In this document: in pieces, positions 1-64,000 of the stretch
Numbering within the stretch: the stretch's first letter is position 1
How the letters are laid out: each line of letters opens with the position of its first letter
From: Amphiscolops sp. MND2022
Lineage: Eukaryota
Reading direction: 5' to 3'
Length of the DNA stretch: 64,000 nt
Assembly: GCA_964187785.1 (NCBI GenBank)
Contig: OZ076409.1
Location: 47,060,001 to 47,124,000, forward strand
Position numbers and translations under genes: made by a program
Notes under the pieces: model-generated
Told to the model about the DNA's origin: nothing
Database searches by the model: none
Seen by the model: only the letters and a program-made list of their open reading frames with translations

Positions 1-1295
1 CAAAGATGAGCGCAACATATTCGTAATAATAAACGGAAAGCAACTTCAACTCTTTGCACAATAATCATGAAATTTATCAAAACATAATCGAAATCTGGTC
101 ATTAGCCCGATTGTTATTATCATAAAATACAACTGTCACTACTGACTTGAAGCCGATGAATTGACGTTGACCTTACGTCCTATGTTAGGATTATTGTTAA
201 GATATTTTAAGTGCCGTAGTAAATCAAGTGGATTTGTTCCCTTAAGGAGGAACTAAGTAAGGCGTAATATCAACGTGTTTTAGTGATTTACCATGATGAT
301 ACAAATCCAGAACATAAAATTACCATTGCAATTTTCTATCATTCTTCCTTACAGTACAGTTTTCCTTATGTAAAATCATAACTCTTAAATCTTTCAAATG
401 CATCGATTTAAAGGGCTTCGTTTGGATTTCGTTTGAAGCAGTATTTTTCATTTGCGATTTTACAATTCGCTCCGTAGGTGCTACGTATTAAGATTATCTA
501 TAGCAGAACAGCGGAATACAATTTTACAATCCGCTCCGTAAATGTTCCGTACGTATTGAGATTGCTCATTGCTTAGCTGTCAGACCAAGCGGAGAGAAAG
601 CGGAGTGCGTAGGTGAATTCATTCTCTTTCTCTTATTCCAATTGGTGTTGCTAGGGGCAACCGAAATTGATTCTATTTGACTTAGCTAAGAATAGTTCTA
701 TCAATAGAGTGACGTTATCGGTCCGTAGAAGCAAAATTCCTAATATTAGCTCAGTAGATTGACGTTGCCATAGCGTTTTAAATATTTGCTTAAATCACTT
801 GGCTGTGCTTTAAGTGAATATTGACAACCACTTCATCCCTGGAAAACAATTCCGCTCTATTATTTGTCTGTTCTTTTTCATTTTAGATTGTATGAATTCC
901 GTTGGGATCTCGGGATTGAATTTTATTTTAATGTTTTCATTTTAGTGTGGACCAGTGGAAAGAATGATCCCAATTATAGATGTTCATTTTAGTGTTTAGA
1001 TTAGTATGGCAGAAAATCAGAAGATCATACCGGAAATGAAAAATCTTATCACGCACGGAGAATATTTACCCGGAAGTTTTAGCTAAAAATCATTTCTGAA
1101 AAGTGTTCCGTAACGTTTACGTTAGGTTTTGTATTCGGAAAATTATCTGCAATCGATTTAGCTGTACTGTAAGTAGAATTTAGATTAGTTTAAGATTAGT
1201 TTAATAGAGTTTACCTCGGCCTTGTCCTCGACCTCTTCCAAAGCCGGGTATGCCGCTATAGCAGTAGAAATTACGACCGGGAGCGGGTCGTGACA
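1..1295 (-). mobile_element. Partial Gypsy LTR (U3 end at 1295; other end beyond window)
   Basis: Minus strand begins TGTCACGACCCGCTCCCGG, closely matching the start of the TSD-flanked solo LTR at 39718 (TGTCACAGTCCGCTCCCGG). Both carry a short reading frame with APG...GFGRGxG. Confidence 0.65.
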
Positions 1296-1431
1296 ACGTT
1301 ATAGCTCTTCCTTTGCATCAACTGGGGCAAGCTGAGATCTTCGAAACTTGGAGGACTCTGGACTCCGAAGGGGCTGTACGGGCTCTGATTTGATCAACTG
1401 GACAATCCGTCTTTACACCCAGTACAATTGA

Positions 1432-3830
1432 TCAGTTCTGGTCTGGTGGAGAGGGGAAATTATCTGCCGACTTGATCTCCACGCCAGTACCGGATGAATG
1501 CAAGTAAGAAGACCCCATCTTCGACGAACTCGACTGAGTATTCACCGTTGGCGTTGACGTGAGAACCGATGTCTTCGGTGATCTCATGGAACATGTGGTG
1601 CAACAGTACCAAATTAAGTGAAAAGAATTTGTAGGTTTGGAAACTTCAGCTCTAGGGACACTCCCATGGGGGTACTCTAAGAGTAAGGGGAACAAATAGG
1701 ACATTGAAAGCATACTTACAGTCGAACGTTTTCCCCCGGTTGAAGTCGGTAAACATAGCTTGGTGTTTACGATAACACCGACGTCGCTCCAAATTGTCTT
1801 CTGGAACTCGAGGTCGCCGTAAATGGGCAGAAACTTTCGAAGAACAGATAATTGCACCCGGGACCTGTTGTCGGACGAGGAAGACATATAGTCCATTCCA
1901 GACTTATATTCGTCGTAGAACGGCAATTTCTGACCGATCTCCAACAACTCGGCTTTGATGTATTTGGAATGTTCGAGCTCCAACTGATAGACGTTGAGTA
2001 ATTTACCGTCCTTCCCCCTAACTTGGTGTATTCTGGACTTGGTGACTTGATCCACTTTGTAAAGATACTCATACCTCCACCGCTGATCGTTTCGGACGTG
2101 TTCCTCTGTTGAGTGGTGGCGCAAAAATTCTCGGGCACCTTTTCCATAAATGGAGATGTTGGCCTTATAAAGTTGGCAATAAAATTTGAAAGGATTACAC
2201 GTAGGGTCCACCGGCCCAGAGACGAAGATGCGCGACCACTCCATTTCTCTGAAGTATGCCTCCTTCATTATCTTACAAGACTGTGTAACTTTTATTCTTA
2301 CACCAGAATTCGCCTTAGTGGTTGTAAAACGTCCGCTCTGGTTACGAGGAATTCGGCCAGTGCTTCGGCTTTCAAAGAGGCAAGTGTCTGGCTACCCGGA
2401 CTGTCAGCTTCCAATGTGGCATTTTCGGACTTGTGGTACATGAGCTACAAGAAGGATCATCAAAAGCGCTTGGAGGAGCAACGATTCTTTCGGCTGTTGG
2501 ACCTTCGGAAGAGTACCCAATACTAGAGAAGTCGTCATCGCTACGGATGGCTCCACTAGTGACCCTGTACTGTCCAGATGCCTCACTCCCGCCTTGCCGT
2601 ACATCTGGCCTTCCAGTTTTTGTAGACGAAAAAGTATAGCTAGCACAACAGCCTAGATTCAGCTCACTTGCACGCTGAATGAGACTCTCCATCATATCAT
2701 AAGATGCCTTCGCAGTTCATCCGCTACAACTCTAAGCACGCTGCTGATCTGGCCCTCAGTGATCGCAATGGTAGAGTGGCCTTTTGGAAAACAATAGGGA
2801 CCGATGCTTGAAAAGTACTCCTTCATCAGTGCTCGGCTACTTGGTCTAGGCAACGAGTCCTTAAGAGGTCCTGGGGTTCTAATAGGAGTGCAAGTGCTAT
2901 CAGCATCACTAACATCAGGCTGTGGCCCTCGCGACTTCAGGTTCAGCACAGTATGGTAGACCCGACAGGGTTAGTAGTTGACTCCACATAGGTTTCAAAT
3001 CCAAGTTCCGAACTGCTGCAGGCGGCGACCCTGCCCTGTGGCAGATTCTCAACATTCTCGTCACGGTTAGACTCCAATGAGCTCTTGCTTCCAAATAGAG
3101 AGTTCCGAGCTCCGAACTTGGGCGGTGGTTGTACATCAACTGAAGAAGAACTTGCGACTCGGGGTCGTTTGGAGGCACTACGGATCTGATCAGCGGATTA
3201 CGAACTAGTAGTCTGAGGAAAAGGATCGAGAAAAGTCACAGTTGGGAAGGGTGAACTCTGGGGCACAACGATTTGTGGTACATTCAGTGCTGGAGTTACA
3301 CATACAGGTTCACTTCCACTTTCCCTGTGAAGAGCACCTAGCTCACTGGGCTCTCGTTCCAACACTTGTTTACCCAGACTCCTCATCTTACGCGCAAGTT
3401 TCGCCTTAATACTCTCCCCGGGCCTGCTATTGTCAGAAGCGAGTAAGTTGATTAGAGAGGGCGAATAATCTGGGGAATGTGGCCGTTGAGATGCTGGGGC
3501 TCTTTCGGTGACAGGGATAGGAGCAAATATCTCCAGTTTCATGGTCGGACGATGTCCGAGAAAATACGTGCTCAATTATTTCAACCGCTGAAGGCAATAT
3601 TTCGGGTAGAGTTGAAACCAAAGTCGCTTGCTGCGCTGGTGTTGGAGCAGTTTTCTCTATGTCAGACCAAAAGTCTCTATGGCTGGATTAGAATCTTAAT
3701 TGGTTAGGAATTGGCAGCATTACTGGTTTCTGACGACGTTTGGGCTGGTTGGCTGTTTGATCATTTACCTAAACGGAAAGGAATAAATTCCTGCGGTTCA
3801 CTTACTACAAATGAGTCGATCTTACCGCAT
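1432..3830 (-). pseudogene. Decayed homologue of the Gypsy-borne antisense zinc-finger gene
   Basis: Fragmented ORFs 1432-3621. IFVSGPVDP..FYCQL(Y)KANISIYGKGAREFLRHHSTEEH matches the C-x2-C-x16-H-x5-H finger at 25795 and the copy at ~62650. PKGHSTIAITE...ADE matches PLGHSIIAFSE...ADE of ORF 62788-63378. Confidence 0.8.
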
Positions 3831-5764
3831 TTCAAAACCTTCCGGGAGTAATGTTCAATTCATTCAACTCAAGTTGAAAACATTTCACGATGGAGGAAGT
3901 AAAATGTTAGTCGAACCTAAACCCTGATCAAGTTTAGCTTAGAAAAAATTAAAGAACCAACCTGATGCATGCTATTTTCATACCGGGAAGCAAATTTTTA
4001 ACGTTCCAAATGTTGTTCAGGAGACTGTCAGTCAATATATCTGCTATTTGGTTATTTTCCCTCTACAGGGAGGCTTTAGACAAATTTAGGTTTTTTTTTG
4101 AAGTTTTTTCTGAAATGACATATGGACACTGTGCGACTTTTCACCTTTTTTCACTAGAGGTTCACTGTTTGCACTTTTTGGTTGTTCTCAACTGGAATCT
4201 CGCATTTTTCGAACATATAGGGTCACATCTTGGGATGTGCGTACTGGCATCACAACTGTTTGGCATACTCCTGGTATTAAACTGCCTGGGATCTAATGAT
4301 AGAGATATAGTAGAAGTTTGGAGGAAAAATAGTTTAGAAAGTCAACTCAGACGGCATTATGATTGGAGATAACTTCTCCTTGAATGAAGGTGAAGCTTTT
4401 GTATGCACGGTCGCCCTCGCCGCTTAAGACACCTGATCCCCTCCAATCGATTCGCGATTTTCACTCCAATTTTATCTTTACATCCTATTCGACCTGGCTT
4501 AACAAGGAATCCACTGACAGCCTCAACGGCCGCGAGACCCTGATAAATGTGGGAATATGGTTCTAAACTCAGAAAAGTTTACAATAAAATCTAATTAAAT
4601 CATGTGGGCATGATTGTTATGCCAATTTAGATCGATGTCAACAATTGCAATGTTGTATGTCAAATTGTTAGACCTTTGGCATCTAATCATCGTAGGCGTT
4701 AGATCTTATTCCCTTTTCCTCGGCAATTGAATATGAGCAACATAAATAGATCGAATGCCACTTCGACCACCAAATCAGAATTTTTCAACTTGAATCCCAT
4801 GTCGACCCAAATATTTTTTGCAAACAGGATTCGCTCAAAACTTAGTCACTGCTGGAATTAGTTCTGAAACCAACAGCTAACATTTTAAAACAGTGATTGT
4901 TCTGGGTCCGATAACTGATTTTCTTTAACGTTTTAATTTTTTGTATTTTCAAAAATACTAACGTTATTTTCAATTTCTAGTTGGCTGCGCTCCAACAAGC
5001 TTACAGCTGTTAAAAAGCTTGATTTGGAAGAAGAATTTACATAGAATTGTTTCTCTTTTTTTTTCTTATTAGCGAACTTATCTTATTCTCTTTGATTTTC
5101 TAAAAGGATAACCTGTGAAAAAACTCTTCTTAGAGTGACTGTTTGGGCAGTGCTTGTTTTTTTCGTTTTTTTTTGCACACTGAGATTATACAGAATAAGA
5201 AATTGTTGTTTATATCCACTGAAATCAACTTTTTGCACTTTTGAGTTTTAAGCAGACCTAGCTTGAGGGTGTTACCAACAATTTTTAATATCAGAAGTAA
5301 CATATGCCAGCATCGGAATCGAATGTGTGGTTCATCTACTAAGGCTTTCTTAACTGATGTTAAGGCTTTCTTAATGTTTCACTTTTAGCACAGGGTTTAA
5401 AAGAGACTTCCAAACAATTCTGCCAAAAACTCCAAGATTTTGGAGTAAATCTAAGATACATTTTCCACGTGGTCTGGCGTGGGCAGTGACTGGACAGCTT
5501 CGAATGTCGAGCTCTGTTATAAGTTTTGAGTTTTTTGTTTTTCGGACACTGTGCGATTTTCTTGATAGATTTTTTAACGGATGTTTGATATGTTTTGAGT
5601 TGAACAGAAACAATGTTTGGTTTAACAAACGTCCGTTGATACTTTGAGGTTGATTAAAATTTTCCAAATTATTCCTCCCTAGCATTTTCTAAAAGATTTT
5701 GTTATTTTCCGCCCACATATGATGGGGGAGAAGAATCATAATCTATGTTGCTTTTTTTTCAAAA

Positions 5765-5925
5765 ACTGCCAAATCTCCACGATCGCTTTTCACTACTTGA
5801 CTATTTTATTTAGTTACTTGACTATTTTAGTTACTTGATCTCCAGTAATTCAACTCCTCATTACTCACTACTCCACTTGCTAAATCTCCATTTGCCAAAT
5901 CTCCACTTGCCAAATATCCACCTGG
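5765..5925 (+). repeat. Low-complexity tandem repeats (GCCAAATCTCCACTT-like and TTAGTTACTTGACTATT-like units)
   Basis: Several imperfect direct copies visible. Confidence 0.6.
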
Positions 5926-6018
5926 CAGACACGAGGTCGTGGGTTTGAACCAGGACTGATGCGTTACATTTTTAGCGGAAATTAGAAATTATCCCGGTGC
6001 TCAGCGGACGTCTTGTTT
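5924..6018 (+). repeat. Short interspersed repeat fragment (possible tRNA-derived B-box, SINE-like)
   Basis: GGTCGTGGGTTTGAACC resembles a tRNA T-loop/B-box. Its end CCCGGTGCTCAGCGGACGTCTTGT recurs inverted at ~13355-13380. Confidence 0.35.
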
Positions 6019-7767
6019 GGCAACGCTTGTTGTAGCCGTTTTTTGTCGGCGCTTCTCTTTGGAAAAAAAGCGACTGTAGACATTATTTTTTGTTAATTTT
6101 TTGACACTTCTGAACAGTCCAAAATAGTCCTACCAAAAGTTCTTCATTTGGACAAAGTCCCTTTTTGCCATCTGCATACTACCTTTGAACTGTAAAAGAG
6201 TCCCCTTCGACAATAGCACAATCGATATAGGATTCAACGCAAACCGGATACAAAGAATTCCGGATATAATCTATACAGTATTCAACGTTTTTTGGACAAT
6301 TTTTCAATGTTACAAAAGGTTCGCCCTCTTATGTGTTATGATATTTAGATTTGATACAAAATAATTTGAAGCCAAAGGGTCCCTTTTGGATTTTTAGTCA
6401 GCGCTTCATGAAGTGAAACGCGATTATTATAGTGACTTTTTTTCAATTCACACGAACTGTCCAGAATAGTTCTAAAATGTTCTACGAATTTCTTTTGTGT
6501 TAAAATGAACCATTTGGCCTTGCGAACTTAACCAGAAAAGGTTTTCCCCCTTTCAGTTTGTTTTCAGAATTGTGAAACTTTCTTCCTCAACGGAGACTTT
6601 TTTCTCAAAGGGTCCCCCTTCAATTTTTTCAATCTTTTTGATGTTTGGCGACAGAATAGATGTTGAAAAATCCCAAAGGTTCCCCTTTTCAATTTTTGGT
6701 GTTTTGCTACCGTTGTTTTTGGATGTTTTTTTGCTGCGGAAAATAGTGTAAATCAGTCAATTAGTGAATTCTAGTCATTCAGTGTAACTAAGTTTTACTT
6801 GGTGTAATATGAGAAAAAGTGTAAAACCCTATTTATCATAATAACTCACTGTGATTTGGTATTAATGCAAGTCGCAAGATCTGGGAAGTTGCTTGCGGGG
6901 ATATGTTTCGTAATGACAATGGATGGTAAAAAATCCGAAAGGTTCCTCTTTTTAGCGCGCCGAGGCCCGCTAGCGCGCTCCGGTGCGCCATTTTCCTCCA
7001 TTTTTTTACTTTTTCAGGTACTCTTAAAGAATACTTGATACTTTGAAGTCCTTTTGCTATTTTTGAGCCTTAGAATTGGCGCCGACTTATGCCGTCCTCG
7101 GCTTGTTTTTCGGTATTATGAGAATTTGTTCTCCTTCAACTTAACCGAACAGCTGTTTTATTTTGAATACTTTATCATTTTTTGTTTAAACTCTTTTTGG
7201 CTCTGTGCAGCTTTTGAAACTTGCATCTGGTCAAATGCCACCCTCCCACTTTTCTCCCTGATTTCGGCTTGGAGAAAAGGTAGTTCCTTTTTTGCACTAT
7301 GAGACGTTTCCGAAAAAACTCGTATCCTTTGCGTATCCTTTGGTTTTTTTTTAGCACAGAGAAAATGATAAAAGTTTAAAAACAGTGTACTTTGCATATT
7401 CAAGAATCTTGGGCGGTGCGCCGATTTGTGCCGATCCCGGCTTGTTTTTTCAAAATAAAATATAAAACTGATTTTTTAACGTTTCAACCAAAAGCCGGGT
7501 TTCACCTACAGCGGAATAAAGTTAAATTTTTAAAGAAAAACCTTTGCATCAATGGTTACGATGTCTTCCAAGATTTTGTCCAAAACATCAGGAAAAAAGT
7601 TTATACAGTTTTTTTCAGTGAGAACTTTTCAAAACCGACAAAGCTCTCGATTTAGAGCCAATTTGATTATAAATTACTGAGCGTGAAAAGCTTTTTGTTG
7701 TTAGACGGATGCCTTCTGGACATACGTACGCACTAAACCTTTAAACCTTGTGTTTTCTGTTAAAAGT

Positions 7768-9511
7768 TGTCGCAGGCTGCCGCCTGTGACGGCACATTAA
7801 TAACGACGTCAGCGGAAAACCAAGAAATTTTCCCAGGTACTCTACCCACGTTTTAAACTTTCCCTTACTGAAATTTATTTTACTAGTTAATCACATTCGT
7901 TTTGTTTATTCAAGTGCATTTTTATAATTGTTCGTGATATTAGTCTGTTAAAATTACGATTTGGAACTATCCAAATCAGGTTGTGTTTTGAGATTTGTAA
8001 AAGGAAGTTTGGTGTATTGCAAATAGAGTGTTGAAATTAATCAAAGCGGTAACGTACAATAAGCAGGTTAATCGCGAGAAGGAAACGTGTTCAAGTAAGA
8101 AAACGTCCCTTCTCGGCGATGTAACTTTCAGTACGATTATTAGCCAATCAGAGCTTTCCTTTTGCTAATTATGAGTGCTTTATTTATGATGGCCGGATAT
8201 GGCTAATTGACTAAGCGGTGCTAATTTATATCAGTCCCCCAGTCAAATCGACGGCTTCGGCCAGTTCGAGCATAATGATACCTTGTTGCCTAATTGGATC
8301 AATACTTACGCGGAGTTATTAAAATCATGTTTTTAGTTTAAATAAATACGTTTGTGATGTTTTGGTGTTTGTATACTTTTAACTTGGATAAAGGGACAGT
8401 TAAGGCCTTTTACCATGTCTTTCATATGCGCAGTACATGTTATGGATTTGGGCCTATTCCGGCCCTGATATGCGAGTGTATTTTCGTGAATATCGATGCA
8501 GTATTAGAATTCCACACATAGTAATGCATTTCGTTTTCAGCTTAATTTGCAGTAAACTTGTGCCGGCACGTGCCTTCATTTTACATTGCCATAAAATATG
8601 CAGGCTGTGGTATTTGTTTACATCACATTTGAAGTAGGCCTAACTGATAAATTGTTTGAAGTTGCTACTTGATGACTCTGAATACCATTCCTTAAATGTC
8701 CCCCGGAAATATGTAGTTGTCGGGGATTTTCCTATGATGATTGTAAAATCCTATGATTTGTCTTGATCAAAAGTATGTAAAAAATGTGTGTGTCATCCTT
8801 CAGGGGTATAAATACCCATATCCCTGCAGGAGGACACATACTTTGTACTTCTCTCCATTTGATAAAGACGTTCATAATACAAACGGTTTCACTGTTAATT
8901 TTCCGGAATTGATAATTCAAGTCTTCAACCCGGTTCAGTCTTAATGCCTACTACAAGGAAGCAAAAGAAAGCAAGGAAATCTAGAGGATTAGAAATTCTC
9001 TCTGATATTGAAAACCTTGACATAATGTTAGGTGAAAATCACTTCAATGATACGAGGAGAGACGAAAGTCTCGATGGAACTCCCATTATAAGGCAAGAAA
9101 GTATTATAAGTAATAACTTGGAAAATGAGGAAATGGATCTCCATTCTGATCATAGAAATCTTGGAGTTGGGACTAGTACCGGGTACGACCGAAATTCAGC
9201 AAGTATAGATTCTCAAGCTGAGATCAATAAGTTGTCGAGTGAATTGAACTCTAGAATATCTAGAGAAATGGATGTAATGATGGACAGTGTTAGTTCTCAG
9301 ATTCAGAGAGCCATAAGTGACGCCATAAATAATCAGGTTTTGCCCCAGATTCAAAACGTCATTATGGCCGGTTCAGGACAGGAGACTAGAAGGGGATGGG
9401 AGAGATCTGACGAGAGACCGGAAAGTTATTCCGAAGTTCAGTGCAACGCGAAAACTAGAACTACCCTCAATAATGAACACGGTGATAAAACAAACCGTAA
9501 CGTTCTTGACA
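7768..9511 (+). mobile_element. Gypsy solo LTR (1744 bp) carrying gag N-terminus
   Basis: TGTCGCAG...TTGACA termini; 5-bp TSD AAAGT (7763-67, 9512-16); TATAAATA at 8807; ORF MPTTRKQKKARKSR starts at 8944 and runs out of the LTR end. Confidence 0.9.
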
Positions 9512-9618
9512 AAAGTCAAAACGAAACAACAAAAATTCAACAAAAGACGTGCAAGAAGCAGTTTTTGTACAGAATTTCGAATTGTCAGTGCTTTTGTTCG
9601 AATTTTTTTCTGGTTTAA
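8944..9618 (+). CDS. LTR-encoded Gag N-terminal segment reading through into flanking DNA
   Basis: Basic N-terminus plus coiled-coil, like the other LTR ORFs; only the part up to 9511 is element-derived. Confidence 0.6.
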   Translation: MPTTRKQKKARKSRGLEILSDIENLDIMLGENHFNDTRRDESLDGTPIIRQESIISNNLENEEMDLHSDHRNLGVGTSTGYDRNSASIDSQAEINKLSSELNSRISREMDVMMDSVSSQIQRAISDAINNQVLPQIQNVIMAGSGQETRRGWERSDERPESYSEVQCNAKTRTTLNNEHGDKTNRNVLDKSQNETTKIQQKTCKKQFLYRISNCQCFCSNFFLV

Positions 9619-10953
9619 ATTTTCTCAAATTGTCTTGGGCAAAAGCTTAGAAGTTTTTGGAGTATTTTAAAAATTTCGAAAATTTCAAAGTTCCCTGTTT
9701 TTATTATTATTAGGTTTTATTACCGAAAATCACTTTTCTCGTCACTGAGCTACCAATAATAGTTCTCCCGAAAACCATATTTTATTACTCACCTTTAGTT
9801 TGTATCCAAAATGTTGTCGCAAGAGTGTTTTATATGAAGCCGGTTTGTTTATAATGTACAGTTTTTGCCAGCTATTTGGTACAGAGTAAGCTTGAATTTC
9901 TGCAATTACAAGCACCTGTCTTGAACAAAAGCTTTGTATTAGTACACCTGCCATCCCGCTATTCAGATGTTGCATACATGAATGTTTCATGCTTTTATCC
10001 ATTGTCTTTGCTCGAACGTGTACCTCTGAATTCTATCTGATGTTAGAATGTTGCACTCTCCATTCAAAAGAGATTTCTCAGAAAAACGAAAAAACGATGA
10101 AATATAACTCCACTGTACTCTAACGTTAATCCACAGAAATCCGTTGAAGCTAAAGAAACCAATAATTGCAAAATGTGCGGTCGAATGATTCACGTTTCGT
10201 GGTTAAAAAGAAAGAATTGAGCTTTTTATCCCGTTTTTATTTCCATCTGCGTTACATTAGCTAACCAAAACGAACTTAACAAAATATCGAATCTGGGTGG
10301 GTTGTTCAGGATGATTGAATACTGAGAGGACAGCAAAAAAAAACAAAATTGCATTTTAAGAAATAAGCAGGTTTCAGTGGTCCCTGGAAGGCATGACACA
10401 CGCACAATGTTTGGGGACTAAAATGTCGACATAAGTAAATTTCGAAACATGTTTTTCGTTTCACAGTCTGTCGTGGGCGTCGGAGAGAGACGTTGTATAC
10501 CAAATCCGTCGACAAGAGGTGCCATTTAAAGAAAGAAATTTACTGTTGTCATTCCGTCAGTACTTCAATAAAAAGTTTCGTTGCTTCAAGTATTTGGCAG
10601 AATTGAAAATCGATACGATGTATTCAACCTAATTGATAGATGGAACAAATGGGGTGTTCTCCGTTTGCCCCTGCTGTTTCTCGTAGCGACAGCCGAGAGG
10701 GATGGTTTTTGTTGAGAAGATGGAGCAAGTATTCACGTTGGTGACGGTGGTCCAAAATGTTTTTTTCTCTGGGCAGAAACGGTCGTTGAATTTCTGAATA
10801 TCTTCCTTGACGTCAAAGTTTATGAAAATACTTGTTCCATTACAATTCACTAGGTTGAACTTTAGTTTTCGAAACATTTGCGGGGTAGTTGTAGTTATAT
10901 CGAAGTACTGGTTTTTCCCCACACACCTTTTTTTGAAATTTTTTGAGGGTTAC

Positions 10954-12620
10954 TTTGATAATCCTCTTCCTCAGAGTCCTCTTCTGTTATAAATGTTGCG
11001 TCTAAGTTCATTTCATTTCTATGAAATGGCTTGGCTGGATGTCTTAGGCCTTTCAATTTAAAGGCCTGGAGAGGATAATCTTCATCTTCAGAGTCTGAAT
11101 TCTCGTTATGAGGTGCGTGCACTCCTATAGACTTGTCAGTTTTGGATCCCGACGGTTGTATATTTTGGGTATCATTTATTTCGGACCTCGGGTTTGTTAC
11201 TGTTGAAGCACTTTTCTTGGTTTGTTATTTTTTTCAAAGTTGTATCTTGCTTGTTCTCCATTTCTTCTTTCATTTTCATAATTCTATCATTGTTCTCTCG
11301 TTCAAAGCTTTCAGTCCACGCTTGAATCTCATTGCATACTTGACTGGGTTCTGTTAATTGAAGCCTCAAATCATCACCACTTAAAATTCCTTGAATATCG
11401 GTATAAATATTAGTCAAAGTTTCATTACCTTGGTTTGGTGTATCTCCCTGTGTTTCGCTTAAACCTCTGTCAGGGGATGGTGTTTCGAACCTCATAGACC
11501 TTCTGTTTTTCTTGTTTCCCATCCTGCTCAAGTGAAAATGTTTTCACTTTAATTGTTGGGGAAGAATTTGAATTTATTCAAGAAACTTCGTCAGAACAAA
11601 TTGAAAATAAGAAACGAGATTGATTGAAAAGACTGCTTTCGCAAAGATCGAGTTCGGGTTCTTAGGTTCCGAGTGAAAGTTACTTTTCGATTGAATCGTT
11701 CCTTCGCTTGTACCCTTTTCCCCAAAAATATAAAGAATGACAAGCGTTTTTACTGACATCATTGTTTAAAGAAACTACAAATTGAGCAACGTCAAACTCA
11801 CATCATTCTATTTATATCCTTCAAATTATGATACCGCGACATCCTAAATATGATCAAGACGCTTAAGAAACACTGGAAAAGCAACCAAATGAAATATTAG
11901 GCCTTTCAAACGTTATCCAATAGCATATAGATACATGACTGCAAAACACTGAAAAAACATCTAATAATTATATTGCCCCATACACTTTATTTCTCGAACC
12001 GCAAAGTGGCGTTTGCAATATGCTAACATTGTTGCTTAAAGCGAACAGTAGTGTATATACAAGACAGCTCACACCGTATAAGTTACTTGTAGTTCTATTA
12101 TGAACAGCGAAGGCTAACATATATTTGTCAATGTATATACTTTCTTACAACGTGAAATAATATTAAAGAAAACGTAAATTACCGCATGTGCGTGTTACCT
12201 AAAGACGCATGTTTACGTATAGTCAAAAAACGCACAATGCCGCATATCCGCACAATCAATTTAGGCATAATGGCGTGTATAAGATATTTCCAAAATGCAC
12301 TTCGACGTTTATTCACCAAACAATTTAGCGTATGACGCACAACGAAATCAGAAATTCGCAAAATGAGTAGTTGTACGTCATCATTTGTGATGAGTCACAT
12401 CTATAAACAACTTCTCAATGAGGAAAACCTCATTAAATGGTTTAGAAAAGGCCCAAAATAAATCAATCACAAAGTATCAACACACAATTTACATGACTTA
12501 ATCAAAAACGTATATAAAATCAAGTTTATAAAAACTCAAAGTGCTTGTTGAGAGGTTTCGTCAGCTGCCCTTTTCGTCACAGATGCGCCACGGACCCATC
12601 ACATCGCTGTGGCTGCGACA
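10954..12620 (-). mobile_element. Gypsy solo LTR (1667 bp) with frameshifted gag N-terminus
   Basis: TSD GTTAC (10949-53, 12621-25); minus start TGTCGCAGCC; terminal CA mutated to AA; TATA at 11809-16. ORFs 11172-11531 and 10895-11122 are homologous to 48314-48884. Confidence 0.88.
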
Positions 12621-13434
12621 GTTACATATAAGTGCACAAAATCAGTTACTCCTTTATGCAAATCTCGTTTTTTTTAAATATAAGGAAGGATAAACTATGA
12701 TTGAGGGAAAGGGAAGAAGTTCCAAGTCATTTCGGCGGAAACGTAGAACAGTCAAGTATTCGCTGACGGTCCAAAACGATTGCTTCTTGCTGGTATAGGT
12801 AATGAGAAATCTTCGAGCGAAGGTACGTCCCTCTTGCCGGAAGATTCATTGTTTTGGAGTAAAATACAAAAAATTTTTGAATTGCATCTTTCCAATGGGG
12901 AATCATTGGCGTAGACAGGTCAGTAGTACCTGCCTATTTCTTGTTGCGTGCAGCTGGAGCGCTTTTGTGCGAAAATTGGGAAAACAGATTGAATTTTTTA
13001 CTTTTTTTGTGGAAACGCTCTCACTCTCCCTGTCGTACTATTGCCCGACTCTCGGAGAGTTAAAAACACGACCAAGAAGTTTGATGCGCATCGAACAATT
13101 TTGATTAAATTAATCCTGAGTAAAGAACAGGATCTCAGACTAAACAAACTTATGTTGAAAAAAAATAATTTAATGGCATTCGGATGATTCATTCATTTAT
13201 CCAAAACGATGCCTCAAACCAGCAAAAATGTGCGTCTACAAATAATGAAAAAACTTGCAAAATCTTTCTGTTTGTTAAAGGTCCAAAACATCCAAGGTAC
13301 ACGAATCTACTGTTGCCCGATTTATAATTCGATACAATCACCGATGATATTTCCACAAGACGCCCGCTAAGCACCGGGATTTTTTCCGCCCTCTTCGCCT
13401 TCGCTATCTGAACCTATCTGAACGCTATCTAAAG

Positions 13435-13645
13435 AATAAGATCTAAAAGTTAGTGATTTTAGATCTTAATTCCTTTATATCTTATTCCCGTCCTGAAATT
13501 CTAGATCTTATTCCCTTTAGATCTTATTCCCTTTTTTAAACTTCAGATAATATTCCCCGTCTAAGCTAAGTGTGAAGAGTGAGTGAAGTGAGAAGAGTGA
13601 GAAGAGTAAGTAGGTAGAGAAGAGTGAATGAATTGAAGAGTCGAT
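13435..13645 (+). repeat. Short tandem repeats (AGATCTTATTCCC; GAAGAGTGA)
   Basis: About five AGATCTTA(T/A)TTCC-like units followed by GAGAAGAGT units. Confidence 0.6.
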
Positions 13646-14109
13646 TTATAACAGAATTTGTAAAAAAACGCATCACGGATAATGATTTTCCTCTTCCATT
13701 GAAAATGTGAGGTCGGAAAATAATAACTACAAAAGTCCCGGTCGGCTAAAAAAAGTCAACAGAATGATGGAAATCTTTGTGATTCGAGCTCAAAAAAAGA
13801 CCCTTTTTATACGTTTCACAAATAAAAGATTTCTAACAAATCGACTTATGTATTAGATTTATCAGGAAGATATTGATAAAAATTGGCCTCCAAGTGCAAA
13901 ATATTGCAACGAAACCATCTATTTCTGGGCCTAATTAAAAAAAAGCAGAACGTGGTCAAAAAAATGGGTTGGAAAAACGGCATTTTCTGGAGAACAGCCG
14001 TTTTTCTTCGGACGAGACTATGCTTGAACTGAACAGAAAGATAAGGTTGTTGTGAGAATCTTTTTTGAGAAAACATTTTTTTCTCGGAAAAAAACTGATG
14101 GCTTGGGGA

Positions 14110-14760
14110 TGTAATGGATCGACTGGCGTCAGATTGCTGATACCCACAAAAACAAGTTGGATTTAGATGAAAACACCAAAATTCTTAAAGATCATGTTAT
14201 AGATTTCCTTTATCTGCTTGAACCGTTCCAACGAGACAACGTGCCATAGATCGATTTAAACCAAAGTTGATTTCTGGGAAAATGGGTTCACTATAATGGA
14301 AAGTTTGCCTGCACAGTCCCCCGATCTCAAAATTTTCGAAAATTTGTGGAATGTCCTGAAGAAAAATGTCCATAAAAACCTTCGGAGACCCTTCAAAAAC
14401 GTTGGAATTATGCACAAGAAGAGTTCGAAAAAATTCCGGTTGAGTACACAGTAAAACTTTACGACTCAATTCCTCGACGATTACAGCTAGTTGTTGCAAA
14501 AAGAGGCTATGCAACGAATTATTAGACTTTTTAACGATATTGTTTTGATCTTTTTTGGATACGTTTTGTTATGATTTTGGAAATGGTTTCATTTCTCTAA
14601 AATTTTGAACAGAGTAGCATTTTTCTTCACACCACTTCACGTTGGAAATACCAATGACCATCTAGACACCCCGAGAAAACACATTTTTTTCCTAATCAGT
14701 TTTTTTAATTTGCCTAACTTTTGCCAAAACATTCTTGTTCACTCTCTTTTGACGACTATA
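14110..14760 (+). mobile_element. Tc1/mariner transposase C-terminal remnant
   Basis: Frameshifted motifs FQRDNVP (14226), PAQSPDLKIFENLW (14308) and SIPRRLQLVVAKRGYATNY* (ending 14525) match Tc1 consensus FQQDNAP / PSQSPDLNPIENLW / SMPRRLQAVIxAKGxxTKY*. Boundaries are approximate. Confidence 0.85.
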
Positions 14761-16427
14761 CATAAATGCATTTAATCCGCTACTAATTTAGTTTATTTAT
14801 TCCGTTTTTCGCATACTTGTTTGCGTATCTGGGGGATAAATGCATTATTCAGTTACTAATTTATACGTTTTTCCGTTTCTCTACCTATACTATTTTTTCC
14901 GTTTTTCTCATACTTTTCCGCGTATCTGGTGGGAAAATCGAAATTGGGACCATTTAGTCTCATCCGGTATTGTATGAGACGCTAAAAAGGAAGACCTATT
15001 ATAGTTCAGCTGCCTAAGCCAAATTGTACAATATGGATCCTTGAAATTTTGTATAACCTTGGATAACTATTTTGGTCAGTTCCTGTGTATTGGAAAAAAG
15101 GGTCGCGTTTCATTCATGATGCGCCGACTAAAAAAGAGGTTTTATCCAGAAAACTGTTAATTCGATGCATCAATTAGTGGAACCCACTTCAAAATTAGGG
15201 ATTCTCGCAACAACAGTCAGAAAAAACGCTGTTTTCGATGGGTTTGATACTGATAAATAACCACCCCTTTTATTTTCGACCAGTAGTTTCCTTTGCGTTG
15301 TCCACATTCATTCTGAAAAACGAAGAAAGAAAAAAAAGCCCAGTTATCAAAACCAGAAGCGGTTGGTAAACACTGTTATCGCAGAAAACAGTAGGCTTTC
15401 CAGCATAATCAACAGGACACACTTTTCATTGCAGAATTTCATTGCGAGTTTTCAAAAAAATGGCGGAAAATCTTACCTTCGTGTCGAAAATTTACTGTCT
15501 TGTAGTGACGCAAATGAGACTATCTTGTTTTTATCGCTTTTTACAAAACTAATCGCAGTATGAAAAAATACGCAACAACACAAAATAATTGAGTGTGAAA
15601 GCAGTCTTTCATTCGCTATCAATCAAACTCGAAAATTTTGATAAAAAATAACTGACAGAAGTTGTTCAAATATGTTTAAAACTGTTTTCATGAAAAATTG
15701 TATCCGGAAAACTCCTCAAAAGCATTTCGTCCAAATTAAAGTTCAGAAACGTGGTAGAAAATTAACTCGTCGATTATTAATTAAGTGCTAACTCTTCGAA
15801 AATCAAAAACGATTACTATTTGACTACAATTAACCCACGCGAAAAACGCTTCTCAAAAATTCTATTCCAAAGAGCTGATTATAAAATACTTTTCTATAAT
15901 TGTTGCATGATACTCTTTTTTTCGCATAATGTAGATTCTCCAGCTGTATAATTGCTTGAAATGTGTCACTTCTATAGTTTATTTTGTAATGCTTTTGTTA
16001 ATGATAAAGTACGACCACTTCGCTGGGAAAATTGTTGCTGTTGAGCTGTTGTCATGAGAAATCAGACAACCCTTAAGTCCTCAAAGTAATCACAATCTGA
16101 TCATATGGATTCAAGAAACTATTTTCAATATCAAAGCATGAAGAAAATTAAAAGCGCAACTATTCGGATTTGAAGATTAAAAATCGATAATTTGATGTAA
16201 GGGGTGTCATCTGGCGAAAAAAAATCGACTTCCTGTGACACTCGGGCACCTTTTGATTCAAAGTGCGCTGACAACAGCATACTCGACAATCTTGAAAATT
16301 TCATTCTTGAAAAAAGCGTAATGCGAAGCTAGAGATCAGTTGGTTCGCTTCGACTCTATTGTGTTTACAAACATTGTGATCTATTCAAAGCTGCAATATT
16401 GCTAAATCTACAGATGAAATATCTCTT

Positions 16428-17270
16428 ATGCTGAAAGAATCAGCAATTGATGAATCGATAAAAAGCATTCTTATTCCCATTATTGAAAGCCTCAAAGTTA
16501 AAGATGCGGAGATTATCGAACTTAAAAATGAAGTTACCTATCTCATAAAAAAAACGAGATGGAGCAGTACTCGATCTTTCGAAACTTACCATTATTATCT
16601 GGACGGTCAATTACGGAGGATGTGGTTACATTTATCAACAAGCAACTTGGAGTTCAGATGGGACCCAAAGACCTGGTAGCATGCCATGCCGTCTCTCCTG
16701 TGAGGAACCCAGCCCAGCCACCTGCAATAATAGCTATGTTCATTTACTTTAGTTTGAAAGATCGTGTATGGGGACGAAAAACGTCTTTGCGGTTTTTTTA
16801 AAAATCCCTTGAACGGTTACGCCGTTTATTTAACTGAGCGACTAACAAAAAGAGATCAAAAACTTGTTAATGAGGCAAACAACATGGGTATACATGTACC
16901 AACAAATAATTGCAAGCCTAAAGTTTGGAAAAAATGTGGTGATGGACAATTCATGAAACAAACACTTGTTGACAGGGACGATCTATTGGAACTGGCTAGA
17001 TCCCAGAAGCTGCGAAATATTCGAAAAAGAAACAGTTGATGAAATAACTCCGCCAACGGACTATCAAACAAGCCGAGAACGGCCAAATGTGACACCAGCT
17101 AACAAAAGTGGAAAGAGACCATTCCAAGAAGATTCTCCCGTCATTGACATGTCTCTCTATGATAAAATAAAAGCTGTGCGCCGAGACAAAGGACGAATAC
17201 TCGACTTAGTGGAGTCTCTCTCTTCAACCAAGAAAATGAAAAAACTAGAAGAATCATTTCAAACGGCAGT
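16428..17270 (+). pseudogene. LINE ORF1 (frameshifted)
   Basis: Coiled-coil followed by LVACH..PPAIIAMF and VYLTERLT, typical of CR1/L2-type ORF1. Confidence 0.7.
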
Positions 17271-17392
17271 TTTGAACAAACTGATTAAATTGTACCTAAT
17301 TAGTATTCACGATTTCAGTGGAGCGATCTGTTTCATCTACTTTCGGTTTCATGCATAAAGATACCAGCCGAGTTGAAAGTCAGTGAAATGAG

Positions 17393-20140
17393 ATGAATGT
17401 ACTAGGATTAAACATTAAATCTTTAGGATTCCATCATGACCAATTAAAAATACTTCTCGAAACGTTCGAACGTAAACCTGAAATACTGATCATCACTGAA
17501 ACTTGGTTAACTGAAAACGATCCTCTTGATAGATTCGAATTGGATGATTACCAGCCAGTTGAATCGAAACTTCGAGAGTGCTTTAAGCGAAGATCTGGAG
17601 GTGTGGCTTTTTATGTGAAAGAAGGTATTAGGTACAGAAGTATTGAATTACAAACACAAATAGAATGTTCAATTGTTCAAGTAATTTTTTTCTGATAGTG
17701 ATGTGAAAAACTTTTGCGCAATCTATAGACCTGAAACTTTCCGTTTATCATTTTTTTCCCAGAATTTGAGGAACTATTGCATTTTCTCAAGACTCTGGAG
17801 ATTTCAATATTGACACACTGAATGAACACAAAGATAAAAGAGATTACACGAACTTACTGGCGGCGTATGATTTTCAAGTACAAAATTTTTTACCAACCAG
17901 AGTTACGCTGACATCGAAAACATGTCTTGATCACATGATCACAGAAGGAACGGTAAATACGGAGACGATACAAACTACGATTAGTGACCACTTCACGGTC
18001 ACTGCAAAAATACCGGCGATTTGGAAACAAAGCAAGAATACAAATGTTCCGCTTGCTCGTAATTTGAACAGGTTAAAAGGAGAGAGTGCATTGAATTTCT
18101 TGTTCCTACAAGATCAAAAGCTTTAAAAAATGAATGAAACTTCGGACGTAAATGCACAAATGAAAGAAATATCGGAATCTATCATGGCATGTGTAGATCA
18201 TTTCGCACCAGAGAAGCCGCGGACAGGTCGAAATAAATCTGATGGTTGGATTACAAACAAAATCAAATACGCCATTAGAAAACATGATGATTTATTTCAG
18301 CTATGGATAATAAACCCTATTGAGTTGAACTGTGAAATTTACAGAAAATGTCGTAATAAAGTCTCGGAAATGATTCGATCAGAGAAGAAAAACGCAAATT
18401 CCAAAAAACTCGGAACAAATCCGACTGCTAAAACAATCTATATAACATTGAAATCAATAAAAAAGCAACAAGATGGTACGAATTTACCGGACTTGAATGT
18501 TTAAAATAACCATTTCATATCTATTGGACCGAAACTGTCATCCAAGTTCACAGAAATGTAACCCACCCGAATCCGAAAAAACAATGTTTGTGCATCCTAC
18601 CAACGAAAAAGAAAATTATGAGATACTTCACGGCATGAAAAACAAAAAAAGTGGTCATTATGGAATAAGTAATGAAATTTTAAAATGTTGTTCTCCTATA
18701 CTAGAACCCTTCCTAGTTAGAATTTTCAATCAATGTATTACAAATTGCATTTTTCCCGAATGCTTCAAAATAGCTAACGTAATACCTCTGTATAAGAAAG
18801 GAGACAAAACTGATCCCCATAACTACAGACCAATTAGCCTGTTGAGTTCATTGAGCAAAATTTTCGAAAAAAATGCTCCTTAAAAGAATGATGAAATTCT
18901 GTCAAACTAACAAACTACTGAACCCAGTGCAATATGGCTTCAGAAACAAAATGTCTTGCACTGATGCAATCGGTGCCATAACGGACTACATCAGAGATGT
19001 GATTGATAGAAAATTGACCGGACAGGCTTGCTTCATTGATCTTCAGAAAGCTTTCGATACCATAGATCATAAAATACTGTTGAGAAAAATGGAAAAACTT
19101 GGGCTGCGAGGGAATATCAACGAACTGATTGGCAATTATTTAACTGATAGATGGCAATACGTTAGTACTAGCAGGAAAAACACAATGAAACAAAAAATTT
19201 CCGCTGGAGTTCCACAGGGATCGGTTCTAGGTCCTTTTTTGTTCCTGCTTTATTTTAATGATCTTCCAAGTGTCGGCGAATCAAGTCAGATGGTGATCTT
19301 TGCCGAAGATACAACCATTATAAATGCTGGAAAAGGTACTGATGCTGTCATCAAAAATGACATAGTAACTGTATCCAAGTGGTTCGAATCTAACAAGTTG
19401 ACTATCAATACTGATAAGTGCGAGGCAGTGTTTTTTGGATGCGGCAAACATAATAACTTGAGAATCTTGTCGAAAGAGCTTGAGTACAAAATTTCTTGTA
19501 AGTATTTAGGTGTCCACATAGATAAACATCTGAGATTCAGAGAACACATTGATCATGTGGTTAAAAAACTGAACAAATTTTGTGGTTTGATATATAGGGT
19601 AAGACACTTGTACCCGAGAAAGTGTCTTCTAATGTTCGCAAAATCAAAATTACTTATGGATTACTGTTATACGGTACCGCATATAAAACGAATATGACTA
19701 AAATAGAAGCTGTGCAAAGGCGAATCCTTCGGGCAATTTTTTTCAAGAAAAAATTCGATTCCTTGGAAAGAGTGTTTGCTGATAACAAAGTTTTGACTGT
19801 TTTTGAACTTTTCCAGGTAGAAATACTTAAAGAATTATTTCGTCAACTGAAATGTAAATCACCTCGTACTCTCTTGCAACCTAATGAAAACCCTAATCCC
19901 AATTATCAAACAAGGTTGCGTAAAAAGAACATGTTTACACCCGTATATAGTAGAACTGTTACTAATAAAAACTTCTTGACCAAATGTCTTGGAGAAGCAT
20001 ACAATTGGTTATTAAATCTGGATCTCGTTCCTTATTCACTATGGGAAATGTCTTCTCGACAAATAAAACAACTTATAACAAAAATCACATCACTCTACAT
20101 TATTGACAACAAACAACTTTTAGAACTGTTCTACAACTGA
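17393..20140 (+). pseudogene. LINE ORF2: AP endonuclease + reverse transcriptase (several frameshifts/stops)
   Basis: APE motifs LNIKSL, ITETWL, GGVAFY, GDFNID, SDH. RT motifs NYRPISLL, QYGFR, FIDLQKAFD, GVPQGSVLGP, FAEDT (degenerate YADD), KYLGV. Confidence 0.92.
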
Positions 20141-20724
20141 TAGACATAAACCTTTAAGCATCATTTTCCTCATTTGAATCTAACTCATTGACTTCAACTT
20201 GGCTTCAGAGGGCGTAAACTGGAAGAGCATCTCTTTGCTCATTTTACGTCCTATTTGGGTGCTTTTATATACATTTTGTTTTTTTAAAGCTACTCAATGA
20301 AATTAAATCTTATTTCTTATCTTATTTTTTATTTCATCGCAGTATTTTTGAACAAAAAAAGGCATTGAAAAAATTTCTTTAAGTTTTTGTATGTGAAAAA
20401 GTCACTTTTCATGCTCACCTTTGTTTACCATGCTTGAACTTTCTACATGCCAGCAACTTTTATAATGACTTTCTAAAGCTGTTACGAAAACTTTAATGCT
20501 TTAATATTTCCCTGTTGTCATCAACTTTTATCACGCCGCTCAAAAATTTCATGTAAAAAGTTCCCGCAGTCTCGTCTAGCGTGCAAAAAACAATGTGCAA
20601 TACAATGCATCTCAGAATGAAAATAATTTATAGTTTTAGAAGGAATCGCAAAATTTTCTTATAGGTCGTTTGGCTCTTGCAGTTTTTCATTTGTTTTGTT
20701 GAGAATCCTCCGCTCTTAGCTGAC

Positions 20725-21238
20725 CTTTGAAACGGTGTTTCAAGCAGTAGGAGTTTATCTTCTTCATTTTCAGTTTTCCAATCACAGCTGCACTTTCCAG
20801 CAAAATTGAGTATTACTAGGAAAAAATTTGAAGTACGAGATTTCATTTGTTATAAAAAAAATTTTTTTGACATCATTAAAAAAAAGTAACCAGATCTTTC
20901 ATCTAAGTTCATTCATCTAAGTTGAGCCTTCCGTATTTCAAAACATCAATCCTAACCAAAGAAATTTCTTCAACACAAGAAGCTAATGATTTCTGACGAC
21001 GGACAAAAAAGGGATATGAGAATATTACTTACTTATACAAAGTCTGGTGTAGAGAGGTGGTAGGTTGAAAGAGAGATTGACAGCGGATGAATTCTAGAAT
21101 TGAAACCGGGAAATGGTGAAATGGTTCGGTGTTTAGTTTGCGCCAGAAAGAGAATGAAAGAAAAACGGCGAAACTTAACGGGTCTGTCGCAATAGATAGT
21201 GGTACGTAGATTTTACAGCTCACAAAGCAGCCAAGTAA
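20725..21238 (-). CDS. Tentative host-gene exons: 21238-21206, 21093-21033, 20815-~20725
   Basis: AG/GT-bounded and phase-compatible (0, then 1): LLGCFVSCKIY|NSSAVNLSFNLPPLYTRLCI|IILNFAGKCSCDWKTENEEDKLLLLETPFQ. No homology recognised. Confidence 0.3.
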
Positions 21239-21568
21239 CTGCATTTGGTCCGATGCACGGAGAATAATACGGAAATGCAATATTTCAAAACGATGAAAAA
21301 AGCATTGCAGAAAACACGGGGGCCGAAATTTGAAAGAAAATTGTTAATTGCTGTCTGTATACAGCTAAAGCTATGCAAATTCTTTTGAAAATTTTTCCTG
21401 TAATTTTCCAAGGCTCTTCCTGCAGAAACCTTTTCTCTCTTATACTTAGCTTGTTACTGTAGATACGCCGTCGCCTCAGCAGCAAATGTACATAAATAAG
21501 CCATTTTCAGCTATTTCATTTGTCTTTTTCCTGTACCTCGAAAAAATGCTAAAATTCTGCAGTATGTT

Positions 21569-23479
21569 TGTGTTGACCGTGATTAGGGAGCAAATCACTT
21601 GGTTCAACTAGTCTATATCTATACTCCGCGTTTTCTGCATCCTCGTCGTCGGGACCACGACGCACGTTGTTAGGCGGTCTTTCTGTCAGCGTATCGATTT
21701 TAGAAGTCAGGTTTTCTATCATCTTCAGAATCTCGCGCTGTCCGACTTCCGCGTCTTTGATTCTTTTACTTACAGATTTTTCTATCTTTTCAGATAATTC
21801 CGTAAAATCCTTATCGGACAAACTAGCAGCGTTTTCAGTTCTCATGCTAGAAGATTCAGGTTCGTCTAAAGAGTTCACAGGGGAATCCCTTCTGGCTTTT
21901 CTTTTGGAGCTACGTTCTGGCATCTTACTTAGGCTTGATAATTCTCGATTTTCTTTTTTAAGGAAATAAGAGCAAGTTCTCAAGTGACAAAGTGTGACGT
22001 TTCAAGATTTTTAATTATCGTTAAACGAAAGATAATTGTTTCGCAAAATAACAAAATTCAACTAAACATGGCTTCTAGCTCGCATTGTATTTATACTTTC
22101 CATCCCGGAAATCGGGGAAAAGACACGAACATACTTCACATTTTGTTCAGTCCGGCGTCCGTCCGAGGCAGGGAAACAGGAAGTTCAGTTCCGCTTTGTC
22201 GAACTCAGGCCTTCAGCTTGTTCATGCTTTCCGAAGAAAGCACGCGCCCACTTCCGGCCTGAGTTGCGACTCCGCTTCCCTTCGCCTCCGATCTCTCGCC
22301 TTTTCAGGACGCCGAACTGAAAAAAATTATCAAGACACGCGCAATGAGTCACTGAACAAGGTTGATTAACTGCACAAATTTGGAAAAAAATGATGACAAC
22401 CAATTTTCCTTTACAAATAATTCTCTAGATTAAATAAATCAGCAACAATTTGGATGAAATTAAACCTGAATCACACATTAAGTTTTAAATGAAAAGGGTA
22501 GAATTGTTTCTACAGTATTTACGGCTCTGATTTTTGGTTAAGATCACGAAGCCTGGCCCCAGGCCATAGTCCGGGACGGACAAATTTGTTCAATGGATAA
22601 AGCAACTATTAATTATAAACAGCATCAGATACATTGTTCAGAAAGGTATTTAATGCAATTAAACGGCAACAGATTCAGGGGACAGGATATAAATGTTATT
22701 AACACTTGGTTTGATATTCAGTACTAAATCTTTGGTCCAGGCTGCGGTTCAGGCCTGTTTATAGATTAATCAAAATTTACATGTAAAAGAACGTTGTATG
22801 TGATATTTTGAATGACGATATAGTTTAAGATCATAAATAATAATCTCTTGATTCATTTCGAGACAAAATTACATGATAGCATCATCATCTTTCACTTTCG
22901 TGATTGATTTATCGTATGTAATTCTCAGGCCGCATCCCAGGACATGGTACGTGATATTCTATTAAGTTAGCACAGAAATCTCAATCGTTGGTATATTTGC
23001 ACTTGTATTGTTAATAAAACACTGCACTAGACATTAGTTCATTTACATGTATTCACTATAACGCGCGCTTGCATATTAGTTCACTGAGTTTATAATTCTC
23101 AGGCTGCCTGCCAGGCCGCCGCTTCAGTGCGAGTATTTGAGGCCGGCTGCCAGGCCTCAGTTCCGCCTTCGATTTCTCAGTTCGTTCACTGAGCGGTGCA
23201 ATTCGATTATTATTATTACATAGTATTGTATTATTATTAACTGCACAAATAGCTCCGTTATTCCGTAAGTACGTATTTATATAAGTGTACATTATTATGA
23301 TAATAATACTAATATGCATATATTTATTAATTTAACTTCAAATTTATATTGTTTAACTCCTTTGTTTCTGATTGTTTGTCCGCTGTCTATTTCCTCTTCT
23401 TTTGTTCTTTTCCCAATTTATTCTTCGAAGAGTGGGTTGTGTTTGTTGCAATACTCGCAGCTCAGGCGGGGCTGTGACA
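21569..23479 (-). repeat. 3' LTR (1911 bp)
   Basis: Direct repeat of 35260-37169; about 28 substitutions and one indel counted by eye (~98.5% identity). Confidence 0.97.
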
Positions 23480-24002
23480 GTCCTCGGCTTCTGTACCCAG
23501 TTCCCTCAGGAAGAAGAAATTGGGAAATCGATCGAATCGGGGTCTCAAATAGCGTTGGGAGATCGTCAGTTAAGGAATTGTAGGATCGCCAAGATGAGTC
23601 TGTCTCCCAATCACTTCCCGAATAGTAGCCTTCTGAGCTACTGTAGAAACTTATCGGGCTATCAACGTTGTAGTCGGGATCATCGTAAATTTCACGGTCG
23701 AATTGCCTGACCGGACTCACAAATGTGTCTTCGGGGATCACTGGGTTGTCTTGCGTGAAACGTCTGATGACTCCCGTCTCGCTTTCTGTGTTCGTAGTAT
23801 CAGCCGGCGCTTCTTCGTGTACTAGGACTACGTGGTAGTCCTGTGTTTTAATGATTTCATAAGTAATGTTAATTTGCCGCGTGGTAATTAGGTTATAATC
23901 TGGTGGCGGTGTACCGGGTCTTTGTTCGGGCTGCTGCTGTTGATCTCGTTCGAGAATGAAGACGTCTTCGTCCATTTTGCTGCTTGAATTTGGATGATTC
24001 AT
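23418..24002 (-). CDS. ORF3, 194-aa acidic protein of unknown function; spans PPT and ends inside 3' LTR
   Basis: Intact ORF with ACAACAATG start context and TATATAA ~125 nt upstream. The last ~20 codons (LSQPRLSCEYCNKH...) lie in the LTR. Confidence 0.7.
   Translation of the reverse strand: MNHPNSSSKMDEDVFILERDQQQQPEQRPGTPPPDYNLITTRQINITYEIIKTQDYHVVLVHEEAPADTTNTESETGVIRRFTQDNPVIPEDTFVSPVRQFDREIYDDPDYNVDSPISFYSSSEGYYSGSDWETDSSWRSYNSLTDDLPTLFETPIRSISQFLLPEGTGYRSRGLSQPRLSCEYCNKHNPLFEE
23480..23507 (-). other. Atypical polypurine tract
   Basis: GAGGGAACTGGGTACAGAAGCCGAGGAC directly abuts the 3' LTR TG; purine-rich but interrupted by pyrimidines. Confidence 0.5.
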
Positions 24003-24125
24003 TGTTGTAGTAAACTAAGCGTCAGTCAATTTTTAGTACAACTGATTTGCTTCGCTTGGAAAATTTGTTCACACGGTTTGTGTCAACTCCATGAATTGTT
24101 CAGCTGGCAGACTGAACAACTCTCC

Positions 24126-24132
24126 TTATATA
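24126..24132 (-). promoter_or_regulatory. Putative TATA box for ORF3 (internal, possibly bidirectional promoter region)
   Basis: TATATAAGG on the minus strand, between the divergent ATGs at 24002 (-) and 24222 (+). Confidence 0.5.
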
Positions 24133-24221
24133 GTAGATAACTTTTGATAGTAGAAATTTCCTTGCTTTACGCCACATCTTCTTTGATTTTATGCTGGTTG
24201 TTATTTTTAGATTGTTTGAAA

Positions 24222-27200
24222 ATGAGTTCAACTGAAGCTGAAAATGTTGTCTTGAGTCAAAGTCGGGCCGTCGGATTGAAGGAGAGCGAGGCCGAGGTCG
24301 AGTCTGTGGTAGAGTCTGTCGTGCAAGGTGAGCGGACAGTGGTTGCTTCTGACGAGGTAGAAAGTGGAGAGGCTGGGGATGCAGCTAATGATGAGCCCGT
24401 GGGTCCTGGATTTGGAGAGAAAGGCAGTTCGAGTGAGGACGGTGAAAGCTGCGCTGAGACGGAATCGTAACATTCAGCAACGAGTGACGGTCGTCATGAT
24501 CTCAACTACCTAGCGGACAAGAAAGGTAAGCTTTCTAGAAATTAAATGGTGGCCAGCCTTTCTAGGGTGTGTTGAACGCGTTCTTTTACTTCTACTTTCA
24601 CAGTGACTGATGATGAGCTTGACGAAGATTATGCCCCCAGTTTGTCTACGAGGTCGCAGAGCAAGAAGAAATCACGGTCCAGTCGGGTGCTTTCAACGAG
24701 TAGTGCAAAGCCTTCTAAGCGTGTGCGTTTGGCTGACGTGATTTCTGGAGCGATTCCCAAGCCTCCTATGATGGGCGACAGTTCTGGGGGAGATTTTGAA
24801 TCCGCGACAATTTCTGCATCCAAAACACTTGAAAGTAGGTAATCTTTCTCTTTCTTGTTTCTATGAAGTTTTCTTTGGGTTTTCATTTGTGGTTGTAGGG
24901 TCTACATTCCACTTCTGTATACTTCATATTCGCTTTTGTTGTAGTTGCCGATCCTTATCCTGGTTTGGGGGATTGCTCCGATCCGGAAAGTGATGTGTTT
25001 GCTGTTGAGGCTACAGTTGGGACGCCGGCCCCAGAAAGTGACGCGATGTCGGTGTTGCCTGAAGGTCTTTCTCGTCAGACACGGACACAGCACAATCGTC
25101 CAGCTGTGGGGCTCGAGCCTTCAGTGGTCCATAATGAGTGGGAGAAAGGTACAGTTTTAAGGTTTCTGTTGTACAGTGTTGCTCATTGTAGTTATGTCGT
25201 AGGTTCGTTGTATTCCGTTATGTAGTGTGTCTTGATTTGGTGAATGGTGTTGTTAACGTGTATTGTGATGTTTTAGTTGGTCTAAAGTCTGTTCCTCCGG
25301 GTTCCCCCATGGTGATGACGGCAGCTCAATGCGTCATTCTTGCACGGAGTGCGGCCCGGGCAGAGCGCCGTGAAACGTTAAAGGAGACCAAAACCTTGGC
25401 GAAGCGTAAGTAGTAGTGTGTCTTGTTGATTGTTTTTCCTGTCATCTGACTTCTATTATTTCTGGCTGTATTTTGTATTGTATTGCTTTGTTTATTACTG
25501 GCCGACTCTGTCTGTATTCTTCTGTTCTGCTTGTATTCTGGTTGTTGTAAAGGTGAGTGATGTTTAGAATTTGAAGAGTTATCACAGTTACTGAAGTCGA
25601 GGGGCATCGATGCAGAGGACCCTGGTCGGGTCATGGATCCATTGGAGGCCAAAAAGGAAAAATTGCTGGCACGAGATGAGGAGCGCGCCAAGAAGCAGTC
25701 CGAGCGACATGTATTGACCAAAGCCATGAGCAATCACCCAATCCCGAAGTTGTTTGTGAGTCGGAGGAGCGACAAAGGGCCGAACGGTTTCAATTGTGCG
25801 ATCTGTCAAAAGGACGTGTCCTTTTTATCACGTGGGCCACGGGGTATCTGGAGACACTTTAAGTGTAAAGGACACTATGCCAAGGATCGCCGTTATCGCT
25901 ACGATCATGAGGAGATGATCTTTACCGAGAAATTTGATGCCATTACCGTTGCCGAATTGACGGTGGAACAGCGTGCTGAAATTGAGCAGACTCCGCCTGT
26001 GGTGTCGGGCAAGATGAACAAGTTTTTGGAGGACGAAGTTGACGCGCTGGTCGGTGTTCCATCCAACGTGCCTCCGACTACCCTTGTAGGCTGCCTGTTC
26101 GAATTGCTGCGGAGTGGTGGGTCACAGGTGTTTCTCGGTCGTCTTTGGAATCAGTTCCGAACGACCCTGCCTGTGGAAAGTCCCTATGCTTCAGTGACCT
26201 GGAGCAAGACAGAAACGTTGGTCGTCCTTGTTCAGACCCTCTATCCTCGGGTGTTACGTCGTGTAAAGTCATGGCACGGGGACGGCCCATTCAGTTTGGC
26301 GTTGCATAGTTATTACTCCGGTGTGAAGTGCATCGTCCGTTGCTGCCCCGGTGACTCTTTGCGTGAAGTGCACCTTGTGGATGAAGATCCGAGGGATGTA
26401 GCTTGTGGGGCGGAGGTACAGTGTCTGGCCCGTGCTCTGTCGCTAGTCTCTACTCGGCGGGGGCCCGCTGCTATTCTGGGTTGCTCTCCTGTGCTTTTTA
26501 ACGCCTATGTGGACTGGTGTCGCTCAGTGGGTCGGCCTTCTCCTATCGTGGCTATTTCGTTTACTGGAGATGTATTTCGTCGACTTGTAGGTGAATCTAG
26601 CTTGGCGTGTGTGGGTGCGGTCGATCCTTTTGCTACTGTAGATTACCTGGCTCACCGTCTCATGAGGATCCGCCATCAGGCGTGGTTGCTGGATCTGCCG
26701 AAACTCCGCATGTGCCTGGAAACTGGAGTCGTGCCCTTCGCTTCATTGTGTGATGTGCTGCAAGAATTGTTGGATCACTGGCCTGATGTGAAGCTCAGTT
26801 TGTCAAATGACGTTTTCATGATAAAGAAGGTTGCGAATGTTGTGGACTTAGATTCCTTGCTTTGTTCTGATCGCTTGGGTCTCCCTCGCTTGTCGCTATT
26901 ACATGTGGTGTTGCTGTGCTTTCGCGCCAACTTCAAGAGGCTCTTTGACTCTGGTGCAAAGGATTATGCCTGTAGGAACTATTCCGACTTTTGCTTCTTC
27001 TATTGGAGCCTTTTAAGTAAGGTCAAGAAGATGAGCCAGTTGCCCTCGATCGACGATTGGTCCAAGTATATGGGTAAACCTTTGAACAGTTGGGCCAACG
27101 TGTCTGTTGGTGAGTGCTTGCAAGGTGAGCCAAGTATTCTAAAGGCATTGCGGGGTTTCGAGGACACTCCCCGGCGGGCCTTCCTTCGCGAACGCCAGAG

Positions 27201-28023
27201 CTATTTGTTGGAATTGTTGAAGCATTTGGGGTCTTCTGCCTATGCCAGTTCTCGGGTCGCTCGTTCCCTTAGTTGTCTCAGCGTGGACATGCTCTTGGGT
27301 GGCGATGCTGATTATGTAGTGGAATTATTTCAAGAACTGGTTACATGTCTTCAAGAAGCTGGTTACCTTGATAATGTGGATCGCGAGTCGTCAATGAATG
27401 AGTTTAAGTCACTAGTAGTGGATCTTTGTCAGTTATCAGCAGATTCTTCGCAGATTTTTGATGTGTTTGAGTATTTGGAGTCTGTGCGTAGCTACCAGTG
27501 TCGGATACATGTGAAAGAAGTCGTTCGTTTGGTTCGTGTTGTTGTGTGTCCTGCTCTTGAGCCCATGCCTCCGGTCGATATTTCAATCAGTGGGACTCAA
27601 TTGCCTCCTTCTGTTATCCGTTCCGGTCTGTATGCAGTTCAGTCATTCGTGGTTCATCCGAAGTTTATGTCGAACGATTTGTTGACTGTGGAGTGTCTCG
27701 CTGAATTGAAAACTAACTTGCCCGTTGGACATCAATTTTTAGTGCGCAGTTCATTTGATCCTTGGGCTGGGGTCAGTCGCCATTCCAGTGAGGAGATTTT
27801 TGCAAGCCTTTTTGGCTGTTATACTGCATATTATAATGGACAAGTTGAGGAGTGGAGGATACGGACGTCAGGTCAGTCGTCTCGTCGAGGATGTTCTGGT
27901 TCCATTGTTGCTGATGGCGCCTCGTCCGCTGCTGTTGTTGAGAGAGGATCCGATGTTCCTGGGACGTCTTCTCAAAGTCAGAAAGGGAGTAAGAACAGTC
28001 AGAAGCAAGGGAAATCTTGCTGA
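24222..28023 (+). CDS. Spliced antisense gene, exons 24222-24525, 24604-24834, 24945-25148, 25277-25405, 25568-28023 (~1107 aa); BED-like zinc finger, probably hAT-transposase-derived; one premature TAA at 24468
   Basis: Four GT-AG introns (GTAAGC..CACAG, GTAGGT..TGTAG, GTACAG..TTTAG, GTAAGT..TTTAG), all phase 1, join the short ORFs 24144, 24603, 24965 and 25225 to the 796-aa ORF in one frame. Confidence 0.82.
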
Positions 28024-28356
28024 ACTTTTGATGCTGATTGATTTGTTGATGAACTTTTGATTGTATTTATATTGTATTTACTATTTTGTTGAACCCATTA
28101 TTGTTCTCTTGTTATTCCTGGGGTTCCGCATGTCGGTTCCTTTCAATCATCAAAAGAATTGAAGAATAATGCTCCTGTTGTAGGGGGTAAGATAGAAAAG
28201 CTCAGTTGAGTATAGGGCTTGTCAATTTAGCATTTAGCCTCTGAATTGTTTTCATCCAAGTCGTAGAGTACAGTAGAGTGAGTGAGAGCCATAGTAATTT
28301 GAAGAGATTTGAAGTCAGGTCATAGGATTGTGGTCCAGGCCAGTGCCTGGGCCTGA

Positions 28357-31300
28357 TTAATTTTCTGATCTCGGACTGCCGTCTGGGCCGAGGTCCGCTA
28401 AAACCTGTAATTCTGGGCCGTTGTCCAGTCCGTCGGAAGAATGTGCCAAATTTGTTGAATTGGCTGTTAGGGCATTGTAATAGGCATATTCTGGTTTCCA
28501 ATTTGACGTCGGGTTTTTTCGAAGGTTGTAATGGGATTTCCGGGGGGATTGAGGTGCGGGTGTATTATTTTCGGGTTCATCATCGATATCAATTGGTGGG
28601 TCCTGTGTCTGGTCACTTGGGTGGTTAGGAATGATTTCGGGGTCGTATACTAGGTTAGGACTTGGGGGGCCGGGGTGGGTGGGGTCATTGATTGTTTCTG
28701 GGGTTGGTTGGATCACTTCGGGTTCGGGTAATTGTTTGTTTTCGGGTTGGTTAGGGCATTCTTTGTACAGTTCTTCCCACGCCATTGCGAAGAGGTCGTC
28801 GTGCTGTATGGTTACTTCTGTATCCTGCTGGAAGTCCTTGGGTGGGACTGTAATGTCAGGCAGCTTGTGGCTGCTTGCGAAGGGGCGTAGCCTGATTCTA
28901 TGCAAGATCTGTGTGAAATTGGTCTGGAGTTTACGTATAAGATAGTTGTTGTTGGGTAGGGTTTTGACCACGATATATGGTCCCGTCCAAAGGTATTCCC
29001 GAAACGGCAATTTCGTCGCTTGGCTATGCGCCTTTGGATGCAAAGCATAGCAGTAGTCGTTTACTACCAAGGGGTGTGCTGATGCTTTCCGGTCATAATA
29101 ACGCTTATGTCGGACGTAGGCTTGCATCAGGGCTTGTTGGCTCTGGTTGAGGATTTCTTGTGTTTGTTGTAACACTCTCTCAGCTATTTCGTGGTTGGTT
29201 GGGGCAGTGGCCTGGGGTTTAAGGCCGTACTTTAGGTCGAGTACGTTGTATGGCACTCTTCCATGGAAAACTCGGCTGGGTTCGCAGCCTAATGATGTGT
29301 GGTAGGAAGTGTTGTAATTTAATACTGCCATTGGTAAGACTTGGTGCCACATCGTTCGCCTCTCTCCCGTCATGATTTTTAGGCTTGCTTTGAGCGAGAC
29401 GTGGGTCCTTTCTAGGATGCCTATCGTCTGTGCATGTTTGGTGGTGGCATGTTTCAGTTGGATTCCGAGAATGGCTGTTGTTTGTTGCATTGCCTCCGAT
29501 ATGAACATGGATCCTTTGTCCGTGATTATCGTTGTGGGGGAATAGCAGTGTCTTGTGATGATATCTGTAAGGACCCGTGTGACAGTCTTGGTGTCGATTC
29601 TGGCGACGCTATACGCAAATAGATAACGGGAGAATACATCCATCGCTGTGCTGACTGCAGTGTATCCTCCTGAAGGGTCGTCGAAAGGGACGATGTCCAT
29701 TTGTAGTGCGTCTTCTGGGCCCATCGCTATTTTGGACATGTCGATGAGCGGGGGTGTAATGTTGGCATTTGGTATCCTTTTCGTCTGAGCGCATTCTGGG
29801 CATTGTGCAATATGGGTGGCTATTCGGGCGGCTAGCCCCGGGAAGTAGTACTTTTCGCGGCATTGCTGGATGGTTTTAGCTATACCTGGGTGTTTCCCGA
29901 ATTTGCCATGGTGGTGTTGTATGAATTCGTCAACTAGTTGCTGGGGGAGTAGTACTTGCAAGTACTTGACTTTCCCTGTATCGCCAAAATATTGTCGATA
30001 CAGGAGTCCATCTTTTATGATGATGCGGTCATCTTGTGTGAGGTATTTGGCCGCTCTGGGATCGTCGTTCAGAAGTTGGGTGTCGTACGGTTCTTTTAGG
30101 ATTTTCAGTTTGAGGTTTCTGAGGACGGGGTCCTGGTCTTGGTACGGTCTCAGACTGCGCGGGAAGATTGTGTCACTGTGGATTTGGCGCCGCTGTTCTT
30201 GCTCTGGGTCTTGGATGTTGTTGCAGACCAAGGGTAGGTTCTCGGGTTGGGAGATGGTTTGGGCGGTTTCACTCTTGGGGTCGGAGTTCTGTTCATGGGG
30301 TGTGTAGATCTGTTTCCTGGCTTGTTGTTTACGCTCCCAAATGTCTTCTTCGGTCTCAGTGTCGTCCTCTGGTAAAAAATAGAATTGATCTTCTTCATGG
30401 ATGTCGGAGGATTGTATGTTTACCTGGATCGGTGTCGTTTGAATGTCTTCTCTGATTTGGAGAAGGACTTTTTCTTTGGGGCTAATGTCTAATCGGGAGA
30501 GGAAATCGGCTGCTGTATTCATCCTTCCCGGCACATGGGCGATTTTAAAGTGAAATTGCAGTACAAAATCGCAGGCATTCCAGAGGGAGGGTGGTATCAT
30601 CTTGGTTTGGAAAAACCTGGTGACTGATTTATTGTCGGTTAAGACAATAGTCGGTTTGGATGAACCCCACAAGATGTGACTATATTCCATAAAAGCGAAA
30701 TAGATGGCTAAGAATTCTTTGGCATAGATTGACATCTTCAACTGGGATGGTGAAAAAGTTTTAGAGCCAAATGCCACTGGAGCGTAAGTCTTCCTGGTGG
30801 AGGTGATCTTTTGCTCCGGGTCTTCTTCCGTCATCAAGGCATATCCGGCATTCCTGAAGCTTGCGTCTGTCATTAGTACGTACTGCCGGTTTGGCAGTGG
30901 CTGTTTGAGCCAAAGGCCGCATGCGTTGTCTAACGATTTGTTGATAGCTTCGAAATTGGATATGAGTTCCTGATCTATCTTGACTGGCATGTCTGATTTG
31001 ATGAGTTCATGAAATGGGGCAATCTTCTCTGATAATCGGGGAATGTAGTTTCTGTAGTAATTTACGAAGCTGATGTATCTTTGAAGTCCCTTCTTCGTCC
31101 GGGGGAATTTGATGGTCTGAAGGTGTTTCTGGATCTTGTGGCTTTGGGGTGCCACCCCTGCTGGGGAAATTGTTCGCCCAAGGAATTCGACTTCCTTGGC
31201 GCCGAACTGACATTTGGCCATGGAGAGCCGGAGTCCTGCTGCGCGGATGCAGTGGAAAACTTCTCTCAAGTTGTTCTTTAACTTCTCGGGAGTGTTGGTG

Positions 31301-33453
31301 GCGATTCCAATGTCATCCACGTACTGAGCGCATTTGTCCGCCTTTATGGCCTTGTCGAGGTATTCCCTCATGAAACTTGAAAAGGACGACAATGAGCGGC
31401 TCACGCTATGGGCTAGCCTGAGGTACGCGAATGTCCTGCTGGCGAAGTTGAATGCTAGAAGTTGAACGGACTTTTGGTCTGCCATTTGCAGCACGTGGTA
31501 GGCTTGTGAACAATCAAGCTTGCAAAACAACTTCTTGCCGGCGAGGTGTTGCGCCGCGTCTGTCAGTGTGCTCACTGGATGATTGTTGTTAATGTAATCA
31601 TCAGATATCAGATTGTTGATTTTTCGGAGGTCGACTAGTAGGCGCAGGCGGCCGTTTGGCTTCCGTTGGGCGAAAATGGGGCTGGCATACTTGCTGAACG
31701 GGAGCGTGGTTATAATCCCGAAGTAATGCATTAGGCCCAATTCGACCGTCAGATCTTCTTTCAGGTTAATGGGGCAGGGCAAACTCTGTGAGTAGACGGG
31801 GTCGTCTGTTTTCGGTGTGAGTTTGATTTTGAAATCATGGTTGATTCCAATGTCTAGTCGGTGTCTTGCAAAGATATCGTTGAACTCTATGAGTATTTCT
31901 TCGATGTCTTTCTTGTCATCTTCTGAGAGTTGTGAATCGTCCCATTTGAAGCTTTGGAGGAATGTTTTTAGTTCCTCTTCGCTGTTGTTTGGGTCGAGTT
32001 TCTGGATTTCTTCCAGTTCTTTGATTTCTCGGAGAATTCGGTTCTGAATCGGGGTGTGTGTAGCGGGGTCTCCGGGGTGGTCTGGTGTGGGAAACCAAAA
32101 GTTTTGATTGTGAGATGGTTTTTCTGAGGTTTTCAGGAGCTCGTTGATGTACACCATCGCTTCTTCGGAGTCGTCTTCGGCGAGCACTTTGAGTGCTGCT
32201 GTGTTGAGTGGTTTGAGTTCTTTTGCCTCTTCAGGGGACAGGATTTTGAATTCTGCTATTGTTGTGTTTCGTTTGATGGTATAGGGTGTAGGGGTGGTAT
32301 TTGTTACTCTGATGTCAATTTTTCGGTTTGAGGCTGTTGAGATTGAACTGGCTACCACGAGGGGGTCGCCACTGCAGTGGTTGGTGGCTGGGTTGATGAC
32401 ACCGGTTGTGTCGACGTTGGATGGGATATCTGTGGAGCCTGTTATTGTTTGTGTCGTTTCAGGGGGAATAGTGAGTGGATTCTTTATTTGTACTTTGTAC
32501 AGTTTCCTGTTACGGGTATATTCGTCGGTTTCGATTGAATATGTGAGGTGGGGGAAGTGTAGCAGGCCCTGGCTCACGTCCAGGATGGCGCTGTTATTTT
32601 TAAGGAACGTGAGGCCAAGTATTGGGCCTGTCAGTCGTTTGGCCACGATAAATGTTTCCTTAAAATTCCAGTCTCCGATTTCGAATTGGAGGTTGATTGT
32701 TTTGGTGGGTGTTTCAATGTCGTTATTTGCGACTTGGAGTTTGAACGGAGGCGGTTCCAACTCTTTAACTATGTCTTTGGGGGACATTTGGAGGATTTTA
32801 TTGTAATCGGTTTCGGAGATGCAGTTTACAAGGGCGCCAGAGTCAATAAGGGCGTCCAGGGTCAAGTCCTGGAAGTCCATGGGGGCGAAGAGCATTTTCT
32901 TCTTCTTTTTGAGGGATACTGCTGAAAAGATTGGTATGCACTCTTCTTTTGTTATGGGGTCTCTCGTGAGGTATTCCGCAATCTGGGCCAGGGGGTAGGA
33001 CTGGGGTTCGTCCTGGGATGGTGTGTCATTTGCAACACCGGTGGGGGATCCAGATTGTGTATTAGTTGTGGCAGGGTTGAGGGGTCGAGGGTCCTCGACT
33101 TCGTTTCCGGTCTGCCTACTGGAGAGAGAGGTGTGAACGTTGATTTCTCTGACTGGACTTTTGTTGTTCCTCTGATATTCTGCAGTCTGCTCAGGGAGGT
33201 AGGACTTGGGAACGTCCTGTTGCGGTGTGCCGTTTGCAGCACCTGATGGGAATTCAGACTGCATGTTGGTTGCGTCAGCTATGATGTGTCGATCGGTGTC
33301 GATTTCATCTTCTAGCTGACTATTGAGGATAGTGGGTGAGAGCTGTGTCTCGTATTGAACGGAGGGTTCTAGGAGAAGAGATCTCTTTATTCGTTTGGTT
33401 TTTGGTTTGGAGAAGTTTGTCTCCGAATTGGGTGTAGGTGAGGTCAGGTCCAC
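28357..33453 (-). CDS. pol: Gypsy Pol: aspartic protease, dUTPase-like remnant, RT, RNase H, integrase
   Basis: ALIDSGA; LRLLVDLR; KLDCSQAY; YVDD; LMTDAS...KEFLAI...TDNK...ADFLSR; H-H..CPEC; D(QMDI)-D(ITDKG)-E(ILER); GPY module. Confidence 0.97.
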   Translation of the reverse strand: MDLTSPTPNSETNFSKPKTKRIKRSLLLEPSVQYETQLSPTILNSQLEDEIDTDRHIIADATNMQSEFPSGAANGTPQQDVPKSYLPEQTAEYQRNNKSPVREINVHTSLSSRQTGNEVEDPRPLNPATTNTQSGSPTGVANDTPSQDEPQSYPLAQIAEYLTRDPITKEECIPIFSAVSLKKKKKMLFAPMDFQDLTLDALIDSGALVNCISETDYNKILQMSPKDIVKELEPPPFKLQVANNDIETPTKTINLQFEIGDWNFKETFIVAKRLTGPILGLTFLKNNSAILDVSQGLLHFPHLTYSIETDEYTRNRKLYKVQIKNPLTIPPETTQTITGSTDIPSNVDTTGVINPATNHCSGDPLVVASSISTASNRKIDIRVTNTTPTPYTIKRNTTIAEFKILSPEEAKELKPLNTAALKVLAEDDSEEAMVYINELLKTSEKPSHNQNFWFPTPDHPGDPATHTPIQNRILREIKELEEIQKLDPNNSEEELKTFLQSFKWDDSQLSEDDKKDIEEILIEFNDIFARHRLDIGINHDFKIKLTPKTDDPVYSQSLPCPINLKEDLTVELGLMHYFGIITTLPFSKYASPIFAQRKPNGRLRLLVDLRKINNLISDDYINNNHPVSTLTDAAQHLAGKKLFCKLDCSQAYHVLQMADQKSVQLLAFNFASRTFAYLRLAHSVSRSLSSFSSFMREYLDKAIKADKCAQYVDDIGIATNTPEKLKNNLREVFHCIRAAGLRLSMAKCQFGAKEVEFLGRTISPAGVAPQSHKIQKHLQTIKFPRTKKGLQRYISFVNYYRNYIPRLSEKIAPFHELIKSDMPVKIDQELISNFEAINKSLDNACGLWLKQPLPNRQYVLMTDASFRNAGYALMTEEDPEQKITSTRKTYAPVAFGSKTFSPSQLKMSIYAKEFLAIYFAFMEYSHILWGSSKPTIVLTDNKSVTRFFQTKMIPPSLWNACDFVLQFHFKIAHVPGRMNTAADFLSRLDISPKEKVLLQIREDIQTTPIQVNIQSSDIHEEDQFYFLPEDDTETEEDIWERKQQARKQIYTPHEQNSDPKSETAQTISQPENLPLVCNNIQDPEQEQRRQIHSDTIFPRSLRPYQDQDPVLRNLKLKILKEPYDTQLLNDDPRAAKYLTQDDRIIIKDGLLYRQYFGDTGKVKYLQVLLPQQLVDEFIQHHHGKFGKHPGIAKTIQQCREKYYFPGLAARIATHIAQCPECAQTKRIPNANITPPLIDMSKIAMGPEDALQMDIVPFDDPSGGYTAVSTAMDVFSRYLFAYSVARIDTKTVTRVLTDIITRHCYSPTTIITDKGSMFISEAMQQTTAILGIQLKHATTKHAQTIGILERTHVSLKASLKIMTGERRTMWHQVLPMAVLNYNTSYHTSLGCEPSRVFHGRVPYNVLDLKYGLKPQATAPTNHEIAERVLQQTQEILNQSQQALMQAYVRHKRYYDRKASAHPLVVNDYCYALHPKAHSQATKLPFREYLWTGPYIVVKTLPNNNYLIRKLQTNFTQILHRIRLRPFASSHKLPDITVPPKDFQQDTEVTIQHDDLFAMAWEELYKECPNQPENKQLPEPEVIQPTPETINDPTHPGPPSPNLVYDPEIIPNHPSDQTQDPPIDIDDEPENNTPAPQSPRKSHYNLRKNPTSNWKPEYAYYNALTANSTNLAHSSDGLDNGPELQVLADLGPDGSPRSEN

Positions 33454-34124
33454 GGCTTCGATCGTGGTCCTATCGGTGAGGTTTCAAGTTGGTGGCTGTC
33501 TGGTGCCACGTCCGTTGTTGGGGATCGTATGATACCGGCTCTGATAGGGTTTCTTGGCTGATCTTTTGGTGGAGAATGGGGAGCCGTGGTATAGGATCCT
33601 TGGTTCTTGAGTATAGATTTGACGTTGTTCTGTGAGATATCAACTAGGATTTCTGTCACGTGTTCGGCATCCTGGTTGTAGTCTGGGATAGGTTGGACGG
33701 TTTTGGACCTGTGACGTGGTTCGGTGGAAATATTCATCCCTGTTTTTCTGATGTACTCTTCAAATGGCGTGCATTCCTGCTGTTTGAACGTTAGGGTTGT
33801 CTTGTCATACAGTTGAGGGTTGTAGTATGGGTCGCAGTTGAAGTCAGAGTCGTGGAAGTAGGTTTCAGGTGAAGTGCTTTCTGGTAGGGGTCGTTTAGGA
33901 GTATTGTAAGCAGTCGGGTTGTCAAGATACCACTGAGGATAGTCTTTCTTTGCAGTGTTTTGGCGATTATATTTATTGAGCTTGTGAATCTGCCATCTTC
34001 GCTGCCAGTCGAGAGATGGTTCTTCATGTCGCTCGGTGTTCCTTTCGTGGTCATAGGAATTTGGGGGTTCAGATGTTGTGTACTGTCGGGTTTCGACGGT
34101 GTCCCCAAATCGAAGATGTGGCAT
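33444..34124 (-). CDS. Pol N-terminal extension (in the -1 frame of gag; separated from the rest of pol by a probable 1-nt deletion)
   Basis: Directly follows the slippery site; its frame overlaps the pol frame at ~33444-33485. Confidence 0.7.
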   Translation of the reverse strand: MPHLRFGDTVETRQYTTSEPPNSYDHERNTERHEEPSLDWQRRWQIHKLNKYNRQNTAKKDYPQWYLDNPTAYNTPKRPLPESTSPETYFHDSDFNCDPYYNPQLYDKTTLTFKQQECTPFEEYIRKTGMNISTEPRHRSKTVQPIPDYNQDAEHVTEILVDISQNNVKSILKNQGSYTTAPHSPPKDQPRNPIRAGIIRSPTTDVAPDSHQLETSPIGPRSKPWT

Positions 34125-34136
34125 ATTTAGTTTTTT
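34085..34136 (-). other. Putative -1 programmed ribosomal frameshift signal
   Basis: TCA AAA AAC TAA gives the heptamer A-AAA-AAC just before the gag stop; downstream TTCGA...TCGAA stem with a GGGG loop and nearby CCC. Confidence 0.75.
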
Positions 34137-35614
34137 GATTGGCTGAGCTCCTGGGTTTGGTTTTGAGGTTGAGTGTTCTGCGGGAGCATGGGTTGGTAGC
34201 CCGTTTGGCTATTTGTTTGGTTGTTAAATGGGTGTTGATGTACTGGTGTGTTGTCTGGGGGGTACTGACCTTGTGTATTCTGTGGCAACGGGATGTTATT
34301 CGGTGAAGTTGCTTTAGGGGTCTTCCACCATTGGGGTCTGTTTGCCCAGTTGGCGCCAGAATAACAATCCTGTGTCGTTTGGCTCTTTTTGCCGCAGGTT
34401 TCACATGGGTTTGTTATTTTAGTCGGTGCCCTATTGCCTCGGTTGCGGGCTTCCCGAGCAGTTTTCCGGCAGTTCTTTATTACATGTCCTGGGTTGCCAC
34501 ATCCGAAACACGGGCCCGCTGGTTTGGGTGGATTGGCGGTTTGTTGTGGGGCGTCTTGTACATCGATTTGGTGTACTCCTGTTATGTTTGTTTCGCTTGG
34601 GGCCAGGAGTCCGTTTAACTCCATCTCGCGTTCTAGGTGTTGGACCATCAGGTCGTATGACTCTGTCTCGAGTCTTGCCTGGTTAAGGACTCGTTTTAAG
34701 TGCGCTGGCATTTTTGCATAGAATGAGGTTTCTATGAACTTTGGGGCGTCGTCGCCATATGCCTCCTGTGCCAATTTCTGGTATTGCTCCAAGAAGTCTT
34801 GGAAGGTTTGGCGAGTCGGGTCGAATTAAAGTTGTTCCCACTTACATCTTGCGGTGGCTATGGATTGTGGGCGAACGTATCGTCTTCGGAATGTGGTAAT
34901 GATGTCGTCTAAACTGGCGCGGTTTGCGTCTGTCATATTGCGATACGTCTGTAGGGCATCGCCTCTCAGGAGGGAGTGGAAGTAGTGAATTTGCTCTTCC
35001 TCTGAGATATTTGGATATACTTTGAGGCTTGTCATAAACAGGTCCTCGAAGTGTTCGAATTTGTCGTTGCGGCCATCAAATGTGGGCATGGTTGTTGAGA
35101 GTGCCTTCGGGAGTCTGGGCAGTCCCGCGCTCTGTTGTGTGGCATTCTTCAGGGATTCGAGCAATTTGTCCACGATATCGTCTGGATATCTCATGTTGGG
35201 CGGGGGTAGACTTGATGATCGGGTGGGTATGTCCTGGGTTGTGGTAACTCCTGTCACCATGTGTTGACCGTGATTAGGGAGCAAATCACTTGGTTCAACT
35301 AGTCTATATCTATACTCCTCGTTTTCTGCATCCTCGTCGTTGGGACCACGACGCACGTTGTTAGGCGGTCTTTCTGTCAGCGTATCGATTTTAGAAGTCA
35401 GGTTTTCTATTATCTTCAGAATCTCGCGCTGTCCGACTTCCGCGTCTTTGATTCTTTTACTTACAGATTTTTCTATCTTTTCAGATAATTCCGTAAAATC
35501 CTTATCGGACAAACTAGCAGCGTTTTCAGTTCTCATGCTAGAAGATTCAGGTTCGTCTAAAGAGTTCACAGGGGAATCCCTTCTGGCTTTTCTTTTGGAG
35601 CTACGTTCTGGCAT
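34127..35614 (-). CDS. gag: Gag (starts within LTR; in-frame stop at 34826-34828)
   Basis: PTFDG..FEDLF..LLRGDAL capsid-like region; zinc knuckles CFGCGNPGHVIKNC and CETCGKKS(Q)TTQDC. ORFs 34826-35674 and 34127-34792 are in the same frame. Confidence 0.92.
35242..35259 (-). other. Primer-binding site
   Basis: TGGTGACAGGAGTTACCA immediately follows the 5' LTR ...CAACACA. Confidence 0.8.
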
Positions 35615-37169
35615 CTTACTTAGGCTTGATAATTCTCGATTTTCTTTTTTAAGGAAATTAGAGCAAGTTCTCAAGTGACAAAGTGTGACGTTTCAAGATT
35701 TTTAATTATCGTTAAACGAAAGATAATTGTTTCGCAAAATAACAAAATTCAACTAAACATGGCTTCTAGCTCGCATTGTATTTATACTTTCCATTCCGGA
35801 AATCGGGGAAAAGACACGAACATACTTCATATTTTGTTCAGTCCGGCGTCCGTCCGAGGCAGGGAAACAGGAAGTTCAGTTCTGCTTTGTCGAACTCAGG
35901 CCTTCAGCTTGTTCATGCTTTCCGAAGAAAGCACGCGCCCACTTCCGGCCTGAGTTGCGACTCCGCTTCCCTTCGCCTCTGATCTTCCGCCTTTTCAGGA
36001 CGCCGAACTGAAAAAAATTATCAAGACACGCGCAATGAGTCACTGAACAAGGTTGATTAACTGCACAAATTTGGAAAAAATGATGACAACCAATTTTCCT
36101 TTACAAATAATTCTCTAGATTAAATAAATCAGCAACAATTTGGATGAAATTAAACCTGAATCACACATTAAGTTTTAAATGAAAAGGGTAGAATTGCTTC
36201 TACAGTATTTACGGCTCTGATTTTTGGTCAAGATCACGAAGCCTGGCCCCAGGCCATAGTCCGGGACGGACAAATTTGTTCAATGGATAAAGCAACTATT
36301 AATTATAAACAGCATCAGATACATTGTTCAGAAAGGTATTTAATGTAATTAAACGGCAACAGATTCAGGGGACAGGACATACATGTTATTAACACTTGGT
36401 TTGATATTCAGTACTAAATCTTTGGTCCAGGCTGCGGTTCAGGCCTGTTTATAGATTAATCAAAATTTACATGCAAAAGAACGTTGTATGTGATATTTTA
36501 AACGACGATATAGTTTAAGATCATAAATAATATTCTCTAGATTCATTTCGAGACAAAGTTACATGATAGCATCATCATCTTTCACTTTCGTGATTGATTT
36601 ATCGTATGTAATTCTCAGGCCGCATCCCAGGCCACGGTACGTGATACTCTATTAAGTTAGCACAGAAATCTCAATCGTTGGTATATTTGCACTTGTATTG
36701 TTAATAAAACACTGCACTAGACATTAGTTCATTTACATGTATTCACTATAACGCGCGCTTGCATATTAGTTCACTGAGTTTATAATTCTCAGGCTGCCTG
36801 CCAGGCCGCCGCTTCAGTGCGAGTATTTGAGGCCGGCTGCCAGGCCTCAGTTCCGCCTTCGATTTCTCAGTTCGTTCACTGAGCGGTGCAATTCGATTAT
36901 TATTATTACATAGTTTTGTAATATTATTAACTGCACAAATAGCTCCGTTATTCCGTAAGTACGTGTTTATATAAGTGTACATTATTATGATAATAATACT
37001 AATATGCATATATTTATTAATTTAACTTCAAATTTATATTGTTTAACTCCTTTGTTTCTGATTGTTTGTCCGCTGTCTATTTCCTCTTCTTTTGTTCTTT
37101 TCCCAATTTATTCTTCGAAGACTGGGTTGTGTTTGTTGCAATACTCGCAGCTCAGGCGGGGCTGTGACA
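35260..37169 (-). repeat. 5' LTR (1910 bp)
   Basis: TGTCACAGCC...CAACACA; direct repeat of 21569-23479. Confidence 0.97.
35779..35786 (-). promoter_or_regulatory. LTR TATA box
   Basis: TATAAATA ~165 nt upstream of the gag ATG. Equivalent boxes at 22088, 8807, 11809, 37893 and 48028 in related LTRs. Confidence 0.6.
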
Positions 37170-37230
37170 ATGTTCACTCTCACTTCATGCCGGGAATGCA
37201 ACGTAGTTTCTTCACACTGAGTTACGTTTG

Positions 37231-37252
37231 GCTGCTGCTGCTGCTGCTGCTG
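37231..37252 (+). repeat. (GCT)7 microsatellite
   Basis: Directly visible. Confidence 0.9.
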
Positions 37253-37356
37253 TTTTTTCGTACTGTGAAAAAAAGCCATGCATGCTTAAAGTGTGAACGG
37301 GTCGCCGAAATGAGTGAGCGAAGGCGGCGGCAGTACAAATGCGTGAACACAACAAG

Positions 37357-39718
37357 TGTTACGACTTATATCCTGGTCGTTTTGCGTTGAGCTTATCCTA
37401 ACTGATCTAGTAGGGGTGTAGAAACTCCTAGGTTCATTTTCCATTCCCTCTTCAACATTCTCTCTAATATTCTCTCTTGTTTCAGGTTTCAAGAGTTTCA
37501 TCATTTCCTTTTGGGATTCAATTAAGAGATTCTTAATCTCGGAGGTAATTTCCTGCTTCAGAGATGCTCTCAAACTTTCAAGAAGGCTATTTTCAATTCT
37601 GGGGGATTTTGGTTTTGAAGGCCCCGCGGTACTAACGTCTTGTTCTGGAAAACAAGGATCTTCTCCTACTACTGGTGAAACGAAACCATCTATTTTCCTG
37701 TTGGATGTTCTTTCTCGTCTGACTTCGAGTTGTAGACATTTCGATGAAGAAAAGATTTTTCTGATGATTTGAATTTCTTTTCAAAGTTTTCAACAAAGTT
37801 GAGTTAGAAACGAGGTTGAGACAAACAAGTTTAAAGCAACTGATTATCACAAGAGGCAAAAGACTGAGTCCCTTAATCAACAAGTTTCACCGTATTTATA
37901 CCCTTCCAGCATCATTTGATAACAACTATAATCCCTAATTTTCTTCGAACAATTAATCATTTCCAGTTTTATCGATGAAAAAATCACGAAGTTCCCAAAT
38001 TTGTGTCGATATTTCGTCAATTTTTGAGACACGGCAAATTTAATCTAGCATTAGTCATCAAACATGATCATATGATTTCATCCCGGCGTCCTTTTGCTTC
38101 CTCCCGAGCAGGAAGTAGATATTACTTCAGTTTGTCAAACCGGAAATAATTACCTGTTTTGCTGCTTCAGTTCGCGGGAAATTGACGCTGAGATGACGCT
38201 GACGTGAACAACAAATACCTGATTTTGAAATTCGGTTTGATCAAAATGCTATGACTAATTCCAAAGCAGGATTATTTAAACGATGCTAGGACGATATTTT
38301 ATGAATTTGGACTCATTCTTTTTGTTAGGAATAGAATTAACAAACATGGTATTGAGACAATACACCAATAACAAATTTAGCATGTCGCGACAAGTGCGAC
38401 AAATTCCATAAAAGTAACAGCAACATCTGTTTGATAGCAACGGCAACATAAAGGGTTTAATGGATAGCAACAATGAACTGGTATAGAAATATGATCACAA
38501 TCATAATTATAGAATAGCGTCTGGAATCATCGAGTACAAAAATGCAAAATATACCGAAATACATCTTCTGTACAAAATACACTTTAATTGAGGCTGTAAA
38601 CTGTGACTTCTTGATTATTCTACTATGAAATCTCGTAATAAAAGTGGCTTATGCAAGAAAACTCCCTTATTGTTAAGAATACATGACGGTTAATTGACGC
38701 GAATTTGAACTATCCTATACGCGTTGATTACGCCTTAAGTCAGATCTTTAAATTGTGGAAATATTAGCAATACGCTTGTTTTACAATTTGAAATAGCCTG
38801 CAATTATCTTTCCCTAGGAAATAACGGCCTTAGTGCGATGAAAAACCTTGACTGGTGTAGTGAATTCATTCATTTTGTCCGATTTCATAAATTTGTCAAC
38901 GTCATGTCGACGTGTTTTCTTTGCAGACTTTTGAGCTTCATAAACTTGTCAACGTCATGTTGACGAGTTTTCTTGGCAGAGTAGAGATTTTGACTATTTA
39001 GACGCAATGGTGGCGAGTATTTTAGAAATGAGTCTCTCGCTAGCTGCCGGAGCAGTGACGTCACAATGGCGGTAAATTGGAATGATTTCTAGTAATGTTA
39101 TTAGTATAGGCGGAATATTGGAATGATTTTCTGGTACGCATATGCGAGGCAGTGACGTCAATTGGTATACCTTCAAGTTTGTCTGCCTCTTACTGACGGC
39201 AAATATTCAAGCATTCTTATTTTCTCCGCTGCCTTGTTTACTCAGCGTAATATTGACGTCCTAAATCACACTAATTGTCATTCAAAGCGTAGTTAAACTG
39301 CCTTTCTAAGAAAAGGCTTAAATCCTTCGACGTGCCATCTCAATGTATTTTTCATTTTAGATCTGATTTATGTTCTTTCGGGAGATGACTTTGACTACGT
39401 CTTCATTTAGATTAGGCTATGGTTTCTTTATATCGAAGCGTGTTTCAATTTAGTTTTCAGGTGGCGAATGTTATTGACTTGACCTGACAAAAACGTCTCA
39501 ACCGGAAATGTGAGAATCATTTTGGCATATTCATTCTTTGTAGCTAGTTTCATTTGAAGATTCCGTTGATCAAACGTATTTTTGTTTTTTTTAGTCACAG
39601 TTTATTTGTTACTTTTAATAGTTAAAGTAAGCTTTTGCGAACCTCGCAGTGCAGCCGTGGCCTCTCCCGAAGCCAACTTTTAAACACCCACAACCCAGTC
39701 CGGGAGCGGACTGTGACA
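37357..39718 (-). mobile_element. Gypsy solo LTR (2362 bp) with decayed gag N-terminus
   Basis: TG...CA termini; TSD ACAAG (37352-56, 39719-23); TATA at 37893; MSTTRSQTRKN (37739) and a coiled-coil fragment running to the LTR end. Confidence 0.9.
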
Positions 39719-40039
39719 ACAAGCTGCTTGTTTGAAAACACTTCCGCTTAAATGATCATCCAAATGTACTTTATTCATCAAATTTCAGCTAGGTTTTCAT
39801 CCAAGCGATCAATGAAAATCAATTTTGCACATACAATACATTGATTAAAAAAACGTCGCCAGGGCGATTTTAAGCTCGATTTTCCCGAAATCTGTTGAGA
39901 ATTGTGAAAAACATCAGATATAAAAGTTTCTTAGAATTTCATCTAGTTTATATTAATGTTTTTAAAATTTTTAGGACAGAAAACGAAAAACAGCAAACAA
40001 ACAGCAGACTCCAAACAACCTACTGGGGATTCATACCAT

Positions 40040-40290
40040 TATAGCATACGGTAATATGCTGGACTGCTAATATACTTATGCGGCAGTATGCGGAATTACT
40101 ATGAACGCATATGCAGCAGTATACAAAACACAAATGTACTTATGCGGCAATATGCGGAATTACCGTGGACGCATCTGCTGCAGTATGCGGAAACACTATG
40201 AATGCATATGCGGCAACATACATGAATACTAATATACACATACGGCAGCATATGGAATTACTACGAATGTATATACAGCAACCTACGGGC
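40040..40290 (+). repeat. Degenerate minisatellite (~30-bp units, ATATGCGGCAGTATGCGGAATTACTATGAAC-like)
   Basis: Multiple imperfect copies visible. Confidence 0.75.
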
Positions 40291-41039
40291 CCGTGGATGT
40301 AATTACGCCACTTTACGCGGATTTTAGCACAAGCGAGTTTGCAGTAGAGCTTATGTGGAGAAAAGACAAATACATGACAACAGCTGGAATAAATTATACA
40401 GAGATCCATGTACAAGATGAGACGTAGTGAGCTAAATTATTGAGTGAATTCCTACCTAGTTGACCCTTCTATGGACATTCTGTTACACATATTAGCCATG
40501 AGAGATTGCGCACTTTTCAAGTGCGGGACATTAGCTCACATACCATAGTGTTTGCATGTAATTTAAACTTAGTAAAACATCAGAATAGTCATGTAAAATG
40601 CCTTTTTCCTTGATATAAATTCCACTGATGCTGTTGAATAAAGTTTCATGTATTAATTGATTTATTCATTTTTCGTGAATTCTTGAGTCTTGATAATTTT
40701 GTTTACGGTATTTTTAAATATCAGAGGGATAAGGATGTGGAGATCAAAAGGGAACTGCCGAAGAAAGATGAGGTGGAAGAACTCACGCTTATTTAGTTTA
40801 CTTATCATTATGGATGGAAATCCAAACCTAACACCTTATATATATGGTAAATGATGATCCCTTACACATATAAGGTTTCCGTTAAACCACGCGATCGTGA
40901 CACTCAATTTTTCCGTGGGGTTTTTACCGAAGTCTGAGGAAGTGAAAGAAAAACTCACCATACGGTCTTAATAATTTCATAAATCAGTCGCTTTGTAAAA
41001 ATCTTGATAAATCAAAACTCAAAATAACATCCCTGTAAA

Positions 41040-42095
41040 ATTGAAAATGGACATGCTTCAATTTGATACGACGAAGATTCCCTCTGCTCACCAATATCTC
41101 CGGACGTGGTAGACATCTCAAGCAACTCTGATGGTGCCTTTGCTGTGTCACCCAGGAACATTAGGCAACTAGACGACAAATTACGGATTAATACAACAGG
41201 TAGCAACCTCATGTCAGCCTTCGTGGGTTCAATGGTGGCCTCTTTGTAGCCGGATGCAGACACAAATGTGGAATAAAGTGAGCCCGCGGGGTCTCCAGAG
41301 GCCCAACTAGAAAAAGACTTGATGGAGCTATTAGGAGAACCACAAAACAACACGATGGATTCCCCAAACTCCTTCAGCGATAGTGCGTTCGAAGAGAGAA
41401 ACTTGTTCCCATGGACTGAGAACGAGATCTCGAATATGAGAGTGAATAATCAAGATCAAAAGGAGGCGGTGAACAACTACGGCCGTCCAGTTGCTAGAGT
41501 CCCGCCTACAACAAGAGCAAACCATAGCGATGAAGGAATTCTACCAAGACCAGTTCCAACATACCCGCCTAACTACAGACCCGAAGAGACAAACTTCCTG
41601 GCTTTTCAGCCCGACATACCCATGGAACACGAGGCCCAGAATGGTATAGCGTCACAACAGCAAGTTACCCAGAACACTGCACAGGGATTATCTCTATCCC
41701 CCATGCTCTACCCTATCCGCAGTGGAGAAGAGTCACGTGGGCTACAACAATTCCAAATGCAATCACTGACGCAGGTGGGTCTCCCTTTCAACATGACTCA
41801 CAGTTCCAACCTCCTCTTGATTCCAGCTCAACAAAGACAGAGCATCAGGCTTTTGCCCACAGTGATGCCCAATGTTGCACGGCATTGTGACATTTGTGGC
41901 AAATGCTACGATCAGATAGCACTAGAGACACTGGGCGAAAATCTTGTAGCTACCGAGTACGAAGGAGAAACAGTTAAGGAAAGGGCGATTAGATCTCGTG
42001 CATTTATCCATGGCTTCGAAGCGGCGTTGTTCCTTTTCAAAAATGCGGGACTGTCGCATCCCTCGAGATGCGATGGTTCCGTAGCGCAATTGTGA
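41040..42095 (+). pseudogene. ORF3-type gene (258-aa open part 41319-42095; upstream part has stops), ends inside LTR
   Basis: Acidic/proline-rich with CDICGKC; the terminal LSHPSRCDGSVAQL* lies in the LTR; TATATA run at ~40837. Confidence 0.65.
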
Positions 42096-43587
42096 GAAAG
42101 GAACGCCTTAAGAGTTTCTGCAAAGAAACATTTTAAACTCCACTAAAACTCATTAGGATGATATTTCTTTTGACTTGTCATGTAAATTGTATGTTTGTAT
42201 TGAAGTTCCTTTTATATTGTTTTCCTAGGTTCTCTTAAAGCTGCTTGACTCATCTAGATTTCATTCATAAACGTAACATATGCAGAAAGACTTCATAGGT
42301 ATGATCAATCTGAGATTTTTTGATTTCTCGTTATTCGTAATCATGCTACAATTAGGACAACGAATAAGCGTCAATGAGCGTTTTCAAATACCAAAAAAAC
42401 GTCATTATACACAAAATGGCCTTGCGAGTATACGCCATTATACGTAAAACAGTTTCCGAGCATGCGTCATTATACGTTTTTTGAATATGCAGTAATATAC
42501 GTTTTGAAATGATCAGAATATACGGCAACATACCTTTTGTCATTTTTAATATACGCTGCCATGCATTTCTTGCAGTAACGAATATGAGTCAACATACGCT
42601 TTGCGAGATAAAGCCACAAGCTACTATACGGATTGAATCATGATGTATATACATTACGATTCTTGTGTGTAACGGCTGCTTGCCCTTATCCTGCGCTGAG
42701 GCTTGACAAGCTTTACGCCGCCCTGATCCGTTGCTTAGTACTGTGGACCGTTACTAAACAAATCCTGGTTTTCTTGTTTTAAAGGACTGTATCTTTTGGC
42801 TGGCGGGTCCGATGTGACCCGTGGAATCTCCTGCGATTCCTCTTTGCACTGATTTGGATCCGATGTGATCCTGCACACACACACTTCCCTCACTGTATCT
42901 TCACGCGCTCCGGCTCTCCAACTATGAGAGTAGCTACTTAGTCGCTCTGACTCTAGCGAAAAGTTGTGAAGATTGAGAAGTTGATTTATTAGTCTCGCGG
43001 TCCTGAGACCCAACTTGACTATAGCTATACAGTGGAGAAAATCTCTATCTAATAATGGTATACATATGGTTTACAATTCTACAGTAAATACAGAGCAAAT
43101 ATAAGTTGAAATATGTTGTATAAATAAATGACATTTAAGTGAATTATTAAAGTTATTAGCTATGTAAACAAACCATAGTGTGGGTATAGCATGTTGGTTA
43201 GGTGGGCTCTAAAGCATGTTTACACAATGTAAATATCAATCATTGCAACAGAGTTACATTCTAATGTGGTCGTAAGGATAAATAGCAATGTTTACATTTT
43301 TGTCTCAATGACCTTGAGTACTACACATGTGAGGGGTAAAGGGGGTTATAATGGGTGGATGACCTTGAAACTTGGCCGGTGTGTTTGTGTTAGGTACTTG
43401 CGTATGTGTGCCAAGTTTCATGGCTCTATGATTAATAGTCTTGGAGAAAACACATTTGGGGGGGGGGTTTAAAGATTTGTGATGATTGGATTTTCTTCAA
43501 ATTTTCATCTAAGTTTTTAAGAGTTTAAGTCTTGTTTCTCAACCAGCATGTTCCAAATCGACTTTCTCTGCTTTCTGATGACTGGCG

Positions 43588-43800
43588 CTAACATTGCCCG
43601 TCCCTTTTTTTCTCCTGAAAAACACTTTCGTAGAACATGGGTGCCAGTTTCACTACTGGTCTTTTGAGTTTTCCATCTTCCGTTTTCACCAGCGCTGACC
43701 TCACTCGCCCATCGCTTCCATGATAGACTTCCAACACTCTGCTGGTCTTGTAGTGTGCTCTTTTCACATTGTCATCTACTATCCAAACCAAATCATTGAC
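43588..43800 (-). pseudogene. BEL/Pao integrase C-terminal (DUF5641-like) remnant
   Basis: VNDLVWIVDDN..R..Y...RVLEVYHGSDGRVRSALVKT..G.LKRPVVKLAP, in frame after the stop of the 815-aa ORF. Confidence 0.85.
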
Positions 43801-46248
43801 TTACAGTTGTCTAACTTCTTCTTTAATCCATTTTCCAAAAAGTTGCATCATCATTTCTTCCCATGATACAGCCGGCCCTATGAAAGGCCCATTTTCCGAA
43901 CTTGTTGTAGTTTGTGCTTTTGAAGAACCCAATTGCGTTTCCATTAGCGATATTTCGTCTGCAAATTTATCTATCACAATCTTTGCATATAGGATGCCAG
44001 TTGTCAATTGAACACATTCGACCATTCCATGTAATAGGTTTGAGGTGTGTTCAAACTTCCGAGCTTGTTTCTTCGGTCGCTTGCGGTGGCCTTTGCTCAA
44101 TTGAGTTTTATCCATGCCGTTAGCCTGTGCCACCGCGTCCATCCCAGAGTTTCCATTACCAATCCGCGGGTTCCACTCATTGTTATTACTCGGGATAGTT
44201 TCTTCTACAAGGCTTACTTTGAAGTCAAAATCAAATTTCTTTCCAAAGGTTGCAATCATTGTACGTGTTTCACCTTTGGCATTGCATTCAACGGGTTCGT
44301 CATGTTTTGCTGCAACATGGCATAGCTTTCGATACATTGCTTCTTCACTACAATCATCAAGCAGTGCAAATTGTTGCTCATGCACAAATCCATTACTTTT
44401 GTCGAATTCAAAACATTTGTTTCCTTCTTCAAGAAGTAGAGTACTGTCATGAAACATCGTCACTTCGAATATTTTCCCTTGTTTTATGTCCTGATGTACG
44501 GTGAAAATTTCTGCACTCTCTTGCAGCAGTTCATGTTGGACACTCGATTCTCCCAAAGTTTGCTTGCTAGATGCGAATGATAAGAATCTATGCTCCTTCC
44601 TTGTTTCCGTCATTGTGTGATTCAAGTTCTCCTTTGTTTGACTTATCGAATGCTCACTCATGCCTAAGTGAATCTCTTCTTCCAAAACCTGTTTGGTATC
44701 CACGAGGAGGGTTTCTGAACGGACGTCTTGCCGACCGTTGTCTACAATGAATGTTTCTGACCAGTTCTGTATGCATTCCGCTGTGAGGAACTTCGAGGTT
44801 CCTTTGTTTGCAACATTCACGTCTGGTTGTGTTGTTGCTCCTTGTCTGCATGTTCCGTTATCAGCATTGGTTCTGTCTTTCCGATCAGCTTGCTCATCGG
44901 CTTCTGTGGGAGGTTTTGAGTCTCTCCTATGCGCGGAGAACTTTCCTTTGTGAACTAATTTCACTGCATTCTCTGATTTCAAATGAACTGATAGTGCAAT
45001 ATTGGACTTAGCTCCGTCTTGGACTGTTTCTGTCTCAGCCATGCATCTTATGCATCTTGAGTCTTCCGTGAAACTGTCGACTGATGAGACACTTGGGAAG
45101 CTAGTCCCCTGACTGCTCGACACTTCCGCTATTTCTCTTTCCTTTTCAGCTATTCTGGCTTTGCGGGCAAGCTGTTCATGCAAGTCAGCTATTTCCATTT
45201 GTATTGCTTCACGCTTCAGTTTCTCGAGTCGGGTTTGCAGTTCTTCTTGCTCTTTTTGAGCTTTTACTTTCAAATGAAGAACTCGTCTAGCAATTGAACT
45301 TTTCAAAATCACTGAGCTTCTGTTGCTTCTGGTTTCAACCAGTTTTGGATGTTTGCCCAGTTCCTCTATTTCCAATTGTCCAGTCTCGCTTCTTTGGCCT
45401 TGGACTTCATCCGATTTCTGATCATCCGCTTTCTCTAATGCTAGAGGAAACAGTCGATCTCCATTAGACCACTTCGTGCTAACTGTTGGTCTGTTGTCCA
45501 TCAGGATTGTTACGTCAGACACCTTACCGTTTTCTTCGGGTAGTGATGTCACATCGTTGACTGAGTTTTCCAATTCTGATATGCTGTCTCTCATAACACA
45601 GCAACTTTCTTGGTAATTGGTCCTTCTTGACCGTTTCAGTGATTCCTTTTTACTAGCTGTTTTCTTTACACAATTAGGTTTTGCCTGATGGACACCACCT
45701 CTTTGCCTCAACTTTCCTGTGCGAAGGCATCTCATAGCTGCGTCTGCAGATGTTCCATTTGTCATCTGACTCAGTTTCAACTCTTTTGTCCCATCAATTG
45801 GACACTTCAACATTTGCTGCACATCGGGGAACCAATATCCCCAACTCGATTCCAGTTTCGCAAAGCATTCGTCCCATTCAGTCACACTTCGACTGAGCTG
45901 TCTTTGCGTTTCTTCATTTGTAAGACTCAACATAAAGTCTACACAGAACAGCAATGCCTGTCTTCTCTCGCGGTATTCAATTACCCGATCAATCAATTTG
46001 CTTTTGGATACAACAGCTCCTTCCTCATCGAGCTTGTCATCCAAGTCTTTTACCAATGTATGGAGCTTTTTCACATGTAGGGGTACAATATCCCAATAGA
46101 GGCACCACGCGTACCAATCTGACGCATTTTCCAACTCTTTCGGTCTGAGCTCCATCAGTTGTTGGCTCTGCTTTGTGTTTCTTCCTTCAAACACATTTGT
46201 CATTCGAGGGTGCTGCATCACTTGCCTTTCTTTCTTTTTGGCTTTCAT
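43801..46248 (-). CDS. 815-aa ORF of non-autonomous BEL element (Gag-like coiled-coil, remainder unknown)
   Basis: Intact ORF; RSNRSS..ARR followed by a coiled-coil resembles BEL Gag N-termini. No PR, RT or RH motifs seen. Confidence 0.7.
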   Translation of the reverse strand: MKAKKKERQVMQHPRMTNVFEGRNTKQSQQLMELRPKELENASDWYAWCLYWDIVPLHVKKLHTLVKDLDDKLDEEGAVVSKSKLIDRVIEYRERRQALLFCVDFMLSLTNEETQRQLSRSVTEWDECFAKLESSWGYWFPDVQQMLKCPIDGTKELKLSQMTNGTSADAAMRCLRTGKLRQRGGVHQAKPNCVKKTASKKESLKRSRRTNYQESCCVMRDSISELENSVNDVTSLPEENGKVSDVTILMDNRPTVSTKWSNGDRLFPLALEKADDQKSDEVQGQRSETGQLEIEELGKHPKLVETRSNRSSVILKSSIARRVLHLKVKAQKEQEELQTRLEKLKREAIQMEIADLHEQLARKARIAEKEREIAEVSSSQGTSFPSVSSVDSFTEDSRCIRCMAETETVQDGAKSNIALSVHLKSENAVKLVHKGKFSAHRRDSKPPTEADEQADRKDRTNADNGTCRQGATTQPDVNVANKGTSKFLTAECIQNWSETFIVDNGRQDVRSETLLVDTKQVLEEEIHLGMSEHSISQTKENLNHTMTETRKEHRFLSFASSKQTLGESSVQHELLQESAEIFTVHQDIKQGKIFEVTMFHDSTLLLEEGNKCFEFDKSNGFVHEQQFALLDDCSEEAMYRKLCHVAAKHDEPVECNAKGETRTMIATFGKKFDFDFKVSLVEETIPSNNNEWNPRIGNGNSGMDAVAQANGMDKTQLSKGHRKRPKKQARKFEHTSNLLHGMVECVQLTTGILYAKIVIDKFADEISLMETQLGSSKAQTTTSSENGPFIGPAVSWEEMMMQLFGKWIKEEVRQL

Positions 46249-46620
46249 TTGTTCATATGACTCTTTTGTTTCACTGAGGGCTTTCGAACTTCACAATTGT
46301 TTCTTGTAGGCTTTGTCACTTTTCCCAACTCTGCAATTTCTCAGATACAAAGTGTCAACTGCTCAATCCGGTAATCAATCGCCAATTCTTGAAGAATCAA
46401 CCCAATACTGTCGATTATACTTGCCTTCTTTGACGAACTTGATTGTTTCGGTGGATCTTGTCTCTCTGACTTGATCCCTTGGCTTTACTTGGTGGATTTA
46501 CTTGCAATGACGTCTTAGACCAGATCTTTGCTTCAATCAGGAATACGTTCCCAAAGAATACAATTCGTCTCAAAACTAGAGTTGATGCACAAATACCTCC
46601 AGAGTGCCGCTTAAGCCCAA

Positions 46621-46802
46621 CTCCCAGAGTACACAATACTCCCAACTCCCAGAGTCACAGTAGCCCAATCCCCAGAGACACAGTAACCCAATCTCCCAGA
46701 CACACAGTAGCCTAATCTCCCAGAGTCACAGTAGCACAATCTCCCAGAGTCACAATAGCCCAATCTCCCAGAGTCACAATAGCCCAATCTCCCAGAGACA
46801 CG
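46621..46802 (+). repeat. 24-bp tandem repeat, ~7.5 copies (CTCCCAGAGTCACAGTAGCCCAAT)
   Basis: Head-to-tail units with no spacers, in the BEL 5' leader. Confidence 0.9.
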
Positions 46803-48313
46803 AAATCAGAGACTCCAAGATCCAGTTTTTGGGCAATCTTCTGTTGTCTACCAACGAGTCGTCTTCTTCCTCGTCCGGGTCGTCCACCAACGGGTTGTCC
46901 GGGTCGGCGGACCAAATGCAACGGCTGCTTGCCCTTATCCTGCGCTGAGGCTTGACAAGCTTTACGCCGCCCTGATCCGTTGCTTAGTACTGTGGACCGT
47001 TACTAAACAAATCCTGGTTTTCTTGTTTTAAAGGACTGTATCTTTTGGCTGGCGGGTCCGATGTGACCCGTGGAATCTCCTGCGATTCCTCTTTGCACTG
47101 ATTTGGATCCGATGTGATCCTGCACACACACACTTCCCTCACTGTATCTTCACGCGCTCCGGCTCTCCAACTATGAGAGTAGCTACTTAGTCGCTCTGAC
47201 TCTAGCGAAAAGTTGTGAAGATTGAGAAGTTGATTTATTAGTCTCGCGGTCCTGAGACCCAACTTGACTATAGCTATACAGTGGAGAAAATCTCTATCTA
47301 ATAATGGTATACATATGGTTTACAATTCTACAGTAAATATAGAGCAAATACAAGTTGAAATATGTTGTATAAATAAATGACATTTAAGTGAATTATTAAA
47401 GTTATTAGCTATGTAAACAAACCATAGTGTGGGTATAGCATGTTGGTTAGGTGGGCTCTAAAGCATTTTTACACAATGTAAATATCAATCATTGCAACAG
47501 AGTTACATTCAATGTGGTCGTAAGGATAAATAGCAATGTTTACATTTTTGTCTCAATGACCTTGAATACTACACATGTGAGGGGTAAAGGGGGTTATAAT
47601 GGGTGGATGACCTTGAAACTTGGCCGGTGTGTTTGTGTTAGGTACTTGCGTATGTGTGCCAAGTTTCATGGCTCTATGATTAATAGTCTTGGAGAAAACC
47701 CATTTGGGGGGGGGGGGTTTTAAAGATTTGTGATGATTGGATTTTCTTCAAATTTTCATCTAAGTTTTTAAGAGTTTAAGTCTTGTTTCTCAACCAGCAT
47801 GTTCCAAATCGACTTTCTTTGCCTGCTGATGACTGGCGCCAACATTGTGTGTACATAATGTTCACGTGCATTATACGCCAACCTGCGGTAAAAGATTTTT
47901 CTCATAAGAATGCGATAAGAGAGTGACATGTAGTGTTATAATGTTCCTGTGCATTTGTATGTTATTTTCCAATACTTTTCCAAGGTCCCTGGACCACTCA
48001 CTTATATTTGTGATTTTATGGAGGTGCTATAAAAAGAATGATGCAAAGGTGACGTTTTTCTATTTTTAAAATCTCCAGGTTTTTGATGATGTTTGTAAAA
48101 GTGACTGTCATGTTTTCTATAATTTGAGATAAGGATCAGGAAAGCGGGACACAAACAAAACTAGCCTCCATCACGAGCAGTTGGTACCTTCTCCTAGTCG
48201 TTCCTGTAAACTATTTCTTAAACGTTCACTGTTCTTCTCAGTTTCTGTTTTCCATTTGAAAACATAATTCAAATTCTTCCCCAACAAGTATAACCTGTTT
48301 TCCACTGAGCGAT

Positions 48314-48961
48314 ATGGGAAATAAGAGGAACCGAAGGTCGAGGAGATTAGCAACTCCAACTCCCGACAAAAAAGTTAGAGAAACAAGAACTGATTCTTCA
48401 GAATCAGGTAATATAATTTTAACTAATTCTAACCTAAATGTTCAACAAAGTTTAGGTGAACCTAACTTAGAGAACCAACTAAGAGAACCCAGCCAAATTA
48501 GCGACGAAATACAAGTTTGGACACAGATTGTTGAACGGAAATATACTGAAAGAATAGAAAAAATGAGAGAAGAGATGGACAATAAGCTAGAAGCAATTCT
48601 GAAGGAAATAAAATACAACAAGAGTGCGTCAACAGTAACAAACCCAAGATCAGAAGTAAATGAAATTCAAGAACCACAACCTTCGGGATCCAGGACAGAC
48701 CCGTCTATAGGAGTTCGCGCATCTAATAACGAAAACTCAGTTTCTGGAAACGACAATTATCCTCTTAGGGCTTCAAAAATGAAGGACATAAAGCATCCTG
48801 CTAAACCGTTATTCAGGAGCGAATCGGATGTAGATGTAACTATACATTCAGATGAAGAGTCTGACATAGAAGAGGATTATCACAGTAAGATCCTAATAAG
48901 AATCTTGCCATCGGATCCATGGTCACCAAATTGTAGTAAGAATTTGGCAAGATCTTGCTAA
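48314..48961 (+). CDS. LTR-encoded Gag N-terminus reading into flank
   Basis: MGNKRNRRSRR...EEDYH is homologous to 11522-10954; LTR ends at 48884. Confidence 0.65.
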   Translation: MGNKRNRRSRRLATPTPDKKVRETRTDSSESGNIILTNSNLNVQQSLGEPNLENQLREPSQISDEIQVWTQIVERKYTERIEKMREEMDNKLEAILKEIKYNKSASTVTNPRSEVNEIQEPQPSGSRTDPSIGVRASNNENSVSGNDNYPLRASKMKDIKHPAKPLFRSESDVDVTIHSDEESDIEEDYHSKILIRILPSDPWSPNCSKNLARSC

Positions 48962-48996
48962 GACAGCCAAGATGCTAGTAAGAGGGTCAACCCGGG
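48885..48996 (+). repeat. MITE-like repeat end (CTTGGCAAGATCTTG-rich, ends GGGTCAACCCGGG)
   Basis: Inverted homology to ~53115-53200; similar terminus GGGTTGACCCGGG at ~53633-53645. Confidence 0.5.
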
Positions 48997-51369
48997 AAGA
49001 TATGGCGAGCGGAATATACGATGTGGAAGTTTCAATACCAATCAGGAACGCAGAAAATTGCTTTAATTGAAACATTTTTTTGCAAGTGCTAAAACTTGCT
49101 GTTTATCACAACACCTCTAAATAATTGCTTTGCTCGAAGAATGCATTTTTTCCTCACTCAGTATATGTAAGAAAATCCAAATTGGGTGCTGGAGAGACTC
49201 GCCACCAAATGGAAACTTAGAAAGAAAAAGGTTGTTTTGGTGGGTAAGGGGTTTTCGGACTCAAGCTACTGATTTGTCTCTCAAGCTATTGCTCTTTCGG
49301 ATCACCACTATCAACTCACACGAATCCAGATTGCAATATTTCAATTGACTATACGGATTAAAGCTATAACATCCAGTCGAATATATTCATAAAGTACTAT
49401 CTACAATTCAGAATGAAAGGACACGACAACCATCAAATCCACAATTCAGCCAGGTACGTCAGGCTTAATTGAATGTTTTTGAAGCTACAACTTCAACGAA
49501 AACGCCGGTCCCGGACTTTTCAGTAAATCCACTCTGAGCTAGCGACAGGGCAATCTTCTAGAAGTGTCTCTTGTCTCCGCGCGACTCAACTCTCTTGTAG
49601 CTCTCTTACTCGGTTTTGTCTACCCGATTATGTTCTAATTACGCCACAATTATGTTTGTTCATCGCGCGTGTTTCGGGTGGTTTCATCTTCACGTTTCAT
49701 CATACTAGGCATTTTCATTACATACAGCGCGTCGGCATATTGAATTTGCATGTATTTAATTTCATGTTCACCATTTGTTTTATGGCAAAGCGAACGCCCT
49801 GGATATTCTTCAACTAAACATTTTTTGCCGCCAACCACAAATATATCAAAAATAGTTGTACAAGTTTCACATTTCAATAATAATTCAAGTCACCCGAGAA
49901 ATTTCTAATATCGGGACAATTAATCAATGACGTTCAAGTACATGGTTTACATGTTCTCTACACGTACGGGGTACTTTTCCGTCCTTTTGGGAGCAATGCA
50001 TTGCGAATCCCCTCGCCTGGCTGAAATGCAAAAATTATCAAGCAATTACGCTGATTTACATGTTTTATTGTGAGTTCTTCCATATGTTCAGGGATTGCAT
50101 ATAAAACGACCTTGAGGTCCTTCCGTGACCTTGAAGTTATTTGTAGTTACCTATTGTCGCTACATGCCAAAATATATTGTCCTAGAGTCAATGGTTCCCG
50201 AGTTACATGACGTGCCTATGGTTTGTTTACTAAGGGCGCTTACACCCGCATGGGTTACAAGTACTGTTCTATTCTCGTTAGTACTCGACTACAAGCAGCA
50301 TTCCGGTATGTTTGAGATATTACCAGCCAATGTCAAATGTCTTTCATCGGTCGGGCCCGCGCGTCTTGTCCCGCGTTCCTTAAACAAACCTTACTCCGCG
50401 CGTGGTGGACCGATTAATGTATCTTTCATGTATTTTACTTAGGGTTGCTCGGCGAATATCTTAAAAAAGTTTCATGATCTTCGGGTCAACTGGTGGTTAT
50501 TTACATAACGTTCAGTGTTTGTTTTCGCAGGATCCGTGCTCCTCTACGCGCGTCGTAGCGTTCCAAAAGTATGCGCGAATCGCCTAATATCCTCTGGGCT
50601 ATCGATTCTATATGTACAATGACTTATTCCGTGCTTAGCCGACGAGTTCATAAGGGGGTACACCAACGTCACTTCCGACTAATAGCCCGGGACTGGGGGC
50701 CTCGACACGGTCCTGTTTTCATAAACCAGTAACATAACAGCTCTGGTATACGTGTGCCAAATTTCAGGTTTCTACTATTAGAAGTCTTTGAGGAAACCCG
50801 TTGGGGGGGGGTTGGTGATTGATGAACCCAGAGAATTGGTGATTGGTTTTTTATAGTGTATCTTAGAATAGTTTCGAACAAAAGTGGGAATTGGTAACAT
50901 TCGCTCTCAGGGATCAACTCTGACTTCGTACAATTTCATTGTTGACGTCACTGACTAACTTTGTAATTCTGCCTAACCAGTTTCGTTTACTAAGAAAACC
51001 TTGGGTTTGTCGAATAAGCCTTACTAAAACACCCTCTAGTCAGCCCTTTCAGCTGTTTTCAGTATTCCGACAATCTAAAAGCGAGATTAACATAGTTCTG
51101 TCTATGGTCTGGGCTTCGCGCGAAAGCAATGAGATTTTTGTAGATGCCAAAAATTAAAATTTCCAAAATATAGGACAATATATTTGATATATTTATTGCT
51201 GCCAATAAATCAAGTAAACAAATTAATCTTTTCCTAAATTCTTATTCGAATGTATTTCTTTACATCTCCCATTGCGGTGTAGATGAAAAGAAGCTTGGCT
51301 TATGTTCCCAAACGCTTCTTCAGGAAATAGCCCCTGGATTTGAGGTACCTGGGAGAGTGATTTACTTAC

Positions 51370-51954
51370 TTTGTATCCGCTGCAAGTAGGAGCGTAATCG
51401 TTGAGGGTAGTAGGAACAGAGGCACCAGCTCCATCAGTGGCTGAATCAATGATATTTCCGCACTAAACAACAAATGTTGCGTCGTAGAAAATACTAAATA
51501 TCGGATTGGATATACGCATGTCAAAGATATTTATTTTGTAGCCTTTTGGCCAACTCAAGTCGTTTTAACTGACGTTCTTTCAAAGTAGAATTTTCAGTTG
51601 TTTTGTTTGAAAAACAATGCTTGATCAAAACCTACTAGATATATTACCATTACTAGATATATTCGTCAAACAGCGTCAACGAAAACTCACTTTAGTTCTT
51701 ATTCGCGCTGTGTTAGCGCTCTAGAATGACAACCTTCTGAGATCAAGCCTTCAACCTTCTGCACTGTAATAATGGGAAAAGACCACTAACGTCAGCTGCT
51801 GATAACTTGGTCACATTGGGGTAATAAAACACCCATCCCTGTGATAAGAAAGCAATTTTCTCGGTATTTTCATCAAGTTCGCTAATCCAGCTGACCAGAG
51901 AATCGTAATAGATGTTGGTTGCACTTCTTCGTGCTCTTGCTTCTGGCGCTTTAG
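51370..51954 (-). CDS. Tentative host-gene exons 51954-51791 and 51462-51370
   Basis: AG/GT-bounded (GTTAGT and GTAAGT donors), phase-0 join ...PNVTKLSAAD|CGNIIDSATDGAGASVPTTLNDYAPTCSGYK; contains RARR. Confidence 0.3.
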
Positions 51955-53089
51955 CTACACAACAGTCAGATACAAAACTAGTCAAGGTTCTCAAAAATGA
52001 TTGCGTTTTAAAAAGTATTTCCAATTATTGAATTCCATTTAATTCACTGTTTGTTTTTGGCTTTCAGTTATTTTCGCCATCATTTTCGCCACCAGAAAAA
52101 CACGACGAATAATGGGAAATTGCTTGGTATTGTTTCTACACCTGAATCTTCCGCATTTTCTATGTCGCATTTTTACAGCCTAAATGCACGTAAATTTAAA
52201 TATGTTGTATTTGAATGCACGTATTTTCACATCAAATATTACAGGAGAACTTCGACCTTCAGTTTTTTTGAAATATAACAAAAATTTCTAGCCGAGAAAA
52301 CAGTTCATAAAAGTTCCATAATGTAATATGAATTGCCCGTTGCTCATTCTTATTTTCTGTTAATATTACTTGTAATTGAAAAAGTCAAACAATTATTTTT
52401 GGCTTCTTCACTTTCAGTTCTATTGATATTTCCAGATTTCATACTAAATCAAATCAACGGCGCAGTGGCACTGTGGTACTTATCGGATCTGGGTAGAAAA
52501 AGCTTAAAACAAAACAAAATAGCATTGTTGAACTACAGTAATATCATAGTGAAAACATAACCTTTGTTGAAATTGCTTGAACTTTTTGAATTTACGAAAA
52601 CATGTAAAACGTTCCAGCAGTCTCGGCTAGGGAATGGAAAAATTAATTTCTAACCTTACATTCCTAACATGCTTTTCACCAGGTAATAATCCGGTTTTCG
52701 CGGACAGCAATAGCACCAGTAGTTGCCTGCATTTTCCCAAATCATGACAAACAAGCCGGGACCGGTCCAAGTCGGCGGTCCAAGTTCACAAGACCCAGTT
52801 TCTTAAATATGCAAAGGCCGAAATATCAGTGCCGGAAAATATCCTGAAGGATACGCATAAAGCAATAAACAGGAAACAACTGTGAACAAAAAAAAACAAT
52901 TTGTTGAAAATTGAATTTTTTGAAAGTTTTGGTCGGGAAAAAGTCTCATAGTGCAAGAAAGGGACCTTTGAGCTCGTGAAACGCGTTTTCCAAGCCAAAA
53001 ACATTTATGAAAGTCAAGGTGATAATACACTTTGTTCAAACAAAGAATTTTTCGAAAAAAGTCTAACAGTGACAAAAATCATTGTAGGT

Positions 53090-53645
53090 CATTTCCTCAA
53101 CTAAGTATTGCTGTCTTCGCAAGATCCTACCAAATTCCTACTACATCTTGGCGACCATGGAACCCATGGCAAGATTCTTTATATGATCTTACTAAGATAA
53201 TAAATTATTCCAAGATCGCATCTTATCACGATGGACAAAATTCTTCGGTACAAGCAGCCAAGACTCAATCTGAAGCCTCATTTCACCCTACAACGACTAT
53301 TTCTACTCGTTCTCATAATCAAAATGCTTCAACCCGCTGGAATAAATTTGCATGCAAAAATGTGCGAAAAATTACGATAACGTATTCTGGCTTCCGAAAT
53401 TCTGTCGAGAATCCTAATAACTCCTCTCCTGTTTTGCATCTGGTTGATTTTTGTTGACATCCTTTCAGATTTTCAATAGGATTTTGCAGTAAAATTTTTC
53501 TTGGGAACATGGCTCTCTTGATAAAATCCTACCATGACATCTTGCAATTCTTGGCAATATCTTGGCAATATCTTGGCAAGATCTTAGCTAAGATTTTCCA
53601 ATTTCTACTCCAATTACTAAGATATCCATGAAGGGTTGACCCGGG
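53090..53645. repeat. MITE-like repeat with CTTGGCAA(G/T)AT sub-repeats
   Basis: Tandem CTTGGCAATAT copies at ~53540-53590; homology with 48885-48996. Confidence 0.5.
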
Positions 53646-56600
53646 CAAACAATTAATGAATCAGGTTACTCTTTGGAATCCGAAAAGTGCTTTACTCTCA
53701 GAAAACCTCGAAATCCCAAAAATTGGAAAAAAAAAGAAAAACGTCCTCCAAAATATTTTTGAATCTTTTGAATGCGGTGAGTCGCATTGTGACGGAAAAA
53801 CTGGACGTGGCCATATATGATAGCAAAACGCTTTGTTTCAGCTAAAAATCACAAGATGGCACATCGATTGAAAAAAATCTATTTTCTGCACCTTCTGGTG
53901 TTCCCCTACTGTTCCTTTTCAACCTTTGACCTAGGACGTTCTCGGCCGGTTTTATATTCTTTCGAATGCAAATTTTATTAATCCCGGTCTCATCTGATAG
54001 AAACGTATTTACACTAAACACTTTTTAGACTCCGAAAAACAATATCAGAACGCATTTATCATTTGAAGTTATTCAGACAACGCAAAATCAGAAGGCTCAT
54101 TCCAATCACGGTTGCTCAGGGAAGCTAATGTGGCAATAAACTACTTTCAAGATCATATCATGTCATTCAAAAGACAAAACTGACCAAACTGTGATTCTAA
54201 ATTTGTTCTTCATATTTGGGAAGATATTGTTAAACATAATTTTTGAAAGGCTGCGCCGGGCCTTTCAAATGTCGGTTGAACTCTTAACTGAAGCTTCATT
54301 GAAAAAAACTTCTATACCAGTGTGTGACAGTAACATAGCATACAGTTGCGGTGTATTGAGAAAAAGCTAATTTTCTGAAAATTATTTTTTTGCAAAGTTT
54401 CAATTTTTTTCAGTTACTTTTTTGCCCGTGTTTCGGAAAACAAACTATATTGACAAAAATAACAATCCACTCCAGATAGTCCAATAGATAGATTGTCGAT
54501 AAGAAAGACACTTTTTTGTTTTCCTCTATGCTTTTTGCATTTATTATTGAATGCGAAAAAAATCGTTGTCCTCACTTGACGACGAAATCACTGTCTAGGT
54601 TATAGAACTATAGCTCAATCGAGTGCTAGCATTTGTTCTACTTTGATTTAAAAAATCGACAGTTCAGCTTCAGTAAAAGTTTTTCAAAACACTTTCTGCC
54701 AAAGTGAGATTTCAGTTTGTACAATATTTGCCTCTCGTTGTCTCCCGATCATTGGTCGTGCACATTTGTCAATAATTTTGGTCCGAAAAACGAGGTTTGG
54801 TTAAAATCACCAATGTTTTGTTGTTTTTGGTAATCAATTTACTTCGAAACACAGTTTTTGACTGAAAATTTGGGTGGACTTGTCTGAGCTGAATAAACTC
54901 TAACTTCATTAAAATCATCCTCGACGATGAGGAGCGTTTGGAAAAAAGTGAAAATACAAAAATATGTCCTTAAACAGCTTTAAATGGAAATTTTCACCGG
55001 GATGCCAAATTGCCAAACTTCAGCGTGCTAAGAATCTCATCGTCAGAGGCTAATTTTCCTGACCATGCTTTTTGGCAATTGTAGTATTTACTTCTAGACT
55101 ATACTGAATTTCCCGTCGCATCATCGCCCTGTGATTTTCAGATAAAACTTGTTTCCCAAAAATGTTTTGAGAGGCTGTGTGTTCAATAGGTGAATTGGGC
55201 GTTTCTAACAACCTGTATTTTATTATGGTTTTATGATGAGGCCTAATTAGTTACAACACTTTCCTATCACTGACTACGAAAATTACCCAGTGCCATTGCG
55301 CCTTTTGTATTTTGAGAGTCAAAAGGTACAGACCGAAAGCTTCGTTCAGTGCAGTGATCGTGTCAGCATGAAAAGACGATTGGTCAGCCTAAAAAACAAA
55401 TGGAATTTACCTTCGGGAGGAAACAAAGTATGAGAGTCAACCTTACTCAGTTTCAACAGCAGAAAAGGACAATTACCTTTTGCTAGCTTAGACTGTTGAA
55501 ATAGGTAGCTGATTGTCATACCAGCTTGATGGAAATATAATCTACTAAAAATCTTTTAATTTAAAATATTATGTCGTATATACTTATCAATAAGCAATAT
55601 GGAGTCATATAATACGATCCACGAGTGTGCGCAACTCTACGTTACTTGGCATAATCACATCTCCCCACCTGAGTTGAAGCTATGTGTTTACCTAATTATT
55701 GAGCCCCCTAGTTTCGGTGCCAGCTCAAATGATCATGCAATATAGTAATTACTACATTACCAGTTATGCTTTGTCACGACAAGGAGGAGAAAGTAGTCTC
55801 AGTCAAACTGGACTGACAGATGTGAAATAGATGAACTTTTGAGCGGAGGCAGTTAACTCGCGCCCCAAAGTGATGCTGTTGTTATATTCCATCACTAGTT
55901 TAACAATTTGTAATGTCATTAAAAAAGAGCAAATTCATTTAGTTCTCATCATTGTTGCAAAATTTTGTAAATTAACACGCAGTTACATCGCAAATCCATC
56001 AGAGGAGTTGCGTTCATAATGAATTGACGTATCCATCAGCGGATATGAGTTTAATTCTTTTAGACTGATCTTTTTAGACTAATCTTGTTATTTATACTAG
56101 TATTAACCTACTTGCATTCATTGCCAATCTTTTCTCACTCCCATACAGGCAAAAGCATCACATTTACATCCTTCGAGTACGCTGACTCGAGAACATAGCC
56201 TGATAGAGGAAGTGAAGAATACCTCATCTAAATTTCTTCTGATAAAAGAGTATCGTGCTGGATTAAAGTGAAATACAAGTAATTCATCGACCACTTAAAA
56301 CCCATAGTTATTTCACTGCTGTTTTACTGTTCAGTTGTGGAATCATACACGCTTGAAATTGGCATTCATTTCATCGTTATTTCAACGGTGCTGTTAGTTT
56401 CGTTGACAACATTCTTGTAATAGCTTTAGGTGTGAAATAGGCCCCAACTCCTTCACATCGTCATGGTAACAAAGGTTGTTGTGCTGGTGATTTCCGAGTG
56501 TATATTGATGGCATTTTGTAAAACCAGTAATTGCACTACCCTTGAAGTGATTCTGGTCATCTAGCGGCAATTTCGACATAAGTGACCACACAGCTGCCTA

Positions 56601-56899
56601 ATTAGCACCAGCCGGCCTTACCAATGGGAGTAGGTAGTTGGTGAGAATTGAGTCTTATCAACGAAGCATGACACCCATTTTTGCTAAAGGGGAAGCCGCC
56701 AAAAGTGACTAGACAGTGAAACACTCATACGACCTACCGGTCAGTTGTTTTGGCAAACCTTAAAATCTAAACTGGCTACTCTACTGCAATCCTCATAAGT
56801 CGAACTCGCCAAAAACATTAACTGTAAATTTAATTCAAAAAATGTATTTTCCACAATATTCTCATCGTATGCACATCTGCAATAGTTTGATAATTTGAT

Positions 56900-59795
56900 C
56901 ATACAAATAAATTGATTTGGTTCAGTTCACTAGAAAACTACTTTACTTATCCTCGAGATTGGACAAAACTCATCTTAAAATCATCCACAATCCAGTCTTT
57001 ACTCCAAGCAGTCTTTTAGCCATCGCATGAGTTCAGTAGAAGGCACCAGATTCTGAAGTGGGAAAATCATCGATCTACTTGTTATATCTCAATCGTCAAG
57101 TCCTCAAATCAAAACTGAAGCAAAAATTGCAGAAACTGAATCAGTAGAAAAATCCAGTGTGACTTCTCAAATAGCTGAAATAAAAGACAGTTATGAAAGA
57201 AAGTTCAATGACATAATTGAATGACATAATGATAGCTTTGATGGAAAAATCGAACAACACCAATGCCACCGCTTCAGGTCAAGCTTCTTCAAAGCAGCCC
57301 TCAGCATGAACTCACAATGGCAAACAAGGAGGAGAGTAGTCCAAAGGAAATCAAAACGTACTTCTTGAGGAAATACCAATATCAAAAGATGAAAACGCCA
57401 CAAACAACTATACAACCCTTCAAGGCAGTCACTTCCACCGCCACAACTAACAAAACGCCAACCTCAACACCACAGCGAGAACGCAAAAAGTGTTGTACAG
57501 AAGAAAATCGAATGCCAAGGAAATCAGCGCGAGGAAGCCAATGAATCACAAACGATGATGCAATTAAGAAGGAAAAACCTGCAGACCCCGACAAGCCGAA
57601 ATACAATCCTAAACTGGTCTGCCGATTATGTTGTTATGCGGGGCACTGTGCCAGAAATTGCCAGCCTCGAGTAGCCAAAGAAAGTAGTTCCACATACCGA
57701 AAAATCACTACGAAACCAACATTCCAACATTCCCGAAAACAACAAGAATGGACGACAAGAACTTAGACGACAACAACGAACACTCAACAAAATCGACGCC
57801 GTACAGGAAGACAATGAACAAAAACAATAGTCTCATAAAGACTTCAAGCAGGGTTCTTAGGAACGCCACGATTTTCCCCCGCTAACAACGAGACGCACAG
57901 GACTCGACTGACTCACAAAACTTTACACACACGTCCGTCAAACACATGGCAGCCATCAGCAATCGATAGCTGACGACGTCCATCGGCGAAGACACTACAA
58001 CGATGAAGAAGCGATATCAAATTCAGTTGCACACACTAGAAGCAGATTCTCTCCACTCGTTAAACTTGACGACAACAAAACGATGAACTGACAAAGCAGC
58101 ACCATGAGGCAGGGAGATAACTGCACCAACATTGAAGCATTAGACATTGATGCAATTTCAGAAAACGTCGTAGACGAAATTGCGAATTTTGCTCAGAAAC
58201 CAGAAACTACGCAAAACTAACCTAATTTTACTAAAACAATCCAATAATACCAAAATACCAAAGGAGGGATATCCGGAGGAAAATCTACAACAAAGTTTTG
58301 GCTTAAAAACACTATCTCAACACTTTGGACCAAATAGTCCTGAAAGACGAGATTACCACGCGAAAATTGTTTGACGAAACTGGACCAACAAAATACCACT
58401 AAGTCCTCCTACCGGAACACTCACTACAAGAATTATTATAAAAGACTGCAAGTTGTGGTTATCAAATCGTGACGACAGCGATAGATGTTTTCCTTAGATA
58501 TCCGTTTGCCTACTCGCTAGTAGAGGCAACTTCTTCAAACACGGCAAAAGTGATAATAGACATATTGACAAAACACTGACTTTTGCCGACAACCATCATC
58601 ACTGACAAAGGGACAACATACACGTCAAAAACCAAGGCGCAACTAACACAAAACTTGGGAATAACACTTAAATGCGCTTTACTAAACATCCAACGACGAT
58701 TCGAAAACTTGAGAGGACACTTTCCTCAAAAAACATAAATTTGAATATGACCTCAGGAGAATAACGACGTCAATGGCACAAATACTTGTCATGAGCATTA
58801 TGATACGACTTATCATTCCAGTATTGGTTGTGAGCCAAGCAAAGTCTTCCACGGACGACTTTCCTATAACGTCTTCAGTCACATACTTCACTCGAATTTA
58901 ACCCGTGGAAATAACTCTAACAAGGAAAACTCACCTACAACGCTTTTTGCAGAAGAATTACAACAAAGAACGCAAATTCTTATCGCCAAATCGCAACCAA
59001 ATATCATGCCTTCATATTTGAAGTGCAATAATAACTATGATCGAAAAACACAGGCAATCCCGCTCAACGAAACAAGATTTTTGCTTCATTCTGCAACCTG
59101 AAGCAGATAATCAAGGATCAAAATGTATGTTCAATGACTACAGATGGATTGGACCGTATATAACTGAAAAGATATTGCCCAATGACAAATACATTGTCCG
59201 ACGTTCAAATACAAATAAAACGCAAATTTCACACCAAATCAGGTTCAAAAAATTGTCCCAAATATTCCCTTAGAGAGCAAATACAATTGAGAGAAACTGC
59301 AGCTATACACGATCTCGTAGGAAGCATCATTTAAATATGAAATATTTGAGCCGGAAAGAGACGTCGGTCCGAACAAGACTCTGCAGTGAGAAAATGAAAG
59401 TACAAGCGCAGCAGCAGACAATGACGTCAAAGAAGAAAATGAACGAAGCAATATGAAATAATTTAAAATAAGTTCAAGAGCGGCAACTAGTCGTGAAGGA
59501 ATAATGTCAACGGATCAATCGCCTAATTCGGCAGAAGATGAAAATGACAAACTACAGCTACCAGCCTGAATAATCAAAACGTTGGCAATTCGCCTTCTAG
59601 CTGGGAAAATATTACAAATGACAACATATATGAAGGTTGCGATACGGGAAGATCGCAGAGATATTTCTGTGCCCGGAATATCAAATGATGAAAAACCAAT
59701 GAAAAAACTGATGAAAAGACTAGCCGTAGAACAGGTGGTTACAACCTTCGGCCTAACCACTTGACCAACTTACCTTTTGAATACAGATACTAGAC
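56900..59795 (+). pseudogene. Heavily decayed Gypsy gag and integrase (RT/RH apparently deleted)
   Basis: Frameshifted knuckle CRLCCYAGHCARNC at ~57620; AIDVFLRY, PTTIITDKG, WIGPYITEKILPNDKYIVRR and YNLRPN all match the intact pol. Confidence 0.8.
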
Positions 59796-59999
59796 AGAAA
59801 TGTGAATTTATAGTCCCCTTTTCTCTATTTGCCAGAAACGGCATGTGTTTTTCTGGGACTACTCTGAATGGTTGACTTTTCGGACTATTTCTGACTACGC
59901 AAACATGAGAATAGAAAAATACAAGCAACCACAAAATCGTGAAATTTACAAATAAACAACTAAAAACACTAAAAACAAAATCAACACTAATGCACAATT

Positions 60000-62900
60000 A
60001 GTCCTTAGAAGTCCCTTCCATTAAATCGTTCACAGGTTGGGAGATTTCAGAAGAAGGTATTCACCGCATAAGGCGTATTTATGGCATTTACAGGACCACG
60101 GATGACTGTCCGACCCACTACAGAAAAACTCAGCAGGATCGAGAAGGCATAAGCCTTTTGAATATAGACGTCAAGGTTTCGAGAAATATGGCCGGCTCGA
60201 ACGTATCCATAAGGACCAGGTGCCCGGAGCAACAATCCAAAAATTAAATTGTTCTCCTAAATCCCGAAACTTATTCATGAATGCCTCAGAAAAACAGAAA
60301 TTACAAGGTTCAGCACAATTCGATGTAAGTAAGGCTAGGCCGGCAACAACAATTCCTGTGAGGCGACATTTGGGATCGGACGTCTCGACTTCATGGGCTT
60401 TGACAACAGGAAGCACAAGTCCGGTTTATGTTAAGCAAAGTAAGCATCTACGAAAGCAATGAAACATTTTCTTGCGAGTGCGAAGGGCAGGCAGAGCAAC
60501 GATGAAGTCGACCATGTCTTTAACTTGGCCTGGTGAGTCCTTGAGATGGGAGAAAGTTTTTCGGAAGTATTCTGTAAATTCCAAATACTCGTCACGGTAG
60601 TCAGCTTCAGAGGTTCCACGGATACAGAAACGTAGTCCGAACGTTTGGGAGAGATCACTGAAGCAAAAGGAGATTTGTGCCAAGAGCAAGGAAGGCATTA
60701 CATGTGGATGGAAACACGTCATCGCATGGACGATGTCACGAAGTGAGGTGGATGACACAAAGCATACTTTCCGAGAGAATGACAACATAGACCCTGGCTT
60801 TGAAGCGCAAGTCACCCTTTCAGAAGAGATCAGATCATCGAGATAACTCTGATTGGTCAACTGGTCACTGGTGGTACGTTGGGCTCTGATCGTACAAACC
60901 GCATCAAAATCAGTCTTTAGTTTCAGTCGATTTAGAACGTCACGATTAGAAAATTGTCGTAAATTGTCAGTGCACATATACCAAAAAGCCAGTCCAGTTT
61001 TTGTCCTCAGAAACAAATATGGGCAGAACAGAACGGCAACAGGCACCAAGTTTCCATATGAAACGGCAGAATTGCCCCGAAGGTGAAGAATGCGGTATCA
61101 CAACACCCAGATAGATTCCGTTCGGAGCACTTTACGTGTAAACAAACCACCTTGAAGATGATGTATTAGGAGAACTAAAGACGCAGAAAGTCTATGCTTA
61201 CAATCACGGACTACGATAGAAACCTATTCTAGTTTGGTGGTAAAAAATTTCGTCCATCAGAGAATCACCTTTTCCAAACTATGCTGCTAAACCTCAGGAA
61301 ATAAGTAAGTACCTGATCATATTAACCCCAATTCAGACCTCAGCCTTCTAAAACAACTAGCTGTGCATCCTAACAACAAAGTAAGAAAGAAGGGTCCAAA
61401 GAACAGCTTGTTCCTTTTAAAACTCCTCGCATTTCTTGAGAGGGAGCAATTCGCGTCATGTGGTCTCGGATGCTGGAGCAAAGCGTCACTTACTCAGAAC
61501 ACAGATTGAGGATAACTCGAAATCACATGCGAGAATAGGCTGAAAAGCAGAAAGGTATGGTGAATAAAGTGGTTGTGGGTGGCTTGAACAACTAGAACTA
61601 CAACGTAAAAACAAATGTGACTATAACGTCAAAAATGAGGTAACACCTGGGAAAACCCAGGACAGTGGAGGCTCCAAAGCTGGTCGCGGCTGCCCTTGAG
61701 GAAGACGACTAGGAATTTTAACTGGGAAATTAAGTCAATACTCCCAATCTCACTCCCAGACTTTTGCTGCATCAGTCGTGGCAATGAGAGAACCTCGAAT
61801 CGAAACGGGTATTGGACTGCGTGTTTGAAAAGTCCACAGTGATCCAAGGTGTGCACCAGCGTAGAGTGGCAACGAGTACACTCATGAGGTTTGGACCAGC
61901 AAAGACAAAAAGCAGCGAGCCAGAGATGGGCCCAATGATACTCGAAGGATACGGCTCAACTAATGAGTGCCAGCACAATTCATCTCTTTGGGTTGCATCC
62001 TCTCGCAAAATCGGATTGCCCTGTACAAATAGCCTTTTCGGCTAGTGAACTCTAAGGAGTACATTCCATTTGTAGTTTCTTGGCCAGCAATGTCCTCAGT
62101 GCAACGCAGGAAGACCTGATGGAATTTTGTCTGAAAGTGAAACATATTAAATCAAGAGCCTGCCTAGGTTGGAAGTTTCGTCTAATCGGACAATAAGGAA
62201 AATACTCACTGTTGGGTGTCGAATCGCCATCAAAGTCTGAGAAAACCCTTGGTGCCTGGTGAAGGCGCCGAATTGGGTCCACAAATTGCGCAGCAAGAAT
62301 ATGTCACCTCCTTGAAGAACAAAAACCCCGATTAAAGAACTTCGTGTTGAGATCCGCATTTCATCCGGACTTAACCCTCCTCCCAAGGTGGCCATGTAAT
62401 CGTCGAAGAAGGGGAACGTATCCCCTATATCAACTAAAGAAGCTTTAATGAAGAGAAGTTGCAATGGTGTAAGGTCTTTTGCTCGGACCTGGTGAGTCAC
62501 TTTTCCTGTCACGGCGTCTGCTTCCCGGGGTACTCATATCTCCACCCCTGATCGATCTCCTCTAAGATGTCCTTCTGTCTTGTAATGGCGGAAGATTTCA
62601 CGAGCTCCTTTCCAGTATATTGATATGTTCGTTTTGCATATCTGGCAATAAAAATCGTACCTGGTATGGACTGGATCAAGGGGCCCGGAAACGAAAGTCC
62701 TTGTACACGGAATACTTTTATAATGAGCGTCCTTCATTACGTTGCCGGTCTTGCAAAACTTTCCTTTGCGTTAACGTCGAGGACTGGCTATAAGAGTGAT
62801 TGGAGGCTGTTTTTTGGTAAGGGACGAAAGCGACTGGTAGTTGGTTCTGCTCTAACTGCTTCCTGATTAGGCACCAAAATCTGATGGGCCATTACTAATT

Positions 62901-63900
62901 CCAGATTCCTCGAGGCAGACACGGTAGCGGGATACCCTTCCGATGAAGTATACAGGTTACGAAGATCCTCGTTGGAATTTAGTGCACCACTAGTATAGCC
63001 ATAAATTTCAGACACAGTACTGTCTTCTCCCGAACTAGATTCGTACCCAGGGACAACCGTCCCAGACCTGCGGTTTAAATTCCCGGATGGGCGTTTGTCG
63101 AGGGGATTTCCTTGTGTTACTCGTACCAGTAACGACTTCATCATGTGGTATAAAGAGATCACGGACTCGTCGGCATTTGTCCTCAACTCATGATGTACAT
63201 GGCTTTCACTAAAGGCTATAATGCTATGCCCTAGTGGCAACGAGATCGGAACGTTCTCACTGTAGCATTTCCTTGGCGTCCCGTCCACTTGCAGTGAGCT
63301 GCCTGTCTGAAAAAGCGACCTTGTATCGATTTTGAGCTTGTTCTTCGTCACGTTGGCCAGATAGAAACTCACCATCAAATTCTGGGAAAGAAGTAGGATT
63401 AAGCGTTAAAGTTGTTGGTTTAGGCACATCCCGACCTTTTCCAGAACTCTCAATATGTTGCTCCACAGCACTCGTGTTAGTATTAAAACTTAGTTAGTCG
63501 GCTGGATGATCGGAGTTTCTTCAATTACTGAATCACTTGAGTTAATGCACTTTGTACAACAGTAAGAGACTCTGTGTCTGAAACCTTAGCGGGTGCACTA
63601 AGGACTTGTTTTGCAACTTCGACAGCCTCCTCCAATCTGTGGACTTGGTAGGTTTGTTATTGTCCTTTCATTGTTCCATGTCACACTTTCATCTGTGGAG
63701 CAGCTCAAATTGGAAATTTGGGAAGGTGGCCTGACTTCCTTCTCAGGCCCAATTGGCTCAACTGTTTCTTGTTGTCCTTCATTCGTCTGATCGATATCAG
63801 CGATAGTGGATTCTGGCAAAACATCTTCAGTAGGAAGAAAAAAAACGCTTAGCGGATACCTTCCTGAATAAAAGACAATAAAGACAAACTAAGAAAACCT
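60000..63900 (-). pseudogene. Decayed antisense zinc-finger gene downstream of the decayed integrase
   Basis: TFVSGPLDP..FYCQICKTNISIYWKGAREIFRHYKTEGH; GG..FLLRNLWTQF; ORF 60426-61049 aligns to the C-terminal part of the 796-aa ORF; intron GTGAGT..TTCAG at 62209-62131. Confidence 0.8.
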
Positions 63901-64000
63901 GAAGAAGCTTGCTTGAAAAAGGGACAGGAAGTGTATGAAAGTCCTGATCAAACGCATTTCCGTTCAAAATGGACCAAAAGATCAGATCGCTTACCTGTTA

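Follow-up and report, generated by a model that had tools for sequence, protein, structure and literature searches.

An accessory open reading frame that runs into the long terminal repeat of Ty3/gypsy retrotransposons in Amphiscolops

Extra genes at the 3' end of LTR elements

Lentiviral nef and the bel/tas genes of foamy viruses are 3'-end accessory genes that read across the polypurine tract (PPT) into U3, and the foamy viruses also have an internal promoter. The reading frame described here, ORF3, resembles these genes in its 3'-end position and in crossing the PPT into U3, and its candidate internal promoter recalls that of the foamy viruses. However, the carrier is an env-less Ty3/gypsy element, and the likeness to nef and bel proposed in a first-pass annotation of this DNA holds for position but not for sequence, since no sequence or profile relation was found. 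Nef is marked by an N-terminal myristoylation glycine and the Nef core homology. ORF3 starts MNH, with no N-terminal glycine, and neither family A ORF3 nor the representatives of families B to E matched any Pfam family at E<=1. By these features, ORF3 is neither Nef nor Bel1/Tas.

Additional open reading frames between pol and the 3' LTR have been described in plant and fungal Ty3/gypsy elements, including Grande, RIRE2, Retand TRP28 and Boty (PMC7264820, PMC11963269), and the extra frame of Grande is reported to encode a nuclear protein expressed from its own promoter (PMC11963269). The plant and fungal frames are like ORF3 in being conserved, in lying in a long region between pol and the LTR, and in their proposed regulatory role. 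Those discussed there are antisense, or env-like with membrane segments, whereas ORF3 is soluble, lies in sense orientation, reads into the LTR, has a spliced antisense gene head-to-head with it and belongs to an animal element; it has no Pfam match to TRP28. Among animals, LTR retrotransposons of bdelloid rotifers carry non-env ORF3s that encode a GDSL esterase, a DEDDy exonuclease, transmembrane proteins or coiled coils (PMC5408684). They are family-specific, exchangeable and non-env, like the ORF3s here; they are recognisable enzymes or membrane proteins, whereas the present ORF3s are disordered, motif-bearing, free of known domains and overlap the LTR. In the titles and abstract beginnings searched, with subscription papers mostly outside the coverage, none described an ORF3 that overlaps the LTR in an animal gypsy clade, nor a retrotransposon accessory protein with a SUMO-interacting motif. 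Extra frames between pol and the 3' LTR are known from plants, fungi and rotifers.

The window, that is, the whole stretch of 64,000 nucleotides analysed, contains a family A element with both LTRs and parts of related families (Table 1). Comparison of the window with itself showed that the two direct LTRs of the family A element are 98.5% identical; they have TG..CA ends and are flanked by a 5-base target site duplication, AACAT. The minus-strand pol frame comprises 1708 codons, and the nearest solved relative of its reverse transcriptase (RT) is that of Ty3. The LTR pair, the duplication and the order of gag followed by protease, RT, RNase H and integrase identify the carrier as a Ty3/gypsy LTR retrotransposon. 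The gag frame (35692-35260, minus strand) opens about 400 bases inside the 5' LTR and runs across the position of the primer-binding site, so that the LTR is protein-coding at both ends. A similar frame at the LTR end is present in other families.

The flanks of the element (17237-21568 and 39777-48775) match another locus (L098/L032, G000:C8) at about 98%. That locus is a segmental duplicate that lacks both the family A insertion and the insertion at 42668-47847, and shows the pre-insertion state. The latter insertion is an LTR-like element in a family B LTR, with 932-base repeats that are 98.5% identical and an 829-codon minus-strand ORF without Pfam match. Inspection by eye of 18855-20140 (minus strand) also showed pieces of a reverse transcriptase frame of the non-LTR (LINE) type.

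Table 1. Features of the window discussed in the text
Feature	Position	Strand	Remarks
5' LTR start, family C	1..1295	-	element extends left of the window; copies have a 301-aa ORF3
Solo LTR, family E	7768..9511	+	1744 bases, 5-base duplication at flanks; full copies have a 261-aa ORF3
B-like LTR start with tail frame	12576..12620	-	
3' LTR, family A	21569..23479	-	1911 bases
ORF3, family A	23418..24002	-	194 aa; net charge -19, mostly polar, predicted largely disordered
LTR-coded tail of ORF3	23418..23479	-	20 codons and stop; CxxC at 23459-23448
PPT position	23480..23500	-	assigned by location alone; read through as codons
Non-coding block, candidate internal promoter of ORF3	24093..24142	-	TATATAA at 24132-24126
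Antisense hAT-transposase-like gene	24222..28023	+	intron-containing; large exon 25561-28023; head-to-head with ORF3
pol	28357..33483	-	protease, RT, RNase H, integrase (Pfam); Ty3/gypsy order
gag region	33444..35692	-	frame starts inside 5' LTR; in-frame stop interrupts window copy
5' LTR, family A	35260..37169	-	1910 bases; 28 differences from 3' LTR
LTR start, family D	39320..39718	-	full copies have an ORF3 of about 250 aa
Family B ORF3	41277..42095	+	about 342 aa in intact copies; in-frame stops in 5' part of window copy; enters LTR starting at 42052

The frame across the LTR junction and its conservation

Family A ORF3 runs from an ATG at 24002 through 194 open codons to a stop at 23420-23418. 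It enters the 3' LTR at 23479 as GGA CTG TCA (G-L-S), and the same junction, claimed at 42048 by the first-pass annotation, is indeed found there, where the plus-strand ORF crosses as GGA CTG TCG. The tails at 42052 and 12620 differ by six synonymous and three replacement codon changes and share the position of the stop, and the frames at the LTR starts at 7768, 1295 and 39718 also read as described. Some of the wording needs amendment. The frame given for LTR starts beginning with leucine is correct, but where the LTR is 5' or solo the 'L' codon takes its first base from the flanking DNA, and full copies of the 7768 family have a valine at the junction. A tail is present at every LTR start, but at 5' and solo LTRs it is a passive copy, there because the LTR is duplicated. 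What is informative is the sequence upstream of the junction in full-length copies: in the 1295, 39718 and 7768 families it is open for 200-316 codons in the same frame. Likewise, ORF3 does read through the PPT position, but 'PPT' is a designation by position, since the tract at 23480-23500 is weakly purine-rich, and in the 39718 (D) and 7768 (E) families the sequence before the 3' LTR is not purine-rich.

The weakness of the polypurine tract, seen at 23480-23500 and at the junctions of loci L102, L128 and L148, is most evident in families D and E and is perhaps due to coding double duty. In the window copy and several subfamilies, an AATAAA hexamer (23417-23422, minus strand), possibly an early poly(A) signal, encloses the ORF3 stop codon; the 206-codon type is an exception.

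All five LTR families for which an internal junction was located (A to E) have an ORF of 200-350 aa that crosses it in the same frame. The elements of families C, D and E are about 14 kb each, and 20 loci were sampled for each; those without an internal junction are 5' or solo LTRs. A long frame in the same phase was found in 8 of 9 junction loci in family C (299-316 codons upstream), in 3 of 4 in family D (229-238 codons; one frame stops right past the junction) and in all 8 in family E (at least 200 codons). Most frames among the 142 scored matches of family B have about 340-355 codons. For the B-like family at 12620, 20 loci yielded no internal junction; the LTR start could be placed in 11 of them, each with at most 39 open codons upstream. 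Identity of the RT-RNase H region between families is 63-82%. An unrooted RT tree of eight rows places C beside D and, less firmly, B beside E; it is too small to show the order of gains and losses. Two short metagenome contigs have this junction in the same frame, showing that the arrangement exists outside the Amphiscolops assembly.

Conservation of the frame was assessed in two independent data sets, near-identical copies and diverged subfamilies, and both point to purifying selection, as expected for the selected third gene that had been proposed. A DNA search with ORF3 gave 551 candidates, of which 40 were scored and the best 30 fetched (93-100% identity). The full frame is kept in 26 of these 30 (L010, L015, L016 and L027 are broken). 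Variants found in at least two of the 30 copies, most of them going back to the active lineage, comprise 23 synonymous and 20 replacement changes and no stops (dN/dS 0.28), compared with a dN/dS of 0.63 and four stops for private variants. Four control frames gave 1.09-1.41, and the antisense frame that has third positions in common with ORF3 gave 0.54. Only two indels fall inside ORF3; the flanks have many, of non-triplet length.

The protein search gave 966 candidates; of the best-scored 150, a set in which intact copies are over-represented, 127 are free of internal stops (counted by eye). It also found subfamilies at 61-75% identity. For family A, 16 sequences were compared, namely the window copy and 15 of 20 fetched loci (63-69% identity to the window copy; L066, L070, L077, L078 and L079 were dropped for stops, frameshifts or altered starts), and for family B 17, the window copy and 16 of 20 (L092, L094, L097 and L098 dropped). 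Pairwise dN/dS was about 0.19 overall and 0.38 in the LTR codons past the first four in family A, and 0.10 and 0.17, respectively, in family B, all approximate values because synonymous sites are near saturation (pS 0.55-0.72) and pairs are non-independent. Every length difference in the family A alignment is in frame. The CxxC of the family A tail is invariant in all 16 sequences, and both of its cysteine codons vary synonymously only. We conclude that ORF3 is almost certainly a real, selected accessory gene, and the codon comparisons indicate that its LTR-coded tail is selected as well. In E-type elements roughly the first 20 bases of the LTR hardly vary at the DNA level, implying that part of the constraint on the tail acts on the DNA end.

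Protein properties, the SUMO lead and the antisense gene

The description of ORF3 as non-env, without signal peptide or transmembrane segment, agrees with its hydropathy: the maximum over 19 residues, used here in place of a dedicated predictor, is 0.37 in the window copy and at most 1.44 in 47 ORF3s. The polar fraction is 0.59-0.69. The proteins are acidic in all families (-12 to -19 in family A) but C, which is net positive and has a basic run, PKKKKKF. No obvious basic nuclear localisation signal was seen in family A ORF3. A homologue search with the family A alignment gave 68 matches, all unnamed ENA proteins; an Atlas search gave no usable match, and 20 cluster look-ups returned no names. 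Structure prediction, suggested in the first-pass annotation, did yield a model of family A ORF3, but one of low confidence (mean pLDDT 39.7), with a possible small beta sheet, also of low confidence, at residues 47-83. Conservation in family A is highest in residues 121-130 (0.97) and 151-160 (0.99).

That the frames represent one homologous gene, as had been implied, is supported for B and E (hhalign probability 92.6%), while no homology was detected for A against the others (<2%). Every pair involving A, C or D scored below 5%, although a remote relationship between disordered proteins may escape profiles as shallow as these. Either new proteins refilled the slot or the disordered sequences diverged past recognition. 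By eye, short motifs (D/E-V-F-V/I-V/L-E, ERGP, RDQAVD and SDWETD) recur among ORF3s that cannot be aligned (P0242, P0151, families D and A), which suggests a mosaic of common linear motifs.

The ORF3s of families B and E have in common a C-terminal cysteine-rich domain, with 273 library relatives at E<=0.001. Cys22, Cys25 and Cys83, the last of them coded by the LTR, persist in 76, 77 and 77 of 80 rows, respectively, and a histidine lies upstream in 41 of 58. The predicted model has pLDDT above 87 over residues 21-60, with two helices after the CxxC. The cysteine cluster may form a zinc site completed by the LTR-coded cysteine, and all five tails (A to E) have a cysteine within the first 12 LTR codons. 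Searches by fold against PDB and viral models found nothing similar to the domain at E<=0.001, the best VIA Z (6.0) being to generic helical pairs, and its profile had no significant match among solved structures.

The N-termini of the B, C, D and E proteins have a hydrophobic core followed by serine and acidic residues, for example VIDISSDEE in C. They fit the phospho-regulated type of SUMO-interacting motif (SIM), a four-residue core with at least three V, I or L and adjoining acidic or phosphorylatable residues, in the definition given in PMC12751080, which also treats SIMs as loose motifs. A strict phospho-SIM-like pattern, written after the sequences had been viewed, matched 13 of 25 library proteins of at least 240 aa, compared with a mean of 0.05 in full shuffles and of 0.23 (maximum 2) in local shuffles. 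By family, it was found in 12 of 15 B, 7 of 8 C, 1 of 3 D and 4 of 5 E proteins. Among 240 other long ORFs of the same loci there were five matches; two were B ORF3s that had passed the filter, and three, all in the antisense frame, were rejected as one likely intron-exon boundary artefact.

In family A the strict pattern was found in none of 16 copies. Looser cores occur at residue 14 in 15 and at residue 58 in 14 of the 16, but they go only weakly beyond chance, at least two cores occurring in 4.4% of shuffles, and they are less conserved (0.86) than the two best blocks. The core at residue 58 lies within a predicted beta hairpin of low confidence. Host SUMO (residues 12-94 of P0258), whose nearest named relatives come from two acoel worms (81% and 78%), was modelled with residues 1-70 of family A ORF3 and scored 0.02 against a mark of 0.34, the fold of the partner being uncertain, and the model was given no weight. 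The motif of families B to E may bind SUMO, a proposition we rate slightly above even, while SUMO binding by the looser motifs of family A is doubtful. The SUMO link is accordingly offered as a lead for the clade, and as a weaker one for family A ORF3. SIM-bearing viral regulators include ICP0 of HSV-1, K-bZIP and LANA of KSHV and BGLF4 of EBV (PMC12751080). The B to E proteins resemble them only at the level of the motif, a hydrophobic core followed by serine and acidic residues, whereas family A ORF3 lacks the strict form. SUMO and SIM-bearing effectors act in piRNA-guided silencing (PMC8490990), and SUMO acts in the silencing of endogenous retroviruses (PMC10144533). These roles make counter-silencing our leading guess for the function of ORF3.

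A homologue of the antisense gene's protein resembles transposase-type proteins of the hAT/DUF4371/FAM200 kind (Atlas, scores 0.90-0.93); Pfam and PDB sequence searches with the protein were blank, and its profile had no significant match among solved structures. The gene was detected at 19 of 20 loci in A, at 16 of 20 in B and in the two copies sampled for each of C, D and E, and in all five families it is head-to-head with ORF3. In the window copy an in-frame stop interrupts the first exon. In 17 of 18 family A sequences, 221-234 bases separate the start codon of ORF3 from that of the antisense gene. Within this spacer, a block 140-90 bases upstream of the ORF3 ATG has 95-99% identity to the window copy, against 53-89% in adjoining 10-base bins (18 family A sequences), and the TATA is matched exactly at the block position in 13 of 16. 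Family B lacks that TATA, but a TCAGT-type element is often present some 60 bases upstream. The conserved TATA block suggests an internal promoter and agrees in position with the subgenomic start near 24100 for which the first-pass annotation proposed to look, and the simplest reading of the spacer of about 220 bases is that it probably serves as a divergent promoter for both genes.

Candidate functions and significance

We tentatively favour, at a little under even probability, the view that ORF3 is a nuclear accessory regulator of an env-less Ty3/gypsy element, likely acting against silencing. It would likely be transcribed from its own internal promoter within the spacer and yield a small, soluble, mostly disordered regulator. 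The protein would help to keep the element transcribed via host chromatin or the SUMO machinery, acting through short conserved motifs in an acidic chain and through a cysteine cluster that would bind zinc and be completed by LTR codons. That the function of family A is common to B to E is assumed from position, homology being undetected. It is rather unlikely, although conceivable, that the antisense transposase-derived protein supplies the DNA binding and ORF3 the effector surface. More speculative still is a picture of an env-less clade organised like complex retroviruses, in which one divergent promoter would drive a counter-silencing module of two parts, a disarmed hAT transposase to locate element DNA and a fast-changing, SUMO-docking ORF3; the effector would have been replaced several times while the frame across the LTR edge was kept, and the LTR would supply one zinc ligand.

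Two other functions are unlikely, to a similar degree, and have to be weighed against a counter-silencing regulator. Foamy-virus Tas is a transactivator or cofactor of its own promoters. ORF3 could likewise simply serve the element's promoters as an acidic transactivator or cofactor, with no special link to SUMO or silencing, as its acidic disordered chain with spaced aromatic residues (in family A), the conserved promoter-like block and the adjoining candidate DNA-binding partner would allow. Activation, however, does not need a SIM-like motif in four otherwise different families, and family C is net positive. Alternatively, ORF3 could act after transcription, in RNA export or stability, in particle assembly or as a cytoplasmic suppressor of small-RNA silencing. 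The best-conserved blocks of family A are not its SIM-like cores, the protein has no clear basic nuclear localisation signal, and its tryptophans lie in a Gly/Ser-rich stretch that we presume could be Argonaute-hook-like; but this stretch is not common to B to D, and a nuclear site of action is indicated by the SIM-like motifs and by family C's basic run.

The remaining readings concern what kind of sequence ORF3 is. A real gene whose LTR overlap is incidental, the tail being held only by DNA constraint on the integrase attachment end, is very improbable. The LTR terminus does fix the first codons, and the near-invariant bases of E-type elements fit this, but beyond the first four codons dN/dS stays low in A and B, the cysteine codons vary only synonymously and the LTR-coded cysteine persists in 77 of 80 diverse B/E proteins, so that this reading is largely refuted. 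The place of ORF3, after pol and ahead of the 3' LTR, is that of env, yet an env-like protein or small fusogen for cell-to-cell spread is more improbable still given the low hydropathy, polar composition and lack of Pfam matches. A chance open stretch in conserved non-coding DNA would account for the absence of named relatives, but it has almost no probability left, being refuted by the codon pattern: the synonymous excess is specific to the frame, no stops occur among common variants, and indels are in frame.

Accessory genes that overlap U3 are thought of as a retroviral feature, and to our knowledge little is known in animals of counter-defence proteins encoded by retrotransposons. The many young copies found here present a selected, unnamed gene at just this position, in several versions that look unrelated, and place the LTR end under a triple constraint as priming site, integration end and protein code. 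Four of the versions have a motif that points to the SUMO step of host transposon silencing. With these ORF3s, whether env-less retrotransposons have proteins dedicated to fighting back becomes a matter for simple binding and reporter tests.

Follow-up and report, generated by a model that had tools for sequence, protein, structure and literature searches.

Organization of the retrotransposon

The stretch analysed here, called the window below, comprises 64,000 nt of the genome of Amphiscolops sp. MND2022 (contig OZ076409.1, positions 47,060,001-47,124,000), and all coordinates are those of the window. We found that positions 21569-37169 are occupied by a complete LTR retrotransposon that is Ty3/Gypsy in type, 15.6 kb long and lying on the minus strand, and that the region between its pol gene and its 3' LTR forms an accessory cassette of 4.9 kb, in which, as originally predicted, an intron-containing gene is encoded on the opposite strand (Table 1). 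The class of the element is indicated by its LTR structure and by the order of the pol domains, protease - RT - RNase H - integrase. Along the pol product, P0001, Pfam matches were to an aspartyl protease (residues 204-296), RVT_1 (607-772), RT_RNaseH (864-974), Integrase_H2C2 (1180-1235) and rve (1256-1348), with no chromodomain found by Pfam at the C-terminus of the integrase. Both LTRs are in direct orientation and share 98.5% identity across 1911 bp in a self-BLAST, and the 5-bp target duplication at the ends of the element indicates integration by the integrase. The stretch preceding the 3' LTR is partly purine-rich and resembles a polypurine tract. The gag gene starts within the LTR, as it does in two other copies (L047 and L048), and carries a single in-frame stop at 34826-34828, in agreement with the original prediction; in addition to the capsid-like and CCHC matches, it matches DUF1759 (E 4e-7, Pfam), a domain frequent in the gag proteins of BEL/Pao elements. 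No tRNA genes were found in the 64-kb window, and Rfam gave no match within the element. An ORF of 829 aa at 43801-46290 was considered as a possible relative of the antisense protein, but was rejected as unrelated.

Table 1. Features of the retrotransposon and its antisense gene (window coordinates)
Feature	Position	Strand	Evidence or remark
Target-site duplication ATGTT, 5 bp, left copy	21564..21568		read from sequence
3' LTR, 1911 bp	21569..23479	-	self-BLAST, 98.5% identity to 35260-37169; termini read, TGT..ACA ends
ORFx, sense strand, about 194 aa	23418..24002	-	ORF list; start head-to-head with antisense gene
Promoter-like region	24125..24180	+	between two divergent ORFs; TATA-like element and conserved 12-mer
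Exon 1, 304 nt	24222..24525	+	ATG at 24222; private in-frame TAA at 24468-24470
Intron 1, 78 nt	24526..24603	+	GT..AG; unusually conserved
Exon 2, 231 nt	24604..24834	+	gene model; found in other loci
Intron 2, 110 nt	24835..24944	+	GT..AG
Exon 3, 204 nt	24945..25148	+	gene model; found in other loci
Intron 3, 128 nt	25149..25276	+	GT..AG
Exon 4, 129 nt	25277..25405	+	gene model; at least 150 genomic matches
Intron 4, 162 nt	25406..25567	+	GT..AG; acceptor at homologous place in 15/16 of the about 48% loci
Exon 5, 817 codons and TGA	25568..28023	+	gene model, ORF; encodes protein P0002
BED-like CCHH zinc finger	25795..25875	+	C-x2-C-x16-H-x5-H; C76, C79, H96 and H102 of P0002
hAT-transposase-like core (predicted), residues 204-700	26179..27669	+	RNase H-like sheet and large helical insertion (predicted)
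Recombination breakpoint, cassette/pol (approximate)	28200..28270		identity shift against L017/L022
pol ORF, PR-RT-RH-INT	28357..33483	-	Pfam RVT_1, RT_RNaseH, rve, Integrase_H2C2
gag	34127..35614	-	ORF list, Pfam; ATG at 35614 within 5' LTR; capsid-like and CCHC matches
Primer-binding-site-like 18-mer starting TGG	35242..35259	-	directly after 5' LTR, inside gag frame
5' LTR	35260..37169	-	self-BLAST; termini read, TGT..ACA ends
Target-site duplication ATGTT, 5 bp, right copy	37170..37174		read from sequence

Structure of the antisense gene

The structure first proposed for the antisense gene, namely five exons separated by four T-rich GT-AG introns, was reproduced from the sequence, and the joined exons give 3324 nt, that is, 1107 codons followed by TGA. 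The T content of the four introns is 37-51%, and the lengths of the first four exons place all of the introns in phase 1. The sole interruption of the frame is the TAA in exon 1, which had been noted before and is indeed present, but is private to the window copy, its position being a sense codon in 11/11 other copies of the same family. The gene is convergent with pol, the two stops being separated by 333 nt, and neither AATAAA nor ATTAAA was found in the 1.2 kb downstream of the antisense stop in the window copy. A structure of this kind is far beyond chance, and the comparative evidence described below leads us to predict that the gene is transcribed from its own start and spliced at the four junctions. 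For annotation, this means that gene finders will label such loci as host genes, while ORF-based callers will detect exon 5 alone.

The predicted protein begins with a third, encoded by exons 1-4, that is acidic and Ser-rich and has patches of basic residues; a BED-like CCHH finger and a body of predicted hAT fold follow towards the C-terminus. The acidic N-terminus and the finger spacing were both part of the original prediction. We found all four finger residues to be invariant in 18/18 aligned proteins, although the Pfam zf-BED family did not match the finger in P0002 or in its 18 relatives, and the model confidence at the finger is 57-83. An N-terminal BED-type CCHH finger is common, but not universal, in hAT transposases.

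Predicted fold of the antisense protein

The body, previously described only as large and helical, could be refined to a predicted hAT-transposase fold. In comparisons of an AlphaFold2 model of the protein (pLDDT 77.7, pTM 0.68) with known structures, Foldseek ranks 1 to 10 were all Hermes, with a probability of 1.00, the following rows being at 0.21 or below, and VIA-align aligned 380-417 residues with Hermes at a Z of 12.7-13.6 and an rmsd of 4.8-5.2 A (model residues 174-701 against Hermes 115-609), the next match having a Z of 5.7. Without Foldseek, a search of 48,161 solved chains gave Hermes as the only chain with Z >= 8, followed by the DDE transposases ISCth4 (6.2), RAG1 (5.7), Tn5 (5.4) and P element (4.8). 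Independently, a search with a protein language model led to hAT-derived families.

The homology to hAT rests on the predicted structure because a link at the sequence level is absent. P0002 matched no Pfam family at E <= 0.1, its 18 relatives gave only scattered weak matches at E <= 10, each in no more than two members, and 12 relatives, including distant ones, matched no Pfam family. Specifically, PF05699, the C-terminal hAT dimerisation domain, was absent from P0002 (E <= 0.1) and from the 18 relatives (E <= 10), and the same profile had at least 150 matches elsewhere in this genome, which therefore contains many hAT elements. A profile search of PDB sequences returned two rows, neither of them significant (E 0.22 and 3.8), and an hhalign comparison with a complete hAT transposase from this genome had a probability of 0.26%.

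In hAT enzymes, two aspartates are located on strand 1 and directly after strand 4, and the one hAT enzyme compared, the genome's own, reads ..LDCWT.. and ..VTDNATN.. at these positions. Among 18 sequences of the antisense protein, neither strand 1 (residues 241-248) nor the segment following strand 4 (about 301-306) contained an invariant acidic residue. One glutamate, E611, varied hardly at all, the most distant rows included. The DDE catalytic residues have thus apparently been lost, as judged from the order of the motifs and the missing invariant acidic residues rather than from a residue-level superposition.

Conservation and selection among copies

The gene was found opposite pol in every lineage examined in the genome, with protein identities from about 96% down to 26-38%, and in all 56 further loci of four divergence tiers (11 + 18 + 16 + 3, with 8 splice-site sequences among them). 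Because of this constant position it is a dedicated part of the element, as had been proposed, and not a passenger. The splice sites, whose conservation was a main point of the original prediction, were canonical at 87/88 dinucleotides in the same-family copies (n = 11 others) and at 54/56 in seven sequences of the subfamilies with about 73% identity, and the last acceptor AG was present in 15/16 loci of the lineages with about 48% identity. In the about 73% subfamilies, all five exon pieces were detected in 17/18 loci, and the C-terminus of pol lay opposite and downstream over at least 309 aligned residues in 16/18, being truncated in the remaining two; exons 1-4, when joined, were free of stops in 8/9 sequences and had a length leaving phase 1 in 9/9. 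At about 48% identity, pol was opposite and downstream in 16/16 loci. In the lineage with 26-38% identity, pol (44-52% identical) had the same placement in 3/3 loci, the finger spacing was kept, and at least three further GT-AG introns were present.

A slower divergence of the exons, as expected from the original prediction, was borne out for introns 2-4. Between subfamilies, these introns showed 42-55% mismatch with many gaps and could not be aligned, whereas the exons showed 23-42% mismatch and zero frame-breaking gaps. For exon 5, pN was 0.16-0.17 and pS, which is saturated, was 0.76-0.80 between subfamilies, and the three pairs with measurable dS gave omega values of 0.13, 0.056 and 0.062; for exons 1-4, omega was 0.11-0.21, so that dN/dS over the exons of the gene ranges from 0.06 to 0.21. 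These comparisons show the antisense gene to be an old constituent of a retrotransposon clade, maintained by selection and accompanying pol in each lineage examined.

In this genome the family is young and numerous, with at least 150 matches to exon 4 alone and with many copies that are 96-100% identical. Among the best 150 of 310 exon-4 candidates, no processed, intron-less copy with a frame of about 1100 aa was found, and the frames of 918-933 aa seen there fit read-through of intron 4 only. Protein searches returned only ENA-derived proteins without a name, namely 37, 372 representatives and, with a profile, 198, and a named protein was present in 0/10 of the clusters looked up. A relative in at least one other assembly shares only 47-53% identity with the best of the matches scored for this genome.

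Intron 1, promoter-like region and exchange of the cassette

Intron 1 departs from the other introns, its mismatch between subfamilies being 8-23% compared with 29-42% in the exons. It contains two palindromes, TTTCTAGAAA at 24532-24541 and GAACGCGTTC at 24574-24583, each occurring once in the 64-kb window (expected 0.20 and 0.05, respectively) and neither recurring in the LTRs. The conserved motifs of the cassette likewise did not recur in the LTRs, and no tandem repeats were found. Upstream of the gene, a near-palindromic TATA-like element at 24127-24133 was conserved in the alignment of the about 73% subfamilies, as was the 12-mer ACGCCACATCTT (24169-24180), which has one change in the about 48% lineages. 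The region containing both, which lies inside the element about 650-690 bp from the 3' LTR, may serve as a promoter. ORFx lies on its other side; it overlaps the stretch resembling a polypurine tract, and its end is about 60 nt inside the 3' LTR. Its amino acid identity is 62% and 43% in two other lineages; it has no Pfam match, and its predicted structure showed no confident fold (pLDDT 43).

Identity to the copies L017 and L022 was 51-76% over the cassette, but from about 28270 onward it rose to 92-98% for L017 and 96-98% for L022, in which a partial last bin gave 70%. This shift shows that recombination has exchanged the cassette between lineages.

Possible function of the antisense protein

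Introns antisense to the genomic RNA of a retroelement survive reverse transcription, whereas introns on the sense strand are lost. The four introns described here are opposed to the genomic RNA of the element and hence cannot be spliced from it, so that they are copied via reverse transcription and a host-like exon-intron structure is kept in each round of retrotransposition. We propose, with a probability of roughly 0.55, that the gene product derives from a transposase, is not catalytic and regulates the copies of its family in trans by binding DNA. A hAT transposase gene would have been acquired by an ancestor of the retrotransposon; its protein would then have lost the DDE catalytic residues and would now be a sequence-specific DNA-binding factor, made from its own spliced mRNA, much like the hAT/BED proteins domesticated by hosts. 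Domesticated hAT/BED proteins act as DNA-binding regulators, and by analogy the most likely role would be that of a transcriptional regulator of the element, in which the acidic N-terminus may be the effector part and the finger and core the DNA-binding part. Among its targets might be the LTR, the promoter-like region inside the element or the palindromes conserved in intron 1.

Other roles were weighed against this one. The protein might be a targeting or tethering factor, binding DNA at chosen genomic or chromatin sites and recruiting the integrase complex there. Such a role, which in other Gypsy and Ty elements is played by chromodomains or by contacts between the integrase and host factors, would fit the predicted DNA-binding architecture of finger and hAT-like fold, the strong purifying selection, the co-inheritance of the gene with the integrase in all lineages and the lack of a chromodomain at the integrase C-terminus; however, the free recombination of the cassette away from pol speaks against its being closely co-adapted to a single integrase, and we regard this role as unlikely. 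A counter-silencing function, in which the protein, or the convergent spliced transcription itself, would shield the element from silencing by small RNAs or chromatin, possibly with splicing marking the locus or the mRNA as gene-like, appears quite unlikely to us: although introns have persisted, and some have even been added, from lineage to lineage, intron 1 is conserved above the level of the exons and the architecture itself entails convergence with pol, the strong selection on amino acids over 1100 codons implies that the protein matters and not the transcript alone.

Greater doubt attaches to a still-active nuclease or transposase that would cut or join DNA and give the element an additional function at the DNA level, for example in excision, in the processing of ends or in break-induced copying. 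Over about 500 residues the catalytic architecture of hAT is predicted to be retained as a whole, and E611 is nearly invariant, but strand 1 and the position after strand 4 carry no invariant acidic residue, unlike the genome's own hAT enzyme, which has aspartates there, and the element is flanked by a duplication of 5 bp, compared with the 8 bp usual for hAT. Moreover, the only inverted repeat bracketing the gene, 24141/28141 (16 nt, 81%), is at chance level, since 13 pairs of this kind occur, and other subfamilies do not conserve it. That a hAT transposon or host gene simply landed in one copy and has been carried without function is extremely improbable, even though the predicted fold is that of a DNA transposase and the genome is rich in hAT elements, since the gene lies opposite pol in all further loci of the four divergence tiers, has an omega of 0.06-0.21 and is without conserved terminal inverted repeats. 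As a recent event this passenger reading is refuted, and it survives only as an account of the origin of the gene.

A broader picture, which we offer tentatively and consider possible rather than probable, is as follows: an animal Gypsy clade would have permanently recruited a DNA-transposase gene and kept it as a host-like, spliced antisense gene with its own promoter, functional introns and the form of an exchangeable cassette. If this is true, antisense orientation would be what enables a retroelement to possess a gene with introns, intron 1 would be a conserved control element, and splicing would give the mRNA gene-like export or an escape from surveillance of intronless retroelement RNA. 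The antisense gene and ORFx would together make up an "accessory cassette" swapped by lineages through recombination.

Comparison with known systems

The closest parallel in gene order is offered by plant elements of the Tat/Retand lineage (Retand, Grande and RIRE2), in which, according to the accessible text of two papers, a region of 2.9-6.6 kb between pol and the 3' LTR carries a conserved antisense ORF, mostly with a TRP28 (PF04195) domain, that is predicted to bind DNA and has been proposed to regulate transposition (PMC11963269, PMC7264820). The present clade is similar in that an ORF antisense to gag-pol follows pol, ahead of the 3' LTR, throughout the lineage, in a region of comparable extent. 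It differs in its host, which is an animal, as originally predicted (Wnt genes are present and WRKY gave no match), and not a flowering plant; in its protein, which has neither TRP28 nor any other Pfam match but a predicted hAT-like fold; and in its four introns, the word "intron" being absent from the accessible text of PMC11963269 and PMC7264820.

Among complex retroviruses, the antisense genes of HTLV-1, HTLV-2 and HIV-1 are short and transcribed from the 3' LTR, and HBZ is spliced. HBZ of HTLV-1, APH-2 of HTLV-2 and ASP of HIV-1 are encoded opposite gag-pol-env and are, in the part of the source available, described as nuclear and virus-regulatory (PMC11963269). They share with the present protein its encoding on the strand opposite gag-pol; in contrast, the gene described here has a promoter-like region well inward of the 3' LTR, five exons and 1107 codons, and its predicted fold is unrelated to theirs.

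With Hermes and other hAT transposases, the antisense protein has in common the predicted order of a BED-like CCHH finger on the N-terminal side and an RNase H-like core into which a large helical domain is inserted, Hermes being the best structural match over about 400 residues. However, the identity is about 10%, it matches neither PF05699 nor any other Pfam family, its acidic triad is apparently not conserved, and it has an additional 300 residues at the N-terminus and 120 at the C-terminus. The ZBED/DREF-type BED-finger factors are hAT derivatives domesticated by hosts. In the present case the carrier is a retrotransposon, unlike the TIR transposon of hAT or the host locus of its domesticated derivatives.

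Captured ORFs are also known from LTR retrotransposons of bdelloid rotifers, including env, DEDDy, GDSL and others (PMC5408684, accessible text), and the present element resembles these in being an animal LTR retrotransposon that has acquired and kept additional ORFs. In the accessible text of the same paper, "antisense" occurs once, for small RNAs, "intron" and "opposite" are absent, and no ORF of transposase fold was seen (PMC5408684). Within the full-text literature covered, we found no animal LTR retrotransposon with an antisense gene that bears introns or has a transposase fold, and among retrotransposons antisense accessory genes as such were found described only for plant elements. Three features of the present case were likewise not found in published work: an arrangement of several exons that outlasts reverse transcription and has intron positions changing between lineages; a DNA-transposase-derived protein serving a retrotransposon, in which one mobile class would have domesticated the enzyme of another; and a modular exchange of cassettes between lineages. 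If the broader picture given above holds, the genome organization represented here would be at a level that complex retroviruses are known to have and animal retrotransposons are not known to have. Antisense accessory ORFs, documented for plants, are extended by the present case to an animal, and the abundance of the young family makes the role of retrotransposon accessory genes testable in one organism.

The carrier retrotransposon

A self-comparison of the window yielded a single pair of direct repeats, 1911 bp in length and 98.5% identical, both copies of which start with TGT and end with ACA; the pentamer ATGTT on either flank is a 5-bp target duplication, typical of that left at insertion by an integrase. 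Between these LTRs (Table) lie a gag region, containing the stop that had been noted for this copy, and a pol frame with domains in the order aspartyl protease, RVT_1, RT_RNaseH, Integrase_H2C2 and rve. We therefore read the 15,601-bp unit, from its sequence, as a complete Ty3/Gypsy-type LTR retrotransposon. The host is an animal, since the assembly contains five matches to the Wnt family (best E 3e-45) and none to WRKY.

The gag start codon is situated about 350 nt inside the LTR (35260-35614, minus strand), and a primer-binding-site-like 18-mer (35242-35259) falls within the gag reading frame; two other lineages likewise have an open LTR-borne gag start in their 3' LTRs (loci L047:201-596 and L048:309-698). 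From gag to pol (33444-34208, minus strand) there are two frame changes, with ORF overlaps at 34127-34208 and 33444-33483, which may reflect programmed frameshifting or decay of this copy. Just upstream of the insertion is a reverse-transcriptase fragment of another retroelement (18855-19697, plus strand; RVT_1, E 5.5e-29). Elsewhere in the window, direct repeats of about 930 bp, 98.5% identical, surround an 829-codon minus-strand ORF (43801-46290), whose product, P0189, matches no Pfam family and is not similar to the antisense protein; this region (42668-47847) may be another LTR-bounded element with a gene of no recognised family. An inverted pair of 300-bp repeats (11057-11360 and 48476-48777), 74% identical and 37 kb apart, probably represents copies of a dispersed repeat.

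Features of the retrotransposon and of the cassette between pol and the 3' LTR
Feature	Window position	Strand	Remarks
LTRs	21569-23479; 35260-37169
gag region	between LTRs	-	capsid-like match DUF1759 (E 4e-7); weak Retrotrans_gag and zf-CCHC
gag in-frame stop	34826-34828	-	one, within gag
pol frame	33483->28357	-	1708 codons
Recombination junction (approximate)	~28200-28270		identity step vs L017 and L022
Antisense gene, exons 1-5	24222-24525, 24604-24834, 24945-25148, 25277-25405, 25568-28023	+
In-frame TAA	24468-24470	+	single
Intron 1	24526-24603	+
12-mer ACGCCACATCTT	24169-24180		inter-ORF region; conserved in ~73% subfamilies
TATA-like element, near-palindromic	24127-24133		inter-ORF region; conserved in ~73% subfamilies
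ORFx	23418-24002 (24002->23418)	- (gag-pol strand)	194 codons

Structure and conservation of the antisense gene

The five exons and four introns of the original prediction were reproduced exactly in the sequence. The joined exons comprise 3324 nt, or 1107 codons followed by TGA, interrupted as predicted by one TAA; the introns (78, 110, 128 and 162 nt) all begin with GT and end with AG, are rich in pyrimidines towards the 3' end and contain 37-51% T, and every one is in phase 1 because the first four exons measure 304, 231, 204 and 129 nt. Exon 5 by itself is an 817-codon open frame, encoding protein P0002, in which the expected C-x2-C-x16-H-x5-H finger occupies residues 76-102. No AATAAA or ATTAAA was present within 1.2 kb after the stop in this copy.

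When P0002 was searched against the window's own assembly (1.07 Gb), each of the 56 scored matches was strong, 43 lacked an internal stop, and they formed two identity tiers, 86-100% and 71-74%. Protein databases added a tier at ~48% and another at 23-31%, the latter matching the C-terminal half only, and both also have many near-identical copies in this genome. One database relative, P0026, shares no more than 47-53% identity with its best matches scored here, indicating that the gene family is also present in at least one other assembly.

All four introns were found in 11 further copies of the same family, with canonical dinucleotides at 87/88 splice sites (the exception being an intron-3 donor) and a sense codon at the position of the window's TAA in every copy. 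These copies differ by 0-6% in exons, introns and the pol end alike, and near-identical pairs gave omega values of 0.2-1.3 from very few changes, both as expected from decay after insertion. Of the 310 exon-4 candidates, 150 were scored, and none of these was a fully processed copy. In the subfamilies ~73% identical to the window's antisense protein, the five exon pieces retain their order at 17 of 18 loci, the other adjoining a tandem partial duplication, and the pol C-terminus lies just downstream on the opposite strand, with at least 309 aligned residues at 16 loci and truncated to 59 and 18 residues at the remaining two. At one place in the assembly (L015/L016, 3.2 kb apart), such a tandem partial duplication of the cassette has a 59-residue pol remnant between the gene copies.

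Comparison of these subfamilies bore out the predicted splice sites, with canonical dinucleotides at 54/56 sites in seven aligned sequences. Introns 2-4 are effectively unalignable (42-55% mismatch, up to 65 gap columns), whereas the exons have 23-42% mismatch and no gaps that break the frame. Exons 1-4, when joined, are stop-free in eight of nine sequences, the window's copy being the exception, and leave phase 1 every time, even though their total length ranges between 868 and 919 nt. In exon 5, pS was saturated (0.76-0.80) and pN was 0.16-0.17; omega was 0.13, 0.056 and 0.062 for the three pairs with estimable dS; exons 1-4 gave 0.11-0.21.

Similar linkage was observed in more distant lineages. 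Specifically, pol was opposite and downstream at 16/16 loci of the ~48% lineages (52-58% identical), with a pyrimidine tract and AG at the homologous last-exon start at 15/16, and at three loci of the 26-38% lineage (44-52% identical), in which the finger spacing is kept. In this last lineage (L057:1-2830, also L058 and L059), the stretch corresponding to the window's single exon contains three or more additional GT-AG introns. Introns have thus been gained or lost inside a retrotransposon-borne gene, whose intron complement changed during the radiation of the clade.

The linkage to pol in each lineage and the low omega between subfamilies show that the gene accompanied pol while the clade radiated deeply, and that it was under purifying selection, as predicted for a dedicated accessory gene. 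A chance ORF or a passenger is excluded by this conservation, by the selection and by the protein findings below. We thus consider its identity as an integral, selected, intron-bearing gene of the element to be secure on comparative grounds; its transcription, start site, poly(A) site and splice junctions are predicted by the same comparisons.

The cassette around the gene

ORFx, a second conserved accessory ORF, diverges from the antisense gene, with 220 bp between the two starts, and its last ~60 nt lie within the 3' LTR. Pfam yielded no match for it, and structure prediction gave no confident fold; identity to its counterparts in the two other lineages compared is 62% and 43%. A polypurine-like tract and the LTR terminus encode the conserved SRGLSQP at its C-terminus, so that part of the conservation may be at the DNA level. 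ORFx could be expressed from a divergent promoter or, alternatively, from a spliced subgenomic RNA. In the ~48% lineages, the 12-mer of the inter-ORF region is retained apart from a single change, and this region is reasonably regarded as a putative bidirectional promoter. In addition, intron 1 is more conserved between subfamilies than any exon (8-23% mismatch) and contains two perfect palindromes, TTTCTAGAAA and GAACGCGTTC, each occurring once in the window; the intron may act as a control element or be bound by a protein.

Compared with the L017/L022 subfamily, the window shares 51-76% identity over the whole cassette and 92-98% from ~28270 on (the end of pol), save for one partial last bin at 70%. 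This step shows that recombination joined a near-identical pol to a cassette with saturated synonymous sites, and that the cassette is exchangeable between lineages.

The antisense protein

The database relatives of the protein are all unnamed. Pfam contained no family for it at E <= 0.1, 18 relatives gave only scattered weak matches at E <= 10 (each in at most two members), and a PDB sequence search returned two rows, neither significant. An AlphaFold2 model from a 26-row alignment (mean pLDDT 77.7, pTM 0.68) has three strands (241-272), then helices alternating with short strands, then a long helical region. In a Foldseek search of PDB, ranks 1-10 were chains of the Hermes hAT transposase (E 7.6e-4 to 8e-3, probability 1.00), with probabilities of at most 0.21 thereafter. 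VIA-align superposed residues 174-701 of the model on Hermes 115-609 (Z 12.7-13.6, rmsd 4.8-5.2 A, 380-417 residues aligned), the runner-up being the RAG1 core (Z 5.7). A Foldseek-independent scan of 48,161 representative chains gave Z >= 8 for Hermes alone, with weak rows for other DDE transposases (ISCth4 6.2, RAG1 5.7, Tn5 5.4, P element 4.8). The three structure searches thus concur on Hermes; a protein-language-model search gave hAT-derived families at 0.88-0.91, which is a lead only by the tool's own calibration. The protein thus combines the zinc finger seen in its sequence with, on the predicted model, a hAT-type fold, and the large helical body originally predicted stands, sharpened to a hAT-transposase fold.

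Other findings speak against membership of the hAT superfamily. The hAT dimerisation profile had no match in P0002 (E <= 0.1) or the 18 relatives (E <= 10), although it has at least 150 matches elsewhere in the genome. An hhalign comparison with one of the genome's own full-length hAT transposases gave a probability of 0.26%. Two aspartates of that enzyme lie in ..LDCWT.. on strand 1 and ..VTDNATN.. after strand 4; by the order of elements, the antisense protein has ..FSLALHSY.. and ..ILGCSPVLFN.. at these places, with no invariant acidic residue there across 18 sequences. On this motif order, as distinct from a residue-level superposition, we take the protein to be transposase-derived and probably non-catalytic.

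Possible function and relation to known systems

Introns opposed to the genomic RNA are not removable from it, and antisense introns therefore persist through reverse transcription. A spliced mRNA of the gene itself would give rise to the protein, which has basic patches in its exon 2 part and near its C-terminus and would move into the nucleus. There it would contact DNA through its finger and its transposase-derived core, acting in trans on members of the family. Host-domesticated hAT/BED factors offer an analogy, on which a transcriptional regulator of the element is the most likely role; an integration-targeting tether ranks next, followed by counter-silencing and lastly by residual nuclease activity.

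The original observation is thus confirmed, and its interpretation is supported and sharpened by the comparative evidence and the hAT-type fold. Searches of the openly available full-text literature gave no LTR retrotransposon of an animal whose antisense gene contains introns or encodes a transposase fold. In the portions available, papers on annelid LTR retrotransposons (PMC8220671, PMC8556966), env-carrying metazoan elements (PMC13524379) and extra ORFs of bdelloid elements (PMC5408684) treat antisense ORFs as plant background or leave them unmentioned. Among described systems, the Retand/Tat elements of plants come closest; the available text of PMC11963269 and PMC7264820 draws a functional analogy with retroviral antisense genes and does not contain the word 'intron'. 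Antisense accessory genes are a known kind in LTR retrotransposons, and the present one is set apart by its animal host, its multi-exonic structure and its apparent DNA-transposase ancestry.

Follow-up and report, generated by a model that had tools for sequence, protein, structure and literature searches.

The question raised by this locus was whether the gag gene of a Ty3/gypsy retrotransposon can begin inside the LTR and be read through the LTR end and the primer-binding site (PBS). The element concerned was 15.6 kb long (37169-21569, minus strand), carried 1.9-kb LTRs and lay within the window, by which the whole analysed stretch of 64 kb is meant. We estimated at about 85% the probability that it represents a clade of long-LTR Ty3/gypsy elements whose gag begins with the 3' 310-590 nt of the LTR, together with the expression route proposed below for such elements. 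Acoel genomes are described as LTR-rich and AT-rich in the available text of PMC9911081.

The element was delimited by comparing the window with itself. The 5' LTR (M5; 35260..37169, minus strand, 1910 bp) and the 3' LTR (M3; 21569..23479, minus strand) formed a direct repeat of 98.5% identity over 1911 nt, had TG..CA termini and were bordered by a 5-bp TSD, AACAT. The pol gene (28357..34129, minus strand) showed the order PR-RT-RH-IN, as in Ty3/gypsy, with matches to RVT_1 (607-772), RNase H (841-974), H2C2 (1180-1235) and rve (1256-1348), the protease match (204-296) being below the Pfam cut-off. The integrase did not precede RT, as it would in Ty1/copia, and the closest solved relative of the RT-RH part was the Ty3 RT (E 2.3e-28, the best of 18 matches, the second having 1.3e-24). 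None of the relatives listed in an RT search and a cluster look-up carried the name of a known element. The gag gene (34127..35614, minus strand) encoded a putative capsid and two putative CCHC-type knuckles. The top matches of the capsid model were PNMA2 and dArc1 with a probability of 1.0, yet with E values of 1.8e-3 or worse (none at or below 0.001); in Pfam, DUF1759 was above the cut-off, and Retrotrans_gag and zf-CCHC were below it. The heptamer A AAA AAC (34130..34136, minus strand), located directly before the gag stop, is likely a -1 gag-pol frameshift site judging by its sequence, and its counterpart in L001, a metagenomic locus described below, was T TTA AAC. This copy of the element was decaying, as gag contained a premature stop at 34826-34828 and the pol frame was broken near 33484. 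The end of gag was separated from the protease by a long low-complexity stretch (33447-32950, minus strand) with an internal repeat (32972-33088 / 33176-33292). Elsewhere in the window, fragments resembling a non-LTR RT were seen by eye in the translation of 18855-20140 (plus strand), and 57302-59790 (plus strand) held pieces of gag and pol from a related family, in a decayed state.

The initial annotation had placed the gag ATG at 35614, within the 5' LTR, and had proposed that the frame continues through the LTR end and the PBS. This was found to be exact. The ATG lay 355 nt inside M5, and the LTR-coded N-terminus of gag (35260..35614, minus strand) consisted of 118 codons plus the first base of a Met codon. 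Across the boundary the frame read NHGQH-MVTGV over CA|TGGTGACAGG, the final A of the LTR being base 1 of the Met codon, and the junction ATG (35260-35258, minus strand) was thus formed at the LTR/PBS boundary. The PBS TGGTGACAGGAG (35248..35259, minus strand) was itself read as (M)VTG, which placed it within the gag ORF, as in the Ty1-type layout. An identical PBS was present in L001, and the TGG-starting motif was conserved in the window and in that locus. The PBS presumably resembles tRNA-Leu; no tRNA was found in the 64-kb window. When the LTR-coded gag stretch of the main element was shuffled, it remained open in 2 of 5000 cases.

The same annotation listed four other LTRs, each with a TATA box followed by an ORF running off the LTR end. 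All four were confirmed as real LTRs, three by TSDs and one as a 3' LTR, and each possessed one TATAAAWA motif ahead of its ATG; an open ORF as written was found in A and D, and frameshifts were found in B and C. The solo LTR A (7768-9511, plus strand, TSD AAAGT) contained an open ORF from 8944 of 189 codons plus 1 nt with a run-out of 35 residues. In the solo LTR B (12620-10954, minus strand, TSD GTAAC) the ORF from 11522 was interrupted by one frameshift near 11225. The ORF from 37739 in the solo LTR C (39718-37357, minus strand, TSD CTTGT) had one break near its 5' end, due to which the ATG at 37739 was out of frame with most of the ORF. LTR D (42052-48884, plus strand) carried an open ORF of 190 codons plus 1 nt from 48314; rather than a solo LTR, it was a 3' LTR that a nested element (42668-47847) divides in two.

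The nested element was non-autonomous, with 930-bp LTRs, a TSD TTGTG and a 24-nt tandem repeat. Its 829-codon ORF had no Pfam match and started ~600 nt past the LTR, which is the conventional layout, and its PBS is one that we take to be BEL/Pao-like. Short tandem repeats were present at 40069-40284, a 44-nt duplication was located inside LTR C (38884-38980), and a 92-nt inverted pair (48876-48967 / 53110-53201) began at the end of LTR D.

The LTR ORFs of M5, M3, A, D and L001 were 118-190 codons long and all reached the LTR end in one phase, which the final segments of B and C shared. The M3 copy (21923-21569) was open and continued for 6 residues into the flank; all three M5/M3 differences within the ORF were amino-acid changes, as expected for a decaying copy. 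It could be argued that a purine-rich U5 happened to stay open by chance, or that the LTR boundary was misplaced, because the LTRs were picked for having ORFs and two of the four were frameshifted. Upon shuffling of the ORF region, however, only 0-3 of 5000 sequences stayed open for each of the 7 LTRs, and the boundaries of the LTRs were fixed by the TSDs and by the match of the 5' and 3' copies.

The LTR edge was also located by means of short database proteins. Residues 1-118 of the main LTR ORF were matched by 217 of 226 short candidates. The motif of the LTR end was located in 60 of the 120 short matches listed, the other 60 being unscored owing to a different end motif or a broken copy. 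Seven of the scored proteins went on with MVTG, and 53 with other tails having a median length of 30 residues. The first tail residue was S, N, T, R, I, K or M in 53/53 cases, all encodable by an A-starting codon (a few parses, e.g. P0415 and P0425, were imperfect, and less than half of random residues qualify by a hand estimate), and thus the LTR edge was pinned exactly at the Met. Judging by their tails, the short matches lacking MVTG are solo or 3' LTRs running into the flank.

Selection on the ORF was assessed with LTRs B and D, the pair (11522-10954 and 48314-48884) that had been suggested for such a check. The two LTRs were 69% identical over the ORF and 56% identical upstream of it, where shuffles gave 47-50%. 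By the Nei-Gojobori method, dN of 0.28, dS of 1.15 and dN/dS of 0.24 (95% 0.12-0.39) were obtained over 184 codons for this single pair of dead LTRs with dS of about 1.2, and 0 of 2000 bootstrap values of dN/dS were equal to or above 1. A protein-guided alignment of 185 codons also gave 0.24, and dN/dS values of 0.98 and 0.91 were determined for the other two sense frames. The differences per codon position were 49/41/78. Neutral evolution of the LTR ORF, by which the proposal could have fallen, was not borne out, and at the level of sequence comparison purifying selection on the encoded protein was established. Based on the shuffles, the dN/dS and the run-out tails, a chance frame or a misplaced LTR boundary was refuted, its probability being negligible. 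What was established instead is a single frame that leads from the LTR ATG over the LTR end and the PBS to the capsid; every family has it in the same phase, and it is under purifying selection at the protein level.

ORFs contained in the LTR are known from MMTV sag and HIV nef, which are U3 ORFs for separate proteins. The likeness to them is the coding inside the LTR, and the difference is that here the ORF occupies the U5 end and is fused to gag. In a similar manner, the LTR ORF might be a separate accessory protein produced from the 3' or a solo LTR, the fusion to gag being incidental. Every LTR held the ORF together with a putative promoter, and the 53 run-out tails showed that it was still open in many solo or 3' copies. 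On the other hand, none of the open copies examined had a stop codon within the LTR, and the tails were unrelated flank sequence, contrary to what is expected of a sag/nef-type gene. A free-standing gene also needs no fixed end phase, whereas all scored copies shared one. A separate protein was considered very improbable for these reasons, and the ORF is better explained as the beginning of gag.

A search for homologs was restricted to proteins of 460-2000 aa, a filter that favours extended proteins. It gave 48 matches among 1639 candidates; M[VA]T[GA] preceded the capsid in 47 of the 48, and at least 85 residues stood ahead of the motif in 46. A full-length Gag relative, starting with the LTR ORF and continuing through MVTG, was found for every LTR family in the window. 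LTR A matched residues 1-181 of the 195 that precede MVTG (at 196) in P0180. P0197 was matched by LTR B over residues 1-188 and by LTR D over residues 1-189, MVTG being at 190, and LTR C matched residues 13-131 of P0045, 131 being the last residue before MVTG. Twenty-three proteins were hand-chosen for a capsid tree, and P0301 was dropped for want of the anchor motif. In the resulting tree of 22 rows, extended proteins with extensions of 93-195 residues were placed on all main branches, and the capsid identity among the extended rows went down to 27% with a median of 54%. In P0028, P0030, P0031, P0033, P0034 and P0049, tandem repeats of ~14 residues were observed with the MVTG motif in each, as if the LTR end together with the PBS had been duplicated in frame. 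Some related Pol proteins (P0085, P0091 and P0133) carried PF00692, a dUTPase family.

A DNA relative reaching into the LTR was recovered from metagenomes, where 284 candidates yielded three loci: L001, which alone reached the LTR, and L002 and L003, in which only the capsid was covered. L001 contained a 1792-nt LTR-like segment that started with TG after a purine tract and included a TATA box. The ATG lay 388 nt (129 codons + 1) before the end of this segment and was followed by the same PBS as in the main element and by an intact gag. A degenerate second copy of the LTR end and PBS was seen 42 nt downstream (4397-4445), and the LTR ahead of gag was preceded by a purine tract (2591-2606) and a 3'-type ORF, an arrangement that suggests tandem elements sharing one LTR. 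No DNA relatives were found in viral contigs (none by pattern and 0/105 candidates by protein) or in genome contigs (0/116 candidates).

A profile search returned 3710 representatives, and among the best 150 of them 93 had no scorable capsid start and 23 had no motif, while the motif was preceded by at least 85 residues in 12 and by 7-70 in 10. The remaining 12 began at the Met motif by a regular expression, 11 of them at the junction and one, P0211, being a miscall. These 11 proteins, called from the junction Met among the 150 representatives listed, are relevant to another explanation, according to which the main start of Gag is the ATG made of the last A of the LTR and the TG of the PBS. 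The upstream frame would then serve a minor longer isoform, or the leader would be removed by cis- or trans-splicing. Such a start is also favoured by the junction Met being invariant, with G at +4, in a 19-row alignment and by the ATGs in the leaders of B and D. The Met is, however, a forced by-product of CA|TGG in the gag phase; one of the three phases across the PBS meets a stop at once, and hence the junction Met is partly a by-product. Moreover, the upstream frame was under purifying selection and fused in phase across the families, and therefore at least a part of Gag must carry it. A main start at the junction was judged improbable, while a shorter Gag isoform initiated there is possible. 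Representatives that start at the junction Met or lack the motif may be decayed copies or members of families without the extension. We regard the ATG inside the LTR as the main start and infer that the LTR-coded beginning of gag is translated.

The LTR-coded part was examined as a protein domain. Its N-terminal tip was basic, as 13 of the 14 proteins checked had 4-7 K/R within residues 1-15, and in the main element residues 1-12 (35579..35614, minus strand) resembled an NLS or an RNA-binding segment by inspection. AlphaFold2 predicted a single helix at residues 37-81 of the relative P0004, flanked by disordered stretches, with 10-residue pLDDT means of 69-90 over 31-80; the predicted long helix or coiled coil corresponds to 35372..35506 (minus strand) in the main element. 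When three copies of residues 30-90 were modelled, a parallel bundle was obtained with a score of 0.59, compared with 0.00 for the best of 3 controls, the runs sharing at least 86% of contacts with a partner pLDDT of at least 73. The mark for this score was reached by 21/30 solved pairs and 0/23 single chains and was calibrated on microbial dimers, not trimers, and the pass may stem from a resemblance to solved coiled coils. According to these models, the LTR-coded domain would consist of a basic tip and a long helix that may trimerise. In the A, B, C and D LTRs the coiled coil was assigned by inspection or alignment only. The basic tip and the helix were kept better than the linker following them in near families among 19 of the 48 homologs (in P0015, for example, 62% for the helix and 13% for the linker), and in the farthest families the helix identity was about 20%. 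No Pfam family scored above the cut-off in the LTR-coded part (DNTTIP1_dimer on LTR C, E 0.002, was below it), and the ESM Atlas returned nothing above 0.80 for residues 1-125.

We proposed the following route of expression. In all 6 LTRs examined for it, exactly one TATAAAWA motif preceded the ATG, at a distance of 137-294 nt. In M5 the only such motif, TATAAATA (35779..35786, minus strand), was located 172 nt before the gag ATG. Genomic RNA would start from this LTR promoter about 100-260 nt before the gag ATG; for M5, a start site ~32 nt past the TATA box would give a 140-nt ATG-free leader (35615..35754, minus strand). The predicted leaders were free of ATGs in 4 of the 6 LTRs (M5, A, C and L001), with 1.4-2.9 ATGs expected in each, and 2 and 3 ATGs were present between the TATA box and the gag ATG in B and D, respectively. 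Ribosomes would scan to the LTR ATG and synthesize a Gag consisting of the basic tip, a self-associating coiled coil, a linker, the PBS-coded MVTG, the capsid and the knuckles, and Gag-Pol would be formed by a -1 frameshift.

The candidate poly(A) signal ATTAAA of M5 (35706-35701, minus strand) was inside the predicted leader. AATAAA or ATTAAA was found 31-92 nt before the ATG in the main element, B and L001 and was absent between the TATA box and the ATG in LTRs A, C and D. The poly(A) site probably precedes the ATG, in which case the ORF would be a coding U5 present as a single copy in the RNA, and reverse transcription would copy it into both LTRs through a strong-stop DNA of about 495-830 nt. 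Solo and 3' LTRs would retain the promoter and the ORF without a stop codon of its own. The domain is probably matrix-like, so that it would oligomerise Gag and tie it to RNA or to a cellular site, comparable to what was proposed for the N-terminus of Cer1 Gag.

Among known systems, the layout is closest to that of Ty1. Only about a dozen codons of Ty1 are located in the LTR, in contrast to about 100-195 here, which form a selected and predicted helical domain. The PBS of Ty1 of Saccharomyces cerevisiae is placed within the GAG ORF in the available text of PMC4974528, and this is the likeness; the difference is the superfamily, as Ty1 belongs to Ty1/copia (Pseudoviridae) and the order here was PR-RT-RH-IN. 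The same text describes the PBS segment of Ty3 (Metaviridae), the closest solved RT-RH, as adjoining the 5' UTR, whereas the PBS was inside gag here. The Gag of Cer1, a Ty3/gypsy element of Caenorhabditis elegans, has a large N-terminal region with a predicted long coiled coil ahead of the capsid, while most Ty3/gypsy Gags start with CA according to the Cer1 authors (PMC10309623, sections available). In the same sections, Cer1 has an LTR of 492 bp, and the label 5'UTR is given to positions 957 and 1175; the 5'UTR therefore extends past the LTR, so that the coiled-coil domain of Cer1 is coded after it. The predicted long coiled coil before CA is thus shared with Cer1, a likeness based on models, and the difference is that in Cer1 a 5'UTR reaching outside the LTR precedes gag. 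The literature searched contained no account of a long Gag domain encoded by an LTR, and older accounts of long-LTR gypsy elements may exist in Repbase Reports and most subscription journals, which were outside the search. The available portions of PMC3601003, PMC4402516 and PMC2238898 contained no precedent, 'ORF' and 'open reading frame' having 0 occurrences in that of PMC3601003. We concluded that the layout is a variant of the Ty1 type found in a gypsy clade, with about ten times the length and a predicted folded domain, and that it is real, clade-wide and selected.

The opposite end of the LTR was coding as well. A sense ORF of the main element (23418..24014, minus strand) passed through the PPT and extended 62 nt into U3 of the 3' LTR, a layout that resembles HIV nef. 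Such PPT-spanning sense ORFs were observed in three families (24014-23418, minus strand; 41277-42095, plus strand; L001 1951-2682, plus strand) and reached 44-80 nt into U3; two of the three ended with a CxxC motif. With the gag frame at the U5 end and this ORF entering U3, both LTR ends are coding. The main element also contained an antisense 820-codon ORF (25561..28023, plus strand), hAT-transposase-like as a lead only, whose ESM Atlas neighbours included hAT/FAM200/ZBED5-type proteins at 0.90-0.91. It had no Pfam match, and a single-sequence fold was uninformative (pLDDT 38). Related fragments were located at 62653-62270 and 2232-2065, and the ORF is possibly a captured DNA-transposase gene carried by the retrotransposon.

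The solo and 3' LTRs may have consequences of their own. In Ty1, p22 arises from an internally initiated transcript and represents the C-terminal half of Gag. A truncated, self-encoded Gag fragment is described in the available part of PMC7175516 as restricting Ty1 and poisoning assembly. It serves as a possible model for the run-out peptides of solo LTRs, with the difference that here an N-terminal coiled coil, still hypothetical as a product, would come from solo LTRs. We proposed, as a rather unlikely extension, that solo and 3' LTRs are working mini-genes with a promoter, a start codon, a basic tip, a trimerising coiled coil and a random flank-coded tail, the products of which would bind full-length Gag and damp assembly in proportion to the number of solo LTRs, a self-made copy-number control. 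New host proteins may also arise from such LTRs, which would supply the N-terminal module in finished form.

By a common working rule, LTRs do not code for protein and a gypsy Gag starts downstream of the PBS; the layout breaks this rule. If elements are divided into LTR and internal parts during annotation, these Gags would lose a quarter to a third of their length, and the solo LTRs would be called orphan genes; 217 short database proteins match the LTR-coded region. Codons, the integrase end and the tRNA primer site have to share a single stretch, the PPT and the U3 end are covered by a second ORF, and a long minus-strand strong-stop DNA is implied. Each solo LTR made by recombination could give rise to a dominant-negative Gag fragment or provide a new gene start.
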